The notes below the pieces were generated by a model. It saw only the letters and a list, made by a program, of their open reading frames with translations, did no database searches and was not told the origin of the DNA. A stretch of 32,000 nt of DNA from contig JBMYVL010000001.1 of NCBI GenBank assembly GCA_049606355.1, positions 106,871 through 138,870 of the forward strand. The letters run 5' to 3'. The translations under genes were made by a program, and so were the position numbers. Positions 1 to 32,000 of the stretch are shown here, piece after piece. How positions within the stretch are numbered: the stretch's first letter is position 1; each line of letters begins with the position of its first letter. The DNA comes from Opitutales bacterium. Its GTDB lineage: Bacteria; Verrucomicrobiota; Verrucomicrobiia; Opitutales; Coraliomargaritaceae.

Positions 1-17
1 CATCGCACCAAGCAACC

Positions 18-2333
18 ATGTCCGACTCCCTCCATTCGCAGACCCTCACCGGCGTGCTCGAGCGCATTATCTTTTTCAACGAAGAAAATGCCTACTGTGT
101 CGCTGAAATAGCCGTGGCCGAGGGCAAACAACCGATCACGGTCTTAGGGAATCTGCCTGGAGTGAACTGCGGTGAGACGCTGCAGTTGAGTGGGCAATGG
201 ACGCGCCACCCCAGCCACGGTGACCAATTCAAAATCACGCAGTTCAAATCGCAGTTACCCGCTTCGATTCACGGCATCCGTAAATACCTCGGTAGCGGCA
301 TGGTACACGGCATTGGCAAATCCTACGCCAAAAAAATCGTCGACCACTTCGGTGCCGATACCCTGCGAGTGATCAGCGAAGATTCTGGGCGCCTACACGA
401 GGTCCCCGGCATCGGTAAAACACGGGCGAAATCGATCAAAGCAGCCTGGGAAGCACAAGTTGCCGTACGCGATGTGATGGTCTTCCTGCAGACTTACGGT
501 GTCACACCGGCACAATGTGTACGCTTGGTTAAAAAATATGGCAGCGGCGCGAAACGAATTTTACAGGACGAGCCCTACCGCCTCGCCGAAGACATCGAGC
601 GCATCGGCTTTAAAACCGCAGATAAATTGGCACTCAATCTAGGCTTTCCAACCAACTGCAAGGAGCGCGTCGATGCTGGCTTGCTTTACACCATGCAAAC
701 ACTTGAAGACGCAGGGCATACGCTCGGTACACAGCAGGCGCTGGTCGAGCAGGCGCTCAGTCTGCTGGGCGTTGATGCGGCACTGATTCAACAGCGCATC
801 CGTGCGCTGCTAGAGCAAGGTAAACTGTTCGGTATCGAGGCCTTTACTCCCAAACAGGAATCCCTCGGCCCCGCCTGCCAACGTCCGCCGCTCGCTGGCG
901 CCGAGAAGCGTATCGCCACCGCACTACAGCGCATCGATACCACCGATTCCGCGATACCCCCAATCAAGATCGATGCTGCGGTAGCATGGGCTCAGGATAA
1001 AGCCGGTTTTACTTTTGCAGCGCAACAGGCGGCTGCTCTGAAACAAGCGCTCCAAGCGAAGGTCGCGGTCATTACCGGTGGGCCCGGCACGGGGAAGACC
1101 ACGATTTTACGCGCCATCGTTGATATCGCCCGCGCTAAACGTGCTCGCGTACAACTCGCCTCCCCTACGGGTCGAGCGGCGCAGCGCTTGGCTGAGGCGG
1201 CAGGAGCACCTGCCAGTACCATCCATCGACTTCTTAAATATGACGGTGCATCACGTAGCTTCGTCTACAATGCCGAAAATCCATTGCCCTGCGATCTCCT
1301 CATTGTTGATGAAGCCAGTATGCTGGATACCCGCCTCGCGGCCAATTTGTTCGACGCGGTCCCCAGCGCTGCACATCTCATCCTGGTCGGCGATGCGGAT
1401 CAGTTACCTTCCGTCGGCGCTGGCAATGTCCTTGGCGATTTGATGGCGGCGCCTCCCGCACAAGTGACGCGCCTGGATACGATCTTTCGCCAAGGAGAAA
1501 CCAGCGGGATCATCACCACTGCCCACGCTATCCTCAACGGCGAAACACACCCCGGCAAAACCAGTACCAGCTTACGCGCCCTCGATCCCAATCAAGACTT
1601 TACTTTTATTGAAGCCGAAGACGCCGATCAATGTGCGCAGGCTGTCTCCTATCTTGCCCGCGAGTACCTACCTAAAGCTCACGGCATCGATCCCATTAAG
1701 GATCTGCAAATACTGTCGCCGATGCACCGCGGGCTGGCAGGGATCGCCGCGCTCAATGCGGCCCTACAAGACAGTCTCAACCATACAGTGAAGGCGCAGT
1801 CACGACTACGCTCCGACCCCGACTATACCCCCGCCCGCCAAAGCCATTTCCGCGAAAAGACCGGCAAACCCCTCCCATCCGAACTCGCCTATGGCGCCAC
1901 CACTTTCCGTATCGGCGACAAGGTCATCCAAACCCGCAACAATTACGACAAAGCGATTTTTAACGGCGATACGGGCATCATACAGGGCATTAGCCCAGAC
2001 CGATCGGGGCTTACCGTTGATTTTGCCGGCGAAGCAGTTGAATTCACCAAAGGAGAGCTGGGTGAATTGCAGCTCGCCTACGCGATCAGTATCCACAAAA
2101 GCCAAGGGAGTGAGTATCCGATCGTCATCATTCCATTGCTCAAGCAGCACTACATGATGCTGCAGCGCAACTTAGTCTACACAGGGATTACCCGCGCCCG
2201 CAGAAAAGTCTATCTGGTCGGATCGGTCGATGCTTACGCCATGGCCATTAATAATCATAAGACCGAAGTGCGTCGCACCCACCTGCCCGCTCGCCTGAGA
2301 CAGGCGATGTCCAGCGAAGCGAAAAACGACTAA
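18..2333 (+). CDS. recD2: RecD2-type SF1 ATP-dependent DNA helicase
   Basis: 771-aa ORF with an ATG start. SF1 helicase motifs are present: GGPGTGKTT (Walker A), LIVDEASM (Walker B), LVGDADQLPSVGAGN, SIHKSQGSEYP and VYTGITRARRKV. The N-terminal helix-hairpin-helix-like repeats (GIGKSYAKKIVDHFG, GIGKTRAKSI) are typical of stand-alone RecD2 rather than RecBCD-type RecD. Confidence 0.9.
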   Translation: MSDSLHSQTLTGVLERIIFFNEENAYCVAEIAVAEGKQPITVLGNLPGVNCGETLQLSGQWTRHPSHGDQFKITQFKSQLPASIHGIRKYLGSGMVHGIGKSYAKKIVDHFGADTLRVISEDSGRLHEVPGIGKTRAKSIKAAWEAQVAVRDVMVFLQTYGVTPAQCVRLVKKYGSGAKRILQDEPYRLAEDIERIGFKTADKLALNLGFPTNCKERVDAGLLYTMQTLEDAGHTLGTQQALVEQALSLLGVDAALIQQRIRALLEQGKLFGIEAFTPKQESLGPACQRPPLAGAEKRIATALQRIDTTDSAIPPIKIDAAVAWAQDKAGFTFAAQQAAALKQALQAKVAVITGGPGTGKTTILRAIVDIARAKRARVQLASPTGRAAQRLAEAAGAPASTIHRLLKYDGASRSFVYNAENPLPCDLLIVDEASMLDTRLAANLFDAVPSAAHLILVGDADQLPSVGAGNVLGDLMAAPPAQVTRLDTIFRQGETSGIITTAHAILNGETHPGKTSTSLRALDPNQDFTFIEAEDADQCAQAVSYLAREYLPKAHGIDPIKDLQILSPMHRGLAGIAALNAALQDSLNHTVKAQSRLRSDPDYTPARQSHFREKTGKPLPSELAYGATTFRIGDKVIQTRNNYDKAIFNGDTGIIQGISPDRSGLTVDFAGEAVEFTKGELGELQLAYAISIHKSQGSEYPIVIIPLLKQHYMMLQRNLVYTGITRARRKVYLVGSVDAYAMAINNHKTEVRRTHLPARLRQAMSSEAKND

Positions 2334-2381
2334 TTGGTAAGTTCCGCAGCGTCCCTGCTATTGTTTGGCAGGACAACCACC

Positions 2382-3917
2382 GTGAACTTACGCCTCATTT
2401 TTGGAGATCAACTGTCGACACAGTTATCCAGCCTCAGCGACCTCGACCCACAGGAGGATTGCTTGTGCCTGTTTGAAGTGCGCCACGAGGCCACTCAAAT
2501 CAAACATCATAAAAAGAAAATCGCGTTTCTGTTTGCGGCCATGCGACATTTTGCCGCCGAGCTTCGTGAACGCGGCTACCATGTTCATTATAGCCGATTG
2601 GATGACCCCGAAAATACCGGTACTTTTTTCGGTGAGCTACAGCGTCTGGTCCAACAGCTCAAACCGGATAAAATAATCCTCACGGCACCCAGTGAGTTCC
2701 GCATTGAACAAGAGGTGAGCACTTGGTCGAAGCGTCTTGGTATAAGCATCGAGCAGCGTGAAGATACACGCTTCCTGGCCACTCGAACTGCCTTCCGAGA
2801 CTGGGCGGCAAACCGCAAACAGTTGCGCATGGAGTTCTTCTACCGAGAAATGCGCCGCACACATGCGATCTTAATGGATGGCGAGCATCCCGTCGGCAAT
2901 CAGTGGAATTTCGATAGTGAAAACCGCAAGCGCCCGCCAGCGGATCATATTAACCCTCAAACCTACACCGCGACTCCGGATGCAATCACCTGCGAAGTGC
3001 TGGATCTGGTCGAACGCGAGTTTGGCGATCACTTCGGCGACCTGCACCCGTTTCATTTCGCAGTCACACGCACCGAGGCATTACAAGCTTTTGAGCAATT
3101 TATCGACAAGCGCCTCCGCCACTTCGGTGACTACCAGGATGCGATGCTGACCGCTGATCCGTGGATGTACCACAGCCATATTGGACATTACCTAAACTGC
3201 GGACTATTACTGCCTTTGGAGTGCCTTCATAAAGTAGAGCAGGCCTACCGTAGCGGTAACGTGCCCCTCAATGCCGCGGAGGGCTTCATTCGGCAGATCC
3301 TCGGCTGGCGTGAATTTGTGCGTGGGATTTACTGGCTACACATGCCCGACTATGCGGACTGCAATGCGCTTCAGGCGAAGCGTCCGCTGCCTGCAGTCTA
3401 TTGGGCAGCACCCACACAGATGAACTGCCTGCACCAGTGTGTGCGCAGCACCGAGCAACATGCCTACGCACACCACATCCAACGGCTTATGGTCTTGGGT
3501 AACTTTGCCTTGCTGGCAGGACTCAATCCAAGAGAAGTCAACGAGTGGTACTGGATTGTATATGCGGATGCGTATGAGTGGGTCGAACTGCCCAACGTTA
3601 GCGGCATGGTGCTCTTTGCTGATGGCGGGCGGTTGGCCTCGAAACCTTACGCTGCGAGCGGTGCTTACATCAATAAAATGTCCGACTACTGTAAAGCTTG
3701 CCGCTATAAGGTAAGTAAAAAAAATGGACCGGATGCCTGCCCCTTTAATTACCTCTACTGGGATTTCCTCATCCGCAACCGTGAGCAACTGGGGCGCAAC
3801 CCTCGGCTCGGCATGCCGTATCGTACTCTGGATAAAATGACTACCGAAAAGATCGCTGCCATTCAGAGCGATGCCACGCGATTCTTGACTGCGCTGGATG
3901 CAGGTGATCCCGTATAA
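2382..3917 (+). CDS. phrB: FeS-cluster cryptochrome/photolyase family protein (FeS-BCP/CryPro, PhrB/CryB-like, probable (6-4) photolyase)
   Basis: Recognised by eye as the COG3046 photolyase-related family from LRLIFGDQLS, HHKKKIAFLFAAMRHFA and HIQRLMVLGNF. Cys spacing C-x2-C-x12-C (YCKACRYKVSKKNGPDAC) plus an upstream Cys (MNCLHQC) matches the [4Fe-4S] ligand pattern of PhrB-type enzymes. The ORF opens at TTG 2334 directly after the recD2 stop. GTG 2382 (VNLRLIF...) gives the family-typical N-terminus, so the start is uncertain by 48 nt. Confidence 0.85.
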   Translation: MNLRLIFGDQLSTQLSSLSDLDPQEDCLCLFEVRHEATQIKHHKKKIAFLFAAMRHFAAELRERGYHVHYSRLDDPENTGTFFGELQRLVQQLKPDKIILTAPSEFRIEQEVSTWSKRLGISIEQREDTRFLATRTAFRDWAANRKQLRMEFFYREMRRTHAILMDGEHPVGNQWNFDSENRKRPPADHINPQTYTATPDAITCEVLDLVEREFGDHFGDLHPFHFAVTRTEALQAFEQFIDKRLRHFGDYQDAMLTADPWMYHSHIGHYLNCGLLLPLECLHKVEQAYRSGNVPLNAAEGFIRQILGWREFVRGIYWLHMPDYADCNALQAKRPLPAVYWAAPTQMNCLHQCVRSTEQHAYAHHIQRLMVLGNFALLAGLNPREVNEWYWIVYADAYEWVELPNVSGMVLFADGGRLASKPYAASGAYINKMSDYCKACRYKVSKKNGPDACPFNYLYWDFLIRNREQLGRNPRLGMPYRTLDKMTTEKIAAIQSDATRFLTALDAGDPV

Positions 3918-3933
3918 CTTGAGTCGGTCAACA

Positions 3934-4680
3934 ATGTCGCCCAAACCAACTCTGGAGCAGCGCCTCGCTGCCACTCGCCGCCCAAATAATCGTAGCGTGA
4001 TCATGCGCCAGCAGTGGCACTCATTGCTGTATCTCCACTGGGCGGTTGATCCGGCACTCTTGACTTCCCGACTGCCGGCGGGCCTATCCATCGATACTTT
4101 TGACGGTCGCGCTTATCTTGGCATCGTACCCTTTTATATGCATGGCTTACGCCCACGCTTCGGACCTCCTGCACCAGGCATCTCCTATTTTCCTGAACTC
4201 AACCTACGTACTTATGTCTACGATACAAAAGGCCGTCCGGGTGTCTGGTTTTTCTCCCTCGATGCCGATAGTCGCCTATCAGTATGCATCGCACGCCGTG
4301 CCTTTAGCCTCAATTACCACTATGCACGCATGCGCTACCGACGCAGCAACTCGGGTCATGTGAGGCTAACTTGCCAAAGACCGAACCAAGCGGAGCAGCG
4401 CTACGCCTATCGAGCCAGGCAATCGATCGGCCCGGCACAACCCGGCTCACTGGCTTTCTTTCTCACTGAGCGCTACTATCTCTTCGCGCAGACGAAGCAC
4501 GGCGACTTACGCATCGGCCAAATCTACCATACGCCGCATCACTTGTTTGATACAGATATCAGCACCTACAGCAAAGCGCTCTTCAAATTGAATGGTTTTA
4601 CGGAGCCGAAAGATGACTATACGCATGCCATCCTAAGTCCACAGGTCGACGTATCGATTTATTCACTACAAAAAATATAA
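3934..4680 (+). CDS. DUF2071 (YqjF) family protein, function unknown
   Basis: Family-typical blocks are WHSLLYLHWAVDPALL, LPAGLSIDTFDGRAYLGIVPFYM, FPELNLRTYV and PGVWFFSLDADSRLSVCIARRAFSLNYHYARM. ATG 3934 lies 16 nt after the photolyase stop. The track ORF opens earlier (3898) but would overlap the photolyase. Confidence 0.85.
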   Translation: MSPKPTLEQRLAATRRPNNRSVIMRQQWHSLLYLHWAVDPALLTSRLPAGLSIDTFDGRAYLGIVPFYMHGLRPRFGPPAPGISYFPELNLRTYVYDTKGRPGVWFFSLDADSRLSVCIARRAFSLNYHYARMRYRRSNSGHVRLTCQRPNQAEQRYAYRARQSIGPAQPGSLAFFLTERYYLFAQTKHGDLRIGQIYHTPHHLFDTDISTYSKALFKLNGFTEPKDDYTHAILSPQVDVSIYSLQKI

Positions 4681-4681
4681 G

Positions 4682-5248
4682 ATGCCGCATCGCTACATCT
4701 CTTGCTGGACTGACACGTTCCCGAAGATCGGCATCGATCTCGGTTACAGTGCGCAACAGCCCTCTTGTGGATTGGCTTTCGAGAACGGCACCGAGGCAAT
4801 CGCTTTGAAATTCGGCGACTGCCTGAACGCAGTCACCGAACAAATCAGTAAAAATGGCCCACACCACCTCATCGTGGAAGCGGTTCTCTCGACTTACCAT
4901 CGTCCTGACGGCAACCCCGACCTACGCGGCACATTTGAAAAAGGGCGTGGCTGGTATCACGGCCCCGGTGTGAGTACCTACGCGGCAGCATTGCGCTTCC
5001 TGACGGTGCTTGATGAGCAACTTCCTCCAGCAGTACAATTACCCCTAACAGAGGGATTCTTAAGCTATAAGCCAGCACGTACAACTCACATTGAAGATGC
5101 CCAGCGACTCATCAAAGAGTACGGCAACGCCGAGTGCTTCAGCCCACGTGAAGGCAGTACTCCGATTTGTGCAGCGATCCACACACCGCCTGAAATTCGT
5201 CGCTATAACTCACCCCGACGTCCGCAACGAAACGCTGACACGACTTGA
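4682..5248 (+). CDS. hypothetical protein, predicted RNase H-fold / RuvC-like nuclease (motif-level call only)
   Basis: 188-aa ORF whose ATG lies 1 nt after the DUF2071 stop (TAAgATG). Three motifs appear in RuvC-like order and spacing: KIGIDLGYS (Asp19), HHLIVEAVLS (Glu66) and THIEDAQRL (His136-x2-Asp139-Ala). Coding status is fairly secure from tight packing in the operon; the nuclease assignment is inference. Confidence 0.55.
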   Translation: MPHRYISCWTDTFPKIGIDLGYSAQQPSCGLAFENGTEAIALKFGDCLNAVTEQISKNGPHHLIVEAVLSTYHRPDGNPDLRGTFEKGRGWYHGPGVSTYAAALRFLTVLDEQLPPAVQLPLTEGFLSYKPARTTHIEDAQRLIKEYGNAECFSPREGSTPICAAIHTPPEIRRYNSPRRPQRNADTT

Positions 5249-5305
5249 GTCACCCACCATATAGCATCAACTTGCTTAATGTGACTGCTTTAGTTTCCCA
5301 CAACC

Positions 5306-8300
5306 GTGCGACATAGAAAAAATTCAATACGCCTGCGTGGCATCCGCCAGAATAACCTCAAAGGCTTCGACTTGGACGTGCCCCTTGGGAAACTGACGGT
5401 CGTCACTGGACTGAGCGGCGCAGGCAAGTCCTCACTCGTTTTTGAGACCCTGCACGCAGAAGGGCAACGTCGCTACGTAGAGACCTTCTCCCCTTACACG
5501 CGGCAGTTTATGGAACTACTGGATCGACCTAAAGTCGACAGTGTAGAGAACATCCCCCCCTCTATTGCGATCCAACAATCGAATACCGTTAAGACCTCAC
5601 GCTCAACCGTCGGCACCATTACCGAACTGTGTGACTACTTTAAGGTCTGGTTCGCACATACCGCGACACTGTATGATCCGGACACGGGGGACGCGATCGA
5701 TAATGAATCGCCGCAAAGTGTTTGGCCGAAACTCCTCAAAGCATACAAAGGGAAATCCATTCTCATCTGCTTCGCAGTAAGCAAGCCCGAGCAGCTAACA
5801 TGGGGCGATATTTTACGGTCGCTAAAAAGTCAGGGTTACACGCGCGTGGTGTGTCGGTCGAGCCCAAGTAATCCTCCCAACATGCAGCGTATCGATGCAC
5901 GACTCATCGAAAAACTGGAACAGCAGGATTCCGTAAGCAGCTTACTTGTCATCCAAGATCGCATTGCTCAAATAGCGAGTTCAGTCCGCACACGTTGTAT
6001 AGAGGCGCTGACACAAGCTTTTCGATTTGGAAACGGAAGTATCCGTATACTCAATACAGAATTTAAAGTAATTGAATCCTTCACTGAGGGTCTTACTTCA
6101 ACCAAATCAGGTCGCAGCTTTCGCGCACCCACACCGACTTTATTTTCATTCAACTCTCCCATCGGCGCCTGCTCTCAATGCCGTGGCTTTGGCCGTGTGA
6201 TCGAGATCGACGATCGCCTAGTGGTACCAGATCGTCATCTGTCTATTGACGATGGCGCCATCCGTGCGTTTCACGGAAGTGTCTATAGCGAAAGTTTGCA
6301 CGACTTACAACGAGCTGCAGCCAAGCACCAAATCCGTACCAACATTCCTTGGTCTGATCTCAGCGCCAAAGAACAGGCCTTCGTCATGCAGGGCGAACCG
6401 AACTACCAAGAAGGGAGCAATCAATGGTACGGTGTGCGACGCTTCTTCAATTGGCTGGAGAGCAAGGTGTATCGAATGCACGTACGCGTATTTCTCTCCA
6501 AATTCCGGAGCTACAACACCTGCCCTGCCTGCCGTGGCGCACGTCTACAACCCGAATCGCTATACTGGAGATGGCAAGGGTATACACTTCCTGAACTCTA
6601 CCGTATGAGTGTTAGTGAGCTTGCCTCATTACTGCAGAAACAATACCAACCAAATGCTACAACGAAGCTTCCCACTGAGCCAGATGCAGCTCTTCATGGA
6701 ATCATTAATCGACTGTCTTTCCTCAAGGATGTAGGGCTTGGTTACTTAAGTTTGGATCGCAGCTCACGCACACTTTCCGGCGGTGAAACCATGCGGGTTA
6801 ATTTAACTGCCTGCCTCGGCTCTGCACTGGTAGACACGCTGTTTGTCCTCGATGAGCCCTCGGTGGGATTGCACGCTCGGGACATCAACCAACTAGTTCA
6901 AATCCTTCGACGTTTATCTGACATGGGTAACACTGTCGTCGTTGTTGAACACGATGAGGAAGTGATGCGCGCAGCTGACAATCTGATCGAGATTGGACCC
7001 AAACCAGGAATTAACGGCGGGCAACTTTGCTATCAAGGCAACTACCAGCGTATCCTCGATTCGGATACAGTAACTGGGCGTTACCTCTCCGGAAAGGAGA
7101 CGATCCCTGTGCCGACTCAACGCCGCCCCTCGTGCACGAACCCTAAAGACTTCTCGCTTAGTGTATATGGAGCGGAAAAATATAATATAGACGACCTTAC
7201 GGTTCATATACCACTCCAGCGTTTAGTCTGCTTAAGTGGCGTGTCCGGATCCGGGAAAAGTACGCTGCTCAACCAAGTAATTTACCAAAACCTACTCGCC
7301 CGCAAAGGGCTGAGTGTTGAAGACCCGGCAAACATTAAAGACATTGAATCCAGTCTTCCCATCTCTGAAGTGGTGTTGGTCGACCAAAGTCCTGTAAGTA
7401 AGACACCACGCTCAAATCCTGCCAGTTACTGTAAGGCATGGGATGAGATTCGTAAGTCCTTCGCAAAACTCGATGCCGCCCAGTCTGCAGGCATGGTCCC
7501 CGGAGATTTTTCATTCAATAGCGGCGACGGTCGCTGCCCAACTTGCTCTGGCTTAGGCTATGAACGGGTCGAAATGCAATTCGTATCCGACTTATTTGTG
7601 CCCTGTGAAGACTGTGCAGGCAAACGCTTCAGAGCCGAAGTCCTCGAGATTGAATACCGGGAGCATAGCATTGCCGACATCCTCGAGATGGACATCAGCG
7701 ATGCGCTGCTGTTGTTCCAGGATGAGCCAAAGATTCTCCAAGCGCTACAACCCCTGATCGAGGTCGGCCTCGGCTACCTCAAGCTCGGGCAACCGCTTAA
7801 CACTTTGTCCGGCGGGGAGTCGCAGCGACTCAAACTCATCCGCTATCTGGGCAAAGTAAAGAGTTCCCCTGCACGCACACAAACGACCGCTGGTGCGGCA
7901 CACGCCTTGATCCTAATTGATGAGCCCACCACCGGGCTTCATCGCGCCGACGTGAAGCGCCTCATCGCCGTATTGCAAGGCTTGGTCGACGTCGGTCATT
8001 CCCTGATCGTTATCGAACACAACCTCGATCTATTAAAAGTTTCAGATTGGATTATAGAGATGGGCCCGGAAGCGGGTAGCAAAGGTGGCCACATCGTTGC
8101 TGAAGGCCCCCCTGAGTCGATCGCACAAAGCGACTGTGCCACAGCTGCGCATTTAAAGGCCGCACTGCAGGCGAAAGCGTCGAGTGAATTGTGCCCTGCC
8201 CTTGGAGTCGCTGCACCTGAGCCACAGCATGGCAGGGTAGCGAACGTGAGTGACCAGCTGTGTATACGCGGAGCGCGTGAACACAACTTACAGAATATTA

Positions 8301-10972
8301 ATTGCGAGATTCGCCACAATCAAATGACTGTGATCACAGGCGTGTCCGGATCTGGAAAATCCTCGCTTGCGTTTGATATCATCTTCGCGGAAGGCCAACG
8401 GCGCTTCATGGAATCCATGTCCGCCTATGCGCGGCAATTCGTTGAGCAAATGCCGCGGGCCGAAGTGGATGAACTGATAGGGATCGCGCCCACGGTTGCG
8501 ATCGAGCAGCACGTTACCAAAGGCACGCGTAAATCAACAGTCGCGACTATTACCGAAGTCGCTCAATACCTGCGCCTTCTTTTTGCGCGCATTGGAGTGC
8601 AGCACTCCCCAACCACCGGCGTAGCCGTAACGCATCAATCGGAAGCCACACTGCTCAAACGCTTGCAGCAGCAACTCAAAACCTGGCAAAAAAGCCCTAC
8701 CCAGTTCAAATCAGGGCGACATACTTGCAAGTCCCTATACCTCTGCGCGCCCTTAGTCCGCGCCCGAAAAGGCCATCATGAACCACTGGCAAATTGGGCG
8801 CGCGACCACGGCTACCGCTACCTGCGTATTGACGGCGAAGTCATTGCCTTGAGTGAATTTCAAAAGCTCGATCGCTACCGAGAACATGACATCGATCTAG
8901 TCGTTGCCGAGATGTCACCTAGGGTGCCCACTGCAAGTGAAGCCTTGAGGGAAGCCCTTCGATACGGCAAAGGGAGTGCCTTCCTGATGATGCCAAGTGG
9001 AGTGCTGCTTTCTTGGTTCTCGACCAAGCGCACCGACCCTACTACCGGCGAAGCCTTCCCGGAACTCGAACCCAAGCATTTCTCATGGAACAGCCCGCGT
9101 GGTTGGTGCCCTACTTGTCGCGGCTATGGGCAACTTTATGATTGGTCGGGCAAAGAAGACAAAGTCGCCATGGATCATCTGGATGACGCTGAGCAGGGTG
9201 ACCGTTGCCCCGACTGCCAAGGAGCGCGCTTAAACCCATTGAGCTGTGCGGTCCGTTTACCGCTTAAGAAAACCAAGACTGTTTCCCAAATTTTAAATCA
9301 CGCCTCAGTCGCAAAAAATCATGCCGCAACAGTCTCATTGCCGGAACTACTTCGGTTAACGCCGCGCCGTTTACTCCAAGTGTTATCTGCCATACGCACC
9401 ACGGTCCGCAGTCAAACAATCCTCGATGAACTGCTTCCAGAGATTCAGGAACGCATGCACTTTATGGACCAGGTCGGCCTCGGTTACCTCGAGCTCGATC
9501 GATCCACCGCCTCACTCTCCGGCGGCGAGGCACAGCGTATTCGTCTTGCCGCACAACTTGGGTCTAATCTCTCCGGTGTGCTCTACGTACTCGATGAGCC
9601 TTCCATCGGTCTCCACGCACGCGACAACGCAGCACTCATTCAGATGCTTGAGCAACTGCGACGACGTGGGAATACCCTGGTCGTGGTTGAGCATAATGAA
9701 GCGACGATGCGTGAGGCGGATACAATCATCGACCTCGGCCCTGCCGCAGGCATTCACGGCGGACACATCGTCGCACAAGGGAGCTTAGCGCAGCTCAAAA
9801 AATGTCCTGCATCGATAACGGGGCGCTATCTGCGCCAAGCCATCCCGCACCCCCTACGCGGCGGCTATCGTGAGCTGCCTGCAGCGTGGTCCCCGCGCAA
9901 AAAACTGAGTAATCGCAATTGGATCACTTTGCAGGGGGCTGCCTTGCGTAATCTTAAAGGTTTTGATGTCTCTTTACCCAAGCAACGCTTATCAGTGATT
10001 TGTGGCGTGTCCGGAGCCGGCAAAAGCACGCTCGTCCGAGATTTGCTCAAACCACTGGTAGAAACTGCAATCCGAACAAAATCGTCGAAGCTGTCTGCAA
10101 AAAGCGCTGGTGTCGTAGTCCCGACGAATCGACATGCCTTCAAGGCCATCCACCATGCCGATGATTTGCGCAAAGTGATCGAGGTTGATCAAAGCCCAAT
10201 TGGCAAAACTCCGCGTTCGACACCAGCCACCTACATTGGTGCCTTTGACTACATTCGGAAAATATATGCGGGTTTACCCGAGGCGCGATTGCGCGGTTAC
10301 ACCGCAAGCACTTTTTCATTCAACACTAAAGGTGGGCGCTGCGAAACCTGTAAAGGTGCCGGACGAGTGAAGTTGGAAATGAATTTCATGCCCGACACCT
10401 ATGTCACCTGTGAAGACTGCAACGGGCGGCGCTATGGTGTGGAGATCGAGGACTTGCGCTGGAATGGCAAAAGTATCGCAGACGTTCTGGCCATGAGCTT
10501 TGAAGAAGCTGTAACCTTCTTCAGTTTCCACGCACAACTCAGCCAGCTGATGCAGTTGATGGTCGAGACTGGCCTAGGTTATATTAGTTTAGGTCAATAT
10601 TCTCCGACGCTTTCCGGAGGCGAGGCACAGCGTATGAAGCTAGTCAGCGAATTAGCCAAGGGCCAACCCACCTTTAAGGAGCGCCAGTATAATTTAGCTT
10701 CGGCCAATCTCTACCTGCTCGAAGAACCGACCATTGGGCTGCACCTCAGTGATGTCGAACGCCTGATTCACTTGCTGCATCGCCTCGTCGACAAAGGCCA
10801 TACCGTCATTGTGATTGAGCATCACTTGGAGGTCATTGCGGATGCGGATTATTTGGTAGAACTCGGCCCAGATGGTGGCGACGCAGGAGGCGAGCTTTTG
10901 TACCAAGGTCCCGTTAAGAGTCTCAGGCAGTGCAAGGAAAGTGTGACGGCCCCCTTCCTTGAACAAAAATAA
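5306..10972 (+). CDS. tandem-fused double UvrA-like ABC ATPase (two complete UvrA units, four nucleotide-binding domains)
   Basis: 1888-aa uninterrupted ORF with a GTG start. It has four Walker A motifs (GLSGAGKSS, GVSGSGKST, GVSGSGKSS, GVSGAGKST) and four ABC signatures (LSGGETMR, LSGGESQR, LSGGEAQR twice). It has four Walker B motifs (VLDEPSVGLH, LIDEPTTGLH, VLDEPSIGLH, LLEEPTIGLH). UvrA-specific blocks are present in both halves: AEGQRRY/F, FSFNSP..C..C.G.G, VDQSP(V/I).KTPRS.PA(S/T)Y and the CxxC...CxxC zinc modules. The second unit starts near LCIRGAREHNL (nt ~8258). Confidence 0.9.
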   Translation: MRHRKNSIRLRGIRQNNLKGFDLDVPLGKLTVVTGLSGAGKSSLVFETLHAEGQRRYVETFSPYTRQFMELLDRPKVDSVENIPPSIAIQQSNTVKTSRSTVGTITELCDYFKVWFAHTATLYDPDTGDAIDNESPQSVWPKLLKAYKGKSILICFAVSKPEQLTWGDILRSLKSQGYTRVVCRSSPSNPPNMQRIDARLIEKLEQQDSVSSLLVIQDRIAQIASSVRTRCIEALTQAFRFGNGSIRILNTEFKVIESFTEGLTSTKSGRSFRAPTPTLFSFNSPIGACSQCRGFGRVIEIDDRLVVPDRHLSIDDGAIRAFHGSVYSESLHDLQRAAAKHQIRTNIPWSDLSAKEQAFVMQGEPNYQEGSNQWYGVRRFFNWLESKVYRMHVRVFLSKFRSYNTCPACRGARLQPESLYWRWQGYTLPELYRMSVSELASLLQKQYQPNATTKLPTEPDAALHGIINRLSFLKDVGLGYLSLDRSSRTLSGGETMRVNLTACLGSALVDTLFVLDEPSVGLHARDINQLVQILRRLSDMGNTVVVVEHDEEVMRAADNLIEIGPKPGINGGQLCYQGNYQRILDSDTVTGRYLSGKETIPVPTQRRPSCTNPKDFSLSVYGAEKYNIDDLTVHIPLQRLVCLSGVSGSGKSTLLNQVIYQNLLARKGLSVEDPANIKDIESSLPISEVVLVDQSPVSKTPRSNPASYCKAWDEIRKSFAKLDAAQSAGMVPGDFSFNSGDGRCPTCSGLGYERVEMQFVSDLFVPCEDCAGKRFRAEVLEIEYREHSIADILEMDISDALLLFQDEPKILQALQPLIEVGLGYLKLGQPLNTLSGGESQRLKLIRYLGKVKSSPARTQTTAGAAHALILIDEPTTGLHRADVKRLIAVLQGLVDVGHSLIVIEHNLDLLKVSDWIIEMGPEAGSKGGHIVAEGPPESIAQSDCATAAHLKAALQAKASSELCPALGVAAPEPQHGRVANVSDQLCIRGAREHNLQNINCEIRHNQMTVITGVSGSGKSSLAFDIIFAEGQRRFMESMSAYARQFVEQMPRAEVDELIGIAPTVAIEQHVTKGTRKSTVATITEVAQYLRLLFARIGVQHSPTTGVAVTHQSEATLLKRLQQQLKTWQKSPTQFKSGRHTCKSLYLCAPLVRARKGHHEPLANWARDHGYRYLRIDGEVIALSEFQKLDRYREHDIDLVVAEMSPRVPTASEALREALRYGKGSAFLMMPSGVLLSWFSTKRTDPTTGEAFPELEPKHFSWNSPRGWCPTCRGYGQLYDWSGKEDKVAMDHLDDAEQGDRCPDCQGARLNPLSCAVRLPLKKTKTVSQILNHASVAKNHAATVSLPELLRLTPRRLLQVLSAIRTTVRSQTILDELLPEIQERMHFMDQVGLGYLELDRSTASLSGGEAQRIRLAAQLGSNLSGVLYVLDEPSIGLHARDNAALIQMLEQLRRRGNTLVVVEHNEATMREADTIIDLGPAAGIHGGHIVAQGSLAQLKKCPASITGRYLRQAIPHPLRGGYRELPAAWSPRKKLSNRNWITLQGAALRNLKGFDVSLPKQRLSVICGVSGAGKSTLVRDLLKPLVETAIRTKSSKLSAKSAGVVVPTNRHAFKAIHHADDLRKVIEVDQSPIGKTPRSTPATYIGAFDYIRKIYAGLPEARLRGYTASTFSFNTKGGRCETCKGAGRVKLEMNFMPDTYVTCEDCNGRRYGVEIEDLRWNGKSIADVLAMSFEEAVTFFSFHAQLSQLMQLMVETGLGYISLGQYSPTLSGGEAQRMKLVSELAKGQPTFKERQYNLASANLYLLEEPTIGLHLSDVERLIHLLHRLVDKGHTVIVIEHHLEVIADADYLVELGPDGGDAGGELLYQGPVKSLRQCKESVTAPFLEQK

Positions 10973-10994
10973 AACGCCGGCGAAGCTGGCAAAA

Positions 10995-11774
10995 TCAGCT
11001 CGTTGGTTCGCAAATATGCTTCACGACTTGTGCGGCCATCATGAAGCCCATGGCGCCGGTCACAAAAGTTGCGGACCCAAATCCTTGGTCGCAGTTCAAT
11101 CGATAATCGGCACCCGACTCGCGTTCACACGCCACCGTACCATCGGCCTGAGGAAAAAGCGGGAATTCATCGGTGTACACGCAATCAATCTTGAATTTCT
11201 GCCGCGACTTGCGAGGAAAGCCATACTCACGCCGCAGCCGTTTGCGTACCTGTAGGAGTAGAGGATCGTTTATCGTGCGCGCTAAGTCGGCTACTTGTAC
11301 TCGCGATGGATCGATACGCCCACCCGCCCCACCGCATGTAATCATACTCAGCCCACGTTTACGTGCCTCCGCGATAAGCAAACACTTATGTTGGGTCGTA
11401 TCGATTGCATCCACGATCATGTCGTAGGCAGGCTCCAACAAGCGCTCAGCAGAAGACTCAGTAAAAAAGCATACCTCCGATCGCACCTCACAGTCCGGGG
11501 CAATTTCCCGTATGCGTTCATCCAGCACCTCCGCCTTGGCTCGACCCACCGTGCTATCCAGTGCGTGAATTTGACGATTCACATTACTCAAACATACCTC
11601 ATCCATGTCGATCAGCGTCAATTGACCGACTCCGGTACGCGCCAAGGCTTCAACAACCCATGAACCGACACCGCCGAGACCAACAACTGCGACATGCGCA
11701 GATTGCAACCGCGCCAAGCCAGCAGTCCCATATAGGCGCCCCAGTGCGCTAAATCGTGTGGCGTAATCAGACAT
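10995..11774 (-). CDS. tcdA: tRNA threonylcarbamoyladenosine dehydratase (ThiF/E1-like, TcdA/CsdL family)
   Basis: 259 aa. It has a ThiF-type dinucleotide fold (VAVVGLGGVGSWVVEALARTGVG, LIDMDEVCLSNVNRQIHA). The YgdL/TcdA-like length and C-terminal region also fit. Confidence 0.8.
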   Translation of the reverse strand: MSDYATRFSALGRLYGTAGLARLQSAHVAVVGLGGVGSWVVEALARTGVGQLTLIDMDEVCLSNVNRQIHALDSTVGRAKAEVLDERIREIAPDCEVRSEVCFFTESSAERLLEPAYDMIVDAIDTTQHKCLLIAEARKRGLSMITCGGAGGRIDPSRVQVADLARTINDPLLLQVRKRLRREYGFPRKSRQKFKIDCVYTDEFPLFPQADGTVACERESGADYRLNCDQGFGSATFVTGAMGFMMAAQVVKHICEPTS

Positions 11775-11863
11775 AATAGATGACTGACAGAGCTTGGTGC
11801 ACTTCCGTCAGAAGCAAGCAGAAAACGCTTCCCTCTGCCTATTTAGGGCGCCAATGTAGTTGA

Positions 11864-12622
11864 ATGCCTAGCTTAAATGATGTCGTCGCATTCTGTGACC
11901 AACGTACTCGACGCAGCGCGATCAAAGACTTCGATGGTGCGCAGAATGGTCTGCAAGTTGAGAACAATGGCTCTGTCAGTAAGATTGCTGCAGTCGTGGA
12001 TGCAGGACAGATACCATTCAAAGATGCCATAGCGGCGGGCGCTGACTTCATTATTTGCCATCACGGCCTCTTTTGGAATCCTCCGATCCCTTTAGTGGAG
12101 ACGCATTATACTAAAATTAAATTGGCCCTGGATAATAATTTAGCGGTTTACGGCTCCCACTTGCCCTTGGATTGCCACCCCGAAATCGGAAACAATGCAG
12201 TTCTGGCAAAAACAATCGGCTTAAAAAAAATCGGTAGTTTCCTACCTTATGAGGGCACTGAAGTCGCGCTGATTGCAGAAGGTCCTGCAGGAGGTCGATC
12301 CGAGCTCGCTTCAAAATTGCAACAGCAATTCCCTAAAACGTATCAAGGGATTGAATACGGGAGTGAGTCACCCCAGCGCATCGCTCTATTGACTGGCAGT
12401 GGTCAAAGTGCGATCCCTCATCTACAAGCCAACCAGATTGATACACTCATTACCGGCGAGTTGCGGCAGCATCATTTTAATATGGCACAGGAACTGGGCC
12501 TCAACCTCTACCCTTGCGGGCACTATGCAACCGAAGTCTTTGGCGTGCAGGCACTCGCCGCCGAGGTGGCGGACGCATTCTCAATCGAATGGTGCTTCAT
12601 CGAGCAACCGTGCTTGCTTTAA
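11864..12622 (+). CDS. Nif3-like dinuclear metal-centre protein (YbgI / GTP cyclohydrolase 1 type 2 family)
   Basis: 252 aa. The family-typical N-terminus has a metal-binding His pair (DFIICHHGLFW). The C-terminal block is GELRQHHFNMAQELGLNLYPCGHYATE. Confidence 0.85.
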   Translation: MPSLNDVVAFCDQRTRRSAIKDFDGAQNGLQVENNGSVSKIAAVVDAGQIPFKDAIAAGADFIICHHGLFWNPPIPLVETHYTKIKLALDNNLAVYGSHLPLDCHPEIGNNAVLAKTIGLKKIGSFLPYEGTEVALIAEGPAGGRSELASKLQQQFPKTYQGIEYGSESPQRIALLTGSGQSAIPHLQANQIDTLITGELRQHHFNMAQELGLNLYPCGHYATEVFGVQALAAEVADAFSIEWCFIEQPCLL

Positions 12623-12635
12623 GTCATTGCCAGAC

Positions 12636-12657
12636 GGAGCGAACCGCTCTTTAGTTT
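12636..12657 (+). terminator. weak candidate intrinsic terminator after the NIF3-family gene
   Basis: GGAGCG-AAC-CGCTCT hairpin (5 bp plus one G-U) followed by TTAGTTT, 14 nt after the stop codon. The stem is short and the U-tract is interrupted. Confidence 0.25.
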
Positions 12658-12676
12658 CACTCGAACCCTGTTAATA

Positions 12677-13114
12677 ATGAAACGCATTGTCATCATAAAC
12701 GGTCCGAATCTGGACCGACTCGGGCTCCGTGAGCCAGCGATCTACGGCGATCAAACGCTAACGGATCTGGAAAACCTACTCACAGAAGAGGCGGCATCTT
12801 TGGATGTAGAAGTTAAATTCTATCAATCCAACCACGAGGGTTTTATTATAGATGAAATCAACAATGAATATGCGGATGGCGAAGTGTTTGGCATTATCAT
12901 TAATCCAGGCGCCTTGACGCACACCAGCCTTGCCTTACGTGATGCGATTGCGGGGGCAGAGTTACCCGTCATAGAGGTTCACATTAGCAACATTTATCGC
13001 CGCGAAGAAATCCGCCAACATTCGATGACTGCCGAGGTCTGCGTGGGTGTGATCTCCGGACTCGGCTTCGATGGCTATGTGGCAGCGCTGCGGCACATGG
13101 CAGCACTGGACTAG
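12677..13114 (+). CDS. aroQ: type II 3-dehydroquinate dehydratase
   Basis: 145 aa. IINGPNLDRLGLREPAIYG, YQSNHEG, INPGALTHTS and EVHISNIYRRE are canonical AroQ blocks. Confidence 0.95.
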   Translation: MKRIVIINGPNLDRLGLREPAIYGDQTLTDLENLLTEEAASLDVEVKFYQSNHEGFIIDEINNEYADGEVFGIIINPGALTHTSLALRDAIAGAELPVIEVHISNIYRREEIRQHSMTAEVCVGVISGLGFDGYVAALRHMAALD

Positions 13115-15675
13115 CTCTCTGCAGGCATGAGCTTGGCAAGCTCTTCCAAGTCTGAGAAATGCGCGCGTAAGTCACCCGCGCTACCGATATTACCAAGCGT
13201 GTTCTCAAACAACTCTCGCTTCTCTTTCTTTAAGTGCTGGATGCGTTCTTCAATGGTTCCTTGTGTAATCATTCGATAGACGAAGACTCGACGATCTTGC
13301 CCAATGCGATGCACTCGGTCGACCGCTTGGCTTTCTACGGCAGGATTCCACCAAGGGTCTAAGAGGAACACATAATCGGCCGCGTGTAATGTTATACCCG
13401 TTCCGCCGGCACGTAAGCTCACCAATATAACTGCGGGACCGTCAACAGACTGGAAGCGTTGCACCGGCTTTTCCCGGTCTCGCGTCTGCCCTGTCAGCTC
13501 AAGCAGTGCACTCTGCGGAAATGCCTCTCGGATGAGTGGTTTCAATCGCTTCAACAACTGTACAAATTGACTAAAGATAACGACTTTGCGCGCACCCTGA
13601 CCTTGCAAGGCTTCTTCGAGGTGGATGAGTAAAGTCTGGATTTTACCGCTTTGAGCCAGGTCTGCCTCAACTTCAGGAATAAGACCTGGATCGCAACAGG
13701 CTTGGCGTAAGCGTGTCAGCAAGGAGAAGAAGCTCATTGCCTGCTGGTGCATCGCTGCCTGCAAATCATCTCCCAACTCATCACGTCCGCGCGCTAGTAA
13801 TCCTTCATAGGTCTGACGCTGTACCTCTGTGATAGGGCAGACCAAATCCATTTCCAGCTTAGGAGGTAGGTCCTTACCAACGGTGTCCTTTTGACGGCGC
13901 AAAAAGAAGGGCGCAATTTGAGCGCGCAATCGCTGCTCAAATTCAGCCCGACGCTCCACCTGCTCCTGAGTAACGGCATCTTCAAAACTACGGCGCGTCC
14001 CCAACAAGCCGGGCATGAGAAAGCGAAAAATCGTCCACAGGTCCAACAGTCGATTTTCCAAGGGCGTCCCCGTTATGGCAATGCGACTTTCGGCACGAAT
14101 GGCACAGCAGGCATGCGTCACCTTGGCATCTGGGTTTTTAATTTGCTGCGCTTCGTCTAGTACCGCGTAGCCGAAATCAACACCGTCGAGTAAATGCTTG
14201 TGGCGACGCAATTGTGTATAGCTAGCGATCCATAACTTAGGCTGCGTCGCTTCTGTCCCGCTAAAATCAGCTCCGCTACGCAGCACTGCGGTTTGCAACT
14301 GCGGATACCAACGCGCGGCTTCGCTCTCCCAAACCGGCACCACGCTGGCAGGGCAGACAATAAGACTGGGTTTATCCGGGATCACCGCATGCGCCAGCAA
14401 TGTCAGCACCTGTAGCGTCTTGCCGAGGCCCATTTCATCTGCCAGTAAGCCATGGCAGCCATGCGCCCTGAGATTGGCGAGCCATTGCACCCCGTGTATT
14501 TGATAGTCACGTAAGAATTTCGGCAGCTCTAGCTGTGATACCTTATTTTCGTCTGAAGCAGCTGACACACTCGCACGCCACGCCGCCATCTCATCTTGCA
14601 AATTCAGCTCGGCGCCTTGCTCCCCGAAAAGTGAAAACACCATGTAGCGCGGCCAAGTTTGCGCCTCCCCCTTGCCGGCCCCTGCCGCCACGCGCCACTC
14701 CGCCAATGCCTTGGATTGCGCATCAGCAATTCGCACAAGACCGAGCCCCTTCACGATATGCGTCCCTCGCCCCGCCTTCGCTAAACGTTCGGCATCTTCC
14801 GGATCCAACCACTGCCGTCCCAGTTTTAACTGCCAATCCACTTGCATGGCCTCGCGCCCAGCCGGCTTCACTTGCCCAACAACCTTGACCGCACGTACTC
14901 CTTTCGCCATCTGCTGCGCGGCGGTATCGAGGTCCACATAATCAAAGCGCTTCTCAAAACGCTTTAATTGGTGAGTCAAAAAAGGCGCTATACGCTCTGG
15001 ATCAGAGAGCAAATAATCACGCTGCTCGCTCCGATAATGAAAGCCCGAATCACGCGCTTGCGCAGTTAGGCGGACCAGAGCCTCTCGCTCATTGGATGTA
15101 AGTTTCGCATCTTCCGCAGAAAAAGCTGGTTCACGGCTAAAATCCCCAGCCACCCAATAAGCGGTTAAACGAAGTCCGTTCCTTAAGCCTTCCAAGCGCG
15201 GGGTTAGGCGGCGTGCCGGCGGTTCTTCTTCTTTCACTGCCACAGGATGCTGCGGAACTGCACGCATTTGCGTTTCATTTTGTGGCCCTCGGGGGGATTG
15301 CTTAGGCTCATACGGCAACGGTGCAATCTCGTCGGCAATTAACTCCTCAATCTCATATAGCCCCGCAACGGCAACTGCTCGACCCAAGGCATTGTCTTCA
15401 ATCGATGCACGAACGTAAGGCCCCTTCGGACTCCACTCGATTACGGCATAGCAGGTATCTTTGCGAGCGAAGGCACAGTTAATAATCGCCTCTTTCTCGC
15501 TCAACTCAACGCCGGTGATTTGCCCATCGCGGTAAATCTGACGACCGCGCTGTAGTGCGGCGGGGCTAAAATACGCCTCCCACTCAAGCCCGACATTGGT
15601 AAACCATGCCTCAAGTGCAGCAGAGTTATATATACGACTGGATAAGCGGGCTGACATACAGACAGAATGAACCAT
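13111..15675 (-). CDS. SNF2-family (RapA/HepA-like) helicase/ATPase with a ~390-aa uncharacterised N-terminal region
   Basis: SNF2 motifs are present: DYQIHGVQWL, LADEMGLGKTLQ (I), LDEAQQIKN (II), TGTPLENR (III), SLRAGGTGITL and LLDPWWNPAVESQAVDRVHRIGQ (V/VI). The start is ambiguous: TTG 15696, ATG 15675 or ATG 15657. Confidence 0.85.
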   Translation of the reverse strand: MVHSVCMSARLSSRIYNSAALEAWFTNVGLEWEAYFSPAALQRGRQIYRDGQITGVELSEKEAIINCAFARKDTCYAVIEWSPKGPYVRASIEDNALGRAVAVAGLYEIEELIADEIAPLPYEPKQSPRGPQNETQMRAVPQHPVAVKEEEPPARRLTPRLEGLRNGLRLTAYWVAGDFSREPAFSAEDAKLTSNEREALVRLTAQARDSGFHYRSEQRDYLLSDPERIAPFLTHQLKRFEKRFDYVDLDTAAQQMAKGVRAVKVVGQVKPAGREAMQVDWQLKLGRQWLDPEDAERLAKAGRGTHIVKGLGLVRIADAQSKALAEWRVAAGAGKGEAQTWPRYMVFSLFGEQGAELNLQDEMAAWRASVSAASDENKVSQLELPKFLRDYQIHGVQWLANLRAHGCHGLLADEMGLGKTLQVLTLLAHAVIPDKPSLIVCPASVVPVWESEAARWYPQLQTAVLRSGADFSGTEATQPKLWIASYTQLRRHKHLLDGVDFGYAVLDEAQQIKNPDAKVTHACCAIRAESRIAITGTPLENRLLDLWTIFRFLMPGLLGTRRSFEDAVTQEQVERRAEFEQRLRAQIAPFFLRRQKDTVGKDLPPKLEMDLVCPITEVQRQTYEGLLARGRDELGDDLQAAMHQQAMSFFSLLTRLRQACCDPGLIPEVEADLAQSGKIQTLLIHLEEALQGQGARKVVIFSQFVQLLKRLKPLIREAFPQSALLELTGQTRDREKPVQRFQSVDGPAVILVSLRAGGTGITLHAADYVFLLDPWWNPAVESQAVDRVHRIGQDRRVFVYRMITQGTIEERIQHLKKEKRELFENTLGNIGSAGDLRAHFSDLEELAKLMPAES

Positions 15676-15728
15676 CCAGCCTAGCGAATCTCGCAAACCG
15701 CCCGCAAGGGTATTTGATAAAAAAGCGC

Positions 15729-17270
15729 TTAATCAGGGCGTTTAAAACGGCGCTTCGGCTGAGCCTTATTCTCTGCAGCGCCTTCTTTCCGCTTAAACGG
15801 TTTGCCCGCGTATTTCTTTTTGGACGCAAACGATCCTTTACTGCGAGAGCCACGATCCGCCGGCCGGCCATAGCTTTTTTTCTTAAAGCCAGTACGTTTG
15901 CCGCCGTGCTTCCCGCCACGCCCCGGACGCGGCGTCTCACTGTAAGGCTCAGTATCTTCGGTAATAGTCTCGGCGTCGCGACTATCCTGCTTGCCGAGGG
16001 CATCGAAAAGCGCACTCGCGATATCAGTCGGCGTATGTCCCGCATCGAGCAAACGATCCACGAGATGCTCATGATTTTTGAAATTACCTTGTTCGAGCCG
16101 ATCACGTATCTGGTTGAAAACTTGATCCGCACGGCGGCCTTCGACCTCCTCCAGCGTAGGGATCTTCATACGGCGCACCACTTGACGCGTGTAGCGCTCA
16201 ATCGCTTCCAGTCGGTAGATATCACGACCATAAACAAAGGTAACAGACTTGCCCGACCGACCCGCACGACCAGTCCGACCAATTCGGTGCACATAATCTT
16301 CAGGATCATACGGCAAGTCATAGTTAAAGACGATATTAACATCATCAATGTCGAGTCCGCGGGCGGCTACATCAGTCGCAACCAGCATCTCCACTGATCC
16401 TTCGCGGAATTTTTTAATGACTCGCTCACGGTTCGACTGTGTAATGTCACCATGGATACGGTCGACGACATACCCGCGCACGGCCAAAGCCTCACACGCT
16501 TCTTCCACCATTTGTTTAGTATTACAGAATACAATACCACGCGGCTCAGTTTCTAAGTCCAACAAACGGCACATCACCTCGATCTTGGATCGGTTGCGGA
16601 CTTCATAATACGTCTGCTCGATAGTGTCGACAGTCAGTGACTTGCGTTCGATGGTTATTTTTTCAGCATCGCGACTGAAGGCCTTGATCAATCCAGAAAC
16701 ACCCTTGTTCATCGTCGCAGAGAAGAAGAGCGTCTGACGCTCGGCAGGCAGTTGGTCGAGAATCACTTCCATGTCCTCGCGGAAGCCCATATCGAGCATA
16801 CGGTCTGCCTCATCCAAAACACACAGACGTATCGCATCTGTCTTAAGCGTCTTACGTTTGAGATGATCCATCACTCGTCCAGGCGTACCCACCACAATAT
16901 GTGCGCCTTTGCGAAGCCCGCGCATTTGGCGATCAATTGGCGCGCCACCGTAAACCGGGATCGCGGTAATGCCTTTTAACGCAGTGGCCAGTCGGTGGAT
17001 CTCTTCACAGACTTGGACTGCTAATTCACGTGTCGGACACAACACGAGAACCTGCGTGGCCTTAAGCTCGAGGTCGATCTGCTCGAGTGCCGGCAAACCA
17101 AAGGCTGCCGTCTTTCCGGAGCCAGTCTGCGAGAGTCCGACGATATCTTTACCGGCGAGTGCGAGCGGTATCGTCTGCGCTTGAATCGGCGAAGGCGACT
17201 CAAAGCCAAGACGGTGAATACTATCCAATAGTTCGGAGCGAAGCCCCAGTTCTGCAAATGTTGTTTCCAT
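15729..17270 (-). CDS. deaD: DEAD-box ATP-dependent RNA helicase (DeaD/CsdA-like) with a Lys/Arg-rich C-terminal tail
   Basis: Q-motif region (TFAELGL...GFESPSPIQ), [11 protein letters not shown] (I), PTRELA (Ia), DEADRML (II), SAT (III) and [10 protein letters not shown] (VI). The basic tail is [18 protein letters not shown]...[11 protein letters not shown] 17270 (METTFAEL) gives the usual N-terminus; an alternative upstream ATG lies at 17324. Confidence 0.85.
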
Positions 17271-17429
17271 ATTATCCGTCGCTGCGCGCCCATCGGAACC
17301 GACCGATACTTGTGCACATGCCAAGTCGCTTATTGTGAGCGAAGGACGGAGGCTGAACGCTAATCTGCTATCTCACAAGTCGCGTTTTCAGAAACCTCGA
17401 GAGGCCCACCGACCTTCAATCGGTGCGAT
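17271..17429 (-). promoter_or_regulatory. ~160-nt structured intergenic/leader region between the pheA stop and the DEAD-box helicase start
   Basis: Plus-strand coordinates: ACTTG (17308-12) pairs with CAAGT (17322-26); TTGTGAG (17333-39) pairs with CTCACAA (17372-78); CACCGA (17407-12) pairs with TCGGTG (17420-25). The 8-mer CAAGTCGC occurs twice (17322-29 and 17376-83), which allows alternative pairings. No function has been shown. Confidence 0.3.
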
Positions 17430-18758
17430 TCAGTCTGATTCTGGGGCGGAGTGCGACGCACATTCAATCGCACGCGCTAAATTCGGATAGCTACCCAGCC
17501 ACTTCACAAAACTGCAATGGGTATTCAACTCTTCAAGCGCAGCCTGTACCGAGCTCTCTTCGTAATGCCCGATGAAATCGATAAAAAAGAGATAGTCCCA
17601 GGCTTTCTTGCGGCTGGGGCGCGACTCGATCTTGCTCAGGTTAATTCCGCGTGTAGCAAATGCATGCAGAGCGCGTTCGAGGGCACCGACCTCGTCCTTC
17701 AATGAAATCACCAAACTCGTCTTATCCCGACCCGACCCAAGTGGCTTTGCATGAGTTTTACCAATTATCAGGAAGCGCGTGACGTTATCATCGCGATCTT
17801 GAATCCCATACGCCTGTATCGGCACCGCATAATGCTGTGCCGATAAAGAACTCGCAACTGCAGCTATCGAGGGATCCTCACTTGCGGTGCGCACTGCATC
17901 TGCAGTACTCACGACATCAACCCAAGGAACGCCCGGCAAGTTCGCTTGCAACCATTCACGACACTGCCCCAGCGCTTGGTCCTTCGAACGCACCGATTGG
18001 ATTGACGCGAGCGGTGACTTTGAAATCAAACAGTGCTCAATCGGCAAATAGACCTGCGAACAAATCTGCAAATCGGATTCGACGAGCATATCCATGGAGT
18101 GAAAGACCGCACCTTCGGTCGAATTTTCAATCGGTATGACGCCATAATCTGCAGTGCCGCCCTCTACTGCCGCAAATACATCGGGTATGGTTTTGATCGC
18201 CTGATACTCGAGGCTGACTCCAAAATTACGAATGGCGGCCTGGTGCGTATAGGTCGCTTCGGGCCCGAGGTACGCAATCACCAGTTTCTTCTCGAGCGAA
18301 ATCGATCCGGAAATCACTTCACGGTACACCGACTGTAAGGTCGTGTTCGAAATCGGCCCGTTATTAAGCCGAGCAATTTTCGCCATGACCTGCGCTTCCC
18401 GAGTGGGGTCGTAGTAATCAGCCCCATGGGCATGCTTGATCTGGCCAATTTCACTGGCGTGCTGCACACGCTCATTGAACAGAGCAACGATCTGCGTATC
18501 CAGAGCATCTACTGTGGCAGGATCGGTACGGATGGCATCGGCCGCTAGCCCAGCCAACATAAGTGTCCGGTAGATCGCCTGCAAGCTGGCATCCGTGAGT
18601 GGCCCCGGATTACAACGTGCGATCTTCTCCAGTACCTGCGCCTCATCATAACCACCATCTTGCCGCACCCGCTGATTGAGCAGTTGTACGATCGTCTGAT
18701 CGATGCGATCGATCGCATCGCGATTTCGCTGCAATTCGGTATTAATATCTTCTGCCAT
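17430..18758 (-). CDS. pheA: bifunctional chorismate mutase / prephenate dehydratase (P-protein) with an extra partial CM-like repeat
   Basis: The AroQ-type CM segment is NERVQHASEIGQIKHAHGADYYDPTREAQV. The PDT domain shows LVIAYLGPEATYTHQAA and IPIENSTEGAV. The C-terminal ACT domain shows TSLVISLKDEVGALERALHAFATRGINLSKIESRP. At 442 aa it is ~70 aa longer than usual because of an N-terminal CM-like duplication. Confidence 0.9.
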   Translation of the reverse strand: MAEDINTELQRNRDAIDRIDQTIVQLLNQRVRQDGGYDEAQVLEKIARCNPGPLTDASLQAIYRTLMLAGLAADAIRTDPATVDALDTQIVALFNERVQHASEIGQIKHAHGADYYDPTREAQVMAKIARLNNGPISNTTLQSVYREVISGSISLEKKLVIAYLGPEATYTHQAAIRNFGVSLEYQAIKTIPDVFAAVEGGTADYGVIPIENSTEGAVFHSMDMLVESDLQICSQVYLPIEHCLISKSPLASIQSVRSKDQALGQCREWLQANLPGVPWVDVVSTADAVRTASEDPSIAAVASSLSAQHYAVPIQAYGIQDRDDNVTRFLIIGKTHAKPLGSGRDKTSLVISLKDEVGALERALHAFATRGINLSKIESRPSRKKAWDYLFFIDFIGHYEESSVQAALEELNTHCSFVKWLGSYPNLARAIECASHSAPESD

Positions 18759-18791
18759 GAGTGCGCGGTCGGAGTGAGCTTAGGATGTGAG

Positions 18792-19589
18792 CTATTCGGG
18801 AATCGCTTCAGGATCCGGCACGGTTGCCGCCGCATCGCTCTCCGCATTTTCTTTCTGCCAGTCGATCTCCGCGTAGGCTGCATCGAGTGGGAGTTCATCT
18901 GCTTTGGGTTCCTCCGCGAGGCCCACATCCTGGTCAGAAATAGCTTCTGCGGGCGCCTCACTTTGCCGCATCCAATCATCGATTTCATGATTACTGAGTA
19001 CATCCGATGCCGGTAACTCATCGAGTTCTTTGATTCCGGAAAACTCGAGGAATTGATCGGTCGTTCCATATTGAATCGGGCGTCCGGGCAGCTCCGCGCG
19101 CCCCGTTACTTGGACGAGCTCCAGCTCAATCAAACGATTCAAAGGGCCGTCGGCCGAGACACCTCGTATGGCCTCAATTTCGGCGCGAGTCACCGGCTGG
19201 CGATACGCGACAATCGCCATCGTCTCAAGCGCGGCAGGGCTCAACTTCATTGGGCGCGGCTCACCACGCAATAAGCGCACGTACTCAGCAAACTGCGGGG
19301 CAGTCACTAATTGATACCCATTCGGCCCTTCAACAATACGATAAGCGCGATCCTCCACTTCTGCCGCATCAGTCAGACTGACCAGAGCCTCCCGAATTTG
19401 ACTCTGGGTGACCAAGCTCGGAAACTCCACCTCGGTCGCATCCACTTCGGTCGATTCATTCGCCGCCTCGGCCGCCTCCAATTGTTCCTGATGATGGCGC
19501 GCGAAGATTTTAACGATGTCTTTGAGCGTGACCGGCTCTGCGGTGGATAACAGCAGCGCCTCCAGAGTCTTTTTCAGATCAATTTCCAT
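18792..19589 (-). CDS. scpB: SMC-ScpAB complex subunit ScpB (segregation and condensation protein B)
   Basis: LEALLLSTAEPVTLKDI, YRIVEGPNGYQLVT, LSPAALETMAIVAYRQPVTRAEIEAIRGV and VTGRAELPGRPIQYGTTDQFLEFSGI are canonical ScpB winged-helix blocks. An acidic C-terminal extension of ~70 aa follows. Confidence 0.85.
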   Translation of the reverse strand: MEIDLKKTLEALLLSTAEPVTLKDIVKIFARHHQEQLEAAEAANESTEVDATEVEFPSLVTQSQIREALVSLTDAAEVEDRAYRIVEGPNGYQLVTAPQFAEYVRLLRGEPRPMKLSPAALETMAIVAYRQPVTRAEIEAIRGVSADGPLNRLIELELVQVTGRAELPGRPIQYGTTDQFLEFSGIKELDELPASDVLSNHEIDDWMRQSEAPAEAISDQDVGLAEEPKADELPLDAAYAEIDWQKENAESDAAATVPDPEAIPE

Positions 19590-19716
19590 AATGCTCAGTA
19601 GCTAAAAAATCATTGCGGGATATGTTGAACAGCAAAAAGGGTATTGTGATTCAGGCACCAATCCATTGAATCCTGCGGTTTCCGCAACGAGAAAGACACA
19701 ATCCGTACTATTTATC

Positions 19717-21432
19717 ATGGCAACGAAACACACACGCCCGTACTCCTCCACCGTAGTCGATGGTAACGACCGCGCCCCAGCCCGCTCGATGCTACGCGCC
19801 GTCGGATTTAAGGATGAAGATTTTCAAAAGCCGCAGGTCGCAGTCGCCAGCTCTCCGAGCGACTTAACTCCATGCAATATGCATCTCGGGGATCTCGCCA
19901 GCCACGCAACCAACGGCATCAATGCCGCAGGCGGCAAGGCAGTAAATTTCAGTACGATTACCGTTTCCGATGGAATCTCCATGGGCACCAAGGGCATGCG
20001 CTACAGCCTCGTCTCCCGCGATGTCATCGCCGATTCTATTGAGACAACGGTTGCCGCAGAAGGCTTCGATGGTCTCGTCGCCATCGGTGGCTGCGATAAA
20101 AACATGCCCGGCTGCATGATCGCCCTCGCCCGCCTCAATCGTCCCGCCGTTTTTGTTTACGGTGGCACGATTCTACCCGGGTTTCTGCCCAAGGACAAAG
20201 ATGAGGAATGCAACGCCATGGATATCGTATCCGTCTTCGAAGCAGTCGGCAAACATGCGAAAGGCGAACTCACCGATGCCGAGCTCAAGGAAGTCGAACA
20301 ATATGCGATCCCCGGCCCCGGTTCCTGTGGCGGTATGTACACGGCGAATACCATGGCTAGCGCCATCGAAGCGCTGGGGATGAGCCTGCCCGGTAGTTCT
20401 GCACAAGTCGCGGTTGGCGAAGCTAAACGCAAAGACTGCGAGATGGCCGGGGCAGCTGTCCTTAAGATGCTGGAAAATGACATTAAGCCGCGCGATATCA
20501 TGACGCGCCATGCATTCGAAAATGCCATTACCACCTGCCTGGCACTCGGCGGTTCCACCAATTTAATTCTGCATCTACTCGCGATTGCCCATTCGGCAGA
20601 TGTCGACCTAACAATTGATGACTTTAAAGAAATCGGCGAGCGCATCCCGCTCCTCGCCGATGTGAAGCCATTTGGCCGTTACAATATGAGCCACTTAATT
20701 CGTATCGGCGGCATCCGCCCGATGATGAAACTATTACTGGACCGAGGATACCTGCACGGGGATTGCCTCACCGTCACCGGTGAGACCATCGCAGAATCCC
20801 TCAAAGACGAAAAACCCTATGCCAGTTACCCGGACGAGCAGGATATCATTCGCCCATGGGACGACCCCATAAAGGAAAGTACGCATCTGCGCATCTTGCG
20901 TGGCAACCTCGCACCTGAAGGTGCCGTTGGTAAGATCACCGGCAAGGAGGGCCTCTACTTCAAAGGTACGGCCAAAGTTTACGAAGGTGAAGAAGCGGCC
21001 CTAGTGGGGATCCTGCGCGGCGATGTCGTCGCGGGCGATGTCGTGGTCATTCGCAACGAAGGCCCTGTAGGTGGACCCGGCATGCGTGAGATGCTGTCAC
21101 CCACCAGTGCGGTGGCGGGACGCGGCCTGATTAAGGAAGTAGCCCTTATTACCGACGGACGATTCTCCGGAGGGAGTCATGGATTTGACGTTGGCCATAT
21201 TTGTCCTGAGGCTGCCAAAGGTGGCCCGATCGGGATCGTGCAAAGCGGTGATGCGATCGAAATCGACGCCGTGCAAAATACGATCAACTTGCTGATCGAC
21301 GACGCCGAATACGCTGCGCGCATGGCGGCCTTTAAACCCACGGGGGCAGGCGAGAAACGCGGTGTACTGGGTAAATACGCCGCACTCGTCGCGACCGCCT
21401 CCGAAGGCGCAGTAACCGACAAACATCTCTAA
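19717..21432 (+). CDS. ilvD: dihydroxy-acid dehydratase
   Basis: IlvD/Edd family blocks are present: [45 protein letters not shown] 19717 ([11 protein letters not shown]) is the likely start; the track ORF opens at TTG 19666. Confidence 0.95.
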
Positions 21433-21500
21433 GCGCCCTCTTGGCGATGACTGTATCGATCCGTCACTTTTAAATCACCACTACACAATCTAAAATAAAC

Positions 21501-23075
21501 ATGTCCTGGGAACGTTTCACGCAATACTACCTTGAACTACCCGAGCTTGATTTTGCGCTCGATATCAGCCGCATCAATTTCGGTGATCATTTCTTCGCCG
21601 AGATGGAGCCGCGCATTCAAGCCGCGTACCAAGCGATGCAAGCACTCGAAGCCGGCGCGATCGCCAACCCGGACGAGAACCGCAGGGTCGGGCATTACTG
21701 GCTACGCAACGCGGCGCTGGCTCCCGACCTGCAACAGACCAACGCGATCGAACAGTGCCTCGCCGACATTCAACAACTCGCCGCAGACGTGCACAGTGGT
21801 GGCATTCGTGGCGCTAGCGGAGCCTTCAAAAACTGCTTAATTATTGGCATTGGCGGTTCAGCCCTCGGTCCACAATTCGTAGCGGATGCTCTCGGCTGCC
21901 CTAAAGCCGACAAGATGAAGTTGTTCTTTTTCGATAATACGGATCCAGACGGCATCGATCGCACCCTAGCCGCCCTGGAGGGGCAACTCGGCGAAACCCT
22001 CGCTGTGGTGATTTCGAAATCAGGTGGCACTCCGGAAACCCGCAACGGAATGCTCGAAGCGGAAGCAGCCTACAAGGCAGCGGGATTCGACTTCGCCAAG
22101 CACGCGATCGCCATCACCGGTGCAGGCTCCAAGCTACACAGTTATGCAAAGGACAACAACTGGTTGGCGGATCTTCCCATGTGGGATTGGGTCGGTGGTC
22201 GCACCTCGGAACTTGCCGCCGTTGGGTTGCTTCCCGCTGCCTTGCAAGGCTTGGCGATCGATCGCATTTTAGCCGGTGCGGCCGCCATGGATGACGCGAC
22301 CCGCAAGCCTGAAACTGCCCGCAACCCGGCCGCGCTCCTCGCACTCATGTGGTACCACGCGACCAATGGCAAAGGGGATAAGGACATGGTCGTCCTGCCC
22401 TATAAAGACCGCCTGATGCTTTTTTCTAAATACCTGCAACAGCTGGTCATGGAATCACTCGGCAAGGAGTTTGACCTCGATGGCAACACGGTCAGTCAGG
22501 GCATCGCCGTTTATGGCAACAAAGGCTCCACCGACCAACACGCCTATGTGCAACAACTCCGAGAGGGCGTACACAATTTCTTTGTGACCTTTATCGAAGT
22601 ACTGAAGGATCGCGCGGGCAAGTCGATCGAAGTTGAGGAAGGCATTACGACTGGCGACTTCCTGCAAGGATTCTACCTCGGTACGCGCGATGCACTCCAT
22701 GAAAAGGGGCGTCAATCGCTTACGATTACCATTAAGGAGGTCACCCCTGAAGCGGTCGGGCAACTCATCGCCCTTTTTGAGCGCGCCGTTGGTTTCTATG
22801 CCAGCTTGGTGAATATAAATGCTTACCACCAGCCGGGAGTTGAGGCGGGCAAAAAGGCTGCTGCAGGGGTATTGGAGCTCGAGCGCAAGCTACTCGATAC
22901 GCTCCGCGAATCCAACGAATCGATGACGGTTGCAGGACTCGCAAGCAAGTTGGCCCTTGAAGCACAAAAGGAATTAATCTTTAAGCTGTTAAATCGACTC
23001 GCAATGAATGATCGGGGCATCACGGTCGTCAAAGGAAGCTGCCTCGAGACGACCACTTACTCGATCGCTTCCTAA
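21501..23075 (+). CDS. pgi: glucose-6-phosphate isomerase
   Basis: 524 aa. PGI family blocks are [34 protein letters not shown] and [12 protein letters not shown]-like [14 protein letters not shown]. Confidence 0.95.
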
Positions 23076-23093
23076 TTGGGTCTCAGGATACAC

Positions 23094-23537
23094 ATGAAAC
23101 GCCTCTCTTTGATTTTACGCGGCATCGCCATTATCACAGCCATCCTTGCATCCGTTCTTTTTTTTGCAGCACAAGGCAAACTAGAAGAAAAAGATGCCGA
23201 ACTTAAAGAATCATTGGAGGCTCAAAACAAGCTACGCGAAGATCTCGCCCGCGCCGGTGATGAAGTGCTACAGCTAAACGCAAGTATCACTGATACCCGC
23301 AATGCTCTAGCCAGAAGCAAGAGTGAGCTCGATGCAAGCCGTGCCGAATTGTATTCGGCCAAGCAGGAAATTAGTCGTAACCAAACACAATTGAAACAGG
23401 CGCAAAACGAGATCAATAACTTGCAGATCGACCTCAAAAACGCACGCGGCCAACTCATTGAAGCCGAGCGAACCCTTGCGACCGGCACTGAGCGGCAGGC
23501 TTCGACCACAGGCACTGCCGTTCGTATTTCACCCTAA
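23094..23537 (+). CDS. hypothetical membrane-anchored coiled-coil protein
   Basis: An N-terminal hydrophobic helix (LSLILRGIAIITAILASVLFFAA) is followed by ~110 aa of heptad-like, Glu/Lys/Gln/Leu-rich sequence. I recognise no family. ATG 23094 (MKRLS) is preferred over TTG 23076. Confidence 0.55.
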   Translation: MKRLSLILRGIAIITAILASVLFFAAQGKLEEKDAELKESLEAQNKLREDLARAGDEVLQLNASITDTRNALARSKSELDASRAELYSAKQEISRNQTQLKQAQNEINNLQIDLKNARGQLIEAERTLATGTERQASTTGTAVRISP

Positions 23538-23560
23538 TGCTCAACAACCCAGGAATCCGA

Positions 23561-23704
23561 ATGATCCAACGTCTGCTACTACTCTTTTCCATTCTATTTT
23601 TTGCTCTATGCCTGACTGGCTGCTTCGATAGTGATGTCGACGATCAATCAGTCCCATGGGGCCGTCCCAAATCCTGGGAGCATGGAGCTCCAGGCTTTCG
23701 TTGA
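23561..23704 (+). CDS. putative 47-aa lipoprotein (below the ORF-track size cut-off)
   Basis: Hand translation gives MIQRLLLLFSILFFALCLTGCFDSDVDDQSVPWGRPKSWEHGAPGFR*. A signal-peptide-like N-terminus ends in the lipobox L-T-G-C. The ORF fills the gap between the coiled-coil ORF and rsmI. Confidence 0.4.
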   Translation: MIQRLLLLFSILFFALCLTGCFDSDVDDQSVPWGRPKSWEHGAPGFR

Positions 23705-23717
23705 GCCACTACACTGA

Positions 23718-24425
23718 ATGCCTTCCGACAGTCGCAGTGGTTCGCTAACACTCGTAGCCGTCCCCATCGGTAATTTGGGAGACTGCTCCACTCGCGCTCG
23801 CGAAGTGCTCAGCGCTGCAAGCGCTATCGCCTGCGAAGACACACGGGTCACCGGCAAATTGCTTGCAAAGCTCGGCATCAGCGATCGGCCTGAACTAATC
23901 TCCTATCGCGAGCAGAATGAAACGTTTATGGCGACGCAGTTGGCCGATCGAATCGCTGCAGGCGAACCGTTGGTGCTTGTCGCCGATGCCGGAACCCCTG
24001 CGATCAGCGACCCCGGCTTTCGGCTTGTGCGCGAATGCCATCGCCGCGGCTTGACGGTTACTACCACACCAGGACCCAGTGCCGCCATTACCGCTCTCTC
24101 GATTTCAGGACTGCCCAGTGACGGCTTTTTCTATGCCGGATTCCTCCCGCCGAAAAGTGCCGCGCGCAAACGATTTTTTACCACGTATCAGGATTTCAAT
24201 TACACCATCGTCCTCTACGAGTCCTGCCATCGAATCGGAAAGTTTATCGATGATCTCATTGAAACACTAGGTACGGAGCGCTGCATCTCGGTGGCTCGCG
24301 AACTGACAAAAATACACGAAACCGTGTTCAGTGGGCCTGCGACTGAAGTACAAATGCGAGTTACACAAGCGAGCCAAAAGGGTGAATTCGTCATCTGCAT
24401 CGCCAAGAAAGATTTCGTGCTCTAG
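23718..24425 (+). CDS. rsmI: 16S rRNA (cytidine1402-2'-O)-methyltransferase
   Basis: The tetrapyrrole-methylase-fold RsmI blocks are LVAVPIGNLGDCSTRAREVL, IACEDTRVTGKLL, DAGTPAISDPG and LYESCHRI. Confidence 0.9.
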   Translation: MPSDSRSGSLTLVAVPIGNLGDCSTRAREVLSAASAIACEDTRVTGKLLAKLGISDRPELISYREQNETFMATQLADRIAAGEPLVLVADAGTPAISDPGFRLVRECHRRGLTVTTTPGPSAAITALSISGLPSDGFFYAGFLPPKSAARKRFFTTYQDFNYTIVLYESCHRIGKFIDDLIETLGTERCISVARELTKIHETVFSGPATEVQMRVTQASQKGEFVICIAKKDFVL

Positions 24426-25786
24426 CTTTCTTCAAGCAGTGCTTGAATTCGATCATGCTCTAGCTTGCCATTCGCTGTAACTGGTAGCGCTTCGACACAA
24501 ATCATGACTTTCGGACGTTTGTAATCGACCATATGTGCGCGCAACCACTCATTCAGCCCTGAGGCTTGACGCTGTTCATTGCTTGGCGTGTAGAAGGCAA
24601 TTAATTTCTCCCCCCACTCCACGTCCGGCCAACCTAAGACCAATACCTCTTTGGCGTAGCCCGACTCAAGGAGTACAGTTTCTACCTCGAGTGGATCTAT
24701 TTTCTCGCCGCCACTATTCACGATGCGGTCGCTACGACCCAGAACATGCAGATACCCCTGTGCATCGAGCACTCCTTCATCATCCGTCGTGAATGCCTCT
24801 TCGCAACGGAGGGTCCTACCCCTGGCATGATACCCACGAAATAAGGCCGGGGAGGACACACGGATACGACCCGCTTGGCCGACAGCGCAGCAGCGTCCGT
24901 CTTCCTGTACGACCTCAAGTTTTACATTGGGCAAGGCGCGGCCTGCATTTGATGCGCCCGATAGAAAATCCTGTGCCGGTAATGCCGCAACCATTGCCGC
25001 CGTTTCAGTCATTCCGTAGGATAATACGAGCGGTAAGCCTTCTGCGCGTGCCGACTCGGCAAGCTGAGAATGCAACGAGGCTCCACCAATAAAAATTGCA
25101 CGTAGCGAGCGGCAATAATCAACACATGCTGGGTCTTGCAATAAGCGCTGCAATTGAGTCGGCACCAAAGACAGTGTTAACGCCGCCGCTTGAAAATTCG
25201 GTCGCATGCCGCCAAGCAGATCCTTCCAAGGCAGCACAAATAAACGCCCACCGGTTGCCCATGTGCGCACCAGCTGCATCAGACCACTCACGTGATACAA
25301 CGGTAAGGTGCAGCAGGCGTTCACCGGACCGCCTCCCAAAAAATCAGCCACTCCAGGACAGGCAGACAACAAGCCCTCCCATGTATGCACCGCAAATTTG
25401 ATGCGCCCAGATGTGCCACCTGTGGGAATGAGGATTGTGCCTGGCTCTAATTGCGGCCCAGCCTCAGTTGGCAGTTGCTCCAGTAGTGACCTTCCAAAAA
25501 TAAAAGCTGGGCGCACTTGGTTGGCGACTGCGCTCCATTCCGCTCGGCGCCATTGTGGGTTTGCTAAAATAACGGGAACCTGCAGATAAATTGCCGCACA
25601 CAAGGCCGCCGCAAATGAAATCGGGTCGCGTTCGACAATTAGGACCCCATGCTGGCGTGCCGGTGTCTCGCGTGCACGAATTTGCTGCACTCGGCGCAAC
25701 ACGCGACGGTAAAAGGAATGCCCTGAAACTCCGTCGATCCAGTCGCGATCAAACTCACTCAGTCGCAATCTGGGAGTTGTTTCCAT
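24422..25786 (-). CDS. menE: o-succinylbenzoate--CoA ligase (ANL/AMP-binding superfamily)
   Basis: ANL motifs are IPTGGTSGRIKF (P-loop-like), YGMTET, FTTDDEG and GRSDRIVNSGGEKI, with a C-terminal K (NGKLEH). The short MenE-like size (454 aa) and the overlap with menC support the specific call. Confidence 0.75.
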   Translation of the reverse strand: METTPRLRLSEFDRDWIDGVSGHSFYRRVLRRVQQIRARETPARQHGVLIVERDPISFAAALCAAIYLQVPVILANPQWRRAEWSAVANQVRPAFIFGRSLLEQLPTEAGPQLEPGTILIPTGGTSGRIKFAVHTWEGLLSACPGVADFLGGGPVNACCTLPLYHVSGLMQLVRTWATGGRLFVLPWKDLLGGMRPNFQAAALTLSLVPTQLQRLLQDPACVDYCRSLRAIFIGGASLHSQLAESARAEGLPLVLSYGMTETAAMVAALPAQDFLSGASNAGRALPNVKLEVVQEDGRCCAVGQAGRIRVSSPALFRGYHARGRTLRCEEAFTTDDEGVLDAQGYLHVLGRSDRIVNSGGEKIDPLEVETVLLESGYAKEVLVLGWPDVEWGEKLIAFYTPSNEQRQASGLNEWLRAHMVDYKRPKVMICVEALPVTANGKLEHDRIQALLEES

Positions 25787-26736
25787 AGCTCTTTGGTGGG
25801 GATTCGCGCCTGATCCTCTAGTGACAGTACCGGCTGTGTTAGTGAAAGATTCAGCATATCACCAAAATTCGAAGTATCAAAGCCGATGGGCTGATTGATC
25901 TCAGGCAAAGCATCGGCAACTTGTAAGGTATTTGCTAGACCGACTCCGGTCTCAAAGACTGAGGAGAGCACGACTTGGCTCGCCCTCGGACGAAGGCGAG
26001 CGATCAACCGATTCGGGTCTCCCATCAATGCTGCCTTCACCACGAGCGGCCCCTCCCAATCCCTCAACCAACGATCACCCGCAACGCCGTTCAGTGACTC
26101 ATCCAGAGCGATGGGGATACCTGATTCGGCGGCAAATGTCGCCATCACCAACTCCTGCCCAACAGCGAGCGGTTGCTCAATGAACGCAATCCGCAGACGG
26201 TAAGGGTGCACGAAATCCAGCCATTCCGCCAAATCCTGTGGCGACCAGGCGCCATTAGCATCCAGTCGAAACTGCACGGTCGAAGCTGTCCTTTCCAGAA
26301 GCTCGCGCAGAATTGCCTGTTCCACTGCTGGCGACTCAACACCCACTTTCCATTTAAAGGTCCGATACCCACGCGCTGCTTTTTCAATAAGGTGCCTCTT
26401 CGCGGCCACTCCTGCCGGAAGTAAGGCGGCAATCGGATACGGCCGCCGTGGCTCCGTGCAAACACGCTGCGCACTGCCAATTGCAAACGCACAACACGGC
26501 AAATCTGCTGGGATCTCGCGAGTCGGATCCGCTCGCCATCCCTTCAAAAAAGATTCCGCTGCAGCCAGCGTCTCCGTACCAAATTCTGGGATGGGAGCCA
26601 CCTCTCCATAGCCGATCCCAGCACTACTTTCATGACGGACAATAAAACCCTCGCGCTGCGCCCACACTCGACCCGCAGTCCGCAACGGAGCAGTAAAGCG
26701 CCGGCGATAGGCTTTAAAGGAAAATGAACCCGTCAT
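25759..26736 (-). CDS. menC: o-succinylbenzoate synthase (enolase superfamily)
   Basis: The enolase-superfamily catalytic pattern is FKWKVG (KxK), RLDANGAW, IEQP and ALDES. The gene sits directly upstream of, and overlaps, menE. Confidence 0.8.
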   Translation of the reverse strand: MTGSFSFKAYRRRFTAPLRTAGRVWAQREGFIVRHESSAGIGYGEVAPIPEFGTETLAAAESFLKGWRADPTREIPADLPCCAFAIGSAQRVCTEPRRPYPIAALLPAGVAAKRHLIEKAARGYRTFKWKVGVESPAVEQAILRELLERTASTVQFRLDANGAWSPQDLAEWLDFVHPYRLRIAFIEQPLAVGQELVMATFAAESGIPIALDESLNGVAGDRWLRDWEGPLVVKAALMGDPNRLIARLRPRASQVVLSSVFETGVGLANTLQVADALPEINQPIGFDTSNFGDMLNLSLTQPVLSLEDQARIPTKELWKQLPDCD

Positions 26737-26791
26737 ACCCGAAACTGTTCTTTCTCCTTGAGAAAAGACAATCTTTTGCTGGAGTCAGAAC

Positions 26792-28375
26792 ATGAAAGCT
26801 CCCGCAACCACCAGCCACGACGAGTTCTACCTCCCCGCGGATCCGTTTTTCTCGCGCAACTTGCCCACGGGTCTAACCTACGACGACATCTCTCTCGCCA
26901 CCCTCTATTCTGAGGTATTGCCGCGTGAGACCTGCTTGGCGACTCGGCTCTCCCCTTCGCTGGAGCTACAGATTCCGATCCTCTCATCGGATATGGATAC
27001 GGTAACGGAATCTAAGATGGCGATTCAAATGGCGCTGAATGGTGGTATGGGTCTCATCCACTATAACATGAGCGATGCGGAGCAGGTGCGTGAAGTCGCA
27101 CGCGTCAAGAACCACATCCATGGTTACATACAAGAACCCATCAAAACCGCTCCGGAGCAGCGCATTGGTGAAGTCCTTGAATACATTCGGGAGCGCGGCT
27201 TTGGATTCAGCACCTTCCCAGTGGTTGATGCCGACAACAAGCTGTTAGGCTTGCTCCCCGGCCGCGTGGTCAAAGCCCGCTATGCCGATCGTCTGGTCTC
27301 CGAAGCCATGACTCCCCGCGATCAGGTCTACACCCTTACTGAAGAAGCCATCACCAAGGACCCGATACAAACTGCGGATCGCTTTTTCACTGAACACCTC
27401 GGCATTCACAAATTACTGATCGTCGATGCCCAAGACCACCTCCGCGGCCTCTTCACACTCAGTGATATCGAGCGCATCGCAGCCGAGTCGCACCAATCAG
27501 TCAAGCCGGCTCGTGATGCACACTTCCGCTTGCGTTGCGGCGCCGCCATCGCAGCACATCGCAAAGCGGATGGCTCGCTCGACACCGAGCGTATTCTCAA
27601 CCATGTCGGCCAACTTGTTGAAGAAGGTGTCGATGCAATTGCAGTTTCGACAGCTCATGGATTTTCCAAGGGAGTCGGCGATGCGGTTCGCCTCCTGCGA
27701 GATGCGTTCCCCGACCTAAGCTTGATTGCCGGCAACGTGACCAGCGCAGCCGGCGTTGAATTTCTCGCCGACGCAGGCGCGAATAGCATTAAGATCGGGC
27801 AAGGGCCCGGTTCCATTTGTACCACTCGTATTGTCGCCGGCGTTGGTATTCCACAGATGACCGCACTTTATGTCGCAGCCCATGCCGCTCGAGCAAAAGG
27901 CGTCTCCATTCTGGCCGATGGTGGCATTGCAAAATCGGGCGATATGGTGAAAGCTCTCACGCTTGCCGACGGAGTGATGTGCGGCAGCTTACTCGCCGGT
28001 TGTAACGAAGCTCCCGGACAAATCATCGAGATTAACGGCAAGCTCTACAAACAATACCGCGGCATGGGCAGTTCCGCTGCGATGCAGGACGGATCGGCCG
28101 CACGGTACGGTCACGACCGGAAAGACATTGCGACGAAAGCCGCAGCGGAGGGTATCGAAGCCCTTAAAGAGGCCGCCGGATCGCTTTCCGGAGTTCTTCG
28201 TGAACTGGTGGGTGGCATTCAATCGGGCATGGGCTATCTCGGCGCCGCCTCTCTCGAGGAATTGCGCAACAAAGCTCGCTACATACGCGTCAGCCCTGCA
28301 GGACAAAAAGAGTCCGCACCACACGACGTCATTACCGTTAAGACCAGCGAGGCTTCAAGCGACGGCGGTAAATAA
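26792..28375 (+). CDS. guaB: IMP dehydrogenase (with CBS pair)
   Basis: [18 protein letters not shown], a CBS-pair region, [14 protein letters not shown] (catalytic Cys loop), [14 protein letters not shown] and GSLLAG are canonical IMPDH blocks. Confidence 0.95.
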
Positions 28376-28469
28376 ATCAGACTCATGCAGACTCGGGTGG
28401 AGGCAGTTCAGCGACAAAAAAGACTTTCCGAGAGCTCTGCTCGGCCACCGCACCTAACTCATCTATTTC

Positions 28470-30017
28470 ATGCTCACTCCATTTAGTTCACAACTGATCG
28501 CCGACACTGGCATCTCCACAGGAGATGAAGGCAAAGGTCGCGTCATCCTCGAAATTATTGATGAACTGCGCGAAATCACCGGTCGACAAGACGCGGTGGC
28601 GGCAGTTATGAAAGTCAATGGCGGCTCAAACTCAGGGCACACCGTCGCGGGGCTCAAGCTCAACTTACTGCCCGGGGGTGTCGCCGACCCACATGTCCCC
28701 CACCTCCCGATCGGCGCCGGAGTGGTAGCCGACCCACGCAAGTTCCTCTGGGAGTGTGCCTATGCAAAACTACATGGCCATGAAGCGCTCCACCGCCTAG
28801 CGATTGATGAGCGCTGCCAAGTGTCGGACCTCTGCCACCGCCTGCTGGACCTGGCATGGGAGGAGTATCGCGTATCCATTCAAAAGGGCGAGCCGCGAGG
28901 CTCGACCGGGCGCGGGATTACTCCCGCCTACCTCGACGAAGTCGGTCAGTTCCAGATCTACTATGCGGACTTTCTGGGCGACAAAGACGCCTTTGCTACT
29001 AAGTTACGTGGGCGTATCGACCGTGCCATGCGCGTCATCGAGTACATTTGCCAAGTCGCTCCCGAGCGCTGGCCCACATTTTTTGAAACCCTCACGCAGG
29101 CCGAAACCCGCGCTAACGCCGAATTAGTCGAAGCCGGATCCTTCGGTGCCTCTGAGTTCGACTTCAGTCAATTTGCCGGCGCGCAGCCCTTTACACTCAA
29201 CGCGGACCAACTCATCGACAGCTACTGGTCCGCCGGTCAGGTGCTGGCGACCCAAATCACCGATGTGCGCGAACTGGTATTGCGCGCGCAAGATCGCGGG
29301 AACTACATCATCGGTGAATTTGGCCAAGCCTACTGGCTGGATAAGCGACACGGTTTCCCGCCCAACGTCACCGCCTCGCACACCTTTACCCCCGAGTTCT
29401 TCCAGTCTGCAGGGATACCCGCACAGCCCATTCACAATGTCGGCTGCTGCAAAGCTTATGACACTAAAGTAGGCACGCATGTGTTTATTTCCGAAATGGA
29501 TCTTGAACATCCGCTGAGCGTCAAACTGCGACAGATCGAGTTTGGTGCGACAACCGGCCGGCAGCGCATGGTCGGATGGTATGATGCAGTCGAAAAAGGA
29601 GATGCACTTCGCTACGGAGGGTATCAGGATCTGGTCCTCAATAAACTGGATGCGCTCACCTACTCGGACGATTGGAATGGTAGCTTGCTCATTTGTACCG
29701 CCTATCAAGATGCCGACGGTCAGCAGGTGTACCACGTGCCGCGTAATGATCTGTATCGCCGCAGCTTAAAGCCGGTCTACAAAGAACTACCCGGTTGGCA
29801 CGAAGATATTTCTCAAGTCCGCCACTTTGCCGACCTGCCTTTTAATGCGCAGCGCTATGTCGCCTGGATGCTCAAGGCCTTAATCGACGTCGCCAACCAT
29901 GGCGATCAAAACAAGAGTAAACGCCCGAATCTACGCTACATTGGCGTTGGCCCGGAGCCCAGCCAGATCATTAAAGATGTTCCCGAGATTCAGGCACTCC
30001 TGGCTCTTGCCCAATAA
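28470..30017 (+). CDS. purA: adenylosuccinate synthetase family protein, long divergent form
   Basis: PurA signature blocks are present in modified form. These are [11 protein letters not shown] (canonical GxQWGDEGKGK), GGSNSGHT (GGHNAGHT), [11 protein letters not shown] ([11 protein letters not shown]) and [22 protein letters not shown] ([21 protein letters not shown]). Also [15 protein letters not shown] (FGATTGRRRRTGWLD), NKLD (TKLD) and GVGPEP (STGPDR). It is 515 aa against ~430 for typical bacterial PurA. Confidence 0.75.
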
Positions 30018-30350
30018 ATGGATGCTGCCCTAATTGCTGCTTGCGAAGCCTTTTCGGAGGGCGATAGCCATTTGGCGATGGCTCATATCGATGCCGCCGT
30101 ACAGTGGGAGATTGTCGGCGATCACCGCATCATCGGCAGGGACGGAGTCGAACAAGCCTGTACTGAAGCTGCGCAAGCAGGTACGCCGGATTTCACCAAC
30201 CATCGCGTCCATGCCCAGACCGATACGGTCATCGTCGAGGGCAGCAATTGTAACGGGGATCTTCACTACTGTGATATTTATCGGATTCGCGAGGGTCGTA
30301 TTCAGACCATCACCTCTTATTGCTTATCTGCCTTAGAGGATACACCGTAG
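30018..30350 (+). CDS. small NTF2/SnoaL-like fold protein (hypothetical)
   Basis: 110 aa. Its ATG directly abuts the purA-like stop (TAAATG). The length and pattern are typical of SnoaL/ketosteroid-isomerase-like proteins: an N-terminal helix (ACEAFSEGD), then W.IVGD, then C-terminal strands (DIYRIREGRIQTITSY). This is a fold-level guess only. Confidence 0.45.
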   Translation: MDAALIAACEAFSEGDSHLAMAHIDAAVQWEIVGDHRIIGRDGVEQACTEAAQAGTPDFTNHRVHAQTDTVIVEGSNCNGDLHYCDIYRIREGRIQTITSYCLSALEDTP

Positions 30351-30359
30351 CAGTCACAA

Positions 30360-30553
30360 CTTTCGCTTCCTACTTTACTGGGCACGATTGGCGTCAATAA
30401 GTAGACCTGCCAGAAAATTAAAAAAATATTTACACTAGCTTAAAAAGCTGCATATATCACTTCTAGAGTAATTTACGTACTCCTAGTACTTTATTGTTTA
30501 CACATTACGTCTAAATGGGTGGCGTACTACGTTTTAATACGTATATTACACAT
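30360..30553 (+). promoter_or_regulatory. AT-rich intergenic island with a sigma70-like promoter and four phased TACGT motifs upstream of the RHH gene
   Basis: TTTACA (30429-34), an 18-nt spacer, then TATATC (30453-58). The spacer contains the palindrome AGCTT-AAA-AAGCT (30437-49). TACGT occurs at 30474, 30506, 30528 and 30538; the outer two are full palindromes TACGTA. Spacings are 32, 22 and 10 bp, close to 3, 2 and 1 helical turns. The last site ends ~11 nt before the ATG at 30554. Confidence 0.4.
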
Positions 30554-30763
30554 ATGAGCAATCGACAAATAAATTGCTGGATTCAGGACGACACCTACGA
30601 ACTCATCGCCCAGCGTGCGAAGCAATCACACCTTAAGCCTTCAGCTTACGGCGCGATGATATTGAACAATTGGGCCGAGAAACAAGATGCTATGACCCCA
30701 GTTGAACAGGAACTCAAAGACCTTCGTGCACGAATCGGCGAAGTCGAGGATTCCAACAAATAG
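30554..30763 (+). CDS. ribbon-helix-helix (CopG/Arc/MetJ-like) DNA-binding protein, orphan
   Basis: 69 aa from ATG 30554, beginning MSNRQINCWIQDDTYELIAQRAKQSHLKPSAYGAMILNNW. The pattern is a short beta-strand, helix A, a turn and helix B, followed by a charged helical tail. GC is visibly lower than in neighbouring genes. The track ORF opens earlier, at 30515. Confidence 0.5.
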   Translation: MSNRQINCWIQDDTYELIAQRAKQSHLKPSAYGAMILNNWAEKQDAMTPVEQELKDLRARIGEVEDSNK

Positions 30764-30881
30764 CTCCGACTCCATTGTTAGGGACATGCCTGCGTTAAGG
30801 CCGACGCACATTACCTTGATTTTTAACGCTACCCCTAGCGAAAATACCCCGCCTTTTATTTGTGAGCCTGCTAGCAGCCAC

Positions 30882-31622
30882 TCACTCTTTATACCAGCGG
30901 CTCGCCTGCGCGATCGTATATTGAAATTTGCGAGCGTGCTCGCGGATCAGAAACGGCAGATCCCACAGCCGATCTAATTTAAACTGCGGCTCTAAGGCCT
31001 CACGCAACCCGTCAAAGGAATCAGTTGCGTCCTTACCCAACCAATTCTGTGGCGGCGTGTAGCACTCCATCCAGGTAAAAGGAGTCGTGATCACTAACTG
31101 CCCGCCGGGCTTAAGCAAGTCGGGCAAACGTTGCAGCAGGCGCATCGGCTCCGGCAGGCGACAGATCAAATTACACGCAAGCACGACATCAAACTGGCCG
31201 AGGTCCGCGCGCAGCGCTTGCGCATCACCTTGCTCGAAATAGACGCGGGAGCGATCAATCGCCGCGTCCACCCGCAGTTCAAGTTGTGTCGTCCGCGCCC
31301 CCTCATCGAGGCGTGTCGCGATATGTTTACCCTCCACTTTCAAACGTTGCGCTGCATCAATGAAAGCCTGCGAAGCATCCAGGCCAATGACTTCGGCGCA
31401 CTGCCGCGCCAACTCAAAACTGGAGCGCCCTACTGCGCAACCAAGATCCAGCGCCCGCGCATTTTCAGGTATGGTCGAGCTATCGAGACCCTCCAAGGCA
31501 CAACGCACCGGGAAATGCAGCGCATCACTGGCACCAAAGGTGTATGAAAACTGCTCCTCGGCCCTGGCGTAGTGAAACACCAGATACTGTTGTAGCAGTT
31601 CGTCGGACTCGTAGGGGTTCAT
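30882..31622 (-). CDS. class I SAM-dependent methyltransferase, resembling the OvoA C-terminal domain family (putative 4-mercaptohistidine N1-methyltransferase)
   Basis: The SAM motif I is ALDLGCAVGRSSFELA and the post-I acidic residue is in VIGLDAS; VVLACNLICRLPEP is also present. From memory, the N-terminal YESDELLQQYLVFHY block is characteristic of stand-alone OvoA-C-terminal-like methyltransferases. The methyltransferase call is secure (~0.85) and the subfamily call is tentative (~0.4). Confidence 0.75.
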   Translation of the reverse strand: MNPYESDELLQQYLVFHYARAEEQFSYTFGASDALHFPVRCALEGLDSSTIPENARALDLGCAVGRSSFELARQCAEVIGLDASQAFIDAAQRLKVEGKHIATRLDEGARTTQLELRVDAAIDRSRVYFEQGDAQALRADLGQFDVVLACNLICRLPEPMRLLQRLPDLLKPGGQLVITTPFTWMECYTPPQNWLGKDATDSFDGLREALEPQFKLDRLWDLPFLIREHARKFQYTIAQASRWYKE

Positions 31623-31689
31623 GATTTAAGGGGCACGGCAATCGAATCCCCAAGGGTCTTGCTTAACGGGCAGTCAATCCCGCAATGAT

Positions 31690-32000
31690 TCAAGCCTCAA
31701 CAGTCAGTTCGGACTCCAAGCAATCGACCATGAAGGCTGCGGGGCGGTAATGCTCAATGAGTACCGTCGTCACCCCGTCCTTGATCATACGGGCCTGCAA
31801 CAAACGAATCTCGGGTGTTTTGTGAGGGGCATACAGCACATCATCGTGCGAGGCATTCTTATGCTCCTTAAATAGGTCCGGGGTAATGTTGCCGCCAAGA
31901 TGATCATCGCGACCGGTCGCCACATGAATAGTACCCAAGATCTTCTCATCCTGAATATCACGTCCCGAGAACGGCAAGACCTGGGTACCAAAGCCCAATT
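31690..32000 (-). CDS. C-terminal ~100 aa of a gene whose N-terminus lies beyond the window; possibly an M29 (aminopeptidase T/AmpS)-like metallopeptidase
   Basis: The open frame runs off the right edge. DEKILGTIHVATGRD...GGN...SHDDV resembles the C-terminal DEKIGGTIH.A.G...HWD region of M29 peptidases. The resemblance was judged by eye only. Confidence 0.35.
   Translation of the reverse strand, partial: LGFGTQVLPFSGRDIQDEKILGTIHVATGRDDHLGGNITPDLFKEHKNASHDDVLYAPHKTPEIRLLQARMIKDGVTTVLIEHYRPAAFMVDCLESELTVEA

Follow-up and report, generated by a model that had tools for sequence, protein, structure and literature searches.

A photolyase-linked gene for a small, RNase H-like protein between recD2 and a tandem uvrA gene in an Opitutales bacterium

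Five same-strand genes span positions 18-10972 of a 32-kb stretch of Opitutales DNA (the window, meaning the whole stretch that was analyzed) and encode RecD2, a PhrB-type Fe-S (6-4) photolyase, a DUF2071 protein, a 188-aa ORF and an 1888-aa tandem UvrA. On balance, we favor the explanation that this run is a composite, in which housekeeping recD2 and uvrA genes flank a photoreactivation cassette that includes a nuclease-like 188-aa protein. The recD2 and 1888-aa uvrA genes would be housekeeping repair genes of a marine Opitutales (Coraliomargarita-like) bacterium, and the photolyase, DUF2071 and 188-aa ORF genes between them would form a unit linked across genomes. The smaller unit that recurs is a photolyase with the 188-aa ORF, often accompanied by DUF2071 or DUF2805. 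The five-gene 'system' as first proposed would then be mostly ordinary repair genes side by side, and the unnamed nuclease-like 188-aa protein could be a new UV-repair factor. To our knowledge, the inventory of bacterial UV repair (photolyases, UvrABC, UVDE and translesion synthesis) is seen as essentially complete; the 188-aa family, if it is a UV-damage-linked nuclease, adds a component to it.

The locus and its cassette

The five ORFs are packed as tightly as a preliminary description of this DNA had claimed, with gaps of 48 (or 0), 16, 1 and 57 nt along the run, and the family assignments that it gave to RecD2, the (6-4) photolyase, DUF2071 and UvrA hold (TIGR01448, PF04244/PhrB, PF09844 and two UvrA copies, respectively). 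The features are as follows:

18..2333, + strand: recD2, SF1B helicase with OB, HHH, AAA_30, SH3 and UvrD_C_2 domains (Pfam); TIGR01448
2382..3917, + strand: Fe-S bacterial (6-4) photolyase (FeS-BCP, PhrB-like), 511 aa; PF04244, alignment to PhrB 4DJA
3934..4680, + strand: DUF2071 gene, 248 aa; PF09844
4682..5248, + strand: 188-aa ORF of an unnamed family with a predicted RNase H-like fold
5306..8170, + strand: N-terminal copy of uvrA, residues 1-955; complete, class-I-like UvrA
8171..10972, + strand: C-terminal copy of uvrA, residues 956-1888; UvrB-binding domain, Zn modules 2 and 3

The recD2 gene ends with TAA at 2331-2333, and the photolyase ORF has two candidate starts, TTG 2334 and GTG 2382. 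Because the first residue of the GTG-2382 product to align with Agrobacterium PhrB is residue 3, GTG 2382 is the likely start, and the real gap between recD2 and the photolyase gene is therefore 48 nt; the earlier statement that the photolyase follows the recD2 stop directly applies to the TTG 2334 ORF (0 nt). From the photolyase stop (3917), 16 nt lead to ATG 3934 of the DUF2071 gene, a start that was also called on an independent contig. This gene closes with TAA at 4678-4680, a single 'g' follows, and ATG 4682 opens the 188-aa ORF, whose stop (TGA 5246-5248) lies 57 nt before GTG 5306 of the 1888-aa UvrA. Promoter and terminator scans of the locus performed no better than on shuffled sequence, and it is therefore the spacing that points to an operon. 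The window contains core metabolic and housekeeping genes, which also flank the cassette. It has no tRNA or Rfam matches, and neither uvrB nor uvrC was found within it, in agreement with the preliminary description.

The photolyase matched PF04244 (DPRP domain) with 275 bits and aligned to A. tumefaciens PhrB (4DJA) with 621 bits (E 1e-185, residues 3-508 against 4-509). The four [4Fe-4S]-ligating cysteines are conserved, with 'MNC' and 'DYCxxCRY...ACPFN' aligning with the PhrB cysteines. Its domain, its full-length similarity to PhrB and these cysteines all point to a (6-4) photolyase of the FeS-BCP type, for which light-dependent repair of 6-4 photoproducts is predicted. The DUF2071 protein matched PF09844 with 222 bits (gathering score 27), a family with an acetoacetate-decarboxylase-like fold (PMC4520260). 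By an ORF-based count, DUF2071 adjoins the 188-aa ORF on one side or the other in 8 of 53 genome loci; tblastn gives about 11 loci, and metagenome loci provide further cases. At one locus (L060) it sits beside a photolyase and uvrA without the 188-aa ORF.

RecD2 and the tandem UvrA

RecD2, the left flank of the cassette, scored 817 bits on the equivalog TIGR01448 (cut-off 500), and by sequence recD2 is classed as a housekeeping repair gene. The 1888-aa UvrA scored 1831 bits on the UvrA equivalog NF001503 (cut-off 1147) and 1794 bits on TIGR00630 (cut-off 730). Each half is a complete copy with about 690 bits to solved UvrA structures: residues 6-953 of the N-half align to residues 22-955 of B. 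stearothermophilus UvrA (689 bits), and the C-half aligns to T. maritima UvrA (690 bits) in two blocks, with the insertion domain left unaligned between them. Each half has two Walker A motifs (35 and 645; 1012 and 1567) and two LSGGE motifs (490 and 834; 1404 and 1769). The UvrB-binding domain PF17760 matched in two stretches, the better at 1142-1226 in the C-half, and the UvrB-binding region was aligned to solved UvrAs in both halves.

The N-half has an insertion domain (PF17755 at 302-366; CxxC pairs 289/406, 114 aa apart), which is missing in the C-half, where a mere 30 aa separate the CxxC pairs 1268/1301. Both halves keep Zn modules 2 and 3, with further N-half CxxC pairs at 744/767. Zn module 1 had been described as lacking, which is correct for both halves: in the alignments and the CxxC listing, all four ligand positions are non-Cys/His. 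The first C-x2-C/H pair of this module is replaced by 'ATLYDPDTG' and 'GVQHSPTTG', and the second by 'TSTKSGRS' and 'TDPTTGEA'.

With only 34% identity between its halves, the UvrA duplication is old. The best 120 homologues belong to Coraliomargarita, Lentimonas, Puniceicoccaceae, BACL24 and Rubellicoccus. Their lengths run from 1670 to 2403 aa, with nearly all between 1817 and 2078 aa, and every named source among them reads 'excinuclease ABC subunit UvrA/A'. Judged from these sequences, the order Opitutales as a whole has the tandem protein as its standard UvrA, with or without the 188-aa ORF. We propose that it acts as a covalently fused pseudo-dimer whose most likely partners would be UvrB and UvrC in ordinary nucleotide excision repair. 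With the insertion domain in one copy only and Zn module 1 in neither, this order-wide fusion is a natural asymmetric 'dimer' that could help to sort out which UvrA features a dimer requires in just one of its copies.

One reading in the preliminary description was instead a self-contained pathway parallel to UvrABC. Taken as a single non-canonical, UvrB/UvrC-independent pathway of all five genes, it would have the fused UvrA sense lesions or odd structures, the 188-aa protein cut and RecD2 unwind. The tight same-strand packing and the absence of Zn module 1, together with the missing insertion domain of the C-half, are consistent with such a pathway. The order RecD2, photolyase, DUF2071, (ORF), UvrA is kept at three further loci (L002, L004 and, lacking the ORF, L060), the ORF immediately precedes the tandem uvrA in 6 loci and is 4 genes away from it in one more, and on a Pirellulales contig a distant, 43%-identical homologue of the ORF is found directly downstream of uvrB. 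However, the full five-gene order is confined to close relatives in which the downstream housekeeping genes are also syntenic, so these loci amount to roughly one observation. Co-localization of RecD2, the (6-4) photolyase, DUF2071 and UvrA extends to several Coraliomargarita-like genomes (the window, L002, L004 and L060). The tandem UvrA is found across the Opitutales independently of the ORF, exceeds the cut-off of the UvrA equivalog, keeps both UvrB-binding domains and coexists in Rubellicoccus with a canonical uvrB about 2 kb away. Furthermore, uvrA was absent within 4 genes of the ORF in 46 of the 53 loci (about 87%), as was recD2 in at least 48 of the 53 (up to about 94%). Given these data, we consider a self-contained pathway of all five genes very unlikely.

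The gene content between recD2 and uvrA varies among relatives. Lentimonas has RecD2, a SIR2-like gene and UvrA with no cassette in between, and a contig with the C. akajimensis UvrA sequence has RecD2, OYE, photolyase, DUF2071 and UvrA without the ORF, which again counts against a single pathway. At L006 the order is RecD2 ... class-I-type photolyase, DUF2071, ORF, UvrA, and strain W4R72 has UvrA alone. In the 370-nt gap that separates DUF2071 from uvrA at L060, a search for remains of the ORF found none. Under the composite explanation, the proximity of recD2 and uvrA would predate the genes now between them.

Fold and genomic linkage of the 188-aa protein

The 188-aa protein has 190 homologues, each annotated 'hypothetical', and its unnamed family comprises 401 clusters at 50% identity. 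Its conserved acidic residues are D19, E66, E86, E124 and D139; 50 diverse family members all share D19, E66 and E124, and D139 is invariant within each subfamily. A loop at residues 77-96 ('GNPxxRGxFEKGRGWYxGPG') is strictly conserved. The AF2 model (pLDDT 94.2) has the order b1-b2-b3-a1-b4-a2-b5-a3 (E15-19, E29-33, E40-42, H44-58, E62-66, H95-113, E120-127, H136-145), and places D19 at the end of strand 1, E66 at the end of strand 4, E124 in strand 5 and D139 in the following helix. This element order, together with the acidic residues, suggests an RNase H-like topology at the fold level. The best Foldseek matches were phage RuvC (E 2.7e-3, prob 0.98) and retroviral RNase H domains, with a TM of only about 0.3-0.4, and a fold search of the PDB with the model gave no match below E 0.03.

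The ORF had been called RuvC-like, which may stand at the level of the fold and fails for the family. Searches of Pfam/NCBIfam with 26 family members gave no match even at E up to 10, PF02075 included, a PDB-sequence profile search with the family gave none, and hhalign of the family against E. coli RuvC (sequence checked against 1HJR) returned a probability of 0.2%. The sole hhalign segment puts H136 and D139 on RuvC D138 and D141, which at this probability is not significant. Membership in the RuvC family was rejected on the lack of a PF02075 match and the hhalign result. A Pfam scan of longer family members found one fusion to an RNase HI domain and no other informative fusion. The modeled fold and its acidic residues suggest that the 188-aa protein is probably a metal-dependent nuclease, and its gene neighborhood suggests that it is probably co-expressed with photoreactivation genes.

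The preliminary description tied this ORF to a candidate DNA-damage or DNA-surveillance system by adjacency at one locus, and its linkage to UV-repair genes proved to be non-random. Pooling genome and metagenome loci, photolyase-family genes were 34 of 619 within 4 genes of the ORF and 0 of 400 farther out in the same loci, and all 34 were on the strand of the ORF. These cases cover three photolyase types and no fewer than six gene orders. Among the 53 genome loci, 24 have a photolyase-family gene within 4 genes (16 PhrB-type, 3 class-I-type with PF00875 and PF03441, and 7 photolyase-like genes with the FAD-binding domain only). When ORFs were clustered at 70% identity, 10 of 17 Opitutales-type clusters and 0 of 13 distant-subfamily clusters had a photolyase link. 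DUF2805/TIGR03643 lies directly upstream of the ORF in 11 genome loci, and DUF2071 and DUF2805/TIGR03643, both long-standing DUFs, may gain their first functional leads through recurrent photolyase linkage. The metagenome scan used a 14-sequence ORF alignment, and many of its contigs were too short to show neighbors.

It may be that the adjacency has no functional meaning and that the 188-aa ORF encodes a housekeeping enzyme with a general role in nucleic-acid metabolism (RNA or R-loop processing, for example) in a poorly conserved, photolyase-prone region. About half of the Opitutales ORF loci lack any photolyase, Uvr or DUF2071 gene over a distance of 10 kb. The BACL24 clade has the series DUF2805, ORF, DEAD-box RNA helicase, NUDIX, a histone-deacetylase-like gene precedes the ORF in another clade, and in Sulfuriroseicoccus it lies among unrelated genes. 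The RNase HI fusion and the heterogeneous neighbors of distant homologues would also fit a general enzyme. However, the co-oriented enrichment near the ORF, spread over three photolyase types and so many gene orders, is hard to explain by inheritance of one accidental arrangement, and the ORF is further linked to uvrA, uvrB and mutS. We therefore regard chance adjacency as rather doubtful.

Some distant relatives of the ORF have a type II CBASS operon, an HNH gene and an integrase as neighbors, and others have M78/DUF4411/AbiGi-like genes.

Two other functions had been suggested for the module, namely surveillance of foreign DNA (anti-phage or anti-plasmid) and genotoxin resistance, the latter considered here as self-resistance through a class II-type UvrA such as DrrC or Ecm16. 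RecD-like and UvrA-like ATPases do occur in defense systems, the PADLOC models typeIV_RecD and mad3 match RecD2 and UvrA at the domain level, and the neighbors of the distant relatives would be in keeping with defense. However, PADLOC-DB 2.0 gave no match for the ORF, DUF2071 or the photolyase and only generic helicase/ABC-ATPase matches for RecD2 and UvrA, which score far higher on housekeeping equivalogs; PHROGs likewise gave no match for the 188-aa protein. The core metabolic and housekeeping window contains no integrase, tRNA or compositional break. A defense island was rejected on this context and on the lack of specific PADLOC matches. The genotoxin alternative fails on the UvrB-binding domain, which class II UvrAs have lost and which is present twice here. 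Both functions are extremely improbable at this locus.

Returning to the composite explanation, the stand-alone RNase H-fold protein would be a divalent-metal-dependent nuclease, made together with the photolyase, that acts on UV-damaged DNA or, alternatively, on structures created by UV (stalled forks, flaps or R-loops). Such a nuclease would be a light-independent complement to photoreversal, and it would likely recognize its substrate through the long, invariant loop, with a Trp, that lies between strand 4 and helix 2. DUF2071 might have a part in the same process. A bolder proposal makes the protein the founding member of a new class of small endonucleases with an RNase H fold, which would cut at UV photoproducts or process them. 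This would give sun-exposed marine Verrucomicrobia a photolyase-coupled, light-independent route, with the photolyase, DUF2071 or the tandem UvrA as a possible lesion-recognition partner; relatives in other phyla, some of them by CBASS/Abi-like genes, would use the same nuclease chassis on other targets. We hold this extended version to be quite unlikely. The source of the protein belongs to the abundant surface-ocean Verrucomicrobia, which are genetically hard to study.

Comparison with known systems

Literature searches on FeS-BCP operons, on DUF2805/TIGR03643 and on duplicated or 'class III' UvrA returned nothing bearing on this gene cluster. The photolyase resembles known FeS-BCPs (PhrB 4DJA and R. 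sphaeroides CryB 3ZXS) over its full length and is unusual only in its neighbors.

Each UvrA half is like canonical class I UvrA (2R6F, 3PIH) in full-length alignment, in its Walker A/LSGGE pairs, in the UvrB-binding domain and in Zn modules 2 and 3. In contrast to the canonical homodimer, the two copies are here fused in one chain as a covalent asymmetric pseudo-dimer, and, unlike class I UvrA, both lack Zn module 1 and the second lacks the insertion domain. Goosen and Moolenaar (2008) reportedly listed duplicated 'class III' UvrAs. The tandem architecture is shared with the double-length UvrA of Chlamydia, another PVC-group phylum, for which a 1809-residue model exists (NF001885 / PRK00635), so fused UvrAs are already curated and annotated as UvrA. 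The 1888-aa UvrA matched NF001885 with 1167 bits, far under the equivalog cut-off of 3054, and by NCBI's criterion it therefore does not fall into one orthologous group with the chlamydial protein.

Class II UvrAs (D. radiodurans UvrA2, DrrC, Ecm16) are UvrA-like ABC ATPases without the first zinc module (PMC9328131), and their defining trait is that the UvrB-binding domain has been lost (PMC9328131, PMC3167621). The 1888-aa UvrA shares the missing first zinc module with them but, unlike them, has the UvrB-binding domain in both halves, and a class II drug-resistance reading was rejected because of it.

The 188-aa protein shares its element order with RNase H-like nucleases (phage RuvC, retroviral RNase H and the RuvC domain of Cas12), and it resembles them in having acidic residues where strands 1 and 4 end and in the helix that follows strand 5. 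Unlike these nucleases, it has a 28-residue invariant loop between strand 4 and helix 2 and an invariant Glu in strand 5.

UVDE is a TIM-barrel enzyme. UVDE/UvsE offers a functional analogy only, as a single small nuclease that provides a light-independent route for CPD and 6-4 lesions beside photolyase and nucleotide excision repair; we propose no homology between it and the 188-aa protein, for which lesion-specific incision would be pure hypothesis.

Gene run and core-chromosome setting

The preliminary description took five genes at 18-10972 as a candidate non-canonical DNA-damage or surveillance system, in one reading a self-contained pathway. The gene run and its junctions were borne out with one refinement.

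Genes of the run
18-2333, + strand: gene 1, recD2 (TIGR01448, 817 bits vs a cut-off of 500)
2334/2382-3917, + strand: gene 2, Fe-S bacterial (6-4) photolyase (PF04244; PhrB 4DJA)
3898/3934-4680, + strand: gene 3, DUF2071 protein (PF09844, 222 bits)
4682-5248, + strand: gene 4, 188-aa ORF without a known family match
5306-10972, + strand: gene 5, tandem uvrA, encoding two complete UvrA copies as a single chain

Because the alignment with Agrobacterium PhrB begins at residue 3 of the product starting at GTG 2382, the gap between recD2 and the photolyase gene is likely 48 nt, not 0; the remaining gaps, read directly, are 16, 1 and 57 nt. A scan of 1-11900 for consensus promoters and terminators did not exceed the number of sites in shuffled sequence, and none of the spaces between the five genes has a + strand terminator; co-transcription would be compatible with the sequence. 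The photolyase aligned over its full length with PhrB 4DJA (E 1e-185) and keeps all four cluster cysteines. The DUF2071 family is assigned to the acetoacetate-decarboxylase-like fold, with the catalytic lysine absent (PMC4520260).

The other genes of the window encode ThiF, NIF3, AroQ, an SNF2 helicase, DeaD, PheA, ScpB, IlvD, PGI, MenC, MenE, IMPDH and PurA. With no tRNA, Rfam match, integrase or compositional break found across the 32 kb, the window is core chromosome and not an island. GC is 0.48 at 30001-31000 vs ~0.54 window-wide; this dip coincides with a stretch holding no ORF of at least 120 aa, and no tRNA or Rfam match was found there either.

Further features of the window
13111-15696, - strand: SNF2-family helicase (861 aa), 2-6 kb downstream of uvrA
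15729-17324, - strand: DeaD-type RNA helicase, 2-6 kb downstream of uvrA
23076-23537, + strand: 153-aa ORF without a Pfam match, next in line behind the phosphoglucose isomerase gene
~860-nt ORF-poor stretch, from the end of the adenylosuccinate synthetase gene at 30017 to a methyltransferase gene at 30882-31622, - strand

Tandem UvrA and the recD2-uvrA slot

We fetched 55 genome loci with a relative of the 188-aa ORF and 80 metagenome loci (L-numbers); after ORF calling, the neighbouring genes were grouped into clusters and the recurrent ones annotated. Conservation of the neighbourhood had been named beforehand as a refuting check for the five-gene pathway. The link between photolyase and ORF recurred, but the full order RecD2, photolyase, DUF2071, ORF, UvrA was found, among the fetched loci, only in L002 and L004. 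The proteins of these two loci are 70-85% identical, synteny extends to ThiF, NIF3 and AroQ downstream, and the carriers are essentially the same genus. Elsewhere the contig with the C. akajimensis UvrA sequence has RecD2, OYE, photolyase, DUF2071 and UvrA with the ORF absent; L006 and L007 have RecD2 ... class-I-type photolyase, DUF2071, ORF, UvrA; Lentimonas has RecD2, a SIR2-like gene and UvrA; and strain W4R72 has UvrA alone. These arrangements within the same bacterial family show that recD2 and uvrA have long been neighbours while the genes between them differ, so that the slot looks variable. The Lentimonas occupant (L062:5601-6836) is SIR2_2-like and lies on the opposite strand.

Aligned to solved class I UvrAs, each half of the 1888-aa UvrA scored ~690 bits, and the chain carries four Walker A motifs, four LSGGE signatures, eight CxxC pairs and a UvrB-binding domain in both halves (PF17760, two stretches). 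The insertion domain is present only in the N-terminal half, where the CxxC pair spacing is 114 aa vs 30 aa in the C-terminal half. Zinc module 1 is missing as claimed, with all four ligands gone in both halves in alignments to solved UvrAs. The double UvrA is not special to this five-gene cluster. Its best 120 homologues are nearly all 1817-2078 aa and come from Coraliomargarita, Lentimonas, Puniceicoccaceae, BACL24 and Rubellicoccus; those that are named are always 'excinuclease ABC subunit UvrA' or 'subunit A'. The protein exceeds the UvrA equivalog threshold, and Rubellicoccus has a canonical uvrB 2 kb from its tandem uvrA. From the order-wide homologues, annotation, equivalog score, Rubellicoccus uvrB and UvrB-binding domains we conclude that this is probably the normal nucleotide excision repair UvrA of the lineage, a predicted covalent asymmetric pseudo-dimer. 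NCBIfam holds a 1809-residue model for chlamydial UvrA, which the tandem UvrA matches partially. What sets class II UvrAs (drug-resistance type) apart is that they have lost the UvrB-binding domain (PMC9328131, PMC3167621); a class II identity was ruled out since that domain is present here.

Tight spacing on one strand is what an integrated five-gene pathway would look like. However, because the full order is narrow, the UvrA is the lineage standard and the recD2-uvrA content is variable, the self-contained pathway gains no support, and we consider it improbable. The reading in which housekeeping genes for the helicase and the fused UvrA flank a photoreactivation cassette (photolyase, DUF2071 and ORF) is well supported.

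Neighbours of the 188-aa ORF

A photolyase-family gene lies within four genes of the ORF in 24/53 genome loci. The nearby photolyases are PhrB-type (16 loci), class-I-type (PF00875+PF03441; three loci) and a third type of ~390 aa with a match to the FAD-binding domain only (seven loci), in at least six gene orders. When all loci were pooled, photolyase-family genes made up 34/619 genes within four positions of the ORF vs 0/400 farther out in the same loci, and all 34 linked genes are on the strand of the ORF. With ORF proteins merged into clusters at 70% identity, the link was present in 10 of the 17 Opitutales-type clusters. DUF2071 adjoins the ORF on either side in eight genome loci, and DUF2805/TIGR03643 is directly upstream in 11. 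The 188-aa gene is thus strongly and repeatedly placed beside three kinds of photolyase in sunlit-ocean Verrucomicrobia.

Other repair genes also occur nearby. In four loci (L011, L016, L039, L044) the ORF is followed, 2 to 4 genes on, by mutS (855 aa, all five MutS domains), which comes directly after an ORF-DUF2071 pair in three of them, a second housekeeping repair gene abutting the cassette in a different clade. On a Pirellulales contig, uvrB is directly upstream of a 43%-identical homologue. Eight loci (L027, L029, L030, L042, L043, L073, L090, L093) share a same-strand string of the ~390-aa photolyase-like protein (which may be truncated by ORF calling), ADP-ribosylglycohydrolase and/or a thioesterase-like protein, DUF2805/TIGR03643 and then the ORF; the ADP-ribosylglycohydrolase and the thioesterase-like protein are not both in every locus. 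Two contigs look like mis-binned Verrucomicrobial sequence: L005 (binned Zhongshania aliphaticivorans, Gammaproteobacteria), with an ORF homologue 63% identical to that of the window directly downstream of a 64%-identical PhrB-type photolyase, and L040 (binned Polaribacter, Bacteroidota), with a 54%-identical homologue.

The main rival holds that the ORF encodes a general nucleic-acid enzyme and that its adjacency to photolyase is mechanistically meaningless. About half of the Opitutales loci are without photolyase, DUF2071 or the other listed partners: the BACL24 clade has DUF2805, ORF, DEAD-box helicase and NUDIX, another clade has a deacetylase-like gene before the ORF, and in Sulfuriroseicoccus the neighbours are unrelated. 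None of the 13 distant-subfamily clusters has a photolyase neighbour. Set beside the positional and strand bias among the pooled loci, we judge this rival unlikely. As in the window, where one lies farther downstream, a DeaD-like helicase occurs in the BACL24-type clade, adjoining the ORF downstream (L014, L018, L032, L037, L057).

Two distant members have other surroundings. In L147:1-8061 the homologue (5001-5555) follows closely on a type II CBASS operon (DncV-like NTase, E2/ThiF, JAB) together with genes for an HNH protein and a Zn-ribbon protein, and beyond it come SRAP and an rve integrase. Such a defence or mobile setting is very different from that of the window. L144:2505-5543, with Peptidase_M78, DUF4411, a faint AbiGi-like gene and then the family member on the same strand, ahead of a MerR-like gene, looks like a variable or abortive-infection-type neighbourhood. 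For the gene run in its core-chromosome setting, defence or drug-resistance readings are very improbable.

The 188-aa family and its fold

The 188-aa ORF had no match in Pfam, NCBIfam, PDB sequences, PADLOC or PHROGs. It is nevertheless a real, conserved protein, with 190 homologues at E<=1e-3 in a 90%-clustered collection, 'hypothetical' in every source giving a name. Searching exhaustively with a profile added 401 representative clusters, most of them stand-alone proteins of 180-230 aa. Its nearest relatives are Verrucomicrobiota (Opitutales); the distant subfamily, 30-45% identical, spans Planctomycetota, Dehalococcoidia, Brocadiia and other groups. D19, E66, L69, S70, W91, E124 and P170 are invariant in 50 diverse members, and D139 is invariant inside each subfamily.

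An AlphaFold2 model from a diverse alignment (pLDDT 94.2, pTM 0.89) has the element order b1-b2-b3-a1-b4-(long loop 67-94)-a2-b5-a3, an RNase H-like topology. Four acidic residues lie at the end of b1 (D19), at the end of b4 (E66), in b5 (E124) and in a3 (D139). Because of this fold and the conserved acidic residues, we infer that the protein may be a metal-dependent nuclease. It would be co-expressed with photolyase, and may deal in the dark with UV lesions or with the structural changes that follow from them. We lean somewhat towards this composite explanation, in which housekeeping recD2 and uvrA flank a cassette with a UV-linked nuclease. The main point of interest is the cassette, above all its unnamed RNase H-fold family with nuclease-like acidic residues.

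The ORF had been called RuvC-like. The model agrees with the RNase H-like fold class, but membership of the RuvC family did not stand, as hhalign of the family against the verified E. coli RuvC sequence was negative (prob 0.2%). The only informative domain fusion found, P0168 (367 aa, from the profile search), joins an N-terminal domain of this family to an RNase HI / RVT_3 domain at 232-358. Within the RNase H-like fold class the ORF thus represents a new family. All Foldseek matches of the model were weak (best E 2.7e-3, prob 0.98, TM ~0.4), and the known proteins that it resembles are phage RuvC resolvases, retroviral RNase H domains, terminase nuclease domains and Cas12f.

Follow-up and report, generated by a model that had tools for sequence, protein, structure and literature searches.

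A compact RuvC-fold protein family encoded next to photolyase and DNA repair genes in marine Opitutales is probably a UV-damage repair nuclease

The 188-aa gene described here very probably encodes a protein with an RNase H-like fold, as judged from structure models. On balance, and with little more than even confidence, we favour the view that it is a metal-dependent nuclease of RuvC fold from an unnamed family acting in UV/DNA-damage repair. The modelled fold and the pattern of conserved residues make it likely that the protein is a nuclease, and a DNA-damage role of the family is a fairly likely one, held slightly less firmly. The gene is part of a window of 32,000 nt, which is the whole stretch of DNA that was analyzed. 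Features of the window are compiled in Table 1.

Table 1. Positions of genes and of putative functional residues in the 32,000-nt window
Feature	Position	Strand	Description and basis
RecD2-type helicase	18..2333	+	first gene of the same-strand cluster; Pfam AAA_30, HHH_RecD2, OB_YrrC
FeS-BCP/PhrB-type photolyase-related gene	2334..3917	+	Pfam DPRP, E 8e-82
DUF2071 gene	3898..4680	+	Pfam PF09844, E 8.5e-66
188-aa gene of the unnamed RuvC-fold family	4682..5248	+	ORF, homologues, AF2 models, fold matches
D19 codon	4736..4738	+	end of β1, motif GIDLG; predicted metal ligand; Asp in 131/132 ungapped sequences
E66 codon	4877..4879	+	end of β4, motif EAVLS; predicted metal ligand; 137/137
Residues 70-96	4889..4969	+	family-specific insertion between β4 and long helix; GNP..RG.FE..R.WY.G.G; most conserved block
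E124 codon	5051..5053	+	β5, motif EGFLS; 135/135 ungapped sequences
H136-x-x-D139	5087..5098	+	H136 codon 5087-5089, D139 codon 5096-5098; first turn of the helix after β5; H..DA as in RuvC/Cas9 RuvC-III
Tandem double UvrA, 1888 aa	5306..10972	+	NCBIfam UvrA 1830 bits, residues 5-955, plus second unit

The 188-aa gene and the distribution of its family

The reading frame extends from an ATG to a TGA codon and was confirmed in the window. Its start codon lies 1 nt past the DUF2071 stop, and its end precedes the GTG of the 1888-aa UvrA gene by 57 nt. An earlier note, made from the DNA alone, had listed this frame as an orphan. The recovery of homologue clusters indicates that the frame is a real gene and that it is no orphan. 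A word-indexed search (E<=1e-3) retrieved 190 homologue clusters at 90% identity, all of approx. 180 aa, and the few named members among them are 'hypothetical proteins' of marine Verrucomicrobiota. When 1.84 billion representatives were searched exhaustively with an HMM, 402 clusters at 50% identity were recovered, and 244 of these had E<=1e-10.

Most members of the family derive from marine Opitutales, while a few belong to Planctomycetota, Chloroflexota and other groups. The gene is carried by 51 of the 101 genomes of the window's own taxonomic family, and in a sample of 401 genomes from the phylum it was confined to that taxonomic family. A scan of GTDB species genomes revealed 57 loci, the majority in Puniceicoccaceae, Coraliomargaritaceae or Opitutales MAGs. 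Distant copies with 41-46% identity were found in bins labelled Pirellulales, Phycisphaerae, Dehalococcoidia, deltaproteobacterium, Hyphomicrobiales and Elusimicrobiota; one Spirochaetales bin and a second Pirellulales bin gave partial matches of 53-55%. The source genome of the window comprises 1.76 Mb and is 99.96% complete. The median pI of the family is approx. 7 and thus not basic. A promoter and terminator scan scored below chance.

The nearest matches of the predicted structure are RuvC-type nucleases

Structure prediction with AF2 on the basis of 137 diverse homologues resulted in a model with a pLDDT of 94.6 and a pTM of 0.90 without any weak segment. With 30 close homologues the pLDDT was 82.5 and the loop 70-95 was poorly modelled. 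For the insertion (residues 70-96), the pLDDT rose from a low level with the shallow alignment to 95 or more with the deep one. DSSP assigned the same elements in both models: β1 (15-19), β2 (29-33), β3 (40-42), α1 (44-58), β4 (62-66), the insertion, α2 (95-113), β5 (120-126), α3 (136-145) and a small C-terminal β segment. The order β1-β2-β3-α1-β4-(insertion)-α2-β5-α3 corresponds to the RNase H-like topology with its five-stranded mixed sheet and C-terminal helix.

Both AF2 models were compared with 48,161 PDB representatives by exhaustive structural alignment using VIA-align, and the top 50 matches were inspected. With either model, these matches were almost all RuvC-clade RNase H-like proteins. 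One of the leading matches was RuvC of Lactococcus phage 67 (Z 7.9-8.2, 114-115 residues, rmsd 3.5-3.6). The RuvC matches overall reached Z 7.1-8.2 with 111-116 aligned residues and an rmsd of 3.5-4.2, a borderline Z of 7-8 that VIA-align calls common for unmatched models. Cas9 RuvC domains (Z 7.5-8.3), YqgF/RuvX proteins (Z 6.4-7.5), the poxvirus (canarypox) resolvase (Z 7.3) and Thermus thermophilus RuvC (Z 7.1-7.2) were also retrieved. They were followed by lower matches to terminase nucleases (TerL), Tex/Spt6, MOC1, Ydc2, IscB and Cas12. Since the Z values lie in the common range, the argument is based on the consistency of the list and on topology rather than on any single score. The proteins of the list are those of clade D of the RNase H-like superfamily, which in addition contains the uncharacterized DUF429 (Majorek et al. 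2014, PMC3985635).

Foldseek detected RNase H, RuvC and TerL at E values of only 0.02-0.2. In the ESM Atlas, the nearest annotated cluster was DUF429, followed by RuvC, Tex-YqgF and RuvX; the similarity to DUF429 (feature score 0.92, TM 0.60) is only a lead. The RNase H-like domain of UvrC and EndoV were absent from the top 50 structural matches, which does not exclude them. All in all, the topology of the models supports the RNase H-like fold expected in the earlier note, and their nearest structures, at borderline Z values, are RuvC-type nucleases.

Conserved residues of the putative active site

Conservation was counted in an alignment of 137 diverse sequences and separately in a set of 30 close homologues. 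The earlier note had recognized D19, E66, H136 and D139 as a D / E / H-x-x-D-A triad of RuvC type. The four residues occupy the positions given there and are invariant in all 30 close homologues, so that the triad stands for the 188-aa protein and its close relatives. In the diverse alignment, however, D139 is not universal. Position 139 is occupied by Asp in 99 sequences, by Glu in three and by Val in 32, i.e. in approx. one quarter of the members, and the triad therefore needs revising. Position 136 contains His in 115 and Asp in 16 of the 137 sequences, and A140 is Ala in 130/137.

With regard to conservation, D19 and E66 are equalled by four residues that had not been mentioned before, E124, E86 (135/137), R82 (135/136) and W91 (136/137); P79 is found in 133/137 sequences. 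According to the alignment, the putative family-wide core is composed of D19, E66, E124 and a His or Asp at position 136. The acidic residues conserved at the end of β1 and on β4 are those expected of RNase H-like proteins, and in the models D19, E66, E124 and H136/D139 are predicted to sit at the canonical catalytic positions of the fold. The conserved insertion at residues 70-96 is an obvious candidate for substrate recognition. In an informal look at the RuvC alignment of the phylum, which is not a test, no counterpart of this insertion was seen.

Relationship to named protein families

The profile search suggested in the earlier note did not lead to a nuclease family. Neither the single protein nor 62 diverse members matched a profile in Pfam, NCBIfam, PADLOC, PHROGs or the PDB sequences, and this includes the anti-phage defence models of PADLOC searched with the 188-aa protein. 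Among the 62 members, Pfam RuvC (PF02075) was not matched at E<=1, DUF429 (PF04250) was matched by none in hmmscan, and the YqgF/RuvX profile (PF03652) was likewise unmatched. Profile-profile comparison was performed with hhalign against small home-made alignments from genomes of the same phylum. It resulted in non-significant probabilities of 0.5% for 30 RuvC sequences and of 0.3% for seven DUF429 sequences. Short pieces of these non-significant matches placed E66 on the catalytic Glu of RuvC and H..DA on DD..DA of DUF429. As no significant profile-profile link was obtained, the protein, with its RuvC-like scaffold, is by sequence no member of RuvC, RuvX or DUF429.

The RuvC (PF02075) and Cas9 RuvC domains share with the 188-aa protein the core topology, the Asp at the end of β1, the Glu at the end of β4 and the H/D-x-x-D-A motif on the helix after β5, and they are its best structural matches (Z 7.1-8.3, within the common range). 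The residues of the motif are spaced by 47 and 70 positions in the 188-aa protein compared to 60 and 72 in the RuvC proteins of the phylum. In contrast to RuvC, the family contains a conserved insertion of approx. 27 residues after β4 and an extra invariant Glu on β5. Moreover, the 188-aa protein has an extra C-terminal β segment (151-175), and the last Asp is dispensable in approx. one quarter of the members. The distribution differs as well. RuvC was present in 41/41 genomes sampled from the phylum, and the source genome has its own RuvC, whereas the 188-aa family is patchy.

YqgF/RuvX is another small, single-domain RNase H-like protein with structural similarity to the 188-aa protein. RuvX is near-universal and has a housekeeping function, whereas the 188-aa family is accessory; the source genome has its own RuvX, and a sequence match was not obtained.

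DUF429 (PF04250; COG2410/COG4328/COG4923) comprises predicted RuvC-clade nucleases, and no other named family is nearer to the 188-aa protein in the ESM Atlas. Its members are single-domain proteins of approx. 200 aa with the same order of elements: G-x-D on β1, an acidic residue on β4, a Glu after β5 and D/H..DA near the C-terminus. Like the 188-aa family, they occur in a non-mobile, lineage-conserved context (PMC3985635). They differ by an Asp instead of a Glu on β4 and by the lack of the GNP..R..FE..W loop, and a profile link is absent. DUF429 genes were encountered in three genomes of the window's taxonomic family that lack the 188-aa family (G018, G063 and G072). The idea that DUF429 replaces the 188-aa family in sister genomes was dropped, as the neighbourhoods are unrelated; three genomes are too few for judging whether the distributions are complementary.

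UVDE/Uve1 and the C-terminal endonuclease domain of UvrC are functional analogues by gene context only. Both nucleases incise beside UV photoproducts, and the 5'-incision domain of UvrC is RNase H-like. UVDE differs from the 188-aa protein in being a TIM-barrel enzyme. Sequence similarity to the 188-aa protein was seen for neither of them, and the UvrC domain was outside the top 50 structural matches.

Genes of the family are often located next to photolyase and repair genes

In the window, the 188-aa gene is the fourth gene of a same-strand array (RecD2, photolyase-related gene, DUF2071, 188-aa gene, double UvrA). The neighbours at the 57 loci were surveyed by tblastn with the proteins of the window and by unbiased clustering of all adjoining ORFs. 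The loci are mutually related, and the counts given here are not independent. The commonest partner was a homologue of the FeS-BCP photolyase (PhrB), which was located directly upstream in approx. 21/57 loci according to tblastn. In approx. 12/57 loci the family gene adjoins DUF2071, which is upstream in some of them and downstream, often overlapping by 4 nt, in others. A TIGR03643/DUF2805 gene was present directly upstream in 10-11 loci, and genes for classical photolyases or cryptochromes were at most three genes away in approx. nine. The double UvrA was the downstream neighbour in only 7/57 loci. Further neighbours were a DNA polymerase I gene (PolA) immediately upstream across an 18-nt gap and, in a Pirellulales MAG, UvrB in the same upstream position. 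RmuC was observed as the next downstream gene, and MutS just past DUF2071.

Taken together, a repair or photolyase-linked gene was adjacent to the family gene in 31/53 loci and at most two genes away in 34/53; in approx. 19/53 loci no recognized repair gene was found within two genes. The neighbours of several distant members were uninformative, and in two genomes (G306 and G201) neither UvrA nor PhrB was found within approx. 9 kb of the family gene. The arrangements are diverse (X = family gene): PhrB-X, photolyase-(ARH/4HBT)-DUF2805-X, DUF2071-X-UvrA, X-DUF2071-MutS, PolA-X, UvrB-X and X-RmuC. This variety, together with the UvrB case in another phylum, suggests that the linkage to repair genes has been selected repeatedly. 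Phyletic co-occurrence was dropped as evidence. It says little because PhrB and DUF2071 are present in approx. 80% of the genomes of the window's taxonomic family (83/101 and 77/101, respectively).

The TIGR03643/DUF2805 gene codes for a small protein of 80-130 aa (upstream in L060, L063, L073, L075, L077, L078, L082, L086, L088 and L089). It often overlaps the start of the family gene and is often preceded by a classical photolyase gene and an ADP-ribosylglycohydrolase or thioesterase gene. These loci look like a second, distinct photolyase-linked module. The pairing with DUF2071, observed in the window and at L057, L062, L079, L082, L084, L085 and L090, comes in both gene orders: DUF2071 is upstream with a 1-nt gap in the window and downstream with a 4-nt overlap elsewhere, and it is followed by MutS in L057, L062 and L090.

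The double UvrA and the repair genes of the source genome

According to the earlier note, the UvrA-like sensor downstream of the 188-aa gene lacks UvrB and UvrC partners. This idea was rejected. The same genome encodes UvrB (1008 bits), UvrC and a second, canonical UvrA of approx. 960 aa on another contig (G000:C7:743-3508). With 1160 bits, the canonical UvrA outscores either unit of the fusion. Canonical RuvC and RuvX genes are present as well, the latter at G000:C1:49354-49743. Given this set of UvrB, UvrC, canonical UvrA, RuvC and RuvX, the 188-aa gene does not replace a missing housekeeping nuclease, and UvrA has partners.

The first unit of the fusion matches UvrA end to end, and the Pfam domain UvrA_inter (PF17760, 'UvrA interaction domain') was detected in two stretches of the double UvrA. 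The second unit is devoid of UvrA model positions 288-389, which correspond roughly to the insertion/DNA-binding domain. Related MAGs repeatedly contain double UvrA homologues with 66-75% identity. The UvrC frame (G000:C1:151122-152495) encodes only 500 aa and matches positions 1-232 and 355-572 of the model. The missing middle of the model may reflect a shortened linker or a divergent region.

Proposed function and alternative explanations

From the fold, the conserved residues and the gene linkage we infer a nuclease activity, a metal site, a substrate and a physical partnership as follows. The 188-aa protein would be a single-domain metal-dependent nuclease from the RuvC / YqgF / Cas9-RuvC / DUF429 branch of the RNase H-like superfamily. 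D19, E66, E124 and H/D136, with D139 where present, would hold one or two divalent cations, and the bound cations would hydrolyse a phosphodiester bond. Substrate specificity may be provided by the 70-96 loop with R82, E86 and W91. The target of the protein would be UV-damaged DNA or an intermediate of repair, and the protein would work alongside photolyase or NER components or downstream of them. Such a substrate appears most likely because the genes travel with photolyases, a small photolyase-associated protein, DUF2071, UvrA, UvrB, PolA and MutS in surface-ocean bacteria. Against this explanation stand the missing profile link to nucleases, the borderline Z values, the Val at position 139 in approx. 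one quarter of the members, the neutral pI and the approx. 19/53 loci without a repair gene. A more specific version is tentative and rather unlikely to hold in detail. In this version, the protein is a UV-lesion endonuclease and thus an RNase H-fold analogue of UVDE, which nicks DNA at (6-4)/Dewar or CPD photoproducts or, in the dark, processes lesions to which photolyase is bound. Its partners, acting as lesion sensors, would be the FeS-BCP photolyase, DUF2071 and/or the double UvrA.

The proposal of the earlier note, according to which the protein is the incision subunit dedicated to the double UvrA encoded downstream, for excision independent of UvrB and UvrC, is the least likely of the alternatives. 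It is suggested by the position of the gene just upstream of the 1888-aa UvrA gene on the same strand, an adjacency seen in 7/57 loci, and the double UvrA is a paralogue beside a canonical UvrA, so it might have partners of its own. However, UvrB and UvrC are encoded in the genome, the fusion carries two PF17760 stretches, and most family members are not beside any UvrA, G306 and G201 being devoid of both UvrA and PhrB nearby. A resolvase acting structure-specifically on Holliday junctions, stalled forks or flaps, i.e. a second RuvC/RuvX-like enzyme in recombinational repair, is unlikely as well. In its favour, the best structural matches are junction resolvases, the protein displays the D / E / H..D layout, and RecD2, RmuC, PolA and ligase-associated MBL exonuclease genes are among the neighbours. 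In contrast, the dominant linkage is to photolyases and not to recombination genes, and the large conserved insertion has no visible counterpart in RuvC by informal comparison. Moreover, canonical RuvC and RuvX are already encoded in the genome; RuvC is found in all 41 sampled genomes of the phylum, the 188-aa family in approx. half of the related genomes.

An activity on RNA or RNA:DNA hybrids in the manner of YqgF or RNase H, e.g. on R-loops at UV-stalled transcription, would fit the YqgF/RuvX proteins and the YqgF domains of Tex/Spt6 among the best fold matches. It would also fit the fusion of one relative to RNase HI and the DEAD-box helicase downstream in five loci (gene cluster c6 in seven). 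Against it, this fusion is a single metagenomic protein, the helicase is limited to one clade, and photolyase, UvrA, UvrB, PolA and MutS as neighbours point to DNA. We consider such an activity a shade less probable than a resolvase. A function other than that of a nuclease has about the same low probability as the resolvase. The RNase H-like scaffold might serve another reaction or function as an accessory or binding subunit, e.g. for the photolyase, DUF2071 or a cofactor. The absence of a sequence link to nuclease families, the neutral pI and the location of the most conserved block in a loop outside the classical motifs are in line with it, and kinases as well as the non-catalytic domains of Tex/Spt6 likewise adopt RNase H-like folds. 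The core acidic residues are usually lost from RNase H-like domains without catalytic function. In the 188-aa family, by contrast, Asp and Glu are invariant at both core catalytic positions, and together with a third invariant Glu and the His or Asp on the C-terminal helix they are hard to explain without metal catalysis. The pairing with DUF2071, which has an ADC-like fold (PMC4520260), and the deacetylase-family neighbour hint at small-molecule chemistry.

Novelty and implications

The superfamily and its general chemistry are known, whereas the 188-aa family is unnamed and uncharacterized; it stands out by its conserved insertion and by an additional invariant Glu. In a literature search, no paper was found that connects a protein of this type with photolyases. 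TIGR03643/DUF2805, DUF2071 and the 188-aa family form a recurrent, unexplained photolyase-adjacent module in sunlit-ocean bacteria. Assigning one of its members a catalytic fold, with a predicted active site open to experiment, offers an entry point to this module and could point to a repair route coupling direct reversal to excision. In addition, the nuclease scaffolds are extended by a well-conserved, compact family of RuvC fold (approx. 180 aa) whose putative substrate loop is distinctive. If the protein is a UV-lesion endonuclease, streamlined surface-ocean bacteria would gain a light-independent back-up to photoreactivation. Should it turn out to be a structure-specific nuclease of an ordinary kind, no more is gained than a name for approx. 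400 unannotated protein clusters.

Longer relatives and additional neighbours

The metagenomic protein P0171 (367 aa) combines a relative of the family (residues 27-183) with a C-terminal RNase HI domain (residues 232-358). Two further long relatives, P0272 (588 aa) and P0273 (386 aa), have extensions without a match to any family, and the N-terminal part of the 588-aa protein gave no lead. A dedicated search for long fused forms of the family found none, which is weak evidence.

In one clade (L067-L070, L072 and L080; titles Opitutaceae BACL24, Opitutia and Puniceicoccaceae), the family gene starts 6 nt past the end of a gene of the histone-deacetylase family (PF00850, approx. 300 aa), and no photolyase is located nearby. 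The DEAD-box helicase, which follows the family gene in five loci by neighbour count and whose gene cluster c6 is present in seven, likewise belongs to one clade. A metallo-beta-lactamase/RMMBL exonuclease-like gene of approx. 330 aa is located near the family gene on the opposite strand in L059, L061, L071 and L095; its product is presumably similar to the ligase-associated DNA-damage-response exonuclease. An unannotated ORF of 466 aa follows the RMMBL gene in L059 and L071.

What the first reader, a model, noticed from the sequence alone, without database searches (positions are those of the whole stretch)
5306..10972. Single-chain double UvrA: covalent pseudo-dimer with four ABC modules and asymmetric domain loss
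Canonical UvrA (~940 aa) works as a homodimer with 4 nucleotide-binding sites. Here one 1888-aa chain carries two full units joined by a ~30-aa linker. Three deviations from canonical UvrA are visible. (i) The CxxC pairs of zinc module 1, which bracket the UvrB-binding region, are absent in both units (ATLYDPDTGDAI...LTSTKSGRSF and GVQHSPTTGVAV...TDPTTGEAF), although the intervening ~150-aa segment is retained. (ii) The segment between the two CxxC pairs of zinc module 2, the insertion domain implicated in DNA clamping, is ~113 aa in unit 1 (CSQC...CPAC) but only 29 aa in unit 2 (CPTC...CPDC), so the pseudo-dimer is intrinsically asymmetric. (iii) The fourth Walker B reads LYLLEEPT (Asp to Glu). 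As far as I recall, UvrA paralogues that do not engage UvrB (Deinococcus UvrA2, DrrC, Ecm16) act outside classical NER. Tandem-duplicated UvrA paralogues have been noted in comparative surveys, but I know of no functional study.
Basis: partly seen in the sequence, partly recalled or inferred. Interest (0 to 1): 0.7.

Follow-up and report, generated by a model that had tools for sequence, protein, structure and literature searches.

The report
Single-chain double UvrA with specialised halves
This gene encodes two copies of the bacterial DNA-damage sensor UvrA fused into one protein whose halves have lost different parts; fused UvrAs are common in this bacterial group and already annotated as UvrA, but they could let researchers study each half of the UvrA dimer separately.

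Summary
ORF 5306..10972 (+) encodes 1888 aa made of two complete UvrA units joined by a disordered linker of about 20-30 residues. It has four Walker A, four Walker B, four signature and four H-loop motifs. No zinc-module-1 ligands remain in either unit. The insertion domain is 113 aa in unit 1 and a 29-aa stump in unit 2. The fourth Walker B reads EE.

It is not an artefact: 79 of 80 related Opitutales loci (Verrucomicrobiota) keep one frame, and none breaks at the junction. All three deviations are conserved across the order.

It is not rare. Most of the 150 best-scoring protein-cluster representatives are fused UvrAs, with named examples from Planctomycetota, Verrucomicrobiota and Chlamydiales. 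Loss of the unit-2 insertion domain is their commonest architecture. The window's two halves sit in matching clades of 46 proteins, which indicates one old fusion.

Both UvrB-binding domains are retained, so this is not a class II UvrA. It is most likely the nucleotide-excision-repair sensor, working as an obligate pseudo-dimer with specialised halves. I could not test whether a second, canonical uvrA, or uvrB and uvrC, exist in the same genome. Verdict: a new variant of a known kind, of moderate interest.

The parts
5306..10972 (+). uvrA, one ORF of 1888 codons plus stop, encoding a fused double UvrA
5306..8170 (+). Unit 1 (residues 1-955): a full UvrA protomer with NBD-I, a zinc-less UvrB-binding domain, Zn2 plus insertion domain, NBD-II and Zn3
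   Evidence: AF2 mean pLDDT 82.8
5408..5431 (+). Walker A 1 (GLSGAGKS, K41), proximal site of unit 1
5675..6109 (+). Unit 1 UvrB-binding domain bracketed by the former Zn1 positions D124/T127 and S265/S268. It contains R230, equivalent to E. coli R216 and invariant in 78/78 sequences
   Evidence: (PF17760, 28.4 bits)
6170..6532 (+). Unit 1 Zn2 (C289/C292/C406/C409) enclosing the 113-aa insertion domain
   Evidence: PF17755, 44.8 bits
7238..7261 (+). Walker A 2 (GVSGSGKS, K651), distal site of unit 1
7535..7615 (+). Unit 1 Zn3 (C744/C747/C767/C770). The DNA-binding basic patch just upstream is degenerate (RQAD instead of RRRR)
   Evidence: (part 1)
8171..8248 (+). Inter-unit linker (residues about 956-981). 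It has no invariant column, is 31-78 aa in the orthologues over a wider window, is rich in A/S/L/T/K/P, and residues 961-980 have pLDDT below 50
8249..10969 (+). Unit 2 (residues 982-1888): a UvrA protomer without an insertion domain
   Evidence: (AF2 mean pLDDT 84.5)
8339..8362 (+). Walker A 3 (GVSGSGKS, K1018), proximal site of unit 2
8606..9046 (+). Unit 2 UvrB-binding domain bracketed by S1101/T1104 and D1244/T1247. The canonical core RKGHH (1154-1158) and RxDG (1174-1177) is conserved, but the R216-equivalent position is not
   Evidence: (PF17760, 64.2 bits)
9107..9217 (+). Unit 2 Zn2 (C1268/C1271/C1301/C1304) enclosing a 29-aa stump in place of the insertion domain
   Evidence: no Pfam hit
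10004..10027 (+). Walker A 4 (GVSGAGKS, K1573), distal site of unit 2
10340..10420 (+). Unit 2 Zn3 (C1679/C1682/C1702/C1705). The DNA-binding basic patch just upstream is largely kept (RRRT)
   Evidence: (part 1)
10709..10732 (+). Fourth Walker B, LYLLEEPT (E1806 in place of Asp), distal site of unit 2. EE is found in 75 of 76 orthologues with a residue there

Best explanation
This is the uvrA gene of an Opitutales bacterium (Verrucomicrobiota). Its product is a single-chain UvrA pseudo-dimer that most likely serves as the cell's damage sensor for nucleotide excision repair.

Shown: it has two complete UvrA units, each with its own pair of ATP sites, giving four sites that all keep the Walker A Lys, Walker B, signature and H-loop. 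Zn2 and Zn3 are intact in both units. A disordered, unconserved linker joins the units. The fusion is old and is shared with a large clade that includes Planctomycetota and other Verrucomicrobiota.

Also shown: the halves have specialised in complementary ways. Unit 1 keeps the insertion domain and the R216-type UvrB/Mfd contact arginine, but has lost most of the basic DNA-binding patch next to Zn3. Unit 2 has lost the insertion domain and that arginine and carries Glu for Asp in its distal Walker B. It keeps the basic patch and the canonical core of the UvrB-binding domain. In both units the four Zn1 ligands are replaced by a conserved set of one Asp plus Ser/Thr.

Inferred: the two units pack like the two protomers of a UvrA dimer, so dimerisation is obligate and independent of concentration. 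The Asp/Ser/Thr set braces the stem of the UvrB-binding domain without zinc. The single insertion domain plays the lesion-holding role, and the protein can reach either DNA strand by binding in either orientation. UvrB is recruited through the retained binding domains, possibly at one preferred side. This built-in asymmetry mirrors the transient asymmetry seen in the M. tuberculosis homodimer, which has a recognition and a support insertion domain and forms A2B1 before A2B2.
For: Order-wide conservation of all three deviations and of all catalytic residues comes. A single frame is kept in 79 of 80 loci, with no break at the junction. The linker is the least conserved segment and is disordered in the model. 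Both UvrB-binding domains pass Pfam's threshold and are confidently modelled. R230, equivalent to E. coli R216, is invariant; R216/E222 form the UvrB/Mfd surface according to PMC3025350. Unit 2's fold is closest to class I UvrAs, including the chain from the UvrA-UvrB complex. The halves are 35-39% identical to each other. Units cluster by position in 124/125 and 113/118 cases. The window's unit 1 and unit 2 clades hold the same 46 proteins. The complementary specialisation also holds as a trend among other fused UvrAs. The R216-type helix is present in 71/97 unit 1 versus 23/84 unit 2, and the RKGxH core in 25/97 versus 40/84. The basic patch is richer in the insertion-less unit in 23 of 36 proteins and poorer in 4. 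A stepwise series is seen in named genomes: Planctomycetota fully intact, Verrucomicrobium sp. GAS474 intermediate, Opitutales fully derived. NCBI annotates the orthologues as UvrA. The gene sits in a housekeeping and DNA-repair neighbourhood, with RecD2 and a photolyase-related protein upstream. The mechanistic parallel comes from PMC11985968.
Against: I could not check whether the same genomes also carry a canonical 940-aa uvrA, or uvrB and uvrC. Each half alone scores below NCBIfam's stricter UvrA equivalog cutoff (907 and 923 versus 1147 bits). The halves are only 40% and 46% identical to E. coli UvrA. Both UvrB-binding domains are the least conserved folded parts. Unit 2 lacks the R216 equivalent, and E222 is not conserved in either unit. 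The motif statistics across clusters are not corrected for shared ancestry.
Confidence: 0.65

Rival explanations
1. It is an accessory UvrA paralogue that works outside classical excision repair, for example in drug or adduct tolerance like UvrA2, DrrC or Ecm16. In this reading a canonical uvrA elsewhere in the genome does the repair work.
For: Zn1 is lost in both units. Unit 2 lacks the R216-type contact and E222 is not conserved. The distal Walker B of unit 2 is altered. Each half is below the NF001503 cutoff. The protein diverges fast within the order, down to 46% identity. The presence of a canonical uvrA could not be excluded.
Against: Class II proteins are defined by absence of the UvrB-binding domain (PMC3167621). 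Here both domains are present and folded, and R230 is invariant. Unit 2's fold is closer to class I than to UvrA2 or Ecm16. There is no biosynthetic or resistance gene context. The fused form is found across the order and in named Planctomycetota and Chlamydiales. That includes C. trachomatis, where the 1786-aa protein is the annotated UvrA.
Confidence: 0.17
2. Unit 2 is a decaying half that no longer senses damage or hydrolyses ATP usefully. It survives only as a scaffold that holds unit 1 in a dimer-like shape.
For: Unit 2 has lost the insertion domain, the R216-type arginine and the Walker B Asp of its distal site.
Against: Unit 2 is the half closer to E. coli UvrA, at 46% versus 40% identity. 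It keeps both Walker A lysines, both catalytic Glu residues, both H-loop His residues, Zn2 and Zn3 in nearly all orthologues. It keeps more of the DNA-binding basic patch than unit 1 (part 1, 89). Its UvrB-binding domain scores higher than unit 1's, 64 versus 28 bits. Glu for Asp keeps the carboxylate and is itself conserved in 75 of 76 sequences.
Confidence: 0.1
3. It is two adjacent uvrA genes merged by a sequencing or assembly error at the junction.
For: None found.
Against: 79 of 80 independent assemblies, including isolates and complete chromosomes, have one continuous frame through the junction. The only internal stop (L039) is at codon 1051, inside unit 2.
Confidence: 0.01

Closest known systems
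Canonical class I UvrA (E. coli, B. stearothermophilus 2R6F/3UWX, M. tuberculosis 3ZQJ/9GA3-5, C. thermocellum 9GXK)
   Same: Each unit has the full class I layout: NBD-I interrupted by a UvrB-binding domain and a Zn2 stem, followed by NBD-II with the Zn3 hairpin. All ATPase motifs are present. Each unit aligns end to end at 40-46% identity to E. coli UvrA, and these are the best structural matches.
   Different: Two protomers are fused in one chain. There are no Zn1 ligands. Only one insertion domain is present per pseudo-dimer. The R216-type contact is in unit 1 only. The basic DNA-binding patch is mainly in unit 2. The distal Walker B of unit 2 reads EE.
Other fused double UvrAs of the same clade (Planctomycetota P0006, Verrucomicrobium sp. 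GAS474 P0002, metagenomic clusters)
   Same: They share the same ancestral fusion: the window's unit 1 and unit 2 clades contain the same 46 proteins. Many members also lack the unit 2 insertion domain (30 clusters with Zn1 intact), and a few also have EE in the fourth Walker B.
   Different: Most keep all four Zn1 cysteines in both units. Planctomycetota P0006 keeps both insertion domains. GAS474 is intermediate, with CCCD and DTCT at Zn1 and a 48-aa stump.
Chlamydial long UvrA (C. trachomatis ct333, 1786 aa; NCBIfam NF001885/PRK00635; Parachlamydia and Protochlamydia proteins of about 1900 aa)
   Same: These are fused double UvrAs annotated as the UvrABC A subunit. The environmental chlamydiae also have degenerate Zn1 in both units (CSSS and CTVT) while keeping both UvrB-binding domains.
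   Different: They fall outside the window's 46-protein clade. Parachlamydia and Protochlamydia keep both insertion domains and a DE Walker B. The window protein scores 1167 bits against the NF001885 cutoff of 3054. I did not obtain a Chlamydiaceae sequence to score directly.
Class II UvrA (D. radiodurans UvrA2 2VF7, DrrC, Ecm16 7SH1)
   Same: They share the UvrA ABC core, Zn2, the insertion domain and Zn3, and they also lack Zn1.
   Different: Class II proteins lack the UvrB-binding domain and act without UvrB (PMC3167621; bioRxiv 10.1101/2022.02.02.478902). The window protein keeps that domain in both units, and unit 2 matches class II structures less well than class I.

Membership tests
UvrA (excinuclease ABC subunit A), class I | Score at or above the curated cutoffs of the UvrA equivalog models | tested here: met
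   Whole protein: NF001503 1831 bits (cutoff 1147) and TIGR00630 1794 bits (cutoff 730). Each half alone passes TIGR00630 (905 and 895 bits) but not NF001503 (907 and 923 bits).
UvrA (excinuclease ABC subunit A), class I | Two ABC nucleotide-binding domains per protomer with Walker A, Walker B, signature and H-loop | tested here: met
   All four sites are present and conserved. The only departure is Asp to Glu in the fourth Walker B.
UvrA (excinuclease ABC subunit A), class I | UvrB-binding domain inserted in NBD-I | tested here: met
   PF17760 scores 28.4 bits in unit 1 and 64.2 bits in unit 2 against a cutoff of 23.3. Model pLDDT is about 87-94 in both.
UvrA (excinuclease ABC subunit A), class I | UvrB/Mfd contact residues equivalent to E. 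coli R216 and E222 | tested here: inconclusive
   In unit 1, R230 is invariant in 78/78 sequences but the E222 equivalent varies. In unit 2 neither is conserved. The alignment is gappy in this domain.
UvrA (excinuclease ABC subunit A), class I | Insertion domain between the two Zn2 cysteine pairs | tested here: inconclusive
   Met in unit 1 (113 aa, PF17755 44.8 bits). Not met in unit 2 (29 aa, no hit).
UvrA (excinuclease ABC subunit A), class I | Three zinc modules (Zn1, Zn2, Zn3) | tested here: not met
   The Zn2 and Zn3 cysteines are conserved in nearly all orthologues in both units. The Zn1 ligands are replaced by D/T/S/S and S/T/D/T. Four zinc sites per chain are expected instead of six.
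UvrA (excinuclease ABC subunit A), class I | Damage-specific DNA binding, loading of UvrB, and support of UvrABC incision | not testable with these tools
   This needs biochemistry or genetics. uvrB and uvrC were not found in the window or in 1.63 Mb of related loci, and a whole-genome search was not possible.
Class II UvrA (UvrA2, DrrC, Ecm16) | Absence of the UvrB-binding domain | tested here: not met
   The domain is present in both units, so the protein is not class II.
Chlamydia-type long UvrA (NCBIfam NF001885 / PRK00635) | Score at or above the curated cutoff of 3054 bits | tested here: not met
   The window protein scores 1167 bits. Representatives of five other fused classes also fail, at 1179-1341 bits.
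Fused double UvrA clade (PVC-type) | Two UvrA units in one reading frame, with unit 1 and unit 2 each grouping with the same unit of other members | tested here: met
   One frame in 79 of 80 loci. Nearest neighbours match by position. The window's unit 1 and unit 2 clades share all 46 proteins.

The most novel reading that the evidence does not exclude
Fusion has turned the UvrA dimer into a fixed A-A' machine. Only one insertion domain holds the lesion, and UvrB is loaded at one defined side. If so, repair needs only one of each accessory element per dimer. The complementary decay seen across fused UvrAs would then be a general evolutionary read-out of which protomer does what in the transiently asymmetric homodimer.
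Probability: 0.3. Interest if true: 0.7.

Novelty: new variant of a known kind. Interest (0 to 1): 0.5.

Why it matters
UvrA works as a homodimer, so its two protomers and four ATP sites cannot normally be mutated one at a time. How a symmetric UvrA2-UvrB2 complex becomes an asymmetric pre-incision complex on the damaged strand is named as an open question in recent structural work (PMC11985968). A natural single-chain UvrA allows each site, each insertion domain and each UvrB-binding domain to be changed independently, and it removes symmetry ambiguity in cryo-EM. Evolution has already run part of the experiment. Across dozens of fused lineages the unit 2 insertion domain is the part most often lost. 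The two UvrB-binding domains tend to keep different canonical motifs, and the DNA-binding patch tends to be kept in the unit that lacks the insertion domain. The repeated replacement of the Zn1 cysteines by Asp/Ser/Thr also suggests that this zinc site is a dispensable brace. None of this changes what UvrA is known to do, so the value is as a tool and as comparative evidence rather than as a new system.

Tried and rejected
- A search for an SOS operator (TGTTC-N4-GAACA, a motif recalled from memory) found 4 two-mismatch hits against 12.5 expected, none near the gene. I could not verify the motif because the source paper is not held.
- Promoter and terminator scans were at or below chance.
- The only single-length relative in the top 150 (P0122, 944 aa) is 69% identical to unit 2 of P0005 and lies on a 3.5-kb contig. 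It is a fragment or split copy, not a canonical UvrA.
- Cluster look-ups gave organism names for only a minority of the 30 representatives.
- Five literature searches found no open-access description of fused UvrAs or of uvrA in Opitutales. My memory of a 'class III' duplicated UvrA in a 2008 review could not be checked and is not used.
- An E. coli-anchored column mapping was mis-registered in the C-terminal half, so the second part is invalid. It was replaced by an alignment-free motif anchor.
- A neighbour-joining tree did not resolve the deep relations among fused classes and E. coli UvrA, because all groups are about 40-49% identical. I therefore claim a single fusion only for the 46-protein clade.
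- tblastn with E. coli UvrB and UvrC found nothing in the window or the loci.
- Full-length structure prediction was not possible (1200-aa limit) and the tool returns no coordinates, so the geometry of the Zn1 substitutes and of the linker could not be measured.
Full report
**Observation.** The ORF at 5306..10972 on the + strand starts with GTG and encodes 1888 aa. A motif scan finds four Walker A motifs (residues 35, 645, 1012, 1567) and four LSGGE signatures. The Walker B motifs read LFVLDEPS, LILIDEPT, LYVLDEPS and LYLLEEPT, and there are four H-loops. CxxC pairs occur only at 289/406, 744/767, 1268/1301 and 1679/1702. Each half matches the UvrA equivalog profiles end to end and solved UvrA structures end to end.

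Aligned to E. coli UvrA, the Zn1 ligands C120/H123/C253/C256 correspond to D124/T127/S265/S268 in unit 1 and S1101/T1104/D1244/T1247 in unit 2. The domain between them is retained at about 137-140 aa in each unit. The segment between the Zn2 pairs is 113 aa in unit 1 and 29 aa in unit 2.

**Not an artefact, and conserved.** A scan of one genome per species returned 240 relatives. The best 80 loci are almost all labelled Opitutales or its families, at 46-75% identity over the full length.
- 78 loci have one uninterrupted frame of about 1550-2460 codons.
- L037 also has an intact 1897-codon frame, and L048 is cut by its contig end.
- L039 has a single TAG at codon 1051 inside unit 2. No locus breaks at the junction.

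Across 78 orthologues the deviations are conserved:
- The Zn1 positions are D (77) / T,S,N / S (75) / T,S,D,N in unit 1 and S,N,H / T,S,N / D (78) / T,N,S in unit 2.
- The Zn2 and Zn3 cysteines, all four Walker A lysines and all four H-loop histidines are kept in nearly every orthologue.
- The fourth Walker B is EE in 75 of 76 sequences with a residue there.
- The insertion segment is 113-118 aa in unit 1 and 16-42 aa in unit 2 in every orthologue.

The linker region is the least conserved part, with no invariant column, a length of 31-78 aa and a composition rich in A/S/L/T/K/P. Residues 961-980 have pLDDT below 50 in the model.

**How common the architecture is.** An exhaustive profile-free search of 1.84 billion cluster representatives with unit 2 listed 150 best hits. 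Doubles rank high partly because both halves add to the score. Even so, 125 of the 150 hold two complete units, and nearly all the rest are fragments of doubles.

I split them into units, aligned 267 units, and checked that all landmarks of the window's two units fall in the same columns. The 118 two-unit proteins fall into the classes below. Here Z means Zn1 ligands present, U means the UvrB-binding domain is present and I means the insertion domain is present; lower case means absent.

| Architecture (unit 1 + unit 2) | Clusters |
|---|---|
| ZUI + ZUi | 30 |
| ZUI + ZUI | 26 |
| zuI + zuI (both units without a UvrB-binding domain) | 21 |
| zUI + zUI | 10 |
| zUI + zUi (the window's type) | 5 |
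| ZUi + ZUI | 4 |
| Other, rarer combinations | 22 |

Named members place these classes as follows:

| Organism | Zn1 (u1/u2) | Insertion domain (u1/u2, aa) | Fourth Walker B |
|---|---|---|---|
| C. akajimensis | DTST/STDT | 113/29 | EE |
| Rubellicoccus peritrichatus | DTSS/SSDT | 117/27 | EE |
| Verrucomicrobium sp. GAS474 | CCCD/DTCT | 119/48 | EE |
| Planctomycetota P0006 | CCCC/CCCC | 106/114 | DE |
| Planctomycetota P0284 | CCCC/CCCC | 34/128 | DE |
| Parachlamydia, Protochlamydia | CSSS/CTVT | 126/116-118 | DE |

A Polyangia protein is a double without UvrB-binding domains. C. trachomatis ct333 (uvrA) is 1786 aa (PMC6686042), and NCBIfam has a 1809-position model for that type. The window protein does not reach that model's cutoff. 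NCBI names the Opitutales proteins simply 'excinuclease ABC subunit UvrA'.

**Age of the fusion.** The two halves are 35-39% identical to each other, which is less than orthologous halves across the order. Among all doubles, a unit 1's nearest neighbour is another protein's unit 1 in 124 of 125 cases, and a unit 2's is a unit 2 in 113 of 118.

In a neighbour-joining tree rooted on E. coli UvrA, the window's unit 1 lies in a clade of 50 unit 1 sequences and its unit 2 in a clade of 46 unit 2 sequences. All 46 proteins are shared, and the four extras are C-truncated fragments. This indicates one fusion followed by co-divergence. That clade holds fully symmetric forms, forms lacking the unit 2 insertion domain, and the window's type. 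The likely order of events is fusion, then loss of the unit 2 insertion domain, then Asp to Glu in the fourth Walker B, then decay of Zn1. Deeper relations among classes are unresolved, so I make no claim about how many fusions occurred overall.

**Can it still work with UvrB?** Class II UvrAs, which act outside classical repair, are defined by lacking the UvrB-binding domain (PMC3167621; bioRxiv 10.1101/2022.02.02.478902). Here both domains pass Pfam's threshold, at 28.4 and 64.2 bits against 23.3. Both are confidently modelled without zinc, with pLDDT of about 87-94. Unit 2's model matches class I UvrAs best (3UWX chain A, E 6e-83; 3ZQJ, TM 0.76), ahead of UvrA2 and Ecm16.

E. coli R216 and E222 form the UvrB/Mfd surface (PMC3025350). 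The R216 equivalent in unit 1 (R230) is invariant in 78 of 78 sequences. In unit 2 it is not conserved, and E222 is variable in both. Conversely, unit 2 keeps the canonical core motifs RKGHH and RxDG and has 21 positions at 90% conservation or more, against 8 in unit 1.

**Complementary specialisation.** The same polarity appears as a trend across fused UvrAs (part 1, 89).

| Feature | Unit 1 | Unit 2 |
|---|---|---|
| R216-type helix motif | 71/97 | 23/84 (6/41 when the insertion domain is absent) |
| RKGxH core motif | 25/97 | 40/84 (29/41 when the insertion domain is absent) |
| E. coli DNA-binding arginines R712/R722/R724/R730, in the window | RQAD | RRRT |
| R724 equivalent basic, in the 78 orthologues | 5 | 61 |

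Among 36 doubles with an insertion domain only in unit 1, unit 2 has more of these basic residues in 23 and fewer in 4. Symmetric doubles show no bias. These counts are per cluster and are not corrected for shared ancestry.

**Proposed mechanism.** In the M. tuberculosis homodimer bound to damaged DNA, the two insertion domains play different roles (recognition and support). DNA contact by an insertion domain and UvrB binding by the same protomer's binding domain exclude each other. A2B1 and A2B2 complexes are interpreted as successive steps (PMC11985968). Deleting the E. coli insertion domain impairs damage discrimination but not Mfd-dependent repair (PMC3025350).

I therefore propose that the fused protein is an obligate pseudo-dimer in which this asymmetry is fixed. 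Unit 1 supplies the lesion-holding insertion domain and a canonical UvrB/Mfd contact. Unit 2 supplies the canonical basic DNA-binding patch and a modified distal ATP site. The protein can address either strand by binding in either orientation. The architecture, conservation, fold predictions and phylogeny are shown. The packing of the units, the zinc-free brace, UvrB recruitment and the repair role are inferred.

**Main gap.** I could not determine whether these genomes also encode a canonical uvrA, or uvrB and uvrC. The window contains housekeeping genes and, upstream on the same strand, RecD2, a photolyase-related DPRP protein, DUF2071 and an unknown 188-aa ORF. RecD2 linkage is kept in 24 loci. 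No uvrB or uvrC homologue lies in the window or in 1.63 Mb of related loci. This gap is why the paralogue rival keeps 0.17.

**Verdict.** The structural interpretation is right, but the hint of a non-repair role is not supported, and the architecture is widespread and already annotated. I found no open-access paper describing the asymmetric, complementary specialisation of the halves. That pattern bears on an open question about asymmetry in UvrA-UvrB damage hand-off. I rate it a new variant of a known kind, with interest 0.5.

Noticed in passing
window 18..5248 (+): RecD2-type helicase (18..2333), DPRP photolyase-related protein (2334..3917), DUF2071 (3898..4680) and a 188-aa ORF lie tightly packed and co-directional just upstream of the double uvrA, possibly forming a DNA-damage operon. 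RecD2-uvrA linkage is kept in 24 of 80 loci, and the whole block is kept in L026 and L030.
   Followed up: partly
window 4682..5248 (+): A 188-aa ORF with no Pfam hit sits immediately upstream of uvrA. A homologue is present in 6 related loci, upstream of uvrA in five of them and downstream in L060.
   Followed up: partly
L039:1942-7557: The double UvrA of this sediment MAG has a single in-frame TAG at codon 1051 (YARQFV*QLP, where the others have Glu). This is either a sequencing error or a young pseudogene, and it is not at the junction.
   Followed up: yes
L048 (JBLHPJ010000193.1): A 5-kb contig binned as Yoonia sp. (Alphaproteobacteria) carries a double UvrA 70% identical to the window's protein. 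This is probably a binning contaminant from an Opitutales genome.
   Followed up: no
L047, L049, L050, L052; P0007, P0012, P0255: Some doubles are much longer: 2131-2461 codons from stop to stop in the Opitutaceae loci, and 2334-2403 aa in three proteins. They carry roughly 250-600 extra residues of unknown nature.
   Followed up: no
L037:19146 onward: The Cerasicoccus maritimus locus holds another open frame of more than 2000 codons about 3.5 kb downstream of uvrA. I did not examine it.
   Followed up: no
P0062-P0150 (21 clusters, about 1570-1680 aa): Fused doubles in which both units lack the UvrB-binding domain ('double class II'). Their unit 2 has almost none of the four DNA-binding basic residues (mean 0.71 of 4), a stronger asymmetry than in the window's clade.
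   Followed up: partly
P0040 / P0284 (Planctomycetota), P0034, P0067, P0099: A minority of doubles have the reverse polarity: the insertion domain is lost from unit 1 and kept in unit 2.
   Followed up: partly
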